From assembly GCA_004764695.1 (NCBI GenBank), contig SMSO01000032.1, forward strand, positions 3,256,483 through 3,320,482: a DNA stretch of 64,000 nucleotides, written 5' to 3'. The position numbers and the translations under genes are program-made. The stretch comes from Schizochytrium sp. TIO01. Its lineage: Eukaryota; Protista; Bigyra: Labyrinthulomycetes. Each line of letters starts with the position of its first letter. Position 1 is the first letter of the stretch. Positions 1 through 64,000 of the stretch are shown in pieces. The notes beneath the pieces are model-generated. The model saw nothing but the letters and a program-made list of their open reading frames with translations. It had not been told where the DNA came from and ran no database searches.

Positions 1-543
1 CAAGACTAAGCTGTATATCTTATTCTTATACCAGTCTCAAGACCGTTCGCATATCAACTCGATGGTGATGTCTTCGTTCAAGTTAATTTTGTAAATTAAA
101 AATTAAAATTGAATTAAAATTTGTTTTCATTTTCATTAGGACTACTGCTGTTATTTTATATTGCTCGTAGTACTTTTTTTATTTCTCAAGTGCTTATTGC
201 ACATTTAGGTAACTGCTACTATCTATGTTTTAAAACGAGGGGCCAATGCCTGTATTGAAGAAGTAGCTTTTACGGTAAGAGTACCTCGCAGCTAGAAACT
301 CTCTTTTAAAGGAAAGCGCAGATAGATAGATATAAATGGGTTTTGCAGCAACAATCTTCGAACTCGTCCATTAACACATAGGTACCTGGCATATGAGCAA
401 AGAACCTTGAAGCACTGAAGGGTAAAATCAATTTGAGCGTGAGCAAGGAAGAAGCCAAGAAAAGGAATCTGGACTAGTGGGTCGAATGTTTTGAGACAGC
501 AGAACGGAAAGTCTTGCAGGCTTTGCAAGTCTGGTTGAGAGAA

Positions 544-1740
544 ATGGTGCGCCAGAGCGTCGCGAGGAAGCTTGGGTCAGTGTACTCCACGAAACAATGG
601 TTTATTGAGTACAACGGGAACCTCTCCAATCACTTAGCGCATGGCGTTATTGCGCTGGAACACTTGGGAGCAAGCGATGACAGAATCCAAGAGTTTGTGC
701 AGGTTTATGAGCAGCGCACCAAACTTCGCCCTGCAGAAAATGTGTTGCAAGAAGCTGATCAAAGATTGAACATCAAACAGTTTGAGCGTGGTCTTGTGGG
801 AGCCCGCAGAAATTTTTATGGTCTCCAAGAGTTTTATGCGCAAGCTTTTGCAGAAAACGGCCGCGACCAAGTTATTCGGGAATACCTGCCACAAACCCTT
901 CGTGGAATGAGCGGAGCTTTGTTGCACAACATGATACATCTTGGTTATGGATACCGTTCGCAGGCTGAGCACATTGTGCTTGAAGGCATGGCGTACATGC
1001 ATCACTCTTGCTTACCTCTTGCAAAATCCATCGATGAGTTTACAGAAAGGACCATATCGTCATCATTATCCTCCTCTCAAGCTCCTACAGCTAGCTTTGA
1101 CGAGTTTGTTGATTCGTTTATCACCAGTATGAACCGTATGCGCTCGGAAGGAAAAATTACAGACCTTCTCCAGACTCGCTGCCATGAAGCTGATGATTGG
1201 AGTAATTCACGCCCGCAGAATCAGTTGCGTCTGATTAGCCTACATGGCATTGAGTTACTTGATGATCTTACACGGGACATCCCTTTGACCCCAAGCATCT
1301 CCTGGTACGTAGATCTTCTGATCAAGGTTTTGGTTGAGACAACTTATGTTAGAGAGACAGGTAAGGACGCGCAATATGACTTTGTTCTACTCCATGGAGC
1401 CACTTGCTCTTGGGCTCTGCACCAATTGGAGCATCTTATGGATGCTCGCTATGCACAATACTGTTTGGCAAACACCCTGTTCGCGGTATTGGCAATTCAG
1501 GGGATTCCTCACTTGGAATCCTGTGAAATTCATCAAACTCATGCGCCATGGGAAGAACTTTTACCTGCTCTTGTTGCCAGAGATCTTGATGAGCATGCAT
1601 ACAAACTCGGTGCTGTTGCACATGAGAGATTTCTTTCTTGTGATGCTAACTGCCCTGGAGAACTTTACAAACAAGCGTGTAGTATTGTGACACACCTTGG
1701 ATCAACTCTCCAGCCCGTCCAGTCTTTTTCGTCTCTTTAA
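544..1740 (+). CDS. Questin oxidase-like / HypA-like (DUF4243) oxidoreductase
   Basis: Single long ORF with first ATG at 544 (track ORF opens at 514 on TTG). Family-like His motifs: LSNHLAHGVIAL, GALLHNMIHLGYG, YDFVLLHGAT, DEHAYKL. Confidence 0.75.
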   Translation: MVRQSVARKLGSVYSTKQWFIEYNGNLSNHLAHGVIALEHLGASDDRIQEFVQVYEQRTKLRPAENVLQEADQRLNIKQFERGLVGARRNFYGLQEFYAQAFAENGRDQVIREYLPQTLRGMSGALLHNMIHLGYGYRSQAEHIVLEGMAYMHHSCLPLAKSIDEFTERTISSSLSSSQAPTASFDEFVDSFITSMNRMRSEGKITDLLQTRCHEADDWSNSRPQNQLRLISLHGIELLDDLTRDIPLTPSISWYVDLLIKVLVETTYVRETGKDAQYDFVLLHGATCSWALHQLEHLMDARYAQYCLANTLFAVLAIQGIPHLESCEIHQTHAPWEELLPALVARDLDEHAYKLGAVAHERFLSCDANCPGELYKQACSIVTHLGSTLQPVQSFSSL

Positions 1741-2245
1741 GCTACGAACATGGTTTTAATTCTTGCATAACCACGACACTTTTTCAGATTATAGCTGATG
1801 TAGTAGCAGCGACTTTTAAAAAATGGTATTGCACCTGTATGCCTAGGATACATATTTTTATTTTTGGTTTTATTCTTTCTTTGAAAAATACTAATTAAAT
1901 AATCAATAATTAAATCATGGGTAGCTAAGCTTTCTCAAACTAGCTAGATTGGCACAATCATTTCTAGTCAAAGACCTCCATAGTTTTTAGGCACAGGAGA
2001 ATTTACGATTAACCAGAGCGAGCCTGTTCGTTCTACTGGACCTCAGCGCAAGAAGCTCTCATGTCTAAGATGGCCTATGAAGGGAAAAAAAGAAATTTAA
2101 TAGTAGTAGTCATTATCTGGAAAATAACGTGTGTGTGCACATATCGGCTGCCTGGGTCATTGCTCACGCACTCGCGCGAACAGAGCAAACCTGGATTCTG
2201 CTGCACAAGGAAGGTCTTTTCAAGTAACTTAGGCAAACAGCGACC

Positions 2246-3247
2246 ATGGCAGACATGGAAAGCTCCGGCGATCTCCCCCCGTTGGTGGAGTCAGAGGTGC
2301 CTTTAGCGAAACCAGTAGGTTTGCTTCTTCGTCATGAGGAGGCGGACGACCGGGCTGTCAACGATGAAACGCAACACAGGGACGACAAAGATAACGATGA
2401 TGTGGCCAGGGTCGTCAAGCTTGTGCATCTGCAAGACCCCAAAGCTGGGGTTTTCTCTCAACAAAAGAAACAAGTAAGTCTACCTGGTTGGGAAAGCTGC
2501 TGCTGCATCGTCGCACAATATTAACTCACATTTGAAAACTTTCTCATCATTGACCTCAACCTTGTACAGTGTGACCTTTGGGAGTTTTTTTGGGGGACCT
2601 CACTTCTCACAGCAAGCTTTATCAATGCACTGGACCTTTCCAAGCTAAGTGTTCTTGAAATTGGTGGCGGCTCTGGGCTCTGCAGTCTTACCGCCAGTTT
2701 GAGCGGAGCGGATTCTGTACGCATGACCGATCTCGTGGAGGATGCATTGCGTGTCTGTGCGCAAAGCGCAAAGGCCAACGAACTAGCCAATGTAAGCTTT
2801 GCAAAACTTGATTGGAATGATATGAACTCTGTTCCGGAAGAGGCCTACGACCTTGTGATTGCATCTGACGTCCTCTTTTATCGAGGTACTGTTAGTCCAG
2901 TGGCCCAGGTGTTTGCAAGAGCCCTCCGCCCCGGTGGCATTGGTCTTCTAACGGACCCATGCCGCTGTAATACGGATGACTTTATCTCTAAACTGGACGA
3001 TCTTGGGATTGTTGCAGAGACACATCTTTTTCGTCCAGAGATGCTCGCGCGAGGACGCGACCTTGGGCCAAAGGCTTTTGTAAATGTGAAAAAGGTCAAA
3101 CTTATTGTATTCTCCAAACCTAGCTCTAACGAAAGGTTGCAACAGCTGTCCGATCTAGACGAGCAAATTAAGGCTGCTTTACCTGGATTCACACGACCAG
3201 AAATTGAGGTTGAGATGGAAGCACTTGGGCTTGCAATAAACTCTTAA
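2246..3247 (+). CDS. Class I SAM-dependent protein methyltransferase, family 16 (METTL21/EFM-like); 2 exons 2246-2473 and 2570-3247
   Basis: Joining the exons across a phase-0 intron gives ...SQQKKQ|CDLWEFFWGTSLL...VLEIGGGSGLCSL (motif I)...VRMTD...LDW...YDLVIASDVLFY (DxxY motif typical of MTase family 16). Confidence 0.85.
2474..2569 (+). other. Spliceosomal intron (96 nt)
   Basis: Donor GTAAGT at 2474, acceptor ...CTTGTACAG ending at 2569, branch-like TTGAC shortly upstream. Removal fuses two ORFs in frame and skips a stop. Confidence 0.85.
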
Positions 3248-4424
3248 TACTAAGGTTGCAAACTATGCAATCGGTTTATGATGTGCCTATCCTGCCGAAG
3301 CGATGACTAGCAAGATGTGTTTCTTTGCATCACTTTCCTCATATCAACTTTGTTACGTATATTAAAGATTTGGATGAACCTTTCTTGCAACATCCTAGTT
3401 ATGATTATTACAAGTGACTTTTCTTTCTGAATCTCGAAATGTGTTGTGCCGCCACTCAGCAACAGTTTAAAATCCTGTTGAGACTGGGTCATTACACCTT
3501 TTGTACTCCGAATGAGAACGACTCAGTTCACCATGATACTGTTTCTTCATCATGACTGGATTCTCTTCAAAACCTTCAATCTGCTTACTATATAGCCAGC
3601 GTAAGCTTCCTCCAAGCCCACTCTGATGTGTAGTAATAATATGTGTTTATACCCTAGCAGGAGTGCTGCCTGAAACTTCTAGACATCAGGTAGTTGGGAC
3701 CTAAATACCTTCTACATGTGCCTCCAAAATGCTGATCTTCTTGACAATAACTCGAAGTATAGGGCGTAATAGTTATTGTTATCTGAGTTTCAATGGCTGC
3801 AGTTAAGCGCTTTGGTAGCTACAAAGCAGTAGAGTTAGTTTTGCGGCCCTTCAGAATCAGCCTAAGCTTAAAAGAAGTGCACACTTTCCGGGGTTGAGGT
3901 ACCTTTTTAGACCTGCACGCGCTGGACACTATTACTATTAGTAATACACAAATACAGAAGCCTATCCTTTTTTTAATTTTTTTTTTTTTTTCCCCGAAAC
4001 AAACTCAGTCAGAGTCTCGTCAGTAGCTGCTGTCTGCATTGGCATGTGCTTTCGCTGCATCATAGCGTGCAGGCTTCGAGTGTTTTTGGCATACTCCACA
4101 CTGCTTCGCAGTTGTATTTTCTAGTCTAAAACATTGAAAGAAACTACTAATTTGTTATTAAAAAAATAGAAATACTTTTTTAGAAATAAAAAGGAAAGAT
4201 AACTCAAAAGACAGAATTAGAAGGCACGAGCATCAACAGCCAGGCACCCCCGCTTGATTGATGGAGAACCAAACATCATTCTGTGGATTGGGTCCGAAGC
4301 AATTACCCCCCCAGGGTCGAGAAGCAAAACCTCTTTGATTTCTACAGGAGGTGGGGGCGTGGTCACAGGGCAAGGTGGATCGCTGGTTACACCGTTGCCT
4401 CTAGAGTTGCTCAACGAAGGAGTG

Positions 4425-7400
4425 ATGGTGCAGCTAAAGAAGCTCCTCTGCAGGCCTATGGCCTTGCGTGGAGCAAGTGATGAAAACCCAAGTATTAAGC
4501 TGCCGGAGGGATCTCCATCAACGAGTGAGTCTCTCCAAGATGGTGATTGCAGACGTACCGTGTCGCAAGAGGTAGAGCAGGGCGCTGCCGGTGCTGTTTC
4601 AGGTTCTGCAAGAAATAGCAGAGATTCACAGACGAGTCGAAGATCAACATTTAAGGCAGCCCTACAGAACGTACTCGTACAGGGTGCCGCACAATTGAGT
4701 CGAAAATCAGGCCTAAAGAACACAGCTTCTAAACAGATATCTGGTAATGTCTGCAAGGTCTCACAACCTCTAGATAGTGACTTACTTCAAGAATGGATCG
4801 ACGAAGCCAAAAATGACAAGCTTGAAATGAAAGAAAGAACTACTGCGGTCGCACGACTCTATGCGCTTTTCGAAGAGATTGAAAAGATAGATAAAAACTC
4901 CAGTGTTTCAGAACAACAGAGCTACTTCAACATTGCTCTCGAAAGAGTTGCCCCCCCTTTGTTAGATGATCTCGTTAAAGCGGCTATCCTGGGGAAACTT
5001 CAAGGCCGTCTGGCACAGATTGGCCTAGCAAAGATGCGTACGCTAGGTAGTCTTGACTTGGTGGACTCTATTTGTGGTTGGAATGATGCTACAGAAGTCG
5101 CTGAGTGGTTGACACGAGCAATTGGTTTTGACATGAGCAATTCTGAACTCAGCGAGTTTCCACCTGTGAAACATATGCCATGCACTGTAAACCTTAGTGA
5201 CTGTCCTAAACTATTAAGTTTGGGCTCGTCGCTTCAATTCGTGGACGGAAGTCTGGACCTTAGCGATAACACTGGACTACAAGATCTGGGCAACCTTGAA
5301 AAGGTTGGAGGGGACCTTGAGCTCTACAATTGCATCTCCCTAGAGAGCTTATCTGGGAATCTGATTGTTAGCCGTGACCTAATGTTGGAAGGTTGCGAAA
5401 GGCTACAATCTGTTGGTCCCCAGATAAGCTGCGACGGATATTTTAATGTACTAGAATGCTCTCAGTTGGAATCAGTACATCTTCAAAACATTGGCAAATG
5501 GATGAGCAAGACACCATCTGTTATTACGAACTTACGTATCTATATTACAATAAAAACCCTTCTCGACGAGAATTGCACGGGAGCAGATTTATCTAATGCG
5601 TTTAGCGAATTGAATATTGGACATGAATCTTTGCGAACCGCATTAGAGGATCTGGCTGAGACTCAAATTGGCAGCGCTCTGTTGGACACGAGCAGGTGTG
5701 ACGAGTTTCTTGACTGCCTTACTACAGAGGTTGATGTAACAGAGTCGTTACGAGCTGCTATGCAAAAAGTATACGCTACTGTAAAGCGTGTTCTGGACCA
5801 AAATACTCTCAACACGAATTCTACACTTGATCCAACTTGTGGCTTCAAATCGTTAACACATCTTGTTCTTGAGAGCTGTTCTGATTTGTTAATTTCCAAA
5901 ATGGAAGTGCTACAGGAGTTGAAGGTTCTATGCGTTTCCGGCGTTCTGCAAATAGTCGAATGCCCAGAACTGAGATCTGCTACGATAATAGCCGCCCCGG
6001 CCCCACCCGAGATCGTAGAGCCTCTCTCTTCTGACGAGAATAAGGTGGATGCTAGCCTGGATCTACGAGAGCTTGTGTCGTTAGAAAAAGTAGACATTTC
6101 AGGCACTTGGATGAATGCTGAGATAAGGAAATGTTCTGTTCTTACCAAGCTGGAAAGTGACATCGTTCTCAGAGGAAATTTGGGACTCTCATATTGCCCT
6201 AAGCTCACCTCTCTGAATGGTCTGGAGATAAGAGGAAATTTATCCATGTCGTTTCTAGAGTCTTTGACAAAGTGCAACGTGAAGGGGAAGCTATCGGAGG
6301 TTTCTTTAACCAACTGTTTGAACTTGGTACATTGTGATGTTGAGGAGTGTAAAAACTTCTCGGCATGGGGATGCTCAGCTTTGTCTAAATTCAGCGATTC
6401 AATGTACGTTGAAGAAAAACTAACCATGATTCAGTCCGGAGCCGTTCATTTGATGTTGCCTCAAGCTGAGGCAATTGAAATAAATGATAGTTCAATTGTT
6501 TCTATCGAATGTCCGATGGTTAAAAAGTTGGTTGTCACGTTTTGCCCTGGGCTGAAGTCAGCATGTCTCAGCAACAATGTAAAACCGCGTCTAAAATCAC
6601 AAAATGAAGAAGAAGAAGAAGACATTGATGAGATGCCACACATGGAGAAATTGAAATTCGAAAACTGCTATGAACTCACGCATATTTCTTTCGTTGGAGC
6701 TGAGACGACAACTGTGGATGATTTAGAACTCTCCGAGAATGATAGGCTAGAGGAAATTGAACTTGTCGACACCAACCTAGTTGTGGGGAAGCTCAGTCTC
6801 TCCTCAGTCGCTAATCTAACTCAACTTTCGGAGATGAGAGTCGAAGACCTCCGAATTGTAAGATGTCCTGGTATCGAAACGTTAGCTAGTCTCGAGCAAG
6901 TGGATATACTATATCTCGAAGATTGCTCTCAGCTGGTTGAGCTATGTTCGTTTTCAGGCACATGCGAAATCATCAATTGTCCAGCCCTGAAATCACTTCC
7001 TTCAAATTGCCATGCTGACGAGCTAACAATTTGTCAATGTAGGCTTCTTTCGGAATTGCCAAGTGATCTTTCAGTTGATATCGACCTCTCCATTTCATCT
7101 TGCGATGAGTTGCTCTCGATACCAGAAAATGTCAGGCCTCAAGGAAAGTTAGAAATTGTGAGATGCTCATCTTTACAATCTCTGCCTCGCAGCATTTCTG
7201 CAACTCAGGTTCATTTACGGATGTGTAGCTCTATAAATGATGTCTCGGCACTTGTGGGTGCTGAACTGCAGGTATTATCTATTAATGGGTGCCATGCTCT
7301 CACGTCACTTCCTGACGGAATTCATACTAGTACCTCCTTTCGCATAACGAGCTGCAACGCTGTGGAGCGATTGCCAAATGGCCTTCACTCTGGACAGGTC

Positions 7401-9113
7401 GAAATCTCAAAATGCCCGTTGCTAGCTGGTATTGGTTCTCCTGGACAAGGGCAAATTTCGACAATGATTATCGAAGAGTGCAATCGTTTGGAAAATATTC
7501 CAATGGAGTACTCTGAACATGTTACGAAGCTAGTCATTCGAAAATGCGAGAATTTTCATCAATTACCTTCTGGCTTCATCGCAAATCATATCGTAATAGA
7601 CCATTGTGGAAGTTTTGAGGAACTTTCACCTTTAGGAAAGAATCCGGCATGTCTTGAGATCACCTCATGTTTGAATTTCCTTACACTACCTCAGAGCTTG
7701 CATGTAAACGGACCTCTCTTACTTCATGACTGTGTTCGCCTTGAGACTCTCCCTGAGGACCTCTACGCGACTGTGCTAGATCTTTCGCGTTGCACCAACG
7801 TTCAGCATCTGCCTGATTGTGTGCTTCATTGGAGCGAGAACCTAGAAGAGTCTAGAAATCCCGTAAGGGTCCTGGCTCGTCGGGTCTCTCGTTTATCTCA
7901 ACGAATGTCCCTCACGAGACGGAGCGACCTGGTTACCCCTTCCCCGGGCGAGCCATATTCGGTTATTGTTGGAGAATCTGGTATTCAAGAGAATGATGAT
8001 GAGCTATCAAGAATTTCAGAGTATGCCACACCGCTCTTTCGCATTGATCTCCGCGCAAGTAACATATCTGCATCGGAACGACGTTTCAGTCTGGCCAATG
8101 CTACATCATCAACCATGGAGCTTTTCCTTTTCGGCCCAACAAGAAGAAGCACCCTGGACTCAGAAGATGATGATGAATACCAAGAGGATTTCCAAGAAAT
8201 CGATATGCCACGCGATCTGGAAGGAGCTATTACATATTGGAAATCACGAATTCTTGAGGAGGTTCCGGATGCTGGACAGTTCATTGTAGCCGATGTTGTG
8301 AAAGCAGTTCCAGAAACTTATACGTTTGGTGTCATCGAGTTCCTCTCAGTAATACATTTAGCCAAGGAACTTAAAAATGAGACACTTCGTCCTGGTCTTC
8401 TCACACGTCTTGCAGAGGTTTTAGAGCTCTTGGCCACTACTGAAGAAAGTGATGTTAGGGAAGCAATTTGCATTCGTATGTCAGATAGCTCTGATGCATG
8501 TGGCGATAAGCCCATATGGGCTTTGAATCAAATGTATCAGCATGTTCTGATTGTCCAGGCTCGGGGCGATCGAGGAAAGCTCTTTGCGCTAGGAAAACGT
8601 TTAATGCGACTTGACGTCGTGCATCACTACATCCGTAAATTTATTGAGGAAGAGCTTCCAGATGGCGACGAAGTCTCTATTTATCTTCGCTTCGAAATTG
8701 CTTTACGAGACACTTTGGATTTGCCAGTGTCTGCAAAATCTATGCTGTTCCCAGACATCGTTGTTATACCAGATGACAATATCAGGGAAGCAGAAGACGC
8801 CGCTCTCGCAATTACTGAGACAGAATACGAACATTGGCTAGAGAGTTGGGAGGAGTGGCAACGCCAGATTCGTTCCGAGCAAGCTGCGACGCTTGACTTA
8901 AAATCACTTTCACGAAATAGTCTCAAGCGTGTTTCCCTATCATGGCAAACACTAATTGGGACTCAGATTGAAGACCCTGTACGTCTTTTGCCTAGTCGTG
9001 ATATAGTGAGTCTACAAGAGTTACTTCGCCACTGGGTGGAGACGGGCAATGATTATTTTAGCATTCCACGAACCTTCGAGTATCTGGAAAACAATCTTAC
9101 TCGTTGCATCTGA
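4425..9113 (+). CDS. LRR-NEL E3 ubiquitin ligase (IpaH/SspH/SlrP-type NEL domain) with C-terminal U-box-like segment
   Basis: Uninterrupted ORF (open from 4254; in-frame ATGs at 4425 and 4458). Many LxIxxCxxLxxLP repeats at ~5184-5490 and ~5850-7830. NEL signature EFLSVI...VREAICIRMSDSSDACGDKPIWALNQM...GKRLMRLDVV...DEVSIYLRFEIALRDTLDLPVSAKSMLF...WEEW at ~8210-8880, with the Cys codon at 8499-8501. Confidence 0.85.
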   Translation: MVQLKKLLCRPMALRGASDENPSIKLPEGSPSTSESLQDGDCRRTVSQEVEQGAAGAVSGSARNSRDSQTSRRSTFKAALQNVLVQGAAQLSRKSGLKNTASKQISGNVCKVSQPLDSDLLQEWIDEAKNDKLEMKERTTAVARLYALFEEIEKIDKNSSVSEQQSYFNIALERVAPPLLDDLVKAAILGKLQGRLAQIGLAKMRTLGSLDLVDSICGWNDATEVAEWLTRAIGFDMSNSELSEFPPVKHMPCTVNLSDCPKLLSLGSSLQFVDGSLDLSDNTGLQDLGNLEKVGGDLELYNCISLESLSGNLIVSRDLMLEGCERLQSVGPQISCDGYFNVLECSQLESVHLQNIGKWMSKTPSVITNLRIYITIKTLLDENCTGADLSNAFSELNIGHESLRTALEDLAETQIGSALLDTSRCDEFLDCLTTEVDVTESLRAAMQKVYATVKRVLDQNTLNTNSTLDPTCGFKSLTHLVLESCSDLLISKMEVLQELKVLCVSGVLQIVECPELRSATIIAAPAPPEIVEPLSSDENKVDASLDLRELVSLEKVDISGTWMNAEIRKCSVLTKLESDIVLRGNLGLSYCPKLTSLNGLEIRGNLSMSFLESLTKCNVKGKLSEVSLTNCLNLVHCDVEECKNFSAWGCSALSKFSDSMYVEEKLTMIQSGAVHLMLPQAEAIEINDSSIVSIECPMVKKLVVTFCPGLKSACLSNNVKPRLKSQNEEEEEDIDEMPHMEKLKFENCYELTHISFVGAETTTVDDLELSENDRLEEIELVDTNLVVGKLSLSSVANLTQLSEMRVEDLRIVRCPGIETLASLEQVDILYLEDCSQLVELCSFSGTCEIINCPALKSLPSNCHADELTICQCRLLSELPSDLSVDIDLSISSCDELLSIPENVRPQGKLEIVRCSSLQSLPRSISATQVHLRMCSSINDVSALVGAELQVLSINGCHALTSLPDGIHTSTSFRITSCNAVERLPNGLHSGQVEISKCPLLAGIGSPGQGQISTMIIEECNRLENIPMEYSEHVTKLVIRKCENFHQLPSGFIANHIVIDHCGSFEELSPLGKNPACLEITSCLNFLTLPQSLHVNGPLLLHDCVRLETLPEDLYATVLDLSRCTNVQHLPDCVLHWSENLEESRNPVRVLARRVSRLSQRMSLTRRSDLVTPSPGEPYSVIVGESGIQENDDELSRISEYATPLFRIDLRASNISASERRFSLANATSSTMELFLFGPTRRSTLDSEDDDEYQEDFQEIDMPRDLEGAITYWKSRILEEVPDAGQFIVADVVKAVPETYTFGVIEFLSVIHLAKELKNETLRPGLLTRLAEVLELLATTEESDVREAICIRMSDSSDACGDKPIWALNQMYQHVLIVQARGDRGKLFALGKRLMRLDVVHHYIRKFIEEELPDGDEVSIYLRFEIALRDTLDLPVSAKSMLFPDIVVIPDDNIREAEDAALAITETEYEHWLESWEEWQRQIRSEQAATLDLKSLSRNSLKRVSLSWQTLIGTQIEDPVRLLPSRDIVSLQELLRHWVETGNDYFSIPRTFEYLENNLTRCI

Positions 9114-12100
9114 ATGAAAAATGAAAAATATGGGGGATTAAATTAGGGATGAGTTTTGTATAACAATAATTCTCGTATTCGTGAGAGGCCTATTTGCTGA
9201 GGACTTTTCAGCACATCAAGTAGGGATTTCTCATTCCTTCGAATAGCTGTTTTCTGCCGACTTGAATATAATTGATACCTTCATAGTCCGGTAGTTACCA
9301 TAGAAAGTTTGTCTCAATAAACACATTTTACACTGTTATTTCCCGCATAGAGTAGCTGTTGCTATGGAAGAAAAAAGTGCTGGACAGTCTCGATAAAATT
9401 TGCTCTCTGTATTAACCGACGACTCTGCTTTGCCTCTCCTGTGGTACTCCTCAAACTCCAAACTCATCGTGAATATTATAGTGCATAAAGTAGACTGGTT
9501 TGAAATTATGTTGCGATGTTGATTCAATTTCTCCATTTCATTTTGAATGTTTCACTGTGAGAGCGTGAGCTTCTACCTGGAGTTTGCTCATGCTCTCTGT
9601 AGCCAAATGCCAAGCAGTTGTTTCTGGTACTGTCGGATGGAAAGTTGCGTTGCATTCATCAATTAGTACAAAACCATATTTACCTTATCGTGAGTTATTC
9701 ACTTGAGCTCTGCCACCCGCCCAGAATATCTACTCAGTCAATCAAAGTTGCTACAGAGGTTATCTTTGGAAGACAGTGAGTAGAGAAGGAGCTTGCGATC
9801 GTGAAACAGTCTTTCGTGATAACCAATTGCATGTCTTCTAAATTTTAAACAACATTTCAGGTTCGCCAGCTTATGCAGTGCGACATCGTTGTAAGTGTAT
9901 CGATAGATATTCAAACGATAGATAGAAAATTATGACCATTCCTCCAAATCATCTCTGGAAGCTCCGAGTTGAGTTCATACGGAGATTTACAATTTAGCAA
10001 AAAAGCAATTACGAAAAGAAACCCCTTCTATTGAAACGTTCCGTTGTACCGCTACAGACGTTTCATGTATTTGAGGGACCCTTAAGTTACGGGGCTGGCT
10101 TTTCCCCTTGTCTCTCTCTAGAGAGCTGTGGGGATGGGAATCCGTGGCCGTGAATGGTGGTTGTTTTCAGAAAACGGCGCACGACTTCAGGGCGCAGGAA
10201 AAGCCGTCGCACAGAAAGAAAGCCCGCAAAATACGCACAGACCAGGAGAGGGAATCTCTGGCAAGGAATGCAAGCTTCACTTGTTGGAATAGTTTGGAGA
10301 AGCTTGATCATGGTCATTGAGAGTCTCGTGGACCTTGAAAGGTGCTAATCATCGCTAGCAGCGTTGCTGCTTTAAAAAAACAATGAATCTGTAAAATCGT
10401 GAAAGCCGCATCAAATGAATTGAGGGAAACTGAAGACGAAGGAACTAGAAGCGGTGCTGCAACCGATACTTTCTATTCTATGAGCAATTCAAGACTCTGC
10501 GCGTCACGTTTCCGCAAGCGGCCTGAGACCTGGGCCAGAGGAAGCGCGAGCTGAGCTATCTAAGCCGTTTGGACATGCGAGTCTGCCCATCAATCCTACA
10601 TCTATAGTCTGTAGTGTGGCATGAAGACTGCGACGAAGAGCAAAGAGTGTTTTAAGTTTGCAATAAAAGGTAGGTCCTTTTGATTAAGATTCAACTTTGA
10701 AACACTGAAGCATGAAAGTGGCAGGGACACAGGTTTCTCGCAAGCTTCAACTGCACAAGTGATAATCTTTTCATTCTTTGTCCGTTCAGACGAACGCAAA
10801 CACCTCATATTTTGCATTTGCATCGACAGCTTCTGAAATGCAAATTAGTATTTAAAAAAAAAATAATACGAAGCTTGTGGACCTGAGCTTTGGAGATCAT
10901 TCAAATGCAGATCGGGAGCCCTTGTAAACGGAGGGCAGCTTTCGTTCTAGTAGACATACCTGGGGATGTTTGTGCGACCTCGAAGCATGCAGATTGTACA
11001 TGACAATAGGCTGTGTCTACTTGTGTGCTTTGTGCAGGAGGAAGAATGGAGAAGGAGTTCTAGGTACTTCATTACATACAAATGGATTTATTTATTTACA
11101 ACAAGGAGAAAGAAAAAAAAAGAAAAAAAAAGAGAAGCTCCCTGGACGGGTGGTCTGTGTGGTTCTCTGAAGTCGCGATGACGGCAGCGCTATGAGGGCC
11201 TTTTGCGCAAGGGCAGGTGAGGAACAGTCCTAGCGGAAACCTTTCACTTATGCTACTACAGATAGAATCGGCACATCGTGCTCTCTCCTAGTTCCATCAC
11301 CGACAGTCGGTAAGTTTGCCACAGGTTCGGAATCTAGCGAAAGCAAGGTATTTATTTATTTGACGGTCCACTAAAAAAAATAATAGCATGTGATCGCATT
11401 GCACAATCGACTCTTCACATCTTCATGTTGTAGTATGCTCTCTTACAACCTTTGTGTAGACTCTCTCCGTTTCGTTTTGAACACCGACCAGTGAGACTGA
11501 GCGACTCTGCGACGCTGCGGCATCAAACGGACCAACAAGCTCTCTGCAACGCCCGCCCTCCTCGCCTCAACAATGGCTGGTTGGTTGTCTATGGTCGGTC
11601 AGCTCGTCGGTGCCGAAGAAAACACAGCCTCGCCATAGGACATAAAACGGAGTAGCACTCCTTTTTAAAATTTTAAAATTAAATAAAAGTTGATGAAAAC
11701 AAAGGGAAAAGGAAACTTTGTTGTGCCTCCCTGAAGGAAACACAACGTCTGCAGACAAATCTGAACGCCGCAGACTTGGAGACCAACTTTTTCTTTCCTC
11801 TGTTTTGCCTATTGTTAATTGAGATGAAGCTTCTCTTCGTTTCTTTTCACTTTTGAGGTTCGGTGACGCAATGAGCCAGCGAGTTTTAGTGTAAAAATAA
11901 ATGAAAGGTTTTTAGCTGAGGTTACGAAACATAAATAATATAGAAATTGCTCATTTTTTTAAAATTTTAAATTAGACAAATTGCACGTAATTAGTAGTTA
12001 GCTAGCTACTCTTTCGAGCGAATTAGCCATTACAGCACGACTTCCAGTACCGCCTGGACGAAGTCTAATCTGAATTTACAAGACGAAAACTAAGGCTATC

Positions 12101-15100
12101 TGGGATTCGAGGTTGATTTTTCAGACACATGCGAAAACAGGAAGGAAGTATGGTACTCGAATCTGAAGTCAACACGTCGCTTTCATAGTCTGATAAATGC
12201 ACAGCATCATACTTTGCAAAATTACGTGAGGAAAGAAAAGCTACTGAAGATAGTTCAAAATCGCAAAATGGGTGATCCGGAGACACAAAGAAGAGTTTTT
12301 GTTGCTTCTGGCTGCCACTCGTCTCACAATGACTGGTCTCGCTCTATTGAAAGGAGCTTTGTTTTCGCGCTGCAAGTCATAATCGAACCTCGCCAGAATC
12401 TCTCTTTCGAGTGTCTTTGGCTGTAGACATTCTCGGTTGATTAAAGACCTATGGTTATGGCGGTTCTTTAATGTTGATTTGGTTTGGATGTCTGGAATGG
12501 AATGCTTGCACCCCTTTATTTGAGCGAAACCTGTTACTATGTCCGATGTTAGTACATGTTTATAGTTTATACCACCAATATTAGGACCAAGTAGATCAAA
12601 TTTGACCACAAATAAAAGTTTCTTATTTTCTGCCGCTCAGACCAATCAGCTTCTTTCATGATATGGTTCATAGAAATAAATGCCTTATTCACATATCATT
12701 CTGATGATAAGGGGATTCAAGAGAACCGATTTTAGGTCATAGAGATCTCATTAAAAAATGAGGTCATCGTTTTCATTGTTCTTGTGATGTGGATAAGAAG
12801 GTTGGGTTGAGTCAACTTGGATAGTAATTGTATTAGCCTGTACTTCTCGCATCAACAAACTGATCATTCGCAAGCATCTGCCGTGAACCTTGTTTTCGTC
12901 GGGGTGGAGGTGTGGGGACCGCAAACCAACAGTGCCTAAAACAGGAAAAAAAAAAAAAAAAACTGAGAGGAAAAAGGAAGGAAGATGAGTATTATTCATG
13001 ACCTTTCTGTTTAAACTACCAATTATGTCTTAAAATTCAATATTTTAAATAGTTTCTTTTGTCAATCTTTGAAATGTAAAACATCTTGTACAACTTGATG
13101 GGTGTCATATTTACAGTCCCACAACTCTAACAAACACAACTTCAGAGTCGACCAGCCCATATTTAGCTTCTAATGTCAGAACTCCCTAGCGCGTGAATCT
13201 TCAGGCCTTGAAGTAAATATGAACATCGCTTGAATCTCTCTGTTTCGAACTGGACCAGATTATTTTTTTTCTCCCCTTTTTTGGTGAGGTAAGTCCTACC
13301 ACCCTTCTTTCGTTTACGAGATACATCACTCGCCCGTTCGCTTACATGTTCGGCAACAAACAACCATCTTGGCAGTGCCACATGTTGTTGTTCTTGTACA
13401 TCATGGCATTGAAAAAACTACTACCTAGTTCCATCCAATTAAAACATACAAAATATTGTTCGCCAGTTTTAGTTTCTCTTGGTCTTCTTGAAGTTAAGCA
13501 CGAACGCCTTGCTCGGTGCTGTTTTTGTTTTGCCTCTAGTTGAAGGTTTCTTTTTTTTTTTTTTGGCACACACCGTCATAGATTCATCAACTTTATAAAC
13601 CATGCATCGAAGCTCTTGCGCAATGTGTAGAACTCTACCATGCGTATACACAAAATTTTGCATTATATTCTCCTTGAATAGTCCTTCTGCTTACTGCCAC
13701 GCTAACACATACCTACTCATGCGGGGTCAGCCCTATCCTTCGACTCGCTGTATAACCTAGTGAGTTTCTTCAGTGCATGATACAGCAAGAAGAGAGGTTG
13801 ATCCATCAAGTGCTGCTTTTATCATGCTAACCCACGAATGAGAAGAATTTAGAAATGAAGTGCTACTCTAGCTAGTAATATACCTATTCCGTGCTGCTAG
13901 GGGGTTAGTAGTTTGGTAGCTAGTATTACCAAAAAAAGAGCTGTAGGGAGCGGGGCACGTGCAAGCATGCTGTGAGCACGCAAAGTCACGCTGATGATGT
14001 CCGTCATTATCTAAATAGAAAGTAATTTAAAACGAATGACTAACTAGATGCTCAGGTAGGAAGGTAGTTGGTTTTACTGCGTAGATAGTACCTACCTACT
14101 CCGCAGCCAACTACTTTTCGACAGCACTAGTCTTTTCGTCTCTTTAATAATCGACCCAGAAAGAACCCTGCGAGAAAACTTTAACAACATGGAGGCCCTG
14201 AAATAAAGAATGTATATATAGGCCTATACATATTTTAATTCATAACATTTAAATAACATTTTTCATTACTTAGGTAGCTACCATCCAATGGGGTTGGTCA
14301 ACTAACTGATCGACCATCTCGACCACCCTCCGCCTAGTCTTTTGCACCAAGCTGCTCCGCCGTGCACAGACTAGTGACTCTTTTCGTCGTTGTCACCTGT
14401 CTACAACAAGATCTCTGCAGGTACTCTAGAGGCATCGATCTTCTTTTCAACTTGGTTTGCTTTCTCGGCATGTGCGTTTTATGCCGATTCTAGAGCTGCT
14501 AGCCAGCCACCGTCAGCGACTTATTTACAGTGATAGGCGCCGTCACAGCATTTATTATAATATCTCTGTTCGAGCCTAGCGCACGTACGTGAGCCGAATG
14601 ATGATAACGAAGCGATGGAGAGCTTGAACGAGTCGTCACAAATGTGCATCCATATACGCCAAGCCGGAGAACTGAGCGGAATGTCGGATGGTGGCACCGC
14701 AAGACCTTCACCTCGAAGCTCCAGAGTTTCGAGGTAAATCTGCTCGCATTGCGAACTTTAAAGTTGCTCCTGCCTCGCCAACATTTGCTGCCCCGAGAAG
14801 TTGAAGTTGAATATCGTCGTGGAGATTAAAACATATATGTAGGAGTGAATCAGGTGGAGCCCTTCGCTATGGTGAAGACAGTACCTGCATATCTCGTGCA
14901 TAACAGCAAATGGACAGCTTCAAGGTCTAATAAGGACTCACTCATTGCCATAGAAAAGAAAGTTTGGGTGCAAGAGAAGTTGTGATTGGAAGAACCGTCG
15001 CGAACTGCCGCGCGCCTCTTCACGGCCGGTAAAAGAACACCCTCGCACCACGCGCTCCTCTTTGATAGCTGAGGTGAATAGTTTTTTATTTTTTTAAAAA

Positions 15101-18100
15101 GAAAAGAAAAGAAAAAAGCCCTACAAAGGTAAGATACATCACAAATTGTCTGTTACCCGCTCTTCTATCGTAAACAATTGAAGAATTATGACCAACCTCG
15201 AACCGAGTCTCGATCTTCGTCTGCTCTGTTGGACGAACGTGTGCACAATGACTGTCAGAGCACTTACCCCAAGTGCTACTGTGATGCAGAGGAACTAAGT
15301 TTCTAAATTAAAAAAATAGAGTAGTAGTATTTACATGTCCCTCTGGAGCATTGAGATTTGAGATTGTCACAATCCGTCAAAGCTTTGTTGGTTGCAGGAG
15401 CTGATTTACGCGCCAACTTATTCAAAGGTATATATATATATATTGCAGCAGAGTCGAAAGTGAGGACAAAGGAAACACGAAAGAGATTCCTCGGCCACTG
15501 CTTTCCATCCTCAATCCCGGCGGTTCTCTCTTCAATTCCCCGGCCACCGATGAGGCGGGGTCTAGCGATGATGGAGAACCACAAGTCTAACAGTATAATA
15601 GCAGTAACAATAACCATAGTGATAAATTGAATTAATTTTAAAAAAGAAAAGAAAAGAAAAGAAAGAAGCCTTTGAAATAGAGATAAAAGAAAAAGGGGTT
15701 AGAAAGAAAGATGAAAGGGGGTCCTTCGTATAGTGTCGTTATAAATCTGAACACGGACGAAACAAGGAATCGAAACGAAGAACTTCGCAGGTCTCTTCTT
15801 GCGTTCTTCATAGTCTTTGGTTATAGACTTCCTCGCCTTCTTCTCATTGTTTCCTTTTGACAACCAACTTGAAAACGGTGCATGCAGTAGTCTCTTGGAG
15901 CGAGCGACAACGGCGGTGGAGATGAAACATCAGCTTATCGTCCAAGGCGTCGCTCAAACCTGAATACTGGAGCAGCGAATATCTTATTTGTTCGAAAGCT
16001 CTCACCGTTGTCAAACATGCGATAAATTTAGAGATTTTACAAACTGATACTGAAAGAACGTGCCTTGAACAACTAACTAACCAACTAACTATCGATGCAT
16101 GCCATCAGCAGACCAGGTCGTCTTCGCCATCTTAAACCGGCTGCTCAGGCTCTCGTGGCAAGTCTAAGATAAAAATAGAAATAAAACAACTCGCCTCTCT
16201 TTTCCCCTTTCCTCTTCCTTTTCCTTTTCTATTCCTTCAGTTTGGTTCTTTCACTTCTTTCTAAGGTGTCGTAGTCCTTAGGAAGCAAACAAGGAAATGT
16301 AATTCCATTCTCCGCATTCCTTACGGAGCAGCATCTCTCTCTTCAGCGAGGGCCTGGGACTGTGTTGCCGTCGTCCGGGCCGGCATGAGGAGCGAGCTTC
16401 CGTCGTTGGCGCGGGCTGACTGCTGGGTGGGCTGCGAGGTCAGCCATCTCACCGACTCGACGACCAGCGGTGCAGTTTAGAAGCAGTCATGAGGAACCCG
16501 TCGCACGCGCTAATTAATTTATCCCTCCTTTGACTGCATGCGCGTTTATGTTGCCTTAGAAGTTCGTTGGTGTTTCTTTCATTGGAATAAAGCTGTGTCT
16601 TCATTAAGGGCGGCGAACTATACTTTGCGGTTCTCTGGCATGAACGTGGATAACTTGTATGAAGCGTTACGCAGCTTAAATGGCTCTATGGAAGGGGTGT
16701 TTCTGTTATTCATGCAACAAGCAGGCAGAGTGATGGACGCGAGCAACACATGAACTTGGTTAAACGAAGATAACAATCTAAAGATTCTCAGTATTTCTAA
16801 ATCGAGTTTCTGCACATACGTTCCTCTCGGATCATGCATCTTGTGCTATGCAATTGGGCCGAGTGTCGCCTCCATCGACGATCTCGGCCGCTGGAGGCTG
16901 CACCAGCAAGATTCTACTTGCGCAGCCGGGGCTCACGCATTCAACTTTGAAGGATCAAAATGGTTCTTATATAGCTTGCTTCTTCTTATCATGATGCTCA
17001 TCTCTTGCGTGAGAAGGTTAGGCATCAGGCGACCCTCAAAGGACAAGCTAAGATGCAGCGATCTTTAGAACAGGCAATTCCTTTGTACCTTGTTCTCTTT
17101 TTTAAAACTCATCAGTGGAGGGAGGAGATGCAATACCAACTGCTATCAGAATCAAGACATACCTTCCTTGATTCGAAATGGGTCTTCAAATCACCACCTT
17201 GGTAGCGGTATTACTTCGTGTAGCGGCTGACAAACATAATTAGGCGCAGGGTGCCTGAATCTTTAAGTTTCGAGACCCTATTCTATTCAAAGTTGCAAAA
17301 AAAATAAAAATGTTAACATTCGACCTTTTTCGTTCATTTTAAATAGGTTGAAAATAAACTACAATTATAAAAAAAAGGGGCGAGGGAGAGTTTCCTGGAA
17401 AAGGCCGAGCTGGTGCTAGAAGGTAGTTTTAGAAGTCTGCTTGCTGGACTCTTGCGGCTTTTCGAGGACTGCGGCCTATTCTTCCTCTTCATTATCTTGC
17501 CTTTCTTACAAACAGGTTTTGTCTCCTTATTATAATTCATTGAAAGAAAGTTTGAAAACGTTCAATTCTTTGGAGAGTACCTGTACCATAAGTGGTGAGG
17601 AATGTATTTTATTCGATGATAGTTTTTATTTTATGGTATTTTATTATTAGTCAAAAGTACCTAGATGGATTCAGGAAAGAAGGGTCCTTCCTTTCTCTAG
17701 GTAAAGAGAAATACACGACGCGAGACTCTCGTTCGGCCCGCATACGCTGCATATTCCGTAGAGGCAAGAGAGAGAATCGGAGCGCGCCTCAGCCCCCCGC
17801 AGGTCTTTGCTTTTTCTTAAACAAACAAGCCGTCAAATGGTGGATCGACGCCGAAAAAGTTGGCTGTGATGTAGAGTTTTTGTTCTTCTTGAAACCATGG
17901 CGATTGTATTTTATGATTTTTTATTTTTTTTTTTCAAGTGATGACGTCAAACTTTGCCAGGTCAGGTTCGCACCTTCGCCGTCTATTGTGATCACGCCCA
18001 AGAGAGAGCATGATGTACTCAACAGGTGCACAGAGGAATCTCAACCGCCATCTCATGGCCTCTCCGCGCGCAAACCTTGGGCTTGCTTTCTTCTGGGATT

Positions 18101-18780
18101 TGGCATTGGGCGCTGAGTTTGCTACTTAGTACTTCAACTTGAGTGGTTTTTGTCTTGGTTTCTTCCTTTAATTATTTAGTATTTTTCATCTTAAAAAAAC
18201 ATTTAAAAAAATACAATATGCAAAATAATCAATTATACAACAGAGTCGAGAAAAAGACAGCAGACGACACACCCTTGCTTTCGCAAAAAAGCTGTCACCA
18301 GAGGCGCCGTCGCTTCTGCGCTTTGCCATCTGTAAAGTTAGCACTAAGAAAGCAGTACGCGTCAGCTCTTTCATCCTACATACGCTGGTGTCAAAGTGCC
18401 TTTTCCTCTTGTGCACCTCCTGCTTTAGAAAGCGCCTCAAAATGGAGTGCCTGTTCTCGACAAAGAACCCGCCTAGGCCTACCTAGCATCGGCGCTAACA
18501 CTCGGAAGGCAAGTCGGCGGCAAGCTGAATACTCTCACTCATTCACTCACCATTTTAAAATATGGAAGCGCAAAGGCCGAAAAGCTGATCAACAGTGGGA
18601 AGACATGTTAGAAAACAACTGGGCAAGCAGAAGAAACGAAAGGAAGGTAAGAAAGAGCGGTCAGAGGGAAGGCCGCCAGGTGTCCCACTGTGTCTTGGTG
18701 GTGGTGGAAGTTATTGTGCGAGGAGAGGCAAACAAACTCACAGAGTTTGCGAGCGAAAGCTGGATAACCAAAAGAACTCT

Positions 18781-18856
18781 AGGTAGCTAAGCTTAGCTAG
18801 CTAGCTAGCTTCATAAGAACTAGCGAGCTCCCAAAAGGCTAGAAGCTAGAAACTAG
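18781..18856. repeat. (CTAG/AGCT)n-rich palindromic microsatellite upstream of SWEET copy 1
   Basis: aggtagctaagcttagctagctagctagct...tagcgagctc...ggctagaagctagaaactag read directly. Confidence 0.6.
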
Positions 18857-19033
18857 CGGCAAATCAAAATTGTCTCATCGTAAAAATATATCATTAGCGA
18901 ACAGCTTACACCTCAGGAGCGGTAAAGAGCAGTCTTCAAGCGAGACAGCTCTCGCTCGAGGCAAAGCAAACCCCAAACTTGGCGTTCTTCTTCAAACTCG
19001 GAGTGTTTACTTCGCACAAACCAGCACATCACA

Positions 19034-20746
19034 ATGTCCTTCGAGGATGTCTTTGTGCTGCAGGTGGCGCCTGTGCTTGGCGCAGTCGTCACAGAGCTCC
19101 TGTACCTGGGACCCATTATGTCCATCCTGCAGGCTCGCAAGAACCGCACTCTTGATGCGCTCAACCCGATCCTCTTTGCAGTCACTGCCCCGCAAGCATT
19201 GCAGTGGACTGTATACGGAGCGATGAAAGACAACGTTTACCTTGTCTTGGGTTCGCTCTTTGGCATCGTCCTTGGTCTTTTCTACTTTGGCACCTGCCTC
19301 CGCTACGCCAAGACCGATGTGGAGGTGATGCGCATGGAGCTCATTTTCCTCGGGCAGTTCACCGTCACTGCCATCATCTGCGTGGTGCGGCTTTTCGCTC
19401 CCGCTGTTGGCCTTCAAATCGCTGGTTTGTACAGCATGATCGCCTCCCTTGTGTTGTACATTTCCCCGCTCATTAACATTCGTCGCATTATTCTTACCCG
19501 CGACGCGTCCACCATTAACCGTGGATTCCTCATCATGCAGATTGCCAATGGATTTCTCTGGACGCTTTACTCCTTCTTTGCATTTGATGTCTTTGTTCTC
19601 ATCCCTAGTGCCATGAGTTTCCTTACCGGTGCCATCCAGGGACTTCTCGTTTTGATCTTTCGCAACTCTAAGCCTATTGCTCCTCCTGATATCGAGATCG
19701 CTCAGCCCGAGTCTGCCACCCCGGAGAAGCCCCAAGGCACCTTCTTTGGAAGTTGCTACCGTCCTCCTTCTGCATGCCAGCGTCTTTCTCGCGCCGAGTC
19801 CGCTCCGTTTCAGCCTTCTCCCGATACTGATGCAACCAACTCTGACACCATGGCCATGCAACTCTGCGGAACTTACGCAGACGTGGCCGGCCCAACCGTG
19901 AACGCAAGTGTAGATGTAAACGCAATGGATGCTGTGCAGCACGCCCCAGTTGCCATGCAAATGTCTGGCTTGACTTCTGGTGTACCTGAGACTGTTCCGG
20001 AGACCACCATTGCCACTATGGGCTCCCCTTCTGCAGGTCCTATGAACATGGTCTCCCCACGTATGGCACCTGTAAGCCTAAACATGGCTTCTCCGCACAT
20101 GGCTCCTGTAAACACCAGCGCTAGATCTTCTCCTGCTATCACCCCAATGAGTGCTCTCGGACTGAACGCCCCGGCACTCTCCCTCAACGGCCCCGCCCCT
20201 GCCCAGGAGACAGTCTTCAACCGCCTTGCTCGTTACTCCAGCTCCAGCAACAACTACGAAGCCGTGCCGACGATCCAGCAGCAGCAGGAGCAGCACCAGC
20301 AGCAGCTCGAGGAGACCACCGCTTACGTGCCGCCTCCTGTTGCCCCAGAGGCCTTGGCTGTGGACCACTCGAACATCATCATGGACAACATCCCTCTAGG
20401 CACCGCAACTGAGCCGCACTACGTTAATGCCGCCGAGACATATCACCCGCTCAGCCCTGTCACTGACACTAACCAGTACATTGAGACTGCTCAGACTTAC
20501 ACTGTACCTGAAGCTACTCATGCCCCTGCCGAGTTCCTAAGTGCCAGCACCGAGACATACCCAATGAGCACGGAGACGACCTTTGTTGGAGCTGCTGAGA
20601 CTCCATTTGTGGGAGCTGCCGAGTCCATGGCTGAGCCTCTTATTCACCAGGTTGAGGAACACCAAGTTCAAGGTGAGGATAACTCCGAGGCAGTTGATGC
20701 CAAGACCGTCGACGCCAAGACTTACACCTCTAGCTCTGGATTTTAA
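19034..20746 (+). CDS. SWEET/MtN3-saliva family 7-TM transporter, copy 1, with ~360 aa low-complexity C-terminal tail
   Basis: TM1 LYLGP, QWTVYG, LYISPLINIRRIILTRDASTIN, NGFLWTLYS, DVFVLIP match the two MtN3 repeats. Tail is Pro/Ala/Thr/Glu-rich with polyQ. Confidence 0.9.
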   Translation: MSFEDVFVLQVAPVLGAVVTELLYLGPIMSILQARKNRTLDALNPILFAVTAPQALQWTVYGAMKDNVYLVLGSLFGIVLGLFYFGTCLRYAKTDVEVMRMELIFLGQFTVTAIICVVRLFAPAVGLQIAGLYSMIASLVLYISPLINIRRIILTRDASTINRGFLIMQIANGFLWTLYSFFAFDVFVLIPSAMSFLTGAIQGLLVLIFRNSKPIAPPDIEIAQPESATPEKPQGTFFGSCYRPPSACQRLSRAESAPFQPSPDTDATNSDTMAMQLCGTYADVAGPTVNASVDVNAMDAVQHAPVAMQMSGLTSGVPETVPETTIATMGSPSAGPMNMVSPRMAPVSLNMASPHMAPVNTSARSSPAITPMSALGLNAPALSLNGPAPAQETVFNRLARYSSSSNNYEAVPTIQQQQEQHQQQLEETTAYVPPPVAPEALAVDHSNIIMDNIPLGTATEPHYVNAAETYHPLSPVTDTNQYIETAQTYTVPEATHAPAEFLSASTETYPMSTETTFVGAAETPFVGAAESMAEPLIHQVEEHQVQGEDNSEAVDAKTVDAKTYTSSSGF

Positions 20747-21987
20747 TGCATCTGACCCACCAATCTACCTCTGCAATATCGGAAAAAGCTTTGGTAGCCT
20801 GAATTGAAAAATACGCTTTGGAATAATCAAAATCCCAAGCCACACAAAGTAAAGAAACCCCTGCTTCGCACCTCATGTAGTAGATGGAGGAGAAGTAATA
20901 GTTAATAGTTTTCTCTCTTGCTCGGATGTAGCGCAACTGAGCTCACTCGCCCAGTTCATGCATGAATACATTGTTTGCTTGTTGAACGAGCATTCGTTAC
21001 GTTTTCAAAGCATTCATCTGAGCAAGCCTTAATTCTGATAGACAAACCTAACCCTACACAAATGTATACCTATGTGCCATTACCTTACTGATTGTTTTCC
21101 TTGCCTCTAATCTTTGACGAAATCCACCGCGATGTGTAATTGTAAGAGATACACTAACATCATAGCTAGACGTTGCGAGCTAAAGCCTAAAGCTTGAAAC
21201 TGGATATACAGACAAACTGAAAAACATCAACTTGAAGTTTGAGACTTTTACTTTAAACAGCTTTGGGTGAATACTACATATTGATTTGTTGCATCGTGAG
21301 CTTGAATGCGACGTCGTTGCGATGATATTTTACACTCCAGAAACTGTAGACCAAACCCCGACATTTTAAAATGCAAAGCTTCAGTCACGCTATAGAATAT
21401 TTACGAGCAAACTGTCTAGCACTTGAAATATTTCACAGAAAAGCTGTACCCTGTATCTTTTGCAAACAGCAAAATATTCCTTTTTACTGTTCGTAACCGG
21501 TCTTGTTGTCCAGTGGTTGCTATTTTTTGGCAAGCATCAGACATGAAATACATTCAATAACATACTAAAACAATAGTATGAATTTAATGAGTTTGCAGCA
21601 AACATGCATTAATCGGTCATTGCTGCATGATCAACCATCTGTGTGGCGATTACTCGGCCTTCAACTGTTTACATAGCTTCGTAGAGTATTTCGGCAAGAA
21701 CTATCCATGCTACATTTAAAGTTAATCATAAAAGGTACTAGTCTGATTACCAGCAAGCCCACAATTCTATGGAGAGAATTGGTTTGTTGTTCTTACTGTA
21801 ACCTCCGCCTACAGCAACAGCTCAAGATATTGTTTCGTATCATCAAACTTTAGCTAGCTTCGCAAACAACTGAGCGCTTTCACCGTCGTCCGTTCTTCTC
21901 ATATAATCTACTTTACGCAAGCTCGTTGCGACATTTGGAAGTTCTTACTGGCCAGGGAGAAAAGAATTATAGCCGACCAAAGACATT

Positions 21988-22022
21988 ATAAATCGCACTA
22001 TAAATCGTACTATAAATCGCAC
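21988..22022. repeat. 12-bp tandem repeat (TATAAATCGCAC) x3
   Basis: tataaatcgcac tataaatcgtac tataaatcgcac read directly. Confidence 0.8.
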
Positions 22023-24561
22023 TTGAAAGGCTTAAGCATAGCTGCAAGCTCAGCGTTAATTTATAGATAACACGCTGGCAGAGGTTTTTATCGATCGTAT
22101 GATGGTTAGGGCCGTGGATTGATCATTCTAATCTGCATATTTGTTTTCGCTACTTCTATGGACTAGGGTATTCCTAATAATAGGAAGAGACTAAAAAATA
22201 AATTCGTAAGGTGCTACTACTAAACTGCCGAGAAGCTCGCAATCTAGGTATTGATAAGCTCGTGTTTCAAGACGTTTATCATGATGACGGTGACTTCGTT
22301 CATCACCATCGCTCTCGCCATCACCCTCATCACGTACTCATGAAAATAAGAACTATAGGTTTCGGAGTTGCGAGCTTCTCGCCGATCCCCTAGACGTGGT
22401 TGTTGGCGGTCTGTGCTATTCGTTTCCACGCTCACACATCATTTCTTCGCAAAAGCAAGACATAAAGGCTCGAGCTTAGTACCAAATCAAGCATCAAATT
22501 GAACTTCAACTCCCAAACATCCCAAACAGTTTGCGAAGGTAGCATCATTTTTATAAATTTTGATATATATGATGTGCTAAAAATTAAAAAAAAACAATAA
22601 GTAAAAGTAAAGCTGAAGCACAAGCCCCTACTTTTATAAATTACAGCCTGACAAAAACTCTACTTCTCCCTAGTACTACACACGAACATGAAGGAGGTGA
22701 AAACAAAGAAAAGGAAGGCAAAGAAGAAAGAAACATACACTTTTATATAATTAAGGTCCACTTTGCGGAGCATGATGACGGTCCTGCCTCACTGACTTGC
22801 TTATCGAATGAATGATCGATTGACCGTGGCATCTCAGTGAAACGAGAACTTCACCAATTCTGCGCTCCGCAACTGATTCTATTCCGCATCGATTGATCAA
22901 TTGAGCAATCTGAGACAACGAATAGATGATATGCAAAAAACTGATTCTCGAACCGAGGTTAGCAGAGAGTGTTGTTCATTGTCACTCTCATGGCCACAGA
23001 GAATGAAGGAATTAATTCATGAATTCATGATCGAGATGGCGAAGAACTTGGAGCTGAAGAACCCCTTCGACGAGCTGCACGAAAACTTAAAGTTGGACCT
23101 TCTGCTGCGTGGAAGCAGAACTCACTGAGAGTTTCCATCATGGCCTGAGGCACCGAGTCTGACGCCGAGGCAGAGCTCGGAGCTCGCATGGGCACAGAAT
23201 GCACGTTTTGCGAAGCTGCGGATCACCTGAACGATCAGAGTGATATGCAAAAACCAGACTCCAACGGGGTGCATCGCAGACCCATCTGGGCAACCCTGTG
23301 TGGTTACAGCAATGGTTCACGGCGATCGAACGCAACGCACGTTAAGAAGCGACTCGTCTTTCCGCAGCGCATTACGCCTTCCGCCTTGTGCTGCGCTTTG
23401 CCAAGGTTATGAAGTTGAACTTCGTGAACCAAGTGTCCGTACAATTAACTGTCCGTACCTTGGTCCTGACGAATCAATACAAAACGAGCACTATTACCTA
23501 CCTATAAACATGGATCAGTCTTGAGCTCTAGGCTAGATTATAAAAAAACATGAAATAGTTAGAAGAATAGGGGATATATGTTGTTTTCCAAATCATAACA
23601 GTAAAGAATAAAATATAAGAATCTCCGTTTGCTTTCATCGAAGCTGATTAAGGGGTCCAAAAAAAATACAAACGCCGCTATACGTCTACGCAAACGCGTG
23701 GAGCATAACACTTTTGACCAGGGTCTGACTCTTCAAGAGAACTAGTTCTAATATGAAAATGATAAATTGTCAATTAAAAACCATCAATTGCACTATGTCA
23801 AGGAAAATAAAGAAAAAAATAAATGATTGGGATAAATAGGTAGGTAGTGTTAGTACCAGAAAGAACTACCAAGGGAGTAATTGAACAGTTTCATGAAGAT
23901 GCCTTCGAAAAAAAAAAAAAGAAAAAAAAAGAACTGCTGCCAAAGACTTTGCCAAGATTTTACAATCAGCAAAACCAGAACTTTGCATAGCGCAAGCTTT
24001 GTGCGACAATTCGGTCGAGGCGACAGCTGTTCACGCATTTCGCAAGTTTAGTCAAGCTTTCAGATAAGTAATCATCAGAAGGCAGAAGACTGCCACAGTT
24101 TCTACACCTCTAGAACTGAGTCAATCGTGTAACCTTGCATCATAAATTCAAGCCCACCTTTACTGAAAAGTGAAGTTAACTAGTACAGCTGAGACCCAGT
24201 CACATTGAAGAAAATTTGAAGTGACAAAACAAATCTGAAGGCTAGGATTAAGAAGACGCTTGCTAGGACTTCATAGTCCGTCGCGATCAGTGCGCGCAAG
24301 CAGTCTAACTTTACTTTAAATTTCAGAACTGAAAAAAACGAAAAAGAAAAAATCAGCTGATAGATTATAGAAGTAGCGCATAGACTTGTTGTCCTGCGAG
24401 CTTTTGAGTAGCAACTTATTTAGTCAGGTATCTTCCAGTAGGTAGGTATTATTTAGCCCAATACTGAGAAACCTGGACCCGAGCATCAGCAAACCCGAAA
24501 TCAAACTCCATCCAGTTTTTCAGTCACTAACTTCAACTGTAAAACAAGATCATCAAGGAAG

Positions 24562-25482
24562 ATGACGAGCAGCGGCGTTGATTTCTTCGTTCATACGTTC
24601 GCGCCGATTGGCGGAACGGTGATTACGAATTTGCTTAACCTTGGGCCGATGTATGCAGTGATTGAAGCACGACGGAAAGGGCGTCTTGGGAGCCTCGACC
24701 CTGTCCTTTTCTCAATGACACTCTCGCAGTCTGTGGTTTGGGTCGTCTATGGCATCTTTGCAACCAACATTTACTACGTGCTTGGGTCAATCTTTGGCGT
24801 TTATCTTAGTATATTCTATCTATTGACTTCGATGCAGCTTGGTCCGAGCAAGTCCCAGTATCAGAAGATTGAAATCTTCGTGTTGTTTTGGATTGGATTG
24901 ATCATTATCTTCAGCGTCATTGGTCTCTGGCTCCATAATGTGGCATACCAGGCAGCAGGTTTGATGAGCCTTCTTACATCTTGTTCACTCTATGGTGTGC
25001 CATTTCTCAACATTCGAAACATTCTGTTGACTCGAGATGCCTCGTCAATCAACCGGGGCTTTCTTTCGATGCAGTTCCTTTCTGGTGTCATGTGGACTTC
25101 ATATAGCTACTTCAACTTTGATATTTATGTCCTTATACCGAGTCTCGTAAGTCTCCTGTTTGGCATTATTCAACTCGTGCTCGTGATTATTTTTCCTCGC
25201 AAGAAAGCACCAGAAGAAACTACGGAGAGTGTTCTGCCACAGACCACCAAGGAGGACTGTATACTTCCTTGCAGCCGACCACTACTTTGCAGTCCTAGTT
25301 TTGAGTCGGAAAACCAGCAGGAATTGGATCTTAGACCCAACGCAGATGCTCCAAATGGCCAACTGGCAGATGGAGATGTGTCTGACATCCGGATCATTAC
25401 TGTCCCCACCCCTGAAGAAGGACATAGAGACGCTGAAGTTCCCTCATCGTCGAAGTATGAAAACGCATTTCCTCCGCTGTGA
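24562..25482 (+). CDS. SWEET/MtN3 family transporter, copy 2
   Basis: LNLGPMYAV, SLDPVLF, VWVVYG, YGVPFLNIRNILLTRDASSINRGFL, GVMWTSYS, DIYVLIPS; clear paralogue of copy 1. Confidence 0.9.
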   Translation: MTSSGVDFFVHTFAPIGGTVITNLLNLGPMYAVIEARRKGRLGSLDPVLFSMTLSQSVVWVVYGIFATNIYYVLGSIFGVYLSIFYLLTSMQLGPSKSQYQKIEIFVLFWIGLIIIFSVIGLWLHNVAYQAAGLMSLLTSCSLYGVPFLNIRNILLTRDASSINRGFLSMQFLSGVMWTSYSYFNFDIYVLIPSLVSLLFGIIQLVLVIIFPRKKAPEETTESVLPQTTKEDCILPCSRPLLCSPSFESENQQELDLRPNADAPNGQLADGDVSDIRIITVPTPEEGHRDAEVPSSSKYENAFPPL

Positions 25483-28400
25483 GTCAAGAAGGATCACTAT
25501 CCTGCCCCAGAACTTACTGCAACAAGCCGGCAATTTTGATTTCTGACCAGCTGATAGACAAAAGGCTGCAAGTTGTAAATCATTTTTGAACAAGAAGAGC
25601 CAGGCCAAATTATCATGTGTTATATTGAGATCCTGCCAGCCTTGCTTTTTTATCTTGCACTTTGCTTTCATGCCCATGTGTAAGTTCTTAAATAAATGAT
25701 TTATGAAGCTAATACTTTGTCGGATTGATATAATTTGCGCAACTTTGACATAAAGAAGAAGGATAATCTAAGGTTTCTTAACAAATTGAAACACTGAATT
25801 CGTACACCTTTAGACGCAAAGGCTAAACAGCTGACTCCTCCCTTACTATTTCCTAGCTCTCAAGCCCTTCTTTTTTCCGATCTATCCCCTGATGCTGTTG
25901 AGCCTAACGTGGCGCCTAAAGTTATGCGGACACCGATTTATGCCTTTTAGGTGCAGAAACTAAAACTACCGCTTAGCCCCTAATTCTGGTTGCATGCTAT
26001 TTCTCTTCACCGTGCTCTAACCCCATTCAACTTGGAGGGGGGATCAATAGTCTCATAGCGATTGTGCAGACGCCGACCAAATGATTGTCTTCAGATAGAT
26101 TGCATTTCAACAACGCAAAAGAGAGCTACTGGTCACTTTTGATCTCGCAAGAGGAAGCAGGTCAAGTTTGCCCCCATTCAGGTAAGTTCGAGGCACAATT
26201 GGAACTTTCGAAGGTGGCTCTCTTCGCGGGACCAGGTGCTTCTACCCCAAACTATAGGAGTATGGAGTTCTCTAGGGACAGAAATGTGTCAATTGTCTTC
26301 TCACCAATCACGAATCGCAAACTGTGAGCACTTTTCGTTCGCACAAATCGAGTTCCCGATTGGGCAAAACTTCAGATCCCAGGCAAACCTGAGTTTCAGG
26401 CATCCACTCCTGTCAATGAATTTAAAAAAATCAGAAGATATAACAGATTACCCTGAGGTTAATATCTCAGAGCCGTGGTTCTTAGCTGTATCATAACTTT
26501 TACCAATTGTGGCATCAGTATTGTTTGGCTCCTGGGGCTTGAGCAAGTACCCACTGGGCTCGCTGCTATCTTGTCATTAGTCTGTTCGCAGATCACCTGT
26601 TTTGGTTACGAGCTGCACAGCTTTGCAGGCCGAGAAGCCAGCAACGAGACCTGCTTTGAGCACCATGCTCAGGTTGTTTTCAAGCCGTGAAGGCTATTCA
26701 CCATGAATCTTCGCACGTGATCACTATGTAGGAGTAGATTCCTTCCATCGCAAATTCATTCTTCGGTCAACTCACTTTACTTCAAGCCCTAGTACCCATG
26801 TATCGGTCCTGTCCAACTTCATGGGCCGCGTTTCCAGACACCCGGTAAAGGTGGTTTTCTTGGCGTGTGATTCTGGTTTCGGAGTCGCCTCCACCGTCTT
26901 TCAAGATAGCTCTTCAATCAAACTCCAAGATGCTTAAAGGCCAGTCTTTTTGGTGTGTTATATAATTGAAAAAAACAACCAAAAAAACTCAAACAGTAAC
27001 GACCAGGAACTATAGTCTTACAAAGTCCGCCTCAACAACGGGATTCAACCACCACCACGATGCTTTCTTCTTCTTCCGCTGCTCCTGCTGTTGCTACTGC
27101 TTCGAAGTCGATTGCGTGCCGCGTGTTGTCTAACGTGCTGATCTTCGGCCACCAGGTGGTCCAATCGGCGTCTTCTGTGCTACTATTATACACTGCAACA
27201 CATTATATCAGTAGATGTGTATGTGCTTGTTTGTGTATGTGTACCACGTGTGTATCTATCTAACTATCTGTCTATCCACGTACCTGCTGTTTGTAGATGT
27301 GTCTATGTGTATGTATGTATGGGTGGCGGTGCGCTCTTCGCTTGCGAAAACAAATGACGCCTCAGTATCGTTTGAGGACTGCAAAGAGTGCCACGAGGCT
27401 GCGGGTTCCCCACGCGCCGTTCATTCTCGGCGCCGGAGGGAGTTTTTTTTTTTTTTTTTTTTTTTTCCTTCTTCTTCTTCTTCTTTGTTTGATAGACCAC
27501 CCTCTCTCTCTTGAAGCTCTTTTGATCAGTGAATCACACTGTGGGGTCTAGCTAGCTAGCTTTTTTTTTTTTTTTTTTTTTTTTTCCTTTCCCCCTTTTC
27601 CTTCTTCCTTTTTTCCATTTCGTCGAATTGCAATAAGACCAACATTTTAATTTTAATTTTTTTTAATTAAATTAAATTGAAACTATAAAAGTTGGAGATG
27701 AAAAGAGTTGAGCGGAGAGATTGAAACTGGGGCGATTCGATTCGATTCAAGGACGCATCTGTTTGAAGTCCTTCTTCTTCACGGTGTTTCGTGATTTAGG
27801 GCGGCGAAGAAATGCGAGATCTTCAGCAGCCACAAGGAAGCCGAAGTCGGCAGGAGCAGCATCAGTTTAGCTCGTCTGGCGCACGCACTGCTTGTCTTTT
27901 CCTTACGGTTTATACTGCGTCGTGTGGTGTCATGTCCTCTCTTTTGGCGGCTTAGCTTCCGAATTCACCAGAATGATCGTAATGAGGGAAAGGCCAAGTC
28001 GATCGATGTTCGCGCAAGTCCCTCAAAACTTACTGTACCTGGATCATTTTTGCTTAGTCAACTTTAGTGAGTAGCTAGCAGCCACTCTTAGCACAAATCT
28101 GCGTGCTACAAAGAAGCAAGACTCGCGTCTGGCCTCAAGGTAGACTATATTGGGATCAAGCTTTCAAAAAAGGCTGCCAGGATATGACATCCCGAGGACA
28201 GTGCCAGTGCCTTGATGCATTCTCGTGTCCGAATGGAACTAAAACCACCCTCTGCAAATCAAGATGACTTGACTCTACTCGACTCGACACTCAATGTAAC
28301 TTGGCACAGCAGAATCTTAAGGATCTCGAGTTGGCTGGCTTTGGCATGCGTTTCATTCGCGGCGGTGCATCAAGGTGGCCCTATGTTTCGTTTGGTTCTG

Positions 28401-28946
28401 TGTCTGGTTAAATGTCACTTCCTCGTTATTCTGCTGCTTTCCGTTTCCAGGCAGTGACTTTGCAGGCAATGACTCCGCATCGAACACCTCTTCGCAGATT
28501 GACTCACCACTGATTTATTCTACCCCATTGCACTCCCTACGCACAAAAAGAGCTGCGTTCGGAGAACTTGGCCCACGAATCGACTTTAGGCAACCGTTTT
28601 GAACGAGGCATTGAGTGCCAAGATAGCGGGTGGCTACGATCTGCTTCTACTTCCCTACCTAATTAACTAATGTGTCATCTCGAAATCGCGGATCATGACA
28701 GGGTCCACGTCTAGAAAGTACTTCTTGCAACCAACTTGAAATAGATAACTAAGTACCTGACATCAAGCAACCTCTTCAAACGGCCGAGTGGTAGGTACTC
28801 GATCGCGTGGCTCCGGCTTGCAGATCTAGGACCGCTGGGTTGGCATCCAGTTCACGTGGATGGAAATAACAAAGGATCGATTGAGTTGCGCTACGCGCGT
28901 GCCGTGGTGCGGCTCCTTGCTCGCTATTGCTACTGCATTCACCCGC

Positions 28947-28983
28947 CTTTAAAACGAATGCTTTAAAACGAATGCTTTAAAAA
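28947..28983. repeat. 14-bp tandem repeat (CTTTAAAACGAATG) x2.5
   Basis: ctttaaaacgaatg ctttaaaacgaatg ctttaaaaa read directly. Confidence 0.75.
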
Positions 28984-31071
28984 TGAGGTTAGTGTTATTT
29001 TAAAAGTATCAAATTTGAGAAGAGAATAGACGTGCTCTCGTTGCACTCATTCAATCGCTGATTCACTCGTTCGTTCATCTGCGTGCCAAACTCTGTTGCA
29101 AACAGATAGATGTTTGCAAATAGCACATCGCAGAGTCTAGGGCCCAAGCACCCTGGTACACAGGCTCCTGAAACGCCGAAGTTTCCCTCTGCAGCAAATT
29201 ATTGCCTGTCCGGCCATTGCAGACAGAAAATACAGAACGCAAGAAGTCTTGGTTTTGTCCTTTCTCCTTCTCTTTATTATTTTCACTAATTAAATAAAAG
29301 AAAATTAAACATTTTATTGAACTAACTATACTCCGACTTGTTAGTTGTCTCTACAGGCGAGCACATGTAGCTTTAGGGACAGGGTTACACAGGTTGACCA
29401 CCATCTCTGTGGGAATGAGAAATACGGAAGAATAACTGAAAAAAAGGGAATTCTGAGCTGTTGAGGAGACGCCTGCAAAAGTGAAAGGGTATTTTAAATG
29501 AATCAGTGAGTGAATGAATAAATCGCGGAACAAGAGTGTTGAAAGAACTTGAGAGTGAAGAGAGAAATAAATTGATTCGAAACTAAATCATGCTTTGCAG
29601 CACCCGTTCGCCGATCGATTCGTGACCGAGTCCTACGCGATTATGGAATATTGAACAACATTCTCAACTAAATTGAAAGGCAAATTGTCACGCGTTGAAG
29701 ATGCTTTCTCCTAAGACCATTTAGCTTGCGTTTGTCTATAGACGCTGCTTATGTGATAATGAATTGGGTTTAATCAATTTCATGAGTGGAATGAAACGAA
29801 CAAGTACTTTGAAAGCTTAAAAACAATCAAGACACAACAAGTGATTGTCTCGATGGGTGGTGATAAATGCAGACTCTTGGACTGGAGATGTCGAGAGTAC
29901 CTGCGTCGTCCTCTCAGACTTGGCGTCAGCACAGAGATCACGATGACTCAAGCGCTTGATGGTATCGAGACAGTTGCAATGCTACAAAAAGTTCTAGGCG
30001 GTATCAGCTATTGGAGCTTCAAGTTGACGACCACGACATCATTCATGCTAAGCAAAGGGTAATTCTAAGACCAGATCAATTTAGAGTTCTTCTTAAATGT
30101 TGAATAACGCAGATATGGCACAGCAAGTTGTCAACAACGAAAGAGCGAATGACAGACAGAGTAGGTACTACTAATATCTAATAACTAGTACCTGCGAGCA
30201 AAAGGGAATGTTCGATGGCTGCTGCGCTCGTTTCACCCACTGTAATAATAAACTATCGGCACCTGAGCTTTTAGAATTCGTTCGAGCCAGTGGAGCGTTA
30301 GGTTGTATTTGGACTGCACGAATCCAGCAATGTCTTGCACAAGACAATCAATTCGGTAAGTTTTGTGAGCAGGCTTCTAGGAAACCAAAAAGTACGGCAA
30401 AAATGAGCAGTGAACAATCTATAGACATCGTTTCTTGACCTGACCTATTTCTCCGTCTAAAAACAGCCTGCACTCCGACATAAATGATAAATCTCCCAGC
30501 AAAAATGTTTTCTTTCTTTCTATCATACTACCTGCATTATATTAGTTACGAATAAAACTAAACCAAAAAAAATATTTAGAAGATAAAAACTTAAAAAAAA
30601 AATAGTATTCCTTTGTTTGGGAAAGGAACTCTTTCCATTATTTTTAATATTTTCTTTAAAGGTGAGGAGAAGTGAAGAGGATAGAGAAAAGAAGAGAAAA
30701 AAGTGTTAGACTGCCCCGACTACCAGTACGTTGAAAATTAATAAAGGAGGAGGCGCGCGACGAGTGGTGGAATAAAGCCAATTCCATGCACCTTATTCTT
30801 TGACTTGGGCATATATATTAAGCGCAAACTCTTCATGTAGTAGAGTATATAGAGCTCGCTTTTACTTCTACTATAGTAAAACTTGCTTTGTGCTAACTTG
30901 TGATATCTTAAGTAATGGCTACAGTTCGTAGTAATGACACTTACCTACCAATCTGACTACAGCACCAAAGCAATTCAGATTTGAGCAGCAAACACCCAAC
31001 TCTGCTCAGACGAGGATAGACATTTGAACAAAGGTCTTTGCAAACACTTGACAGTTCAAACTACAAGCAAG

Positions 31072-32352
31072 ATGAGCGACGGAGGCGAATTCTTCACAGG
31101 CACTGTCGCCCCCATTGCCGGTGTGATCATCACCGAGCTGCTGCACTTTGGTCCAATGTATGCAGTGATTTGTGCCCGCAAACAAGGCCGCCTTGGATCT
31201 CTCGACCCGGTTCTTTTTGCCAATACCACGCCGCAAGCTGTTGTGTGGACTATTTATGGCATTTTTTGCAACAATATTTACTACATCATTGGGTCGATTG
31301 GAGGCATTCTCATGGGAACCTTTTACCTTCTCTCTGCTCTGCAGCTTGGCGTCACCAAGACGCAAATGCGACGAATTGAAATTATTCTCCTCACCCAGCT
31401 TACACTGATCATTACTTTCTCAACCGTGGGCTGGTGGCACCGAGAGGTTGCTAAGCAAGCAACGGGTGTGCTTAGCATGCTTGCTTCATGCTTTAGCTAT
31501 TCAACCCCTTTCCTCAATCTTCGCCTGATGATTAAAGCGCGGGATGCATCTTCCATCAACAAGGGTTTCTTGTTCATGCAGATTGTGTCTGGTGTCATGT
31601 GGACTTCTTACTCTCTCTTTGACTTTGATATTTACGTCATCATCCCCAGTGTCATCAGTCTGGCCTTCGGTATCATTCAAGCCACCCTCGTTGTTATCTT
31701 CTGGAAACCAGCTAGCAAGACTGAAGAGGTAGACAACAAGAGCTCCTCACTCCTGGATAATGTTCGTGGCTGCTACCAAGCGCCAAACTGCTTCCGTCCA
31801 TGCAAGTCTCGCGGCCAGCAAAACTCATGCAACGCATCTCAAGCTATGTCTAACAATATGGAGGCAACTCGTTTCACTAGTTTCCCTGCAGACAGCTCCC
31901 AAAGCGATGTCATCCTCGACATTTCGGGTTCGACCTGTATGGAACAGCATGCTAAGAACGAAGTGCCTGCTATTGGTTATTGCGTAAAGGGTCTTGATCC
32001 TCTACTTTCAGACCCGGCAGAGTCCAGCACTCCTTCGACCAGCAGCCTTGAGAGCACCAGCCCGATTGGTACGACTTCCTCGATCGAACTCAACCCGATC
32101 GAGAGTAGCTCCAACTTGGTTGCTGACACTTCTAGCTTTCCTCTTCAGAGCCAAACATCATTTGATGCAGAGCCGCAGACTTCGTTTGCTACGCCGCCCC
32201 CTGGAGTACTTGAACCTGTTGATCCTATTTTCCAAGCAATATACCCCATCGTTACTTCGGACCAGCAGCAAAATCTCAACAATGAGGGCACCTCTAGTAC
32301 TAACCTTGGTAAATCTGACATTCATGCATCCAACACGCTATCTTCGATTTAG
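31072..32352 (+). CDS. SWEET/MtN3 family transporter, copy 3
   Basis: ATG at 31072 (MSDGGEFF, matching the paralogue N-termini). HFGPMYAV, SLDPVLF, VWTIYG, RDASSINKGFL, DIYVIIPS; Ser/Thr-rich tail. Confidence 0.9.
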   Translation: MSDGGEFFTGTVAPIAGVIITELLHFGPMYAVICARKQGRLGSLDPVLFANTTPQAVVWTIYGIFCNNIYYIIGSIGGILMGTFYLLSALQLGVTKTQMRRIEIILLTQLTLIITFSTVGWWHREVAKQATGVLSMLASCFSYSTPFLNLRLMIKARDASSINKGFLFMQIVSGVMWTSYSLFDFDIYVIIPSVISLAFGIIQATLVVIFWKPASKTEEVDNKSSSLLDNVRGCYQAPNCFRPCKSRGQQNSCNASQAMSNNMEATRFTSFPADSSQSDVILDISGSTCMEQHAKNEVPAIGYCVKGLDPLLSDPAESSTPSTSSLESTSPIGTTSSIELNPIESSSNLVADTSSFPLQSQTSFDAEPQTSFATPPPGVLEPVDPIFQAIYPIVTSDQQQNLNNEGTSSTNLGKSDIHASNTLSSI

Positions 32353-35300
32353 TGCTGCATGAATGTGCTTCGTCATGAAAAGTTTTAGACACACCGTGTG
32401 ATCTTGTCCATCGCGGAAGCATGTCGAATAACTAAATACATGCATAGCTTTGCCATCCTGATCAATTTGAAATTTGGTTCGTGCCTGACATATGAGGCAC
32501 AGTCATCTCTACGCGACGTAAATGGATCTTTAGTGCTTTCTTTAGAGGCCTCTCCTTTAACGCGCATACTGTAATTTGATAATTCATGTTTTATAATATA
32601 AACACACGAGATTTTCCTTCGGCTCTTGATAAACTTATCCAAGAGATGTGTTTTTCCATCTCCATAACAGAGAGGATATTCAAATTCCAAACGATTTAAT
32701 TTCCCGTTGCCACAAGGAAGTAAACCCTCGTTCCCTTCATTGGGGAGCTCGCGCTGATCCTAGACACATAAAACTCACTGTTGTTTCTTCTCATACCATA
32801 TACTTTTAGCTACCCAATACTCCTACTACTAGTAGTTTGTCGCAACTTGTCACTCGTGACCTAGTTAGGTTCTGCTAATTTGTTCCTACTCTTAACACTT
32901 ATTCCTATTCCCGATTTTCTTTCAAGTTATTTTTATGGTTTTTATTTTCTAGTAGCGATGAAAAAATAATAATGACTCTCTGCGCTGCCTAGCACTTGGC
33001 TATGTAGCCACTAGCTAGCTTAGCTTGGCCTGTCTTGAATAACTGTCCCGGTCAACGAAGTCTCAAAACAAAGCGTCCAAGAGATCGATCTCACAGCAAA
33101 AGCAATAGCTTGCCAGCTTCTTGGCAGTCGGCCAGCCGTTCACAAAGTCGTTGCAGATCAGGAGCGCTGCTGCCAACCCTCCCGAGGCGACTTCTCGAAC
33201 GCTCAAGCAGCGCCAGTGCTCCGACGGTGGTCAATCTTATTCTCTCTAAAAAGGCGCAGCTTCTTCTCTTTTAGCTTAACTCATTCTCATCACCTCTTTC
33301 GTATTGTCCTTATCTTTCACTGATTCGCTCATTCACTCCTATTATCTAATTAATTGATTGATTTGTGAATACTAAAAGGATGGATTATTCATGCTAATAA
33401 TAATAAGCAGCAGCGGCAGCGCACTTAACGGCTGTTAAGCTTGCTTCTGCCGGATCCCTTGCTGCTAGACGCTTCCCGTAGAGGTGGTGACATTTTGTCA
33501 CGTGCTTCGAGTGCAGCAGAGAGCTCTCTCGCTCTCTCCCAAGCCCGCCTCCTGATCACCTGGTCAGCTCTCCTCCCAAAGTAGTCCAATGCAAGTTCTT
33601 CGGGCGCTCAACTGTATGGACTTTCTTTCCCATGTCTCCGCAGTTTACACGGATGTTCGCTCTTCGTTTAGTCACCCTGTAATTATATATATATAATGTG
33701 CACCGCAAACTCCCTCACAGATATCTATCTCATTTATCTACAGTTCGAATTGGATAAACTCGAGCAGCGACGAAGGAAAGGCTACTCATCCAGGCAAGAC
33801 AGCATCCTGCGTTATGACACGGCTCAAGTAAGCGTATAGAAAGGTCACTCATATTCATGGATCGATCGTTTTGATCTATAAAGCCCTTCAATCTTCACAG
33901 TTTCGAGATGAGCTTTCGAATGATCCAAATAGCAGTTGCACAACCCGTCCGTCTGCGCAAGCTGATCGCGCAGCGCAGTGTAATTGCATGGCGTCTATTC
34001 GCTCCTACCGGGCACCTAGGCACTCTTACCTACCTGCATAGCACTTGCTCTTCAAGTTGACCTCGGCCTCCTTAATAAAAACTTGAGTCCTTACACGGAT
34101 TGAATGAAATGTCATCATTGAAAATAAACAAGTGCTTAGCTTTTATTCTTTATTCTTTATTCTTTCTTTTTTAAAAAAGTAGAATACACTAGGAGAAAGA
34201 AGGAAAAGCAGCGAGAAAAAGAGAAGAGATGAGAAAAGAAAGCGTTCATCTATCTTGAAAGAGAAAAAAAAAAGAAGAGAGGGAAAGTTAACTTAACTAG
34301 CATCTGTGAACCTAATATTCTTGACATCCGTATATGTGCTCAGGCCACCAGGAGTAAAGGCGGTGGCATCAAACGCGCTGCACACGCTCAACTTTAAAGC
34401 CTTGTTCTGACCCCCAGTTGCTCGCTGCGCACAGAATTAAGACGTCAACGAGCACTTTGCAGTGCTTACTTTCGCGCGTACGAACGATGTCTTTAAACCT
34501 CCTGAGAAATATTCTTTTCGAGGGGTCTTGTGCTCTCATCAATGTCTGTCTTATAGAAAGTAGTAGGTGGATGTCTAGGCATAAACTACATCATCCTTCT
34601 CTTTCTCCTTCTGCTCAATAGGTAAGAGTAGGCTATTGCTATATATGTTTGTCTGTGCTGTCTTCTCTAATCTGAATTGCCGCCTTCACGGCACGTGCCT
34701 CTGGTTCGACTTTCTTTTCCCTTTTCTCCCATTGCGTCTGGACTTGCAACCACCACCACGACCATTGATTCCTCTGCGCACCTTCGCAGCGTACACATGG
34801 CCAGCAAGAAAACCTGCGCGAGATGGCTTTGAGTTTGAAGCCTTCACTCGCTTATCTCGCCAGAGATTGCTTTATTTCGTAGGCGCCTCGAGGTGTTGCT
34901 CCTTTTATTTATTTATTCTTCAAGTTTTTCTTAATTCTTGTTTTTTTTGGCATTGTTTTTCTTTTAATTCTTATTGTTTCTTATGGTTACTTATTATTGT
35001 AGATGCCCTGTTACAGAGAAGGCACTTACTGGCTTCTCTGTGGCCCGTTTAAAGAGCGCAAAGGGAAGGCTACCCGGCAAGCGATTCGATGGTGCCACGC
35101 GTGCACCAGCTCTGCAATGCCAACAGCGTTAGCCAATCGGGCGGCGAAATGGCCGGTGTGGCTTCGAGCTTCCCTTAAGGCCTTGTGCAGCGTAAAGGTC
35201 GCTAAGACCCTGCCGCCTGCCGTTTTACAAGCAAAATTGGCTTTGTCTTGCAAAAGATTCCGTGTAATGATGCAATCGAATAAATGATGCTCGAAAGGTC

Positions 35301-35526
35301 AACTAGAAATTAACCAGAAATCATATCATATCATATCGAAGCAAAACAAAGCAAAGCAACCTTTGCACATGATTGGCGATTGCTGATTAGCGTCGACGAT
35401 TTGAAGATCGTGAAAAACAGAAAATACAGCACGGCTCGGAGGCAGATATGCAGTGCATGTTCACGTGCCATGTGCATATAGGAAAAGTCTTCGGGTGCTC
35501 CGCTACGTAATTACTGGGGTCGATTG

Positions 35527-35573
35527 AACAAACAAACAAACAAACAAACAAACAGACAAACATACATACATAC
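35527..35573. repeat. (AAAC)n/(ATAC)n compound microsatellite
   Basis: aacaaacaaacaaacaaacaaacaaacagacaaacatacatacatac read directly. Confidence 0.85.
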
Positions 35574-37137
35574 GAAATCCAAGTTCAGGGTCAAGATCCG
35601 ATACGGAAAGGATAGGTAGGTGCTTATTGACCTACTTATTTACTTGCTTGGTCTTCTGCCTTACCTATTGTCTGCCTGCGGGGTACAGAAGCGGTCGCTT
35701 TGACTGATGGGTTTACCGCCTACACGATCTTCTTCTTTGATCTTTTAAACCAAAAGAAGAAGAAGAAGAGAGCAAAATTCGATCAACCGAAATCGCAGTT
35801 GCTCTCTTGTCAGGTAGGCGGTAATCTTCAACGAGCGAGACTGAGAATTAATTCCCTCTTCGGGTGTGATTGTGAAACTTTTGGATGGCGATACGGATGG
35901 CACCACCTCCATGTTTATAGATTGTTTATAAATTTTAATTTAATTTAATTTATAATTTAAAATAATAAAACTAAAAAGTAAATACTAATGACATGGCCAA
36001 AAGACGGCGATGGGTGCGTATGCGTCAGCCGAAAGATAAAGAAAGTCAGCCTTGCGCTGACTGTACTGCCGCTGCCACGAAAGTTTTTGCGAAAAAAAAA
36101 AACAAGGTTGCGGTTTCCGTTGCGTGCTAGACGCATCAATAAGCTATTGAGCGACTAGAACCAACACTCTCGCAGCAAACTTCATAGATATGTAGGGCCG
36201 AGGTAATTCGCTCTTTTCTTCTTTCTCTTATAGTTATACACATGTAAATATTATTTTTAAAAAATGTTTTTCAATTTCTAAAATAGAAAATTAAACAAAG
36301 AGACATATTCAGTTTTTATTTATCTTATTAAATAATAATGAAAAGGCAAGTTTGAAGAATACAATATCTGCACTAGTACCGTCAATTATTTTTGTCTAGG
36401 ATCTGCTTTTGCACTGATTTCGATTCTGACGGGATGAATATCAGACAAACAAATCCTATTTGTGCTCGAGGCGACAGCATCTGCCGTTGGATCCATCTAT
36501 CGGCTGTCATAACCAACAAGTCCTTCGCTACGTCCTGCTCGTCGTCGTGCGTGCTCTCGAGAGGAAGCAGTAGCAGATAGATACGTAAGTCTTCAGCGAA
36601 GAACGCGAAGTTCTAAAGAACAGAACCTTTAGGTGATAAAGAAAAGGCAGCATAGAGAAGCTTTTGTGCGGCCGTGCTTTAGAATTTTAACTTTTCACGA
36701 AAAGGTTTGGAAAAAAAGAAAAGAAAAGAAAAAAAGACGTAGTGCAGTAAGAGGTGGGTAAGTGCAATTAAGGGTTCCGCTTCGTTGTATGACCTGGGTT
36801 AGATTGTAGTGCAATTCCTCTTTGGACCGCGTGAGAGAACGGCCTTGGCGGGGCCTGGCTCTACAAGCCCGTGGTGTCCAAGTTCTGTTCTTGCACTATT
36901 CCTGTCTTTGCCAAACCTCGATCGCTCGTCTGTGAGCTTGACAAACTAGTTGCACGGAGACCAACAGATCAGCCAGCGACTGGTCGAAGGTCAACGCTTG
37001 CTTGGTTGCTTGGTTGACTTGGAAGGCAAGCAAGCAAACAAGCAACGAGGACTGAAGAACACGGGGCTCAACTTTGATTATTGCAAAAGACCATCGTTTG
37101 CATTTGCGTCTGTATTTGCATTTTTTGTGCTGGGACG

Positions 37138-38268
37138 ATGGAGGCACACTCAGGGAGCATGTCCACCTTGGACATTTTCGTGATCCGGGTCGCACCGATC
37201 GCAGGAGTGGTTGTCTCGACGCTTCTGCACCTCGGTCCGATGCACGCTGTGCTGAAAGCAAGGCGAACGGGTAAACTCTCAGGCGTGGACCCTTTGCTTT
37301 TCGCGCTGTCTACTCCACAAGCTACGATTTGGTGCGTTTACGGGTGCTTGATAAATAATGCGTACTATCTTTTAGGATGCATTGGCGGCGTGCTCCTCGG
37401 CACCTTCTACTTGATGTCTGTGATGCAGCTTGTAGAAAGCAAGTCTATGGCCAGGAAAATGGAGGTTGTTCTCCTAAGCCAGTTGGTTCTGACTGCATGC
37501 ATTGCAATTACCAGCATGTTCGATAAAGCCATCGCAACGCAAGCTGCTGGTATGGATTGCCTGATCACATCACTCATCCTCTCAGGACAGCCACTAGCGA
37601 ATGTTCGCACAATTATAATTACCAGAGACGCATCCATGATCAACAAAGGGTTTCTCTGTATGCAAATTCTTTCAGGGTGTCTCTGGACAATCTACTCTAT
37701 CTTTGACTTTGATGTATTTGTCATCATCCCAAGTCTGGCTAGCTTTGTCTTAGGCATCTTGCAGCTGTCTGTAATTTTCCTATTCCACAGGAGACAGCCG
37801 CACCAGCCGGAGGATGTTTTATCTCTCGAAGACAACTCCCTGCACACGCCCCTGGCGTGCTCCGTAGACACCTGTTATCAGCCCCCCGCTTCTTACGCAG
37901 GTGAATCGGCGGCAAACCTTCCGACAGCGAGTTGTATCAATCTTACACTTGATAAGCTTAGCTCACCATCTCCACGTCTGAACGCAATGCGCAACGTGGA
38001 CGCAGCCACATCACCTGGGTTTTTCTGTTCCCCGCCTTCTCCTGGATTATTCTGTTCTCCCCCGATGTCAGAATCTTTCCAACGCTCTGGAGACTTCAAT
38101 TCCGAGTTAAGCCTTCGATCCGATATCGACACTGGCAATGATGTCATTCCCAACGATGTTGTCCCCATTATGATTCTCGAGCCATCTGATATGCTGCATT
38201 TGCAATCCCAGCATCTCCTGCTTGAAGAATCCCACGCAGCTACATCCTCGAACACCGCTCTTGCATGA
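37138..38268 (+). CDS. SWEET/MtN3 family transporter, copy 4 (start 37138 or 37159)
   Basis: HLGPMHAV, GVDPLLF, IWCVYG, TRDASMINKGFL, GCLWTIYS, DVFVIIPS. MSTLDIFV at 37159 aligns with MSFEDVFV of copy 1. Confidence 0.9.
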   Translation: MEAHSGSMSTLDIFVIRVAPIAGVVVSTLLHLGPMHAVLKARRTGKLSGVDPLLFALSTPQATIWCVYGCLINNAYYLLGCIGGVLLGTFYLMSVMQLVESKSMARKMEVVLLSQLVLTACIAITSMFDKAIATQAAGMDCLITSLILSGQPLANVRTIIITRDASMINKGFLCMQILSGCLWTIYSIFDFDVFVIIPSLASFVLGILQLSVIFLFHRRQPHQPEDVLSLEDNSLHTPLACSVDTCYQPPASYAGESAANLPTASCINLTLDKLSSPSPRLNAMRNVDAATSPGFFCSPPSPGLFCSPPMSESFQRSGDFNSELSLRSDIDTGNDVIPNDVVPIMILEPSDMLHLQSQHLLLEESHAATSSNTALA

Positions 38269-39675
38269 GACTGATGCTTTCTTTCTTTATTCTGCTGCTC
38301 TGTAAACTCTTCTGTATTTCCTCCCCCCCTTACCATCATATGTACTTACCTTTCTATATCGACCAAACTTACAAACCTGCCCTGGTACCTTAATGCAATA
38401 AATCATGTATTGTAAATATCATTCAGCATCCTTCAAGTTTTAAAATTCATTAAATATACAGAACAACTTTTCCTTGCTCTAACTCTTGTTCCTTGCATGA
38501 CTCTCACAACTTTAGGCACGATTTTATCGCGTGATTCTTCACAAACTACAACCATGTCATTCGTCCGGTGAGCAAATTTGGTTAGTCTTGCACAGACAGT
38601 TAGTTAGAGATGGCGGTGCCCCTTTGGTTGCCAAGGTCTTCAAGTCAACCAGTTTGTACCTCCCCCGGAATGAGAGAAAGCTCAAGCGACAGCAGGAAAT
38701 TTTGCCTAATCGGTGAGTTAATTGTATCTCAATCTTGATCTTTGAGTTCATCTAAACCCAAAGGCGCTGTTCATGCTGCAGCCCGCAAGTAGTCGTCACT
38801 ATCAATGCTTAGCATACTAAATGCACTAACAAAATAAAAAGACTTAGACTTCGAAGAACAACAAATGACCCAAGAGCCTCAGAAACGAAAGAGACTTCCC
38901 CAGTAGATACGTATTATAGCCCAATGAACGACTCTTTATGCGATGTAGATAGACCTTTTGCAGCAGCAACATAACATACTTGGATCGATAATCGACGCAC
39001 TCAACACTCCAGCCCAATGTTAATTTCGAGGCTTGATCGCTTTGCTTCCCTTCTCATCATTCCCATTCATGACCACTTCAACACTATTGTCCTCATAATC
39101 TAAACCGTAGGAGTGCGCAGTTGCTGCGTAGGCATCGGACATGATCAAATTGCGATGCCGTCGCAACTAACTTGAAGACGGTTCTTTCCTTGTGCCCTCC
39201 AACGACGGCTGCACTTGTTCCGGCGTTGTCCACTGTTTTCTTTCTTCCACAAATCAGGCGTTTTCTCCTTTTCCTATGGGAGCGACGAAGAGTGAAAACG
39301 ATTTGAAGAGCGCAGGAACTTCAGTAAACTTCTTTTTAATGCGTTTTTTTAATTTAAATTTTAAAGTAAGATTTTTGGCTTCTATGAAGGAGCAGAGTGA
39401 CGAAAGGGAAAAAATGGGACAACGCAAGAAAAGAAAAACCTCCGTCAATCTCCATATTCCGTCTACAAACGTGCTACTTTTCTGGGCAGAATGTTTACTA
39501 CTCCGCGGTTATTTTAAAAATAAAAATCGCCAACATAGCGCCTCAAAGGCTCGAGATCACCCGAACGGTGCTTCTGTAGGTACTCAATGTAAAGTCGTTT
39601 GGGGAAAAGGTGTATATTTCCATGTGATGCGAGGCCGTGTGTAGATACGTGTAAGAAATAAGAATGTGCCAAGCA

Positions 39676-41660
39676 TCAAACTTGTGACTTAGAAGACGAG
39701 TTTATAATTTCATACAAGATGCGTATCGTGCGAAAATCTCCATTCGGGATTGGGTGGATTTCGAGAAAATCAGCATAGAAGGCAGTGATCTCGTCAATGG
39801 TGGTAATTGGCCTTCGTAATAGAGCGTTTGTCACCGGATCAATCCTCGCGGGTTCCAAGTAGGGTACGACTTTTGATTTCCATTAATATTTGCTTACTCC
39901 TCGTACCGTTTGCAAATGCAAAAGATATTACTCGGTGCAACCAATTGGCTCTGGCTGGTGGAAAGTTATTGACTTTTAACGATAGCAAGTGGTGAACGAA
40001 ATAATCAAGCAGTATTTCTTCATCTTTGACTTCCGTGTGTACAATTCTGTTCATTTGTTTTATCATTTTATAGTTACTGGGATCATTGTTATAGCACTTG
40101 GTTTAAGCCCTTATCATCCCAGGCCTTCTAATGAATTGGAATTATCATGTGACATCCTTAATAAAATGATCTCTGTCAAGCACATGAACAAAGCTATAGG
40201 CAGCCCTAGCGTGTGTTTCGGGGTCCTCATCAGAATCAAAGATGCTACCGTCTTTCAGTAAATTCCCAAAGACCTCGAAGCTATCGGGTATAGGAAAGCT
40301 CAATTTTAGCCAGACCAAAGAACGACTCATCATTTGGTCGTCGTTAGATCCACTGGGTTCTGTAAGACCTCGAGGTTCTACAATGAATGAGCCCTTTGTG
40401 TGGTTCCTCAACGGGCTCAATTAGAACGATCGGGAGCTTTGTGTACCTATATATTTATTCCGTTGTCCATTCAATGTGCCGAGGAGAGTCGGAGACAAAG
40501 CAAGTTTGTTGTTGTCGTCGTCGCAGAAGCCTTCCATAGCCTGAACTGTAGACTTGCTCACAAGGTCACAGACTTGTGCATTTCCAAAATGCAACAAATC
40601 GGGCCTTTCAATAGAATGCAATTTGACCAAACCGCTCGATTGATCAGCCAAGGCCTTCGTAGTATGGGAAGCAGAATGGGAAACACCGAGTGAGTTCGCC
40701 TCATCTATTGTATTGTAGTTGTCATAAAGGCTGTTCCGGAGGTTTGATCGCTGGATACCCTCCGCAGGTTCTACTGTTGCTTCAACGCACCGCCGCCTGC
40801 CATTGGAAATCGTAAAAGTAAACAATTCGCAACCTCTATCATCGCAAAAGTAAATTTCAAAGTGAAGATTGCCAGCGTCGTAGAAAATAGCATTTTGATG
40901 TACCTTATAAGGTTCTTCCTCGGCAACAGCAAGGTATCATCCGCCAAGGTCAGCAGCTTCGTAATAGACTCTTTGGCGGGCGTCCATTGTCATATTGACC
41001 CAGTAATCACACCATAGACCCTGGAAAAATTCCTGTCACCTTGTGTGATCGGCCGGGGTGCTGAACTAAGGTCTTGGACCTCCTGAGTGGCTATCTTCAA
41101 TACTTCGCTGCGAGCTTGAAATATCTGCGTGAGAACCTTTTCTCGATCGTATAAATACTCACAGTAACCCTTAACATTTAGAAAACGGTCTTTGTTAAAT
41201 TCGGACAATTCGCCAAACAATTTCTGCTCGCTACCATCATTGGCCGCCTCTTCAAGTTGCTCGATCTTCTCCTCTATTCATTTGAGCTTCATGCTCGCCT
41301 CATTATATTCTTGTAGGGCGCACTGTCAGCCTTGTCCAGCTTTGCTTGGTTTTGCATAACCTTATTTTCAGGGACAGAATCTAAACGCCCATATTGACCT
41401 TCGCGAACAGCGCACTCCCACGATTGCCTGCCGCTTTGGCTCTTGTCGCACCCCCGTTTGTCGCCGCACTGCCATTACCGCGTTTGGTGCTTTGACGGCT
41501 TTTGTCCTAGGCGCGGCGAGGAGTTCTTCACCGTAGAGTCATTGAGCAGTGCGAGAAACTCATCGATTGATAAGTTCAGGCCTAGATCCTTTACGTGGTA
41601 CGAGCCAGTCTTCATGGGCAAACTTGAACTTCGTGAGCTTGGAGTATAGAGCTCCATCTG
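39676..41660 (-). pseudogene. Fragmented minus-strand gene ending in a degenerate Fic/Doc-like motif
   Basis: Chain of same-strand, protein-like ORF pieces (41475-41657, 40990-41220, 40421-40920, 40145-40420, 39839-40066, 39676-39858) broken by stops and frameshifts. Last piece reads FYADFLEIHPIPNGDFRTIRIL, compared with Fic HPFxDGNGRxxR. Confidence 0.45.
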
Positions 41661-44600
41661 CGGTTACCAAGCTACCGTGCGTGAGAGCCTTGAGAAAGCT
41701 CTGAGTTACATTTTGCTCGGCATATTCGTCTGTTTTCTCATGAATTTGATGCCGTCAGATTCTCTAAAGAAGATTTGTTTTCAAGTTATTTTATTTAGAA
41801 AAATTAAATTAAAATGGGAGCAATAACATCATTAAAACGAATAATAAACGTAAGTAGTAATAATCGTAGGTACCTTTGTACACACCCGAGATCGATTGAG
41901 CTTCTTTCACTCTGCTGCCCGCTCATTTCTCAATTGCCTAAAGGGCGACCGACGTCAATAGATCCTCTCAGAGCAGCAGAAGACTTCTCAAGGTCGACCC
42001 TCTTTCGCCTCTTTCAGTCGCCAATCGGTCGAGTCCCTGATCGATCGCAAGTAAGGTCGACTTCAAGTCCGCTCGAAGTTTCTTCTCTCAACTCCTTTCG
42101 ATAAACAACGAGAGTCGATGGCGTGAACCGGAATACGCGCGGTCCGCTGACATTCGCGCAGGATCTCGTTAGGCGTGGAGAAAAGTTGAGAGCGCTCCGC
42201 ACAGGTGGCATCGCCCCGCCGGACCAGGCGCATATTCGCAGCGGGCCAAGCAACTCCAGGGCCAAGCAACTCCTCGGTCTTGCGCGACCAGGTTTCTTCC
42301 ACATTGCGTCAAAGTGCTGCGTTATCAATCACCTTGAACCAGAATTGAATGATTCTGGTCCTCAAGTCCTGTAACCTATAAGTTGAGGAGTGAGTTTTAC
42401 AGCTCGCTGACGCTGTTTGCTGCGTAGTTTTGGTTTGCCTCAACGGCGCAGTCTTTGAGTTAATCATGTCGGAGGTCCTGAGGAAAATGCGAATCAATCC
42501 AATGATCTGACTTGAACTTGACTTGACCTGAAGATGTCAGTGCATGGAATCCTGTGTGCTACTGCATTTGTGCGCCACGACAACATCGTGTCAGCTTTGC
42601 AGACCTCTGTAAACTTGTGCACGCATATGAGAGCGTTGAAACCGAGGCGAGTTGCAGGAATGAATCGCAGTCCAGTGAGCGATGATCTCGCAATACCTCG
42701 ATTTGCAACGCAGCTCCGGAAGGGTGCACCAAGGTTTTTGTGGACGCGGGTAGGTAGGTTCTTAGGTACGTGCCGTACGGCCGATGCTAGGTAACGGTTA
42801 GCCAGAGGACTCCGACAGCGCAACTGACAAGCGATCGATTGGCCTGAGCAAAAGCTCGCAAGAATTCGTACTTGCGAAGGCAGAGAAGGTGGAGTAAAGA
42901 GAGCATCTCTAGCGACGAAGTTTTATTTCCTGGAGTAACAACCGATTTATCAAAAGCAACGTAGACTTGGCTAGACCTGGTGAGGTGTAGTGGCATTGGG
43001 CATAATCAGGGGAGACAATACAGCATGGTGGCCTTTCCTTTCCACTAAAACGCCAAGCCAGCTTTGTTGCGCTTTACCTTTTCTTGCAAGTTGCGCTGAT
43101 AAAGTCTTCGTGCGAAACGCCTTTAAATGTTTTCGTGGCAAGCCTGCGCGGAGGACTTGAAGAGCTTCAACGTTCATTCATGAGACCCACCGCGCGAATC
43201 GAGTTGATCATCCCCTGGGTCACTATCATTGCCGCAAACATTTCGCGCTTATTGCGGCACGACCTAAGGATCGCAACGGCCTAGAAACAATCCACAATGA
43301 TCATGCCAAAATCTTGGAGCAAACAAGCTTTGTGAGTAAACGTAGACACCTGCTACGTACATTTGTTTCACATTTGTGCTTCAACTTGTGGCTTCAACTT
43401 GTATGCTTTTAAGCCCTCACTTTTCGTACTGCCAAGCCAAGACTTCTCACGGCTCTTCCTCTTTTGCGAGCAGGCACAATAATAATAAGTGTTGTTTGTT
43501 TGTTTGTTTGTTTATTTTAGGGTTGGTAAAGGTAACAGCTTTCTTTAGAAAAAGAATAAAATGAAAAGGATTTTTTATTCTTTTTTTCAACTCACAACAG
43601 CACAAGAAACTTCAAGCGCTTTATGTTGAGGCTTTTGAGCCCGCTGGAAAGCTTCGCCTTAGTCGCTACCCGAGAAATAAACCTCGTGCTCATAAAGATC
43701 GCAGCAGCCAGTGCATTGACAATCATGACCTGGTGCTCTGTGGCAGCACAAAAGCTAACTATACAGAGAATGTCGATATTTTACTCGTAGATACCTACCT
43801 AGTATCAAACAGTAATCACCATGAAGACCATCTTTTTGGTCAAATAAAAGAAAAAGAAAAGAAAAGAAAAGAAAACCACAAATGCCTAAGTATCTGTTTG
43901 TCTTACTAATACCATTCGTAGCCGTGAACGGTGTAATGGCACCAATGTACTCTCGTAAGGTTTTCATTAGTTGGTCCCTATTCCCTACATAGAGCGTTTT
44001 CTTTTCAATAGTCTGTTTGTTCGAGGAAAGTTAAAAAATATGGACTACTCCATAAACCGCAAACAACTCACAATCATGAGATCAAACAAGCTCAAGCTCG
44101 AAGATTTCTTCAAGCTAATCTACCCATCGTAGGGATGCTGCCTTGGCCGCAGGAAGAAGAATAAAGCAACGCAAGTGTCGAATGCCTCGAACATTCGTTT
44201 TGCGCTACCAAAAGTACCGCCATAAAACCCTCCATCGTCTAGACCTTGGAGTTGCTTGGCCCGCTTTAGCGTGGCTGGAGCTTCTGAACGGATGCTCTCA
44301 GGTACGAGACCTCCGTTCGCTGCACAAGCAGATCAAACTCAGGTCACAATTGCATTGAAGAGATCGCCAAGGGTGTCATTCAAGAGATATGTTGTCGAGC
44401 GAGAATGTGTTTGGGTGACGACCGATGACGGATGATTCTGAGTTTGGGCTAGAAGTTTACATTCAAGTTTAAAGTTAGTTGTCTTCAAGAGAGCGCCTTG
44501 AAGTTGGCACGCACCCCTGGTGGAGCAGTAGCTACCTACTCAGGTAAGCTACTACGTCGCACTAGCTGGAGCTCGGCAGAGATGATGTGTTGAGAAACGT

Positions 44601-45768
44601 TGTAAGTTTACGAAAAGGTTTATTTATAATAAGAATAGTCAATCTCTGACTAGTGAGGTTAAAATTTAGGGAGACCCCGAGTTTGGAACTTGAACAGAGA
44701 CTGCTTCGTTTGGAGAAAACAAACTCTGGCCTTGGGATTTAACAATTCGAGCAGCTGCAAGAAAAGGACGACACTACTTTTGAAGTAGGATTGGTGCTGC
44801 GAATCTGCGTCTCTGAGTTTTCAGCGTATCGTTTTCTGAGCAATCTATAGCACCCCAATCAACACTGGAACTCTGCTGCAAGTGCGCACGGCTCCATTCC
44901 AAGATGTACTTGTTGATCAAGCAAACGGACGCCTTAACAACTTGAAAGTCTATGAAAATGACATAGAGAAGCTCTTCAAGCTGAGGTGATGCTAGAGTTT
45001 TCACTCTGTGAATATATGGATTTAGCTGGTGGGAGGGCAAAGCTGCGTGCTTCTGATCAGTAGCACCAATATTCTTTCAAGTCTTCAGAGCAAGAAATTT
45101 ATATATATATATATATATATTATTCTATTTATTTTTTACAATTTTTTTTTTAAAATGAAAAGCTAGAGTGAGAGTGCTGCCCTACCTACTCTGCCACTGA
45201 CGCGCGCATACCCCAACGTCCCCCCTTTTAAAGGGAAGGTTTGCTTTCTTCTCTCTTAACTTACTTACGCATGCTTTTCGGAACTCCATCGCTTCGCCCC
45301 TTCTGTTCACTAGCATATAAACTCACTCTGGATTACCGCCCTAGAATTTTTTTGTAGTTCCTCTCACCACTCACTACATGTCCAAAAAAAATGATTCAAC
45401 CTAAAAGCAATTCTGTAGGAGCAGTAAAACCAAATCTCCGGGTTTGGGGCAGCCAAGTAGTTGTTTACCAGGAACAGTGTTTGTGGGAAACCCTCGTCAG
45501 TAAACCATCGAGACCGCACGCAGCACACATTGAAAAGCAAGGCGCAACCTTTTGAAGTAACGAAGCCTGCTACTGTGTAAGAAAAATATTTGTCCGAGAA
45601 TCGAGTTATCAAGGGACGTAATTTTCATTGATTTGAAAGTAGAAAAGGTCCACGGAATCAGCTACTACACAGGTACCCACTCACGCAGTCCAAGAGCTTG
45701 AGTTATAGAAGCAGAAGTAGACGCTACGACTCTTCATTGTCTCATTGATCTGAGTGACGTACATAATC

Positions 45769-47010
45769 ATGAGCGATTCGGAAACACGTACAGAGTTCTT
45801 TGTGAACCAAGTCGCCCCAGTGGTGGGAATGTGCTTGTCTACACTAATGTACTTTGGTCCGATGTATGCCGTCATTGAGGTTCGTAAACGTGGGCGCATT
45901 GGAAGTCTTGACCCCGTCCTCTTTGCCATGACTACCCCGCAAGCCCTTGAAGTGGCATTGTATGGTTGTCTCGTACAGAACATTTATTACACAGTTGGTG
46001 CAACCGTTGGTTCTGTCTTGGGCGTTTTTTATTTACTTACAGCAATTAATCTTACAACGAGCAAGGAACAAGTCCGCAAAGTCGAGATATTTTTGCTTCC
46101 ACAGCTTGTCATTGTGGCCGCAATTGTTCTTCTTTCCTTTGCTCGCGCTGATGTTGCCACGCAAGCTGCAGGGTACACTAGTTTGCTTTCGTCTCTTGCG
46201 CTCTACGGCACTCCGTTTCTTAATCTACGCCGAATGATCATTGAAAAGGATGCGTCCTCCATCAATCGAGGATTTCTTTTCATGCAGATTGTTTCAGGTA
46301 CAATGTGGTCTTTGTATTCCTTTTGGGATTTTGACCCATTTGTCTTCATCCCGGGTATTGTCAGTTTATCATTTGGCATTGGTCAGACCGTGCTTGTTAT
46401 TATTTATGGAAGGGGGCGTAAGCGCCAGCCCGAGCTTGCAGAAACCAACCCAACCACTCTACCGAACGGAGATCTTGAGGATGGGTACCATGCTCCTCAC
46501 GTTTCTTGGTATGATAGCAAGGATAACTCAGGTTCTAGCACTTCTGTAGCGGGATTAGACCAAGCCATAGCTGCATCTGAGAATGAGGCGGTATCTTCAA
46601 AGTCCTCGTCTGCCGCCCCGGCGTCTGCATTGGAGCCGTACCCGCACCAATTCCATCAACAAAACTTAGAAAGGGATCATCAGGTCATTGCCACCGAGCG
46701 GAGAGCACATTCAAATGCAGCTGAGATGATTTCAGCAAGTGCACCAGGTGTACCCGTTGCCCCCATGTTATCTCCACATCATGGTATCAACGCTGGTTCT
46801 CCGCTCATGGGACCCTCTATTGCGGCTTCTCATATGCCTGATCCCTTGCGTGGATCCCCTGTTATTCGCCCTGCACCCTTGCCTGTTATGCTAGAACTAG
46901 CACCCTCAATTGATCTCAATGATGGAACTTCTTCTACGGTCACTACTGCCGCTTCTGGTCCACACGAAAGCGTCAAGCCCTCAACCAGTATGGATTTGGC
47001 TTCCGCATAA
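45769..47010 (+). CDS. SWEET/MtN3 family transporter, copy 5
   Basis: ATG at 45769. YFGPMYAV, SLDPVLF, YGTPFLNLRRMIIEKDASSINRGFL, GTMWSLYS, DPFVFIPG; Ala/Ser/Pro-rich tail. Confidence 0.9.
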   Translation: MSDSETRTEFFVNQVAPVVGMCLSTLMYFGPMYAVIEVRKRGRIGSLDPVLFAMTTPQALEVALYGCLVQNIYYTVGATVGSVLGVFYLLTAINLTTSKEQVRKVEIFLLPQLVIVAAIVLLSFARADVATQAAGYTSLLSSLALYGTPFLNLRRMIIEKDASSINRGFLFMQIVSGTMWSLYSFWDFDPFVFIPGIVSLSFGIGQTVLVIIYGRGRKRQPELAETNPTTLPNGDLEDGYHAPHVSWYDSKDNSGSSTSVAGLDQAIAASENEAVSSKSSSAAPASALEPYPHQFHQQNLERDHQVIATERRAHSNAAEMISASAPGVPVAPMLSPHHGINAGSPLMGPSIAASHMPDPLRGSPVIRPAPLPVMLELAPSIDLNDGTSSTVTTAASGPHESVKPSTSMDLASA

Positions 47011-47471
47011 GCGTCCAAACAACTGTTCTACTGATCTATTCCTACCAATTTCTCGCCTTCAAATGTGGATTTTATTGTAAAAGAAGAATGTTATCCGCAC
47101 ACCGAGCGATCACTGCATACTTTTCCTGCAAAACACATCCCACTCAACAGGGGAGAGATACCTGTAAACCTGCCAATGAAAAACTGGCTGATATTGTTCT
47201 TGATAGCGATTAAAATTAAGTAAAAAATCAGCCTTCTATATCTACGCTTTTTCTTGGAGCAACATACGTTCCTATTTCGACCAAGTCGGAAGCACACGTT
47301 TATGTATTAACTTTGTACACAAACAATGTCATCACCATTTTGGTCTACCCACTTGCAAGAACGTTTGTACTTTAATATTAAAATACATATGTCTATAATT
47401 CCCTATTCTAATGACCAAAATTGAAGGATTTGCAAATCCTCACGAACCTCTGTAGCAATTTGTTTGTAACC

Positions 47472-49136
47472 ATGCTGACATCCGTGCGATCGCGGGCACC
47501 CTTGGCTCCATTCGGGGCTCGACTCCTTTCGGGTTCCTGGTCCTCAACGCCTCCGGCTGTGTGCGTGTTCAGCAGCCTGGAGCTAGCTGTTCGCGATGAT
47601 GGAAACGCGGCTTCATCAACCTCAGCGGTGAACAAGTTTGGCGAAGTTGCAGCGGAGTTTTGTTTCTCTCACGGCTTCCCCGCGCGGTCTGCCGAGGCCC
47701 TCAGTAGGTCTGGCCAAGTTACCTGCGGCTCTGCTGAGGCGCTGTGGGCTCTCGCCAGTCTTTTTGAGCGCAAACAGTGGCGCGAGTCAAAAATTGCGAT
47801 GCACGAACCAATGATGGCTTTGCAGAATCTAGACGACGAGATCGTTCTGAAAAGATGTGAGAGCTCGCAGGTTTTAGTAGACGCAGTGCAAACTATTTAT
47901 CACGATCAAAACATGAATGCTGCTGCGGACATCTTTGAGCAGGGCCTGCTCATGAACCCTTATAACATTGTCGCGCTCAGGAGTCTCCAGGAAATCTACT
48001 TGAGACAAGGCCAACCTCAAGAAGCGCTGGCATGTGTTGAACGTACGCTTTCGGAATGGATTCCAACCATGCCAAGCTACCCCGCGTTGCAAGGACTTCA
48101 TGCAAACGCGCTCTTTGAGTGCGGTTACATGGGAGAGGGAGAACGAATTGCAGGACAGGCACTTGCACAGGAACCTCTGCATGGAGTTGCGGCCGTGGCC
48201 ACAGGCTATGGATTTCTCAAGTCTTTTAGGTTTCGCGAATGTGTGCGTCTTGCACGTGAGCTTGACTACATCTATGAAGAAAACGTTCAGGCAAGCTCGG
48301 CAGTCAGCGGTGAGTTCTACTATATGCAGGGCCTCGCGTCGCTGGAGTGTGCCAAGCTGCGGCCTGCCATTCAACATTGCGATACTATATTGACCATGGA
48401 CAATGTCTGGCCTGAGAGCTGGCCTCTTGCCGCCATGCTCTTATGGCAGTCTACTCTTCTTGGCGCTACTGACGAATGGATTCGCAGCCTTGACAAAAGC
48501 AACCCTACGTTTGACTTGCGTAACTTTTTCAGCTCATCAAGCGGACCGCGTGAAGCCTCGCTCAGTATTTCTGATCGCTTTCGAACTCTTGCAAGCCACC
48601 CAATTGTGACACAGTCCTCTCCTGAAACAGCATCCTCTGACCCGTTCCTGCATCTACTCAAGGTCATCATCGCTCTTGGAGCTCGCGACCCAACTCGAGC
48701 CATTCAACTGACCCATATGTGCGAGGACCCCGTTTTGCTCACCATTTGTGAAGGTTTCACTGCCCGCGAAGCTGGAAACTTTGAGGAAGCTGTGGGTCAC
48801 TTTCGTCGTACTCGCAAGTCTTGGTCACGCATCACTGGCCGTGAGACAGACACAAATGTCATTGCGGCAACTTACGCCGAATGTGTTCTTCGTGCTGCTG
48901 GACTCGATGTAGTATCTGAGAATCCTTTGGAACAGATCGTTCAGCCAGAGCCTTCGATGGCACTTCGTGAGGCACGCGCATTTACTAGTCAGCTTACCAT
49001 GCGTAACCCTAATAGTCCTCTCGCATGGAGCATGTTTTCTCGGGCTGCGTCGGCCTTGGGATCTGACGAGACAGCTAGGCAAGCTCGCGTTCGTGCTCAG
49101 GAACTGGGTTACCGCCAGGGAGGCTCTTTTCACTAA
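47472..49136 (+). CDS. TPR/alpha-solenoid protein, TTC38-like, with possible mitochondrial presequence
   Basis: First ATG at 47472. Helical repeats such as FEQGLLMNPYNIVAL...YLRQGQ and GLHANALFECGYMGEGERIAGQALAQEP resemble TTC38. N-terminus is Arg/Ser/Leu-rich and lacks acidic residues. Confidence 0.6.
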   Translation: MLTSVRSRAPLAPFGARLLSGSWSSTPPAVCVFSSLELAVRDDGNAASSTSAVNKFGEVAAEFCFSHGFPARSAEALSRSGQVTCGSAEALWALASLFERKQWRESKIAMHEPMMALQNLDDEIVLKRCESSQVLVDAVQTIYHDQNMNAAADIFEQGLLMNPYNIVALRSLQEIYLRQGQPQEALACVERTLSEWIPTMPSYPALQGLHANALFECGYMGEGERIAGQALAQEPLHGVAAVATGYGFLKSFRFRECVRLARELDYIYEENVQASSAVSGEFYYMQGLASLECAKLRPAIQHCDTILTMDNVWPESWPLAAMLLWQSTLLGATDEWIRSLDKSNPTFDLRNFFSSSSGPREASLSISDRFRTLASHPIVTQSSPETASSDPFLHLLKVIIALGARDPTRAIQLTHMCEDPVLLTICEGFTAREAGNFEEAVGHFRRTRKSWSRITGRETDTNVIAATYAECVLRAAGLDVVSENPLEQIVQPEPSMALREARAFTSQLTMRNPNSPLAWSMFSRAASALGSDETARQARVRAQELGYRQGGSFH

Positions 49137-49445
49137 GGATTTAAATACCTATACTGTCCTGGTGCATAACCGCATACTGCATATCTACGACATGGAGAAT
49201 GCAATCATAAGTTGAGGACAGTGGATGTCTCATCCTTACTTGCGCTATCGCCAAGAGCTGTTCCTTGTTTGTCATCACATCTTCAATTAGATTATGATTT
49301 AATTTTATAGATACTCAAAAAAATTAAAGATACAAAAGCAAATTTCTTAATTTACAATGATTTTAAGTTTTAGGACAGTCCTTCTTTTTCGTGGTGATCA
49401 GCTGTATGCTTGAAGTTGCGCCTTGGTAAACATGTTACACTATGT

Positions 49446-51506
49446 TTAGTATGGCAACGAAGTTTTGGTTTTGTAAGGTGGTGCTTGAGATACTGCTTGA
49501 GCATAAATACTTGCGCCCGCGGGAGATAAACCAAGCTCGGGTGGCAATGCATCTATTCCTCCAGCAACTCGAACCTGCCGAAGATGAGTCTGCGAACGAA
49601 CATCAGTCAGACGTTGGTCGAGCTCAGCGATGTCTTTCCAAAGGGCCAGCTCATGTTGATCAATTTGCTCAAAAGACGGGGTGATAGTTTGAGGTTTTCT
49701 GGTTGCATTTCTAGGTACTCCTTTTGGCGGAATATTACGATCAGCGGAATTCGCGATCCCATTATGAACAGTTGTAGTTGTAGTTGTAGTTCTACAACCC
49801 AGGATTCCTTGTTGAGATCTCTCCTGACTTGTGGAGGATGTTGGACCCCAAATATCTTCTTCCTCTAGCCTCATGTGGTCAACCGGAGTAACAATGCCGC
49901 GAAGCACAACTGGACGCACAGCTGCCTGTGCTGCCCCATGTAGAGAAATAGCTTCTTTGTTCCGTTGATTCTGCTGCTGCTGGGACAAATTTTGGGGCTC
50001 ATAGCGATTATCGTCAGCCAAATAGGATGCAGAGGGTGGAAGAAACTGCTCAGGAGGTTGTTCTGTGCGCATACGGGCTGTTGTTGTAGCTTCAGTTTGA
50101 TTGTTATTCACGCCATAGTCAAATTCAAAGTCGGCAATATTATCGTGATCTGGTGAAGCAAAATCATTCCGAATATTTTGTACATAATTTTCACTCTCAC
50201 CCCGACCGCCAACTGTTAGAGCAGTCTTGATGTGATTTTGAGATCTGTAATTCTGACTGTTTTGATTACTCTCCAAATCCGCTCTAGGCGCAACCAGTTT
50301 GCGAAACCTATTCTTATTAGCGCCTGTCCGTGCATTAGGTGACGTGGCTATTTGATGCCCAAGAGTACTCTGTACCTGAAAAGCGGGACGGTGTGTTCGA
50401 CTCGAAGGAGAACCAATAAATCTTGGATGGCCCTTTGAAGGGGACCCTCGAGTCTGTTGTAGTTGATTCTCCGCTCGAAGCTGTCTCCATGCTGCCATAG
50501 AAACAGCAGAATTATCGACATATGTATGTGTTTGTATTGCTGGAAGCGCAGGGGTCTTAGGAGAAGTAATTGGCTTACGTGTCCGAGTTGGACTTGTGGC
50601 TGGAGTTCGTTGAGAACGTTTTGGCGAAAACTGTGTTCGTGTTGTACTTGGAGTTTGCGCAGAGGTACTCCCTGTGCTACCTTCACGTGTTTTTGGAGTG
50701 CGAAATTTAGGTATGAGGGAAGGCTTGTTGGATTTTTTCTTTGCACTAACTGTTTTGGGAGCCTTCGGTTGGTCTTTTGATGTTAATGCAAGAGCTGGTA
50801 GGGTTGAGTGAGGATCCCTAACACCCCCTTCTGTTGTTCTTGGAGCCACCACTGGCATGTAAATTTTGCCCGTCTGGAGAAACTCTTGCAAACCTGCTGC
50901 AGCTCTTCGAACTTGCGGGTTTGCATCTTGAAGTATATCTCTGATGAGTTGGTCAACGTTGCGCACCCCGCGCAACTCAGGATTGCTCACCAAGCAGTCT
51001 TGCACCACAAAAAGTGCTGTTTCTCGCATGAGTGGATTTGCGTGATGTAAAAATCGCTCTAGCTGCATAAGAACCTCCTTTGAAGAACATTTAGAGCAAA
51101 ATGATTCCAGTGCAGTCCGGGCATGTTGCCGAATAAACGCGCTTGTGTTGTCGCTTGCCCTCTTCATAAGTGCTGGGATGAGAAGACCTGTCAAAGGAAC
51201 GTTCAGATCAGGACCAAGTCTAACGAACAGCTCTGACAGTGTCTGCGCTGCCCTTTTTGAAAGGGCTGACCGCAGTGATCCCACACAACGTACTGCCCAT
51301 CCTAGTAGGGTTTTGTAGAGCCCTGCATCGAGTGCAAGAATTTGTGGCTCAAAAATAGCCAATCTCTGTAGTTGTTGCAAGCCCGTACTTTGCTGTTCCC
51401 AGTCATCCGTGTTCCGCAAAAACCCCACACATGACCGCGCTAATCTCAATAACGATTCTTCATCAGCAGCCTCTCCCGTAAAGGGTTGCAGTTCCGACTC
51501 ATCCAT
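49446..51506 (-). CDS. TOG/CLASP-N domain microtubule-associated protein (TOGARAM/FAM179-like) with long disordered tail
   Basis: DDWEQQSTGLQQLQRL, VGSLRSALSKRA, TSAFIRQHARTAL, HANPLMR and DANPQVRRAA are TOG HEAT-repeat loop motifs. First ATG at 51506. Basic Ser/Pro/Thr-rich tail contains SLIP. Confidence 0.8.
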   Translation of the reverse strand: MDESELQPFTGEAADEESLLRLARSCVGFLRNTDDWEQQSTGLQQLQRLAIFEPQILALDAGLYKTLLGWAVRCVGSLRSALSKRAAQTLSELFVRLGPDLNVPLTGLLIPALMKRASDNTSAFIRQHARTALESFCSKCSSKEVLMQLERFLHHANPLMRETALFVVQDCLVSNPELRGVRNVDQLIRDILQDANPQVRRAAAGLQEFLQTGKIYMPVVAPRTTEGGVRDPHSTLPALALTSKDQPKAPKTVSAKKKSNKPSLIPKFRTPKTREGSTGSTSAQTPSTTRTQFSPKRSQRTPATSPTRTRKPITSPKTPALPAIQTHTYVDNSAVSMAAWRQLRAENQLQQTRGSPSKGHPRFIGSPSSRTHRPAFQVQSTLGHQIATSPNARTGANKNRFRKLVAPRADLESNQNSQNYRSQNHIKTALTVGGRGESENYVQNIRNDFASPDHDNIADFEFDYGVNNNQTEATTTARMRTEQPPEQFLPPSASYLADDNRYEPQNLSQQQQNQRNKEAISLHGAAQAAVRPVVLRGIVTPVDHMRLEEEDIWGPTSSTSQERSQQGILGCRTTTTTTTVHNGIANSADRNIPPKGVPRNATRKPQTITPSFEQIDQHELALWKDIAELDQRLTDVRSQTHLRQVRVAGGIDALPPELGLSPAGASIYAQAVSQAPPYKTKTSLPY

Positions 51507-52274
51507 CGAGGTCTCCCCAAGACTGGACGAGTGCAATCACGGGTCTTCGTTTAAAGTACTGACGCCAGCTGTTCGCCCCATGCAGAAGCCAACGTGCTTT
51601 TGATTAGCTTCTTCTTTGCGTCAATCAGCTTGGCATTGTCAGAGTCCGCCCGCAAAAGCGCGAGAGCTTCTGGTTTGGTGGAATGCAATAACTCCATATG
51701 TACGTTGAGAACATCCTTATTTCTCTGTTTGTTTTTTCTGAATAAAAATTTACAAATAAAATATAAGAATAATAAGAAATGCCAAGGTCACTTGAAATAA
51801 TTTTTAATCTCTTTCTTTTTTAAATTGCGCAGAATCTGATACAGAATACGCACTTGAGCTTCCTTCCTGTATAGTCCATATTCTTATTCTGGCCATTTAT
51901 GTAAATAGATGCGAAGTAAGAACCTGAAGCCCCTTTCTACACAATGCATCAGCACAACAGCACAAAATAACAGCCGTAAATCAAATCCATCCCAGAATCC
52001 CAATTTGAAGAATACCGAAGTGCTTGAAAAAAGGATAAAAAGTTAATAAATAATGGAACTATGGCTACATTACCTAATAGGTAGAGAAAAAGAACATGAT
52101 AAGAACGTCGATCAAGAAAGAGAACGAATTCGTGGTGGAGGTCTTTCTTAAATCAAACCATCAATTCACTTGTTGGAATCCGCTCAAGACGCGGTGAAGT
52201 CGTTGCAGACCCCACATCAGCTCGCAGTAGATCCTCTCTCCTGATAACCAGGTCTCCAAAAGTTTTTTACAACC

Positions 52275-53627
52275 ATGGTTTGGGGGCAGCAGAGACGCGG
52301 TGTGGATGATCTTGTGGCCAAGCTCCGGGCCAACGAGACTGGTCCTGCTCTCCTGGTCATGAGTACTCGCTCTGTAGACGATGCCGGGCTCAAGTCCCTT
52401 GCCGAGGCCCTCGCAGATAACAATTCTTTGCAAGAACTTCTGTGCTCGGGCCACAGCGTCTCCGAAGACGCAGCTCGCAGCATTGGAGCTGCTTTGCGTA
52501 AGAACCGTACGCTTAAGCGACTCTCTGTGGGATGCCAGAAATTTGGCGATTCCGAGCTTCTCGCAATGCTCGAGTCATGGGATAACTCCACCCTCGAAGC
52601 GATTGATCTCGAGCTTAAGAGTTTGTCTCCTGCGGGTATGGCTGCTCTTGGAACCGTTCTTGGGTCTTCCTCCCATGGTCTTCAAGATATTCGTGTTGGG
52701 CGCAACTCTCTTGGCGACGACGGTATTCGCGAACTCGCATCTGGAATTCGTGATGGCCCTGTGTTCTTGAAGAACCTAGAGCTCAACTCGAGTGGAGTTG
52801 GTGTTGAAGGCTGCAAAGCTCTCGGCGAGGCGCTCAGGAAGTCCTCAGCAAAGGAGGGTGCTCTGAGACTTGTTCTCAGTGACAACCCGGCGGTAGGAGA
52901 TTTGGGCGTCATTGCGCTTGTTGGTAGCCAGGACGACGTCGAAGATCTTGCTGAAGAGCTTTCAGGCATTCTTCCGAGCGTTGAGGAGCTTCACATGGAT
53001 GGCTGCGGTGTTGGAGCGGCTGGATTTGCATCTATTTGCACATCGACAAAGGACCAGACCTCAAGATTTCACGCCATGAAAACTCTTGCTCTTGGACGCA
53101 ACGAGATTGATAGCATCGATAATGAGGCTGCTCTTGCATGTGTTCAACAGCTTGAGGATGTTGACCTCCGGTCCAACAAGATTGGTCTTGATGGATTCCG
53201 CACATTTGCCAGCGCACTGAAGGCCGCGAGTTCCCCACGCTTGCAGACTCTGAACTTAACGAGCATTGGAATTACAATGGAGCCTGTTGGAAATGATGAT
53301 TTTAAGACCGCCGTTGAAGATGCTCTTGCCGGTAAGACCCTCAAGGAGCTGCGGCTTATGGGTAACGCATTGGGTGACGAGGGCGTGGCCATTATCTTGG
53401 AGGCGCTCCGCCATGACGATACTTTAGAGACTCTCGGCCTGGGTGGCGTGAACCTTACTCGGGCTGGTGCTGAGGCCCTTGCAGAACCTCTCAAGGATAA
53501 CAAGGGCCTTCGCACTCTTGAACTCGGTGGAAACGATCTCGGTGACGGTAACACCCTTGTTGAGATCTTGCAAGCAGCTAAGCCTAATCTGATTGTTGCT
53601 CTTGATGGTCAAAAGCAAAATGCATAA
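52275..53627 (+). CDS. Ribonuclease-inhibitor-type LRR protein (NLRC3-LRR-like, no NACHT)
   Basis: Repeats of LxxLxLxxNxLGDxG type (LQDIRVGRNSLGDDG, LKELRLMGNALGDEG, LRTLELGGNDLGD). Confidence 0.85.
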   Translation: MVWGQQRRGVDDLVAKLRANETGPALLVMSTRSVDDAGLKSLAEALADNNSLQELLCSGHSVSEDAARSIGAALRKNRTLKRLSVGCQKFGDSELLAMLESWDNSTLEAIDLELKSLSPAGMAALGTVLGSSSHGLQDIRVGRNSLGDDGIRELASGIRDGPVFLKNLELNSSGVGVEGCKALGEALRKSSAKEGALRLVLSDNPAVGDLGVIALVGSQDDVEDLAEELSGILPSVEELHMDGCGVGAAGFASICTSTKDQTSRFHAMKTLALGRNEIDSIDNEAALACVQQLEDVDLRSNKIGLDGFRTFASALKAASSPRLQTLNLTSIGITMEPVGNDDFKTAVEDALAGKTLKELRLMGNALGDEGVAIILEALRHDDTLETLGLGGVNLTRAGAEALAEPLKDNKGLRTLELGGNDLGDGNTLVEILQAAKPNLIVALDGQKQNA

Positions 53628-54489
53628 GGAGTTGAGACGATGCTGATCTTCAACGTTCTCACTATCAGCCATCTTTTATTCAGGAAGAATATTGTCTCCA
53701 TTGACTATTTCTGGTTCAAAGTAGTCTTTTCGTGACTTTTTCTTGCACATCGTCGTAATCAATCAACGCGCTCTCCCGTTCCTTTACTAAGAAACGCGCT
53801 CACCAGCTCTATATACATTTCTCACCAAAGGGGCTTTGTTTCTGCGATATGAAATATCATGCTTATACCTTCTCACTGCTCCGTTTCATACTTTTACTAT
53901 TTTCCTAGAGAGGTGTCCCGCCCCCTCCTACATTGTGTTATTAATGGGTATGTAACCAACGCTGAACTGTGGTAAATGCTCTGATATCGTCAAGTATAAC
54001 TCGTTTAAAAACTGCTTCTACTTCTTTTACTTTAACAGAACATCTCAAATATTATTTTCGACTTTTGAACTGTTATATTTATTGAATCCTTAAGTTGCAC
54101 TGCATATTTATGCTTCCTTACGTTTTGTGTTTAATAGGAAAAAAGCAAAAACCAGAAACAGCTGATTGCAGTGCTGCGATACTTCCCTAGATTTTTACAA
54201 TTCTCTTTCCTGAAAGCTTGCACACCTTTCCAGACAAGGACAAATTAGCGATACAAATTACGTTCTACTGGGTTCGAACATTCTTCGTTTCCGATACTTC
54301 ATCTGCACAATTTATTCATTATCTACACATCGTATCATATGGAACTGGCCCCAATATCTGATGTGGTCGAAGCTACGGGCACTATCGAGATACTGAACTT
54401 GCCGAATTCACCCAAGTTTTTGCCACTGCTTGCTTGTGCAAACCATGGCAGCCGAAATTCAGTAATTCAACTAGGAAGGGAGGAAATTT

Positions 54490-56814
54490 TTACTGCTGGG
54501 AGGAAAGAACCGAGTGTTTGAGACGTTCAATCTCATCGCGCTTAATTGCTGCATCGCGCTCAGCGCGCACCTCTTGCTCGTGCATGCGTTGTTGCTCCTG
54601 AACAGCACGCTTCTCTGCATCCTTTTTCTCCTTTTCAGGATCACGCGCTTCCATGATAATCTCACCACCGGCCTTGACACCAAAATCCACAATAGCCATC
54701 CCATCTTCATCGAGCGCAACAGGGTGACCAAAGTCTTTGCCAGTCTCACGGTAGAAAAGCTGTTGCAAGTCCACATCAACCTGAAATAGACGCTGGCATA
54801 GGAGCTTGAGCTCTTTGACAGTCATCGATAACGGCAAGCGCTTGTTTACAGGAGGGGCAGTACAGGTTCGTGGATCAAAGCTGCTAATCTTGATCTTGGC
54901 ACTGTTGGATGCAAGTGAGCCATCAGCCTCTTGGGCAGCCTTTGCTCGACGTGCAGCTTCGGTGGGGTCACCATGTTCAGCCACAAGTTCTTCATAGCGG
55001 GGGTGTTCCTTCAGCTTTGCAGCCTTTTCAGTTTCAGATAGCGAGGTCAAAGATACTGCAACACGCTTGAGGTAGAGCCGCTCAGCATCCGAACGCTCAC
55101 GAGTAGAGACCTCAGAGCCGTTGAGACGAATAAGACCCTTGACACGAGCGATTGTGTTTTGGCGAGCAGCTCCCGCATTACCTGCAGAGGTAATGATGGG
55201 AGAACCCTGAAGGCGGACCTCCTTGATAGATGGAAACTCGTTCAAGGTGTCAATACTAGCCCAGTCATTGACACGCGTGCGGCACAGAAGAACCGTCTCG
55301 AGTTTTGAGAACGGTTGAGATCCTCCCATTGTTCCATTGCCTTGGAACAAACGAGCTGCCGTATAGCGTGCACGCTCACGTTTCTCGACCATCGGGATAA
55401 CCATACCGTTGCTCATGACAATGTCGAGTTCCTGGACAAATCGTGGGCCTTTAGGAGCACAGTTCTCGCAATCTTCATCCTTGCGTTCAGCATCTCCACC
55501 ATCATTAGAGGCCGGCGAGGCCTCGCCCTCGGTCTGTGAGCTACAGCACGAGGTCTCCACATTGACATCGTTAGCCTGCTGAGCAGGACTTTCACTATCA
55601 GGACCACTAGACATTTCTTTGAAGTTCTCAGCGGCCTCGAGTCGGGCCTGTTGCATTTCATTTTCCTTCGCAGGAGAGCACGGGGATTTAGAGGCGCCTT
55701 TGCCAATCGCGGCAGCTTCAGCTTGGCTGGTGATGACGTTAATTTGAGGGGGGGCGTCAAAAAAGATTGTCTCAATAGGGTTGTCACTTGCATTGATAGT
55801 CTGCAGAGAAGGTAAACGTGCAAGACGCCAGACCTCTGACCACGTGGTGAGTTTGTTTCTTGATATGTCAATCTTGCGAAGGTTTGCAAAGCCCTTGGCG
55901 AAGGACTCTGGGGTGAAACCCTTTCTGTCAACCTCCTTGATCTGCTCCTGAGCCCATTCTGCATAAGATCCTTTTTTGTGTGCGACGTCTTTAGACTTGA
56001 GGCTACCGATAGGATCAAGTGAATCTAGATCGTTGTCGCCCAGAACGAGCTCTTCGAGCATTGGGAGGAGACCTTCCTCATCGAGACGTTGGACTTGAGA
56101 AAAGGTTGTTCCGGTGCGATTGAGAACCAAGACACGCAGAGAGTGGAAGGGGACCTTCAGCGATGCTGGCAGAGATTCGAGTGGGTTAATAGGGAGTCCG
56201 GCCTTCAGGTTGTTGCGAGCGAGAGAAAGGTGCTCGAGTTCCTCGAGCTGCATTGCGATGTTACCCACAGTGCTCCAGGACTCGATCAAGTTATCAGATA
56301 AATCGAGCTCCTTGATCAGCGGGCAGTGCTCTTTGATCCAGCCTTGCTCGCCTGCAGAAACTACGACGCACGATGCAAGAGAAACCTCACGGAGTTTGTG
56401 GATCTTTTGTTTGCCACGAATCATGTCCATGCCAACAGCCTCAATTTCAACGATGTCGCCGTTGCGACGACGGGGTCCCCCCTCGCCCTCAATTGACGAT
56501 CCACCAACCTCAATGTCATGATCTGGCTCGTAACGAGTCATAAGAGCATCTTGAAATGGCACGCCTACACGAAGAAACTGAGGTTTGACAAAGGAGCCTT
56601 GGCCATCCTTACATTGAAAGTAGCGAGTTTCCTCACCTGTCGCTTTGTCTTTCACGGATCCATCGTGTTTGCCACGTCCGGGTGCATCCCACGTGACACC
56701 AATCCAGACGGTCTCCTTCTTCTTCGCAGTAGCCACAGGACCAATGTATTCCACAATTCCACGAAACCCCTCTTCGTCCACCACAACGTCGCCAACCTTG
56801 AAGCTATCTGCCAT
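54490..56814 (-). CDS. TBCE: Tubulin-specific chaperone E (CAP-Gly + LRR + ubiquitin-like domain)
   Basis: CAP-Gly GIVEYIGPV...WIGVTWDAPGRGKHDGSV...GSFVK; IEAVGMD; LDLSDNLIESW; LNGSEVSTRERSDAERLYLK; HPRYEELVAEHG; UBL KRLPLSMTVKELKLLCQRLF. First ATG at 56814. Confidence 0.92.
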   Translation of the reverse strand: MADSFKVGDVVVDEEGFRGIVEYIGPVATAKKKETVWIGVTWDAPGRGKHDGSVKDKATGEETRYFQCKDGQGSFVKPQFLRVGVPFQDALMTRYEPDHDIEVGGSSIEGEGGPRRRNGDIVEIEAVGMDMIRGKQKIHKLREVSLASCVVVSAGEQGWIKEHCPLIKELDLSDNLIESWSTVGNIAMQLEELEHLSLARNNLKAGLPINPLESLPASLKVPFHSLRVLVLNRTGTTFSQVQRLDEEGLLPMLEELVLGDNDLDSLDPIGSLKSKDVAHKKGSYAEWAQEQIKEVDRKGFTPESFAKGFANLRKIDISRNKLTTWSEVWRLARLPSLQTINASDNPIETIFFDAPPQINVITSQAEAAAIGKGASKSPCSPAKENEMQQARLEAAENFKEMSSGPDSESPAQQANDVNVETSCCSSQTEGEASPASNDGGDAERKDEDCENCAPKGPRFVQELDIVMSNGMVIPMVEKRERARYTAARLFQGNGTMGGSQPFSKLETVLLCRTRVNDWASIDTLNEFPSIKEVRLQGSPIITSAGNAGAARQNTIARVKGLIRLNGSEVSTRERSDAERLYLKRVAVSLTSLSETEKAAKLKEHPRYEELVAEHGDPTEAARRAKAAQEADGSLASNSAKIKISSFDPRTCTAPPVNKRLPLSMTVKELKLLCQRLFQVDVDLQQLFYRETGKDFGHPVALDEDGMAIVDFGVKAGGEIIMEARDPEKEKKDAEKRAVQEQQRMHEQEVRAERDAAIKRDEIERLKHSVLSSQQ

Positions 56815-58785
56815 TTTTGCAGCTACGAATCCCGCCGAATTATGACTAACTGAGATGTTATTGTTATTGCACAACTTTTCAATGATCTACGGAGCCTCGA
56901 AACCTAGAAAACTAAGCACCGACAGTTCCAAACTCGATCGCAGCAGCGAGGTTTATCGCTCCAACAGTGCAGTGCCGAGCTTCTTGCTAACCGCGGCCGT
57001 GGACAATAAACCTCCGCTGGAGACGTCGCAATAGGTGTTCTTTTGTCTACAGAGAAACCGAAGCTCGACCGAGCTAGAGGTCTTAACGGACGCGAGCTCG
57101 TAAGGCAGAGACGACCGGCGTTTAGCTCGATCGGGATATGCTTGCTCTTGGTGAACGAGCTTGAGTCCTTCTCTCTTTCATTCATTCATTTATTCCGAGT
57201 CATTCCTTATTTCCAAAGTGAAACTAAAATTTTATTTCTAAAAATTAGAAACAACGCTCCAAAAGAAAGGTGAGAAAGCAGAGGAACTTTTATTTTATTT
57301 GTTAAAACGATTTTCACAAAAGCAACTTGAACAACAACAAAAGAGGAATAATGTTTTTTTTTTCCAGTTTTTTTAAAAAGTTGAACGCTAGGGAACGCAC
57401 TAGGCGTTTATAGGGGAAATGGGATGGCACGAGAACGACCGTTGAACATTCGAAATCGCAAAAGAATGGAAGCAGGCAAGTTCGAGAACGAAAGAGAGAT
57501 TCTCGCGAGATCAGTCCGAGCAAAGTGCAGCGAATGTGAGCACAGCAGACAAAATAAAAAGCACGAGATGCCTTGATAAAAACGTTGTTCGTGAAAATTG
57601 GAGGTCGATTTTTGCAGTTAATTTACATTTGCGATGGGCAGGAAAGGAAGGTTCTTCTCGGCGAAATGAGATGCTTTTGACGCAGTATGGAATATGTGCG
57701 ACGCTTGGTATAGTTGTGGGAAATGCTGGTGATCTACTTCACAATGTGTGTGGGTTTTCATGCACATACGTAGTGATCCGTTGCATAGGTTATGATTATT
57801 GATGGATGATCCATTGCTTGTCTTCTCTTTGAGAAAGCCCACATCACCATGGCATCTAGTTTTGGTGAATGGGAATACCGAGAAGTTTGCGTCTAGGTTC
57901 TCGAAAGTCAACTTGTTCGAGGAGGGTGTTCGCGGTTTGATCCATGAACCTTGCTAACATTTTGAGTGCACAATATATGGAATGGGAATCCAATGTTTCT
58001 CGACACGTTTCGAGGATACATCAAATAAATCGTTTTTTTTTTTCAGGCACATCATACTTCCCAGCTGTTAAAATTGCCAGTTCACAGACAAATTAATAGA
58101 GGATAAGGACCATGGAATAAATATCACCAATGTATAAATAAAATTTCACAAAAATGGGAGATAGGGGCTTAATCATTATGTATGTGTGAATGAAGACGAG
58201 AAGATTGCAAACTCTAGTATAGATCACTGTCAGAAAGACCTTTCTTGAATATTAGGGAGAGGTAGATGGGGAGAGAGCGGAAGAGAGATCAGAACTCTAG
58301 ACTTAGCCATAAACTGTGTACCCAGTATTTTTTTTGAAAAGGTACATCGCATTCACCCCATAGATGATAAAGGGTTACCCACCCGGTGGCACCAAAAATG
58401 TGCTCATTCTGGATTGGGACAAAAATAAATTTTAGTATCCATCATGAAGAAGAAGAGGCGGCGGATAATCTGGAGCATACATAACCTTGAGTCCAGCAGG
58501 CTCCATGACTGCAGCACGCTTTGAGACCTGTTGATCCATTCAGCACTGTCTCAAGAATACAATTGCTATAGCACTTTTTCCATCGAAGCCGAACTCACAA
58601 TTACCGCACCATGTAGATTAACCAGCAACCAAAAAATCAAACAAGACCATGGCCGCGAGAAGAAACATAAATCGCATATTATCATATCCTATGGACACAA
58701 TAAGGACAAACCAAGACGAATCTAAATATTAAGCTTTGCCAAGGCTGGAAAATTCGCGTGGCTGGGTTTCCTAACTTGGCTATAT

Positions 58786-59259
58786 TTACTCTTCGCGGAG
58801 AGTAGTGAGGATAGCTTCAAGCTCGCCCTTAAGCTGCTCCACCTTCATGCCATTCTCGCGCCTGAATGCACCCGCAGCGTTCTCATCCATGAGTGCGATG
58901 ACATCCTCAAAGCTTTCCACAGCAACCTTGACGGCCTCCTGCGCCTCTTCGAGGTCATCCTCAAAGTAGACGGTGCCAAAGGAATCCTGAGTATCTTCGA
59001 GACACATGCGAGCCTCAACAAAGTTGTCCTGGAAATCAAGAGCTTTAGAGCGAATCTCAGGGTTAGAAAGGTCAGAAAACGCGCGTGCCACAGTTACGCG
59101 GTTAGCCATGATAGCGTTCTGAGTCAAGCAGACGTTTTGGCGTTGCAGGAGCTGCACATTGCGTACAGGGAGTGCAAGCGAGTGGACAGATCTGGCCGCC
59201 ACAAAGGTCCGGCGCACCACAGAGGGCTTGGCAGCGGCGCGGAGGGCGTTGGCAATCAT
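58786..59259 (-). CDS. Small helical protein with predicted mitochondrial presequence, resembling plant 'embryogenesis-like' proteins
   Basis: Presequence MIANALRAAAKPSVVRRTF...ARAFS. Acidic helical domain FVEARMCLEDTQDSFGTVYFEDDLEEAQEAV...GMKVEQLKGELE. Coding-like codon usage. Confidence 0.7.
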   Translation of the reverse strand: MIANALRAAAKPSVVRRTFVAARSVHSLALPVRNVQLLQRQNVCLTQNAIMANRVTVARAFSDLSNPEIRSKALDFQDNFVEARMCLEDTQDSFGTVYFEDDLEEAQEAVKVAVESFEDVIALMDENAAGAFRRENGMKVEQLKGELEAILTTLREE

Positions 59260-61929
59260 TTCTGGTGCAAGTGTCTTGAAGGCAACCTTGGTGTCCTCAC
59301 GCAGGATATGTCGGAGTGCGAAGGAGTTTTGGTACCTGCAAGTTACGAATCTGAATCTCTACTTTGCTCTTCTGCTTTGCTCTGGTTTGCTCTGCTTATT
59401 TTCTATCGTTTGATATTTTATAACAAGCGACAGAAACCGCAACCTCAAGTGGAATCGACGAGATGAGCTATCTTGAATATTCGCAAGAACAACTGCAATA
59501 CCGTGCCTACAAATTCCAAGACGAGATTTGCTCCAAGGCAAGTAAAGTCTGTGGCCAGAGGTCTTAGCGACGGACTCTGGTCGGATTGCGGGCAGATTTC
59601 TGGTTTCCCAGTCCTCTTCTTCTTTGCTCCTCAGAATCAACTACAAGTCCCCTTCTCCCCATTAGCTGTATCTTACCTAAAACGCTACCACATGCTTCTT
59701 TCTTCTTTCCCACGGGTAGCGGAAACTTCACAGCGCCTTATGAACAGAACAGAACGTCTCTGGAGGGTTCCTCAATGACGCGGATCTCTGAGGTTGACAT
59801 TGTGGGGTCCCTCGATTCCGAGCGGTGCGAATCTCGATCTCAAAGCCTTTTCCCAGGTCAGCGCGTCATGAGGGGGTCCCGGAGTCATCATTAGCCTCGC
59901 AGCGTAGTAACGCCTAGCTGAGTTAAGTATCCCTTACCTCAGGAATCTGCAATCACTATCATCATCATCATCATCATCATCCTATGATTGTGAACATAAG
60001 CATCATAGTAGCTACCTACTACCTACTATGGTTTCCTTTACGACGATATGATACTAGTAGTAGATAGCTAGCCTAGCTATTCGATGCCTTTATATACCCA
60101 ATACCAGTAAGCTCTCCTACCACTACTTTGACCTATTGTTTACTGATATGACACTACCAGTAGTACTCCTCTAGTTCTGCTGAGAGAGGCACCATTCCTA
60201 GTGAGCGCTATATCCCTGCTAGTTGCTCTCTCTTTGAGACTCTCTTATCCTTAGGCTAACTAGGCGCCTCCTATTTACCACTACAAAGGTTGCTTATAAT
60301 CCCTGTAATAGGCAAAACTGTACCAGAGCAGTTTTCTACCTCTAAGGTTAAGGTTTAGCGTAAATAGATCAGTAGTGAATGCCCAAAGTGCAATGGCTGA
60401 GGAAGAAAGAAGAAGAAAGTGAACCCGAAAAGTTTAATGCAAAGTTCTATAATATGAAGACTCTCATTCCCTGCTACTAGGTACTGCAATGTCGGTGCTT
60501 GCGCAGCTCCTTTGAGCTTGAATTCATGCATGATGACGGAGAGCATCTAGAACTATAGAAATCTTAAAACTTGTACAACCTCCACATGGTAGTGACACTA
60601 TTTCACATAAATGTTATATTATGAATTCGAACTTGAAGGTCTTTGTTTTTCAATTAATTTTTTGATCAAAAAGAAAGGAGCCTAGGTAAGTAAATGGCAT
60701 GGCCAAGGAACCACCAAGCTCCAAACACTGCAAATGAAGCAAACCTGCAACACAAGCCAGCAAAGAAGCTAAGCAGGTCACCAAGGTGGGCCAAAGTCAA
60801 GACAGCTCGAATGATATGTTGTTCGTTAGATAAAGTCAAACGCCCATTCATAAAGCCAAGCTTTTCCACTGCCGGTGCTGTAAACTTGTTATATATTGAG
60901 AGGAAAGCATTCAAAACCAGGTAAAGAGTATGGTACCATCCTCCATGGTTTCAAATGCCCACCACAAAGCAAGCATGTGGCTGATCGTGATATCCACGCT
61001 GCCAGAGCCATCCTTTCGCACTGCAGAAGGACATGATTAAAGTAAGAACAGTCTTTGAGTCGCGGGTTCAACTTAGTTCTTGACCAGTTGGACAATCAAT
61101 TTAGACCCACTTTGTTTTCATAATAATGCAATATTTGCAAATTTTATAGGCCCAAGTTAAACTCCAAGTGAAGAACATTTATTTATTGAGAACACCTTCT
61201 CGTAACAACGAATTCATCAGAAGGCTGATTGACCGAGATGGTCTCTGGGGAGGAGATAAAGCCATCTCAGAGCAGCTGAATAGGGACCTGGTTTCATCGC
61301 TTTCAATCGGTTCATCGTTTACCCCTCTTCTTGAAAAGCAAACTCTTCTTTCCTTTCTCGCAGAAGCAATTTCTTTCTCTTTTCGTTGGTTCGTTCATGT
61401 GTACGGGTCCTCCTACCTAATTCCCTAATAGTACGTTCAATCATGCAAAAAAAACTATTAACCTTGGTGCAATTCTTATTGGTAGGTGTCTCTCACCTAT
61501 GAACCGCAAACACTTTCTTTTCAAGCGCCATCCACTAGTGGGTCGCTAGTAAATCAGTAGTGTCATTACCCTACTTAAAAACAAACAGCTGCTTCTCTCA
61601 CAGGAACCGGTGTCACCCCAGTGTGAGCAAAGAAGCGAGGCTGTAAAGCCAGAACGAGAGCTCCTATTGTTTCCCGTACCCCACCCTAGCACACTAGCAC
61701 GCCTGCTCTCTCGCCGACTCTTACTCTCTCAGATAGCTAGCTGCTACCTAGTGTGCTCCATGTCCCCAGTACGTACCTTCATTAGCAGTTTCCTATCGTC
61801 TACTAGTCCGCCGTCTCGCAGAGAGACAGACAGACGAACTTCGCTAACCTAAGAATGAAAGCATTGCCAATTGTTGAGGTCCAAAGACAGACGAAAAGAC
61901 TCACACTCCGCCGCGCCCATCGCCAATTC

Positions 61930-61980
61930 GAGTGAGTGAGTGAGTGCGTGAGTGAGTGCGTGAGTGCGTGAGCGAGCGAG
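61930..61980. repeat. (GAGT/GCGT)n microsatellite
   Basis: gagtgagtgagtgagtgcgtgagtgagtgcgtgagtgcgtgagcgagcgag read directly. Confidence 0.85.
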
Positions 61981-62085
61981 TATCAACCCCTTCATTGCGA
62001 AGCTTGCACGGGCCGCAATCGAGAGCCTTGAGAGCTCTTCTTCTGTCTCTCTCGGCCTCTGCCAATTTGAGTGCTATTCAGGTGA

Positions 62086-62088
62086 CTT

Positions 62089-62128
<40 letters not shown>

Positions 62129-62190
62129 TTTTACTTTCTTTCTTTCTTTCTTTTTTACTTTCTTACTTAAAGAAGAAGAAGAAGAAGAAG
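62086..62190. repeat. (CTTT)n followed by (GAA)n microsatellite
   Basis: Long ttctttctttc run followed by agaagaagaagaagaagaag. Confidence 0.85.
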
Positions 62191-64000
62191 GAGCAATGAG
62201 GTTTACTTTACTTTTGCAGCAGAGCTGAGCTGCCCCCCGGAGAGGCCCTTCTACCCTTAACCCTAATAGTTCCGGGGAGCGCAGCCATCGTGACAGTGTG
62301 TTGCTATGTAATACTGGCACTGCCTCTTTAGTCCTCGCAGTAGCTGGTGCTAGAGTATGCAGCACTCTAGGTACTTGCTAGCGCCTTTTAGGAGCTGCCG
62401 CTAGCGAAGACTGCTAAGGTGTGGGTACGTGTCTGGGTCTCGTAGAGGTGGCTTAGAGGAAGGCCTAGGAAGGGAAGGAAGACAGGAAGGAGAAAGACAC
62501 TTGAGAGTAAAGTGAGAGAAGTAGAGAGAGGGAAAGTAGAAAGGGGCCTAGTAGTGCCTACTGCCTACCTAGCTACCTCTAGCACCTCATTTTCAATTTC
62601 TTTCTTCATCTTTTCATTTATCGATACAAAGAAGACTAATATGGGAAACAGGAGCGACAAAAGCCACGAAGAACTTACCAAGTTCGCTCAAAGAAGCTCG
62701 AAGGAGCCTGAAGAGGCAGAGGGCCGTCGGCTTCGGTCCACTTCAGACCTCCGCAGACTCTGCGACGGTCGGCCGCCCAAAGAAATCGATCACCCAAACC
62801 AACGAAGAAACTGAACCTCAGAGGAGTAAGTAAGTCCGTTCGAGCGACCTCTTCAAAGAATCTCTTCTAACTTGAAGAATCTCTTCTCATTTTGCCACAA
62901 TTAGAGCTTCTCCTATGACGCTCTTATCGCCTCATATACACCACAATCAACTCATCGTCTGGTGCCGCCTATGAACCTCCTAGTGACCTCCTAACCGTTA
63001 CCGTAGGCCTCCCCGCCGTCCCTCTTTCTCCCCTTCAAGTATACCTACTAGAATTATGAAAACTCTTTCCTCGAGCTTGAGCCTAAGCAGAGGCTAGGAC
63101 CTCCTACACGAAGGTGGGGTAGGACCTGCATAGGCGACTGGTAGCACTCGGGTTCTTGTCATCAGCAGTAGGAGTCTGCTCCGTCAAAACGGGAGCGAAC
63201 GGCCTCAAGCAACGGCAGCGCAGCGATCGATCTCAGAGCAGAGAGCGATTGGTGTCGCTGTGTGGGCGGACGAGGAGGCTTGAAGCTTCGGCTTGGGCTT
63301 AAGTTGAGGGTTTATGAACACCACTTCTTTGGAATGACCAATGACCTTCATTCACAGTTATTTTTTGAGCTAGAGTAGAATTGCTCAAGTTTATAAATTT
63401 ATTTATTTATTTATTTATTTATTTAATTCACTCCTTTTTTTTAATATTTGTATTTTCAGTATGATTATAAATAAAATATACTTGTTTAAAAATTATACTC
63501 TCAACAGAAACAACTTGAACAACAGTTTTTTTTGGTTTGCTTTTTTGTTTGTTTTTTCAACTAAGTTTTAAAAACTGGTTGAAAAAACTGATACTCTTTC
63601 GGCCGCGCTCTCTCTTTTGTTTGTGAAAGAGCTCTGCGCATACAGTAATACCTGCGTCGATTGAAGGTTGAATTCAAGAGAACACGATCTGATTCGAATT
63701 TATTTACGTACCTACCTCTAGAGAGAGCAATAGCAGCCCTCAGGAAATTGTGCCTGATGAGATGAGTGTGAGGAGAAGGGGAACCTCAGTGGGGACACTT
63801 GCAGTCCATTCTGAAGAAGTCAGTACAGAGGACGCGAAGAGCAGCCGGCCACGGGGAAATACCCCCTCCTCTCGGGTTTATGAATAGGACTGTCCGGCAC
63901 AGGGGTTCTGCCGAGTCTGAATAGCTCAGTGGAGTAGAGGGCCCAAGAAACCATCGAACTCCTCTGTGAGCAGCACGATGTCTGTCGACTTAACGGGTTT

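Follow-up and report, generated by a model that had tools for sequence, protein, structure and literature searches.

A Gene for an LRR-NEL Protein in Schizochytrium sp. TIO01 with a Predicted Degenerate U-Box at the Site of the Bacterial E2-Binding Thumb

Introduction

To our knowledge, NEL domains are generally described as having no eukaryotic counterparts. U-boxes are eukaryotic in origin, and in classical U-box ligases ubiquitin is passed directly from the E2 to the substrate. RING/Cys hybrid E3s such as MYCBP2 form a further class, while the combination of a long LRR with integrated domains is known from plant NLRs. According to section 3.3 of PMC9320238, NEL ligases take ubiquitin from E2~Ub onto a cysteine as a thioester and transfer it to a lysine of the substrate, the LRR providing both substrate recognition and autoinhibition. 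The same source names the nucleophile of IpaH9.8 and its two acidic residues, and describes SspH2 as acylated. As given in PMC12506513, the core of SspH1 extends up to residue 622 and is followed by a helical E2~Ub-binding domain (E2-UbBD, the thumb) at residues 623–697, and the step in which E2~Ub reaches the NEL cysteine is not yet captured structurally. RING1 of the RBR ligases is described as lacking the linchpin in PMC5462532, and PMC7145615 touches on NEL-like domains in NLR genes of green algae only where it comments on an LRR-type ODAL domain.

In a literature search that lay mostly outside the subscription journals, we found no account of NEL-U-box fusions or of a NEL family in thraustochytrids, and no NEL terms occurred in four supplements of PMC12221091. 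Here, we present the analysis of an LRR-NEL gene from Schizochytrium sp. TIO01 (assembly GCA_004764695.1, contig SMSO01000032.1). It lies in a stretch of 64,000 nucleotides, hereafter called the window.

Results

Domain Organisation and Catalytic Core

One NEL domain in total was found in the window. The protein that carries it consists of an N-terminal extension, a helical region, an LRR array with an insert, the NEL core and a degenerate U-box, in that order:

4425..9113, + strand, NEL gene: intronless, uninterrupted ORF of 1562 aa
4425..4460, + strand, N-terminal amphipathic Leu-Leu-Cys9-Arg-Pro motif, a possible S-acylation membrane anchor
4776..5150, + strand, helical region ahead of the LRR, with helices in a low-confidence model
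5172..5519, + strand, first LRR block: five repeats, pLDDT 58–85 over aa ~250–350
5547..5858, + strand, LRR insert: ~100 aa, helical, absent from the Hondaea orthologue
5862..7829, + strand, second LRR block: Cys-containing repeats of 21–22 aa, a type shared with bacterial NEL-U-box proteins
8217..8888, + strand, NEL catalytic core: Cys1359 (8499–8501), Asp1361 (8505–8507), Asp1415 (8667–8669)
8940..9110, + strand, degenerate U-box, replacing the helical E2~Ub-binding thumb of IpaH/SspH

The start codon at 4425 is backed by the matching N-terminus of the orthologue P0002 from the thraustochytrid Hondaea fermentalgiana.

The initial annotation, made from the letters of the DNA, had read the C-terminal region as a NEL domain, and the profile, fold and catalytic residues all bear this out. 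The Pfam NEL profile PF14496 matched aa 1305–1488 with an E value of 1e-21 and 77.8 bits, above the curated cut-off of 24. Among PDB sequences, the last 307 aa matched IpaH (E up to 5e-13), followed by SlrP, SspH2 and SspH1. The AF2 model of the C-terminal part, based on a 60-sequence alignment, showed a helical NEL fold with a pLDDT of 94; the top structures were SspH2 and IpaH3 in Foldseek and SspH1 in VIA (Z 13.2, rmsd 5.7 over 233 residues). Cys1359, which is encoded at the nucleotides where the annotation had placed the catalytic cysteine, aligns together with Asp1361 and Asp1415 with the nucleophile and the two acidic residues of IpaH9.8. The CxD residue Asp1361 corresponds to Asp339 and Asp1415 to Asp397 (the two are 58 residues apart in IpaH9.8). 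In the alignment of homologues, where the labels protist-type and bacterial-type were set for most rows by clade and motif and not by organism name, the CxD motif was intact in 94/94 protist-type rows with letters at those columns, and the second catalytic position was acidic in 99/99. The protein is very probably an active ubiquitin ligase. The motif WEEW, which had been taken for the terminus, is found at aa 1475–1478 and is followed by 84 residues that include the predicted U-box fold.

The very large LRR array was also recognised correctly, but its repeats are degenerate units of 21–22 aa and are broken by the helical insert. A regular expression gave 29 LRR matches, mostly with a spacing of 21–22 aa; a single match lies within the U-box, and another is out of register. 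Profile support was weak, with LRR_EndoS of Pfam at 3.5e-5, below the cut-off, and XopL of NCBIfam at 7e-4 over the second block. No NB-ARC or NACHT nucleotide-binding domain was detected in the Pfam scan of the protein.

The N-terminal structure model had a pLDDT of 50. By eye, region 4776..5150 looks like the N-cap found in bacterial LRR-NEL proteins together with a SAM-like segment; the N-cap and SAM profiles gave no match to the protein, and therefore both remain likenesses seen by eye. The motif around Cys9 could serve as an S-acylation membrane anchor. A loose Leu-Leu-Cys-basic pattern was present in 8/56 family N-termini including that of the window protein, and one of the eight looks spurious.

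The Protist Family and the LRR Insert

The homologue search, which was exhaustive, returned 485 representatives at E values up to 0.001, of which 73 were at up to 1e-30; the best 150 of the 485 were listed. The closest protein among the matches listed belongs to H. fermentalgiana, with 60% identity in the NEL region, and thus points to a thraustochytrid as the likely host. At least nine of the matches are named Hondaea proteins, paralogues of the kind that the initial annotation had proposed to look for in related genomes; their contigs range from 58 kb to 1.1 Mb in length. Their sequences are public and carry the automatic label ‘NEL domain-containing protein’. In a metagenome contig (L025), another homologue is flanked by ALG6 and Spo11. 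The window gene is thus a member of a large protist family and not a one-off. A Durusdinium-labelled record was the sole other named eukaryote group among the homologues listed.

All 40 homologues that were scanned carried the NEL domain, in combination with ARM in four, SPRY in five and SAM in two. Identity between the window protein and its Hondaea orthologue was 48–65% in the core and 19–50% in the LRR.

The insert (aa ~375–478) interrupts the LRR and is missing from the Hondaea orthologue. Four RNA-like sequencing runs share one alternative haplotype, and strain differences were counted over aa 1–1195 from the first 40 of 70 table rows (to nt 8009); its figures match those counted contig by contig for two X18 contigs. 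Seven non-synonymous and one synonymous differences fell in the insert, compared with seven and eight in the rest of the counted region. This corresponds to a pN of 3.1% in the insert and 0.30% outside it, where, with a pS of 1.09%, purifying selection is indicated. The non-synonymous differences in the insert, whose boundaries were fixed after the positions of the differences were known, showed enrichment (P 8e-5), clustering (P 0.004) and, less markedly, an excess over neutrality (P 0.04). Profile and structure-atlas searches, including IMG/VR and ESM Atlas, assigned the insert to no family. A MAFFT alignment hinted at a truncated second NEL domain, which was rejected (1.3 bits compared with up to 7.0 for shuffled sequences; hhalign probability 1%). 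The variability gives a weak hint of an integrated decoy, for which the insert is a candidate; it is also a candidate for a loop under relaxed constraint.

After a single acquisition, the catalytic unit was probably recombined with LRR, ARM, SPRY and SAM recognition domains. The weakest step of the scheme is the use to which the products would be put. The most likely use, suggested tentatively, is surveillance of foreign or tampered proteins in a defence role; the intracellular immune receptor proposed in the initial annotation is plausible. Alternatively, the family could be one of housekeeping or developmental ligases for the turnover of the cell’s own proteins, expanded in the manner of F-box proteins and without any defence role. 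The very long variable LRR, the domain shuffling and the lineage-specific insert with its excess of non-synonymous differences look like features of immune receptors, which argues against such a function; the retention of the orthologue in Hondaea, the purifying selection outside the insert, the coverage of the gene by contigs of four RNA-like runs and the ARM/importin-like and SPRY partners, frequent in ordinary eukaryotic regulators, are in its favour. We regard it as possible, though somewhat doubtful.

The C-Terminal U-Box

The last ~57 residues adopt a predicted U-box fold at the site where IpaH/SspH proteins have the helical E2-binding thumb. The sequence match between the window protein and SspH1 ends just ahead of the start of the E2-UbBD of SspH1, and Pseudomonas NELs and one further homologue (P0144) retain a helical tail at this site. 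Structural matches to Prp19, UBE4B, Ufd2 and AvrPtoB were obtained at residues 248–307 of the model, with modest scores (Z 4.4–7.0, Foldseek E above 0.3). For Prp19, Foldseek gave a probability of 1.00 and a TM(target) of 0.69, but an E value of 0.33, and VIA gave Z 5.1 with an rmsd of 2.1 over 54 residues, at positions 251–307 of the model; the VIA Z scores of UBE4B and AvrPtoB were 4.6 and 7.0, respectively. A profile of eight tail sequences matched Prp19 at E 3.4e-5 and UBE4B at 0.02.

Pfam returned no family for the window tail at E up to 10, U-box PF04564 included, and one bacterial relative scored 15.5 bits against PF04564, below the cut-off of 21.4. An HMM built from bacterial-type tails alone, however, scored 21.8 bits on the window tail, compared with a maximum of 8.9 in 1140 shuffles. 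With tails under 55 aa excluded, the same HMM exceeded 10 bits in 94/98 protist-type tails and in 0/19 others. The loop-2 Pro was found in 2/95 protist-type tails compared with 100/108 bacterial-type tails, and Arg or Lys at the linchpin position in 6/95 compared with 55/108; both are absent from the window protein. The loop-1 Cys, present in 97% of bacterial-type tails, is lost in the protist-type ones. The degeneracy of the U-box extends to positions of E2 contact.

With the linchpin Arg lost, the domain would fit a module that does no more than present E2~Ub to a cysteine, like RING1 of the RBR ligases. We infer that the U-box is a likely dock for E2~Ub. It would bind the cell’s own E2~ubiquitin, from which ubiquitin would move onto Cys1359 as a thioester. 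Its onward transfer, aided by Asp1361 and Asp1415, would be to a lysine of the LRR-bound protein. As in IpaH/SspH, the LRR would keep the enzyme restrained as long as no target is bound. A structural or dimerising relic, with E2~Ub bound elsewhere on the NEL domain, would likewise be expected to lack the Cys of loop 1, the Pro of loop 2 and the linchpin, and the closest solved U-box, that of Prp19, was deposited as a dimer. Such a relic is nevertheless unlikely, since the U-box occupies the E2-binding thumb site, no other E2 site is evident, and the helix Trp (93%), Gly (97%) and Asp (90%) as well as a hydrophobic residue of loop 1 are conserved in 98 protist-type tails.

Bacterial Relatives and Direction of Transfer

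The next-best proteins share with the window protein the repeat type, the C-cap and the NEL core, and have a more canonical U-box. Their named bacterial carriers are Rhabdochlamydiaceae, Endozoicomonas and a Gammaproteobacteria MAG. The injectisome secretin YscC scored over the cut-off in 5/5 carrier genomes tested and in 0/14 controls. A profile of bacterial NEL-U-box proteins matched 8/301 Pseudomonadales genomes, six of them over the NEL part. The window query at 1e-6 found no match in 400 class-level and 401 phylum-level genomes, and matched 5/5 known carriers. A pattern scan of GTDB recovered solely thumb-type NELs of Pseudomonas (24 loci). ESM Atlas gave no useful match. As regards a viral intermediate, BFVD gave no match at E 0.001 or better, and IMG/VR yielded no relative, whether searched with one sequence, with the aligned family or with the insert, in weak scans that need short exact patterns.

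Trees were built from the NEL core alone, on subsets of 220 cores. In the 51-row tree (LG), in which the bootstrap was not fully settled, the protist-type sequences formed a clade with support of 100/99, and the protist-type and bacterial U-box forms were set apart from the thumb-type NELs with 95/87. In the 34-row mixture-model tree, the corresponding values were 99 and 67. Monophyly of the bacterial NEL-U-box proteins was not rejected in the AU test (p 0.43 and 0.62), so the trees fit a protist clade nested in the bacteria as well as one sister to them. The comparison with bacterial NELs, a check suggested in the initial annotation, therefore gave the clade but neither its position, nested or sister, nor the donor or the direction of transfer.

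We favour transfer from a bacterium to a protist, given that NELs occur widely among bacteria, that their U-box is the less derived of the two and that the eukaryotes encountered among the homologues cover a narrow range. We consider a bacterial origin of the protist NEL-U-box gene highly probable. The idea of a horizontally acquired and domesticated NEL ligase thus holds as regards its likely bacterial source; its nearest kin are not of the IpaH/SspH/NopM type but belong to a NEL-U-box class of bacteria with type III secretion systems (T3SS). This class, apparently undescribed, comprises one branch in bacteria and another, expanded one in protists. The reading that we find fairly probable as a whole is that of a protist nuclear gene for a cytosolic LRR-NEL-U-box/Cys hybrid ligase, derived from an effector that was likely acquired from a T3SS bacterium; the ligase would mark selected proteins within the protist cell itself.

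A fusion born in the protist lineage and then taken up by bacteria would agree with the eukaryotic origin of U-boxes and with the unrejected monophyly of the bacterial proteins. It is improbable in view of the more canonical U-box of the bacterial proteins, which span at least two phyla, the long derived stem of the protist clade and the lack of other named eukaryotes, save the Durusdinium-labelled record, among the homologues listed.

The initial annotation had also considered an effector against host or prey cells. Delivery into host, prey or competitor cells was weighed because the window protein likely descends from effectors and because parasites are known among the labyrinthulomycetes. 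A hydropathy heuristic, however, found signal-peptide-like N-termini in 0/56 Met-starting members of more than 650 aa, and for this reason a secreted effector is disfavoured. Moreover, some N-termini bear an acylation-like motif instead, and a protein of 1562 aa would depend on cytosolic E1 and E2. Together, these observations make delivery very improbable.

Genomic Setting

The nearest upstream gene shows the eukaryotic nature of the locus:

2246..3247, + strand, lysine-methyltransferase-like neighbour: Pfam Methyltransf_16 at 8e-13, spliceosomal intron 2474–2569 (GT..AG)

Its end is 1178 bp upstream of the NEL gene, in line with the distance of about 1.2 kb that had been noted between the intronless gene and an intron-bearing one. 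The intron was spliced out in 4/4 RNA-like runs, whose RNA status was judged from the spliced joint itself, as no run with the locus is recorded as RNA. A single X15 contig spans from 2194 through the splice to 9883 and covers the whole NEL gene; it links the gene to its spliced neighbour in an independent assembly. An X16 contig covers 4165–10442, and the NEL gene is jointless in both single contigs. The gene is likely transcribed, as judged from the spliced contig, and the runs may include some DNA. GC3 was 0.41 in the NEL gene and 0.43–0.45 in the two nearest genes. The other long genes of the window are likewise single ORFs, and the neighbours are eukaryotic, so that the proposed eukaryotic chromosomal setting is confirmed. 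An assembly chimera or bacterial contamination, which an intronless gene with a domain known from bacteria might suggest, has a negligible probability given the spliced X15 contig, the matching GC3, the single ORFs elsewhere in the window, the Hondaea paralogues on long contigs and the homologue beside Spo11 and ALG6, and the 20 runs from 11 studies (one a possible DNA source) that contain half or more of the words of positions 2400–9400, a span of 7 kb.

Discussion

A conserved and expanded eukaryotic NEL family contradicts the rule that NEL domains have no eukaryotic counterparts. The predicted U-box in place of the thumb is an apparently undescribed architecture, and proteins built in this way would join the few RING-like/Cys hybrid ligases. 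This protist design is also a natural test of the route by which E2~Ub reaches the NEL cysteine. Persistent mirusviruses are carried by these protists, as stated in PMC12606086, and the NEL-U-box family offers candidate immune genes in such hosts. The most far-reaching version of this idea, in which labyrinthulomycetes turned a captured T3SS effector into a family of single-chain immune sensor-ligases, an undescribed U-box/Cys hybrid class of E3, whose shuffled LRR, ARM, SPRY and SAM domains and fast-evolving decoy would detect viral or bacterial proteins for ubiquitination by the NEL domain, is rather unlikely to hold in full.

Comparison with Known Systems

The window protein has in common with IpaH, SspH1, SspH2, SlrP and NopM an LRR followed by a helical NEL core with a CxD nucleophile and a second catalytic Asp. 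Structural identity to IpaH/SspH-type structures was 18–22% (Z 10–13). The protein is, however, encoded by a eukaryote without a T3SS, has a U-box in place of the E2-UbBD thumb, and possesses a much longer, Cys-containing LRR. Its scores against the NCBIfam equivalogs were all far below the cut-offs (43.8 compared with 550 bits for IpaH_Shig; 45.7 compared with 1113 and 18.9 compared with 1243 for the other two). Although it carries a NEL domain, the protein falls outside the IpaH/SspH family.

The bacterial LRR-NEL-U-box proteins, annotated merely as ‘NEL-type E3 ubiquitin ligase domain-containing protein’, are the best non-protist matches and share the repeat type, C-cap, NEL core and U-box at ~30% identity. 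In contrast to the window protein, they retain the Cys of loop 1 and the Pro of loop 2. The linchpin Arg is often kept as well, with a linchpin in about half of the bacterial-type tails. Their active-site loop is typically CxDR and not CxDKP, and no ARM, SPRY or SAM versions were found among the 31 scanned.

The fold of the last ~57 residues is shared with the U-box E3s Prp19, UBE4B/Ufd2, plant PUB12 and AvrPtoB; the window U-box can be aligned with UBE4B in the strand past loop 1 and in the central helix. The difference lies in the degenerate loops of the window U-box and in its fusion to a catalytic Cys domain. With RING/Cys hybrids of the RBR type, e.g., HHARI, the protein shares the predicted arrangement of a linchpin-less RING-like E2 dock that feeds a catalytic Cys. 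The catalytic domain of RBR ligases is RING2, unrelated to NEL, and the likeness is one of analogy, not homology. The resemblance to plant NLRs with integrated domains is likewise an analogy, based on the long LRR, the shuffled recognition domains and the variable insert; unlike these receptors, the window protein has no nucleotide-binding domain, and its predicted output is ubiquitination.

Variable insert in the LRR region

The LRR array of the NEL gene is interrupted by one additional element:

5547-5858: helical insert in the LRR of the NEL gene.

This insert is missing in the orthologue from Hondaea, and a search for a known family to which it might belong returned no match. The comparison with another haplotype revealed seven non-synonymous differences and one synonymous difference within it, with a pN of 3.1% versus 0.30% elsewhere.

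Neighbouring genes

The following genes were also identified in the window:

544-1740: questin-oxidase-like gene (Pfam, 1e-30).
18926-47010, + strand: five tandem SWEET/MtN3-like sugar-transporter ORFs, at 18926, 24457, 30985, 37078 and 45754.
47415-56886: genes for a TPR, a CLASP-N/HEAT, an RNI-type LRR and a CAP-Gly/LRR protein.

The four genes of the last region, of which the CAP-Gly/LRR protein resembles tubulin cofactor E, are ordinary eukaryotic genes. The SWEET/MtN3-like ORFs, the first of which (18926) was the one compared with Pfam, carry long low-complexity tails. The questin oxidase family is known mostly from fungi and bacteria, and the gene at 544-1740 is possibly another transferred gene near the NEL gene.

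Distribution of the NEL-U-box family

Six NEL-U-box proteins from NCBI records (P0009, P0007, P0011, P0029, P0082 and P0086), located on contigs of 6-28 kb, fall inside the thraustochytrid-type clade. The record of P0009 is named Durusdinium trenchii, a dinoflagellate label. These six represent either thraustochytrid contamination or a second host lineage. A further homologue, P0041 (3458 aa), bears a dozen or more SAM-like repeats N-terminal to NEL-U-box. One locus came from a metagenome contig:

L025, 151-8236: protist-type NEL-U-box gene between ALG6 and Spo11 genes.

This member, flanked by these two genes, suggests that the family extends to further uncultured eukaryotes.

No description of the LRR-NEL-U-box effector architecture of bacteria was found in the literature. 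The bacterial proteins are as follows:

L027-L032; P0088-P0156 and P0179-P0220: bacterial LRR-NEL-U-box proteins.

Their hosts are Rhabdochlamydiaceae, Endozoicomonas and other T3SS-bearing Pseudomonadales, with up to several copies per genome.

Follow-up and report, generated by a model that had tools for sequence, protein, structure and literature searches.

The window, by which we mean the whole stretch of 64,000 nucleotides from Schizochytrium sp. TIO01 that was analysed, carries at positions 4425-9113 (+ strand) an intronless gene of 1562 codons, counted from the first ATG, which encodes leucine-rich repeats (LRRs), a NEL catalytic core and a C-terminal module with a predicted U-box fold. 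The open reading frame (ORF) called by the tool spans 4254-9113, starts with a TTG at 4254 and contains 1619 codons; residue numbers throughout are counted from this TTG and not from the ATG at 4425. The ATG coincides with the start of the closest homologue, the Hondaea protein P0003, and in run X15 a base is missing at 4306, ahead of the ATG, which suggests that the 57-codon TTG extension (4254-4425) is probably outside the protein. Within 4425-4460, both this protein and P0003 open with a short hydrophobic/basic stretch with a Cys at position 9, which we liken to that of SspH2 and take as a possible lipid-anchoring site.

The gene lies in a gene-sparse window together with eukaryotic genes. 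Five ORFs for MtN3/SWEET sugar transporters, all on one strand and spread over 28 kb (19034-20746, 24562-25482, 31024-32352, 37081-38268 and 45754-47010), form an apparent tandem family. Other ORFs encode a Questin-oxidase-like protein (514-1740), a TPR protein (47421-49136), a CLASP_N/HEAT protein (49446-51536), an LRR protein (52275-53627) and a CAP-Gly+LRR protein (54490-56874), the last of which is presumably tubulin-cofactor-E-like. A 23.6-kb contig from another run covered positions 2500-12500 in one piece and without a listed joint, and contigs from runs X1, X5 and X15, run contigs being assigned to RNA by guess only, crossed the gene and the module with no joint and no indel in the module. 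The GC3 of the gene was 0.41, in a window where values ranged from 0.36 to 0.61. The closest named relative was the thraustochytrid Hondaea fermentalgiana, with 60% identity across the region and at least four named paralogues.

The LRR region is long and degenerate, with repeats visible in the translation from about position 5100 to about 7900 (+ strand). Pfam placed LRR_EndoS at residues 790-861 with an E-value of 5.6e-5, under its cut-off, and a family profile search matched the LRRs of IpaH as well as those of plant NLRs. By analogy with IpaH/SspH, the region likely binds the substrate. Among the strain differences listed (40 of 76), all seven within the LRR part 5649-5803 were nonsynonymous; four of the six listed in the NEL and linker were silent, and none of those listed (40 of 76) fell in the U-box. 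This pattern hints that the sensing (LRR) region may be under diversifying selection.

The NEL catalytic core (Pfam PF14496) occupies residues 1362-1545 (8337-8888, + strand) and was recognised by Pfam, sequence and fold matches. The Pfam match covered profile positions 31-222 of 223 (E 1.1e-21, 77.7 bits against a cut-off of 24), matches to IpaH, SspH and SlrP sequences reached an E-value of 4.5e-13, and in the predicted model the core matched SspH1 by VIA with a Z score of 12.5, NEL structures also ranking first in a Foldseek search. The protein shares with the IpaH/SspH/SlrP ligases the LRR-NEL order, the helical catalytic core and the Cys-x-Asp loop, which is found at Cys1416-x-Asp1418 (8499-8507, + strand) and aligns to the C-E-D motif of IpaH. 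The NCBIfam IpaH model gave 43.7 bits against a cut-off of 550, and the SlrP and SspH2 cut-offs were also missed by far.

Relatives of the protein were labelled eukaryote-type or bacteria-type; since few of them are named, most were assigned by the type of their tail and their place in the tree. Counting only rows without a gap at this position, 52 of 53 eukaryote-type and 41 of 41 bacteria-type sequences kept the catalytic Cys; among the labelled rows, all 79 eukaryote-type and 65 of 66 bacteria-type ones had the Cys-x-Asp pair. The first-pass annotation, made from the sequence alone, had proposed a hybrid with both a U-box-like domain and a catalytic Cys, with which this conservation agrees. 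A short linker (8889-8933, + strand) leads from the last NEL helix to the U-box; nowhere else in the C-terminal half does the pLDDT fall as low (82-86). It carries an aromatic-x-x-Leu-Pro motif common to both groups, which is degenerate in the window copy.

The U-box-fold module was delimited by profile comparison and predicted fold to residues 1561-1619 (8934-9110, + strand). Positions 8943-9110 make up the 56 final codons (WQTLIG...NLTRCI) before the TGA at 9111-9113, in frame with the ORF. The earlier reading of a U-box-like module placed directly after the NEL was borne out, as the module adjoins a complete Pfam NEL in frame, and its description of both flanking CP motifs as degenerate was right. 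Landmarks of the module are Leu1567 in loop 1, DPV at 1574-1576, a beta-hairpin, a helix with Trp1594, Gly1598-x-Asp1600, and Ser1603 in the linchpin column. When the module alone was compared with Pfam, no family was obtained at E 0.1. It aligned unbroken in 12 of 12 rows, consisting of the window protein and 11 homologues.

The 290-residue NEL+module region was modelled by AlphaFold2 with a pLDDT of 93.5 from an alignment of 102 rows, 41 of them bacteria-type, and each ten-residue block from model residue 241 onward had a pLDDT of 94-97. A single-sequence model of the last 82 residues reached a pLDDT of 51 and was discarded. In the model, the module consists of a loop, a beta-hairpin (246-257), a helix (258-268), a loop and a helix. 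Foldseek matched it to the Prp19 U-box (2bay; probability 0.99, TM-score 0.70 on the target, rmsd 2.7 A over 61 columns) and to the U-boxes of E4A/E4B (probability 0.75-0.95), although with weak E-values for U-boxes (0.38 and above). In VIA, UBE4B, Ufd2 and two spliceosome chains matched model residues 232-290, while the SP-RINGs of Siz1, Siz2 and PIAS3 matched residues 213-290, with Z scores of 4.5-5.3, a range that VIA calls common, and rmsd values of 2.1-3.0. The module is thus predicted to have a U-box fold, RING-like and without zinc ligands, and the U-box-like fold and RING-like topology anticipated in the first annotation are those of the model. The likeness to U-box proteins (Prp19, UBE4A/UBE4B/Ufd2, LubX; PF04564) and SP-RINGs comprises this zinc-free topology, with an rmsd of 2.1-2.7 A over 53-61 residues of the predicted model, and the PV-hairpin-aromatic helix-G pattern.

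Sequence profiles gave a comparison of their own. A hidden Markov model built from 57 bacteria-type tails, without any eukaryote-type row, scored the window tail at 19.7 bits against a maximum of 6.9 for 1000 shuffles, and 85 of 86 other eukaryote-type tails also beat this shuffle maximum; the likeness of the module to bacteria-type tails is, at the sequence level, above chance. Eukaryote-type tails follow the pattern hydrophobe-x-G, DPV, helix W (92%), T-G-x-D and N (84%), and bacteria-type tails show the textbook C-x-I, PV, Y, W/Y and G-x-x-P. By hhalign, the two tail profiles matched each other with 98.3% probability (E 1.3e-14), and with 94.4% when ten locus tails collected independently were used instead. 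Against the PDB, bacterial tail profiles found the U-boxes of LubX and Prp19 (E 1.4e-4 and 5.8e-4; E 2.9e-5 with a second profile), whereas the eukaryote-type profile alone found no U-box at E 10. Pfam U-box matched one of the 57 bacteria-type proteins (E 0.02, 15.5 bits against a cut-off of 21.4). Unlike PF04564 domains, then, the module is under the Pfam cut-off and linked in sequence to U-boxes only by an indirect profile chain. The proteins P0088 and P0134 carry canonical U-boxes.

Of the positions which we take to be U-box E2 contacts (loop-1 hydrophobe, helix aromatic, loop-2 Pro and linchpin), the window copy retains the first two, as Leu1567 and Trp1594, and has lost the Pro. The loop-1 position was L/F/V/M in 95% of eukaryote-type and I/L/F in 99% of bacteria-type tails, and the helix aromatic was W/Y in 98% and 97%. 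The eukaryote-type module differs from U-boxes in that neither the first Cys nor the loop-2 Pro has been kept: the latter is P in 89% of bacterial tails and L/F in 88% of eukaryote-type tails. At the linchpin column, 84% of eukaryote-type tails have Asn and 46% of bacterial tails have Arg; the window copy has Ser. According to work on RBR ligases, a weak linchpin would suit transfer to cysteine rather than to lysine. Such a linchpin is also compatible with a decayed U-box.

The border between the core and the module coincides with a known border in NELs. In the available text on SspH1, the catalytic domain covers residues 405-622 and is followed by a helical E2~Ub-binding thumb of 75 residues (623-697), a C-terminal two-helix element and the one part of NELs for which E2~Ub binding is described there (PMC12506513). 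Sequence similarity to IpaH ended at query residue 214, about SspH1 622 (query 204 corresponding to SspH1 613 with the 160-residue offset of the crystal construct), and 76 query residues follow. The model contains no thumb helices or long helical hairpin between the NEL core and the module. Because the similarity ends at the thumb border and the module matches the thumb in length, the module would take the place of the thumb; on the evidence of the alignment and the predicted model, the helical thumb is replaced by a U-box-fold module, which sets the protein apart from the IpaH/SspH type. When the best NEL match in each of 30 genomes of one small-genome phylum was considered, seven had a U-box tail, 23 a charged non-U-box tail and none had both; from their composition, we infer that the 23 non-U-box tails are helical. 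It had been suggested beforehand that the module sits where IpaH-type ligases have their helical E2-binding region, which holds, and that it replaced or supplements the bacterial module: replacement stands, and supplementation is rejected on the model and on the sampled NELs.

The NEL-U-box pairing is common to more than 100 relatives, in protists and in host-dependent bacteria. A full-library search with the 290-residue NEL+module query returned 485 representatives at E 0.001, the best 150 of which were examined. Together with further search matches and bacterial genome loci, these 150 gave 176 rows with a long NEL match: 79 eukaryote-type, 66 bacteria-type, 25 without the module and six too short. 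Fourteen rows with a short or split NEL match were dropped, including P0139, which has a non-U-box tail. Viral loci searched for the pair returned none, and among the 25 plasmid records listed, of 167 with NEL matches, none covered 80% of the NEL+U-box query. P0107, deposited under Acer saccharum (maple), groups with bacteria-type rows and P0007, deposited under Durusdinium trenchii, with Hondaea rows; both may derive from co-assembled organisms.

On the bacterial side, P0153, in which a NEL is joined to a more canonical U-box, has bacterial genes as neighbours in a 1.8-Mb assembly named 'uncultured Verrucomicrobiae'. Three NEL-U-box genes stand in tandem in a 1.8-Mb bacterial assembly (L001:2931-8669), one of them without C-x-D by pattern search and with the U-box kept. 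In the phylum of one small genome (G001), NEL was found in 74 of 300 genomes, with up to nine matches each, while the available parts of NEL reviews name only proteobacterial hosts. The FHIPEP (SctV/FlhA) export-gate protein was present in five of five tested bacterial genomes with U-box NELs and Chlam_OMP6 in two of the five. The small genomes, the export gate and Chlam_OMP6 suggest that the bacterial carriers are chlamydia-like symbionts.

The same pair in chlamydia-like bacterial genomes rules out a fusion private to the eukaryote of the window. The implication of the first-pass annotation that the fusion was specific to the eukaryote, or built with a U-box of the host, is not supported: the bacterial pairs are more canonical, and the eukaryote-type tails are homologous to the bacterial tails and find no eukaryotic U-boxes by themselves. 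In a tree computed on NEL columns alone, with 85 rows subsampled from 170 labelled rows (six short-tail rows left out) and with a sampling that did not include Shigella/Salmonella NELs, a 95/99 branch set the U-box NELs apart from the others, and eukaryote-type rows grouped together with 91/89; other trees were similar. Monophyly of the bacterial U-box group was not rejected (p-AU 0.46), and the nesting of the eukaryotes within bacterial U-box NELs was therefore dropped as an established result. That the U-box is more canonical in bacteria and that the outgroups without a U-box are bacterial both speak for a bacterial fusion with later transfer to a protist lineage. We infer a single origin of the NEL-U-box pair in host-dependent bacteria and its later gene transfer into a thraustochytrid-like lineage, in which the unit would have expanded and been combined with ARM, SPRY, TPR/kinase or SAM regions. 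In 29 eukaryote-type proteins scanned, the unit occurred with LRR, ARM, SPRY, TPR+kinase or SAM. Whereas the IpaH/SspH ligases are bacterial type III effectors, the window copy stands among eukaryotic nuclear genes.

Regarding function, the predicted U-box would bind a ubiquitin-loaded E2 and present it to the NEL core, ubiquitin would pass from the E2 to Cys1416, and Cys1416 would hand it on to a substrate held by the LRRs. We regard this relay, drawn by analogy with RBR and RCR ligases, as probable. The thumb, the described E2~Ub-binding part, is absent from the protein and yet the cysteine is conserved, so the U-box most likely supplies E2 binding. In the RCR ligase MYCBP2, a RING-bound E2 transfers ubiquitin to the catalytic cysteine of the ligase, as given in the available text (PMC9527308). 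Against the relay count the loss of the loop-2 Pro in eukaryotic copies and a best sequence match to a U-box that does not bind E2, LubX U-box 2, which matched bacterial tails with 18.2 bits compared with 6.5 bits for U-box 1 and is described in the available part of a review as binding substrate and not E2 (PMC13720258).

These two observations, together with the lost first Cys, the Ser in the linchpin column of the window copy and a top fold match to a Prp19 U-box dimer structure, could mean that in the eukaryotic lineage the fold has been kept without E2 binding, as a surface for substrate, ubiquitin or self-association like LubX U-box 2, the E2 being reached through another surface or partner. 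We consider this unlikely, as the thumb is absent but Cys-x-Asp is present in every eukaryote-type row, so that some E2-binding part is needed, and the Trp/Tyr and the loop-1 hydrophobe persist in 95-98% of tails. Somewhat more doubtful still is that the U-box acts as an ordinary RING-type activator through which the E2 passes ubiquitin directly to substrate lysines, with the NEL cysteine as a second, parallel or regulatory route in a dual-mode ligase. The Arg and Asn frequencies of the linchpin column would fit such a role, Arg, Lys or Asn being the usual activating residues in the available text of PMC4822130, as would the one bacteria-type row of 66 that keeps the U-box without C-x-D. A near-invariant cysteine would however be unexpected if it were dispensable, the window copy has Ser, and more than half of the bacterial tails have no Arg in this column. 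Bacterial contamination or a chimeric assembly as the source of the gene, or a U-box likeness that is a prediction artefact, is largely refuted and very improbable. In favour of such a reading are the bacterial type of the gene and its lack of introns, the doubtful records behind some relatives, such as P0107 under maple, and a good model that drew on bacteria-type rows where the single-sequence model was poor, but the neighbours are eukaryotic, one contig of another run spans the locus, GC3 is inside the window range, paralogues are named from Hondaea and the shuffle test is independent of structure prediction.

The relay reading places the protein beside the RBR/RCR ligases without making it one of them. 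With RBR, RCR (MYCBP2) and RZ (RNF213) ligases it would share the proposed E2-to-cysteine logic, whereas its catalytic domain is an all-helical NEL, N-terminal to the RING-like domain and without a zinc-binding motif. The Pfam scan at E 0.1 gave no zinc-binding RING2, tandem-cysteine or RZ catalytic domain, and the searches run gave no homology of the catalytic domain to those of RBR/RCR/RZ ligases; the NEL-U-box protein is an analogue and not a member of these classes. It also differs from U-box ligases, described in the available part of PMC13720258 as allosteric E2 activators, in that the module is fused to a catalytic-Cys domain. The same part of this October 2026 review treats NEL ligases as one class and RING/U-box ligases as another, and says that for HECT, RBR, RCR and RZ ligases no counterpart in bacteria has been identified (PMC13720258). 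A NEL-U-box family would join the NEL and RING/U-box classes in one polypeptide.

Taken as a whole, we give about even chances to the broader proposal that NEL-U-box proteins are an undescribed RING-plus-cysteine transthiolating class, put together in chlamydia-like and other host-dependent bacteria when a NEL core captured a U-box, as a bacterial counterpart in logic to RBR/RCR ligases, and that a protist lineage adopted the effector, which grew there into a ligase family of its own with exchangeable sensing domains, possibly for defence. A full-text literature search returned no description of a NEL-U-box fusion or of a thraustochytrid NEL (most subscription papers, supplements and domain-architecture databases were outside its scope, so an earlier mention is possible), and the available text on green-algal NLR-like genes mentions NEL-like domains and contains no 'U-box' (PMC7145615). 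An effector class held to be 'bacteria-only' here forms an expanded family in a eukaryote, and the exchange of thumb for U-box shows the NEL core to be modular. Uptake of ubiquitin from E2 by a NEL had not been captured structurally, as far as the available text states (PMC12506513). With a U-box of an E2-docking geometry known from many structures in place of the flexible thumb, this step of NELs becomes directly testable. In nearly all members the U-box escapes Pfam, a possible reason why the pairing has been overlooked.
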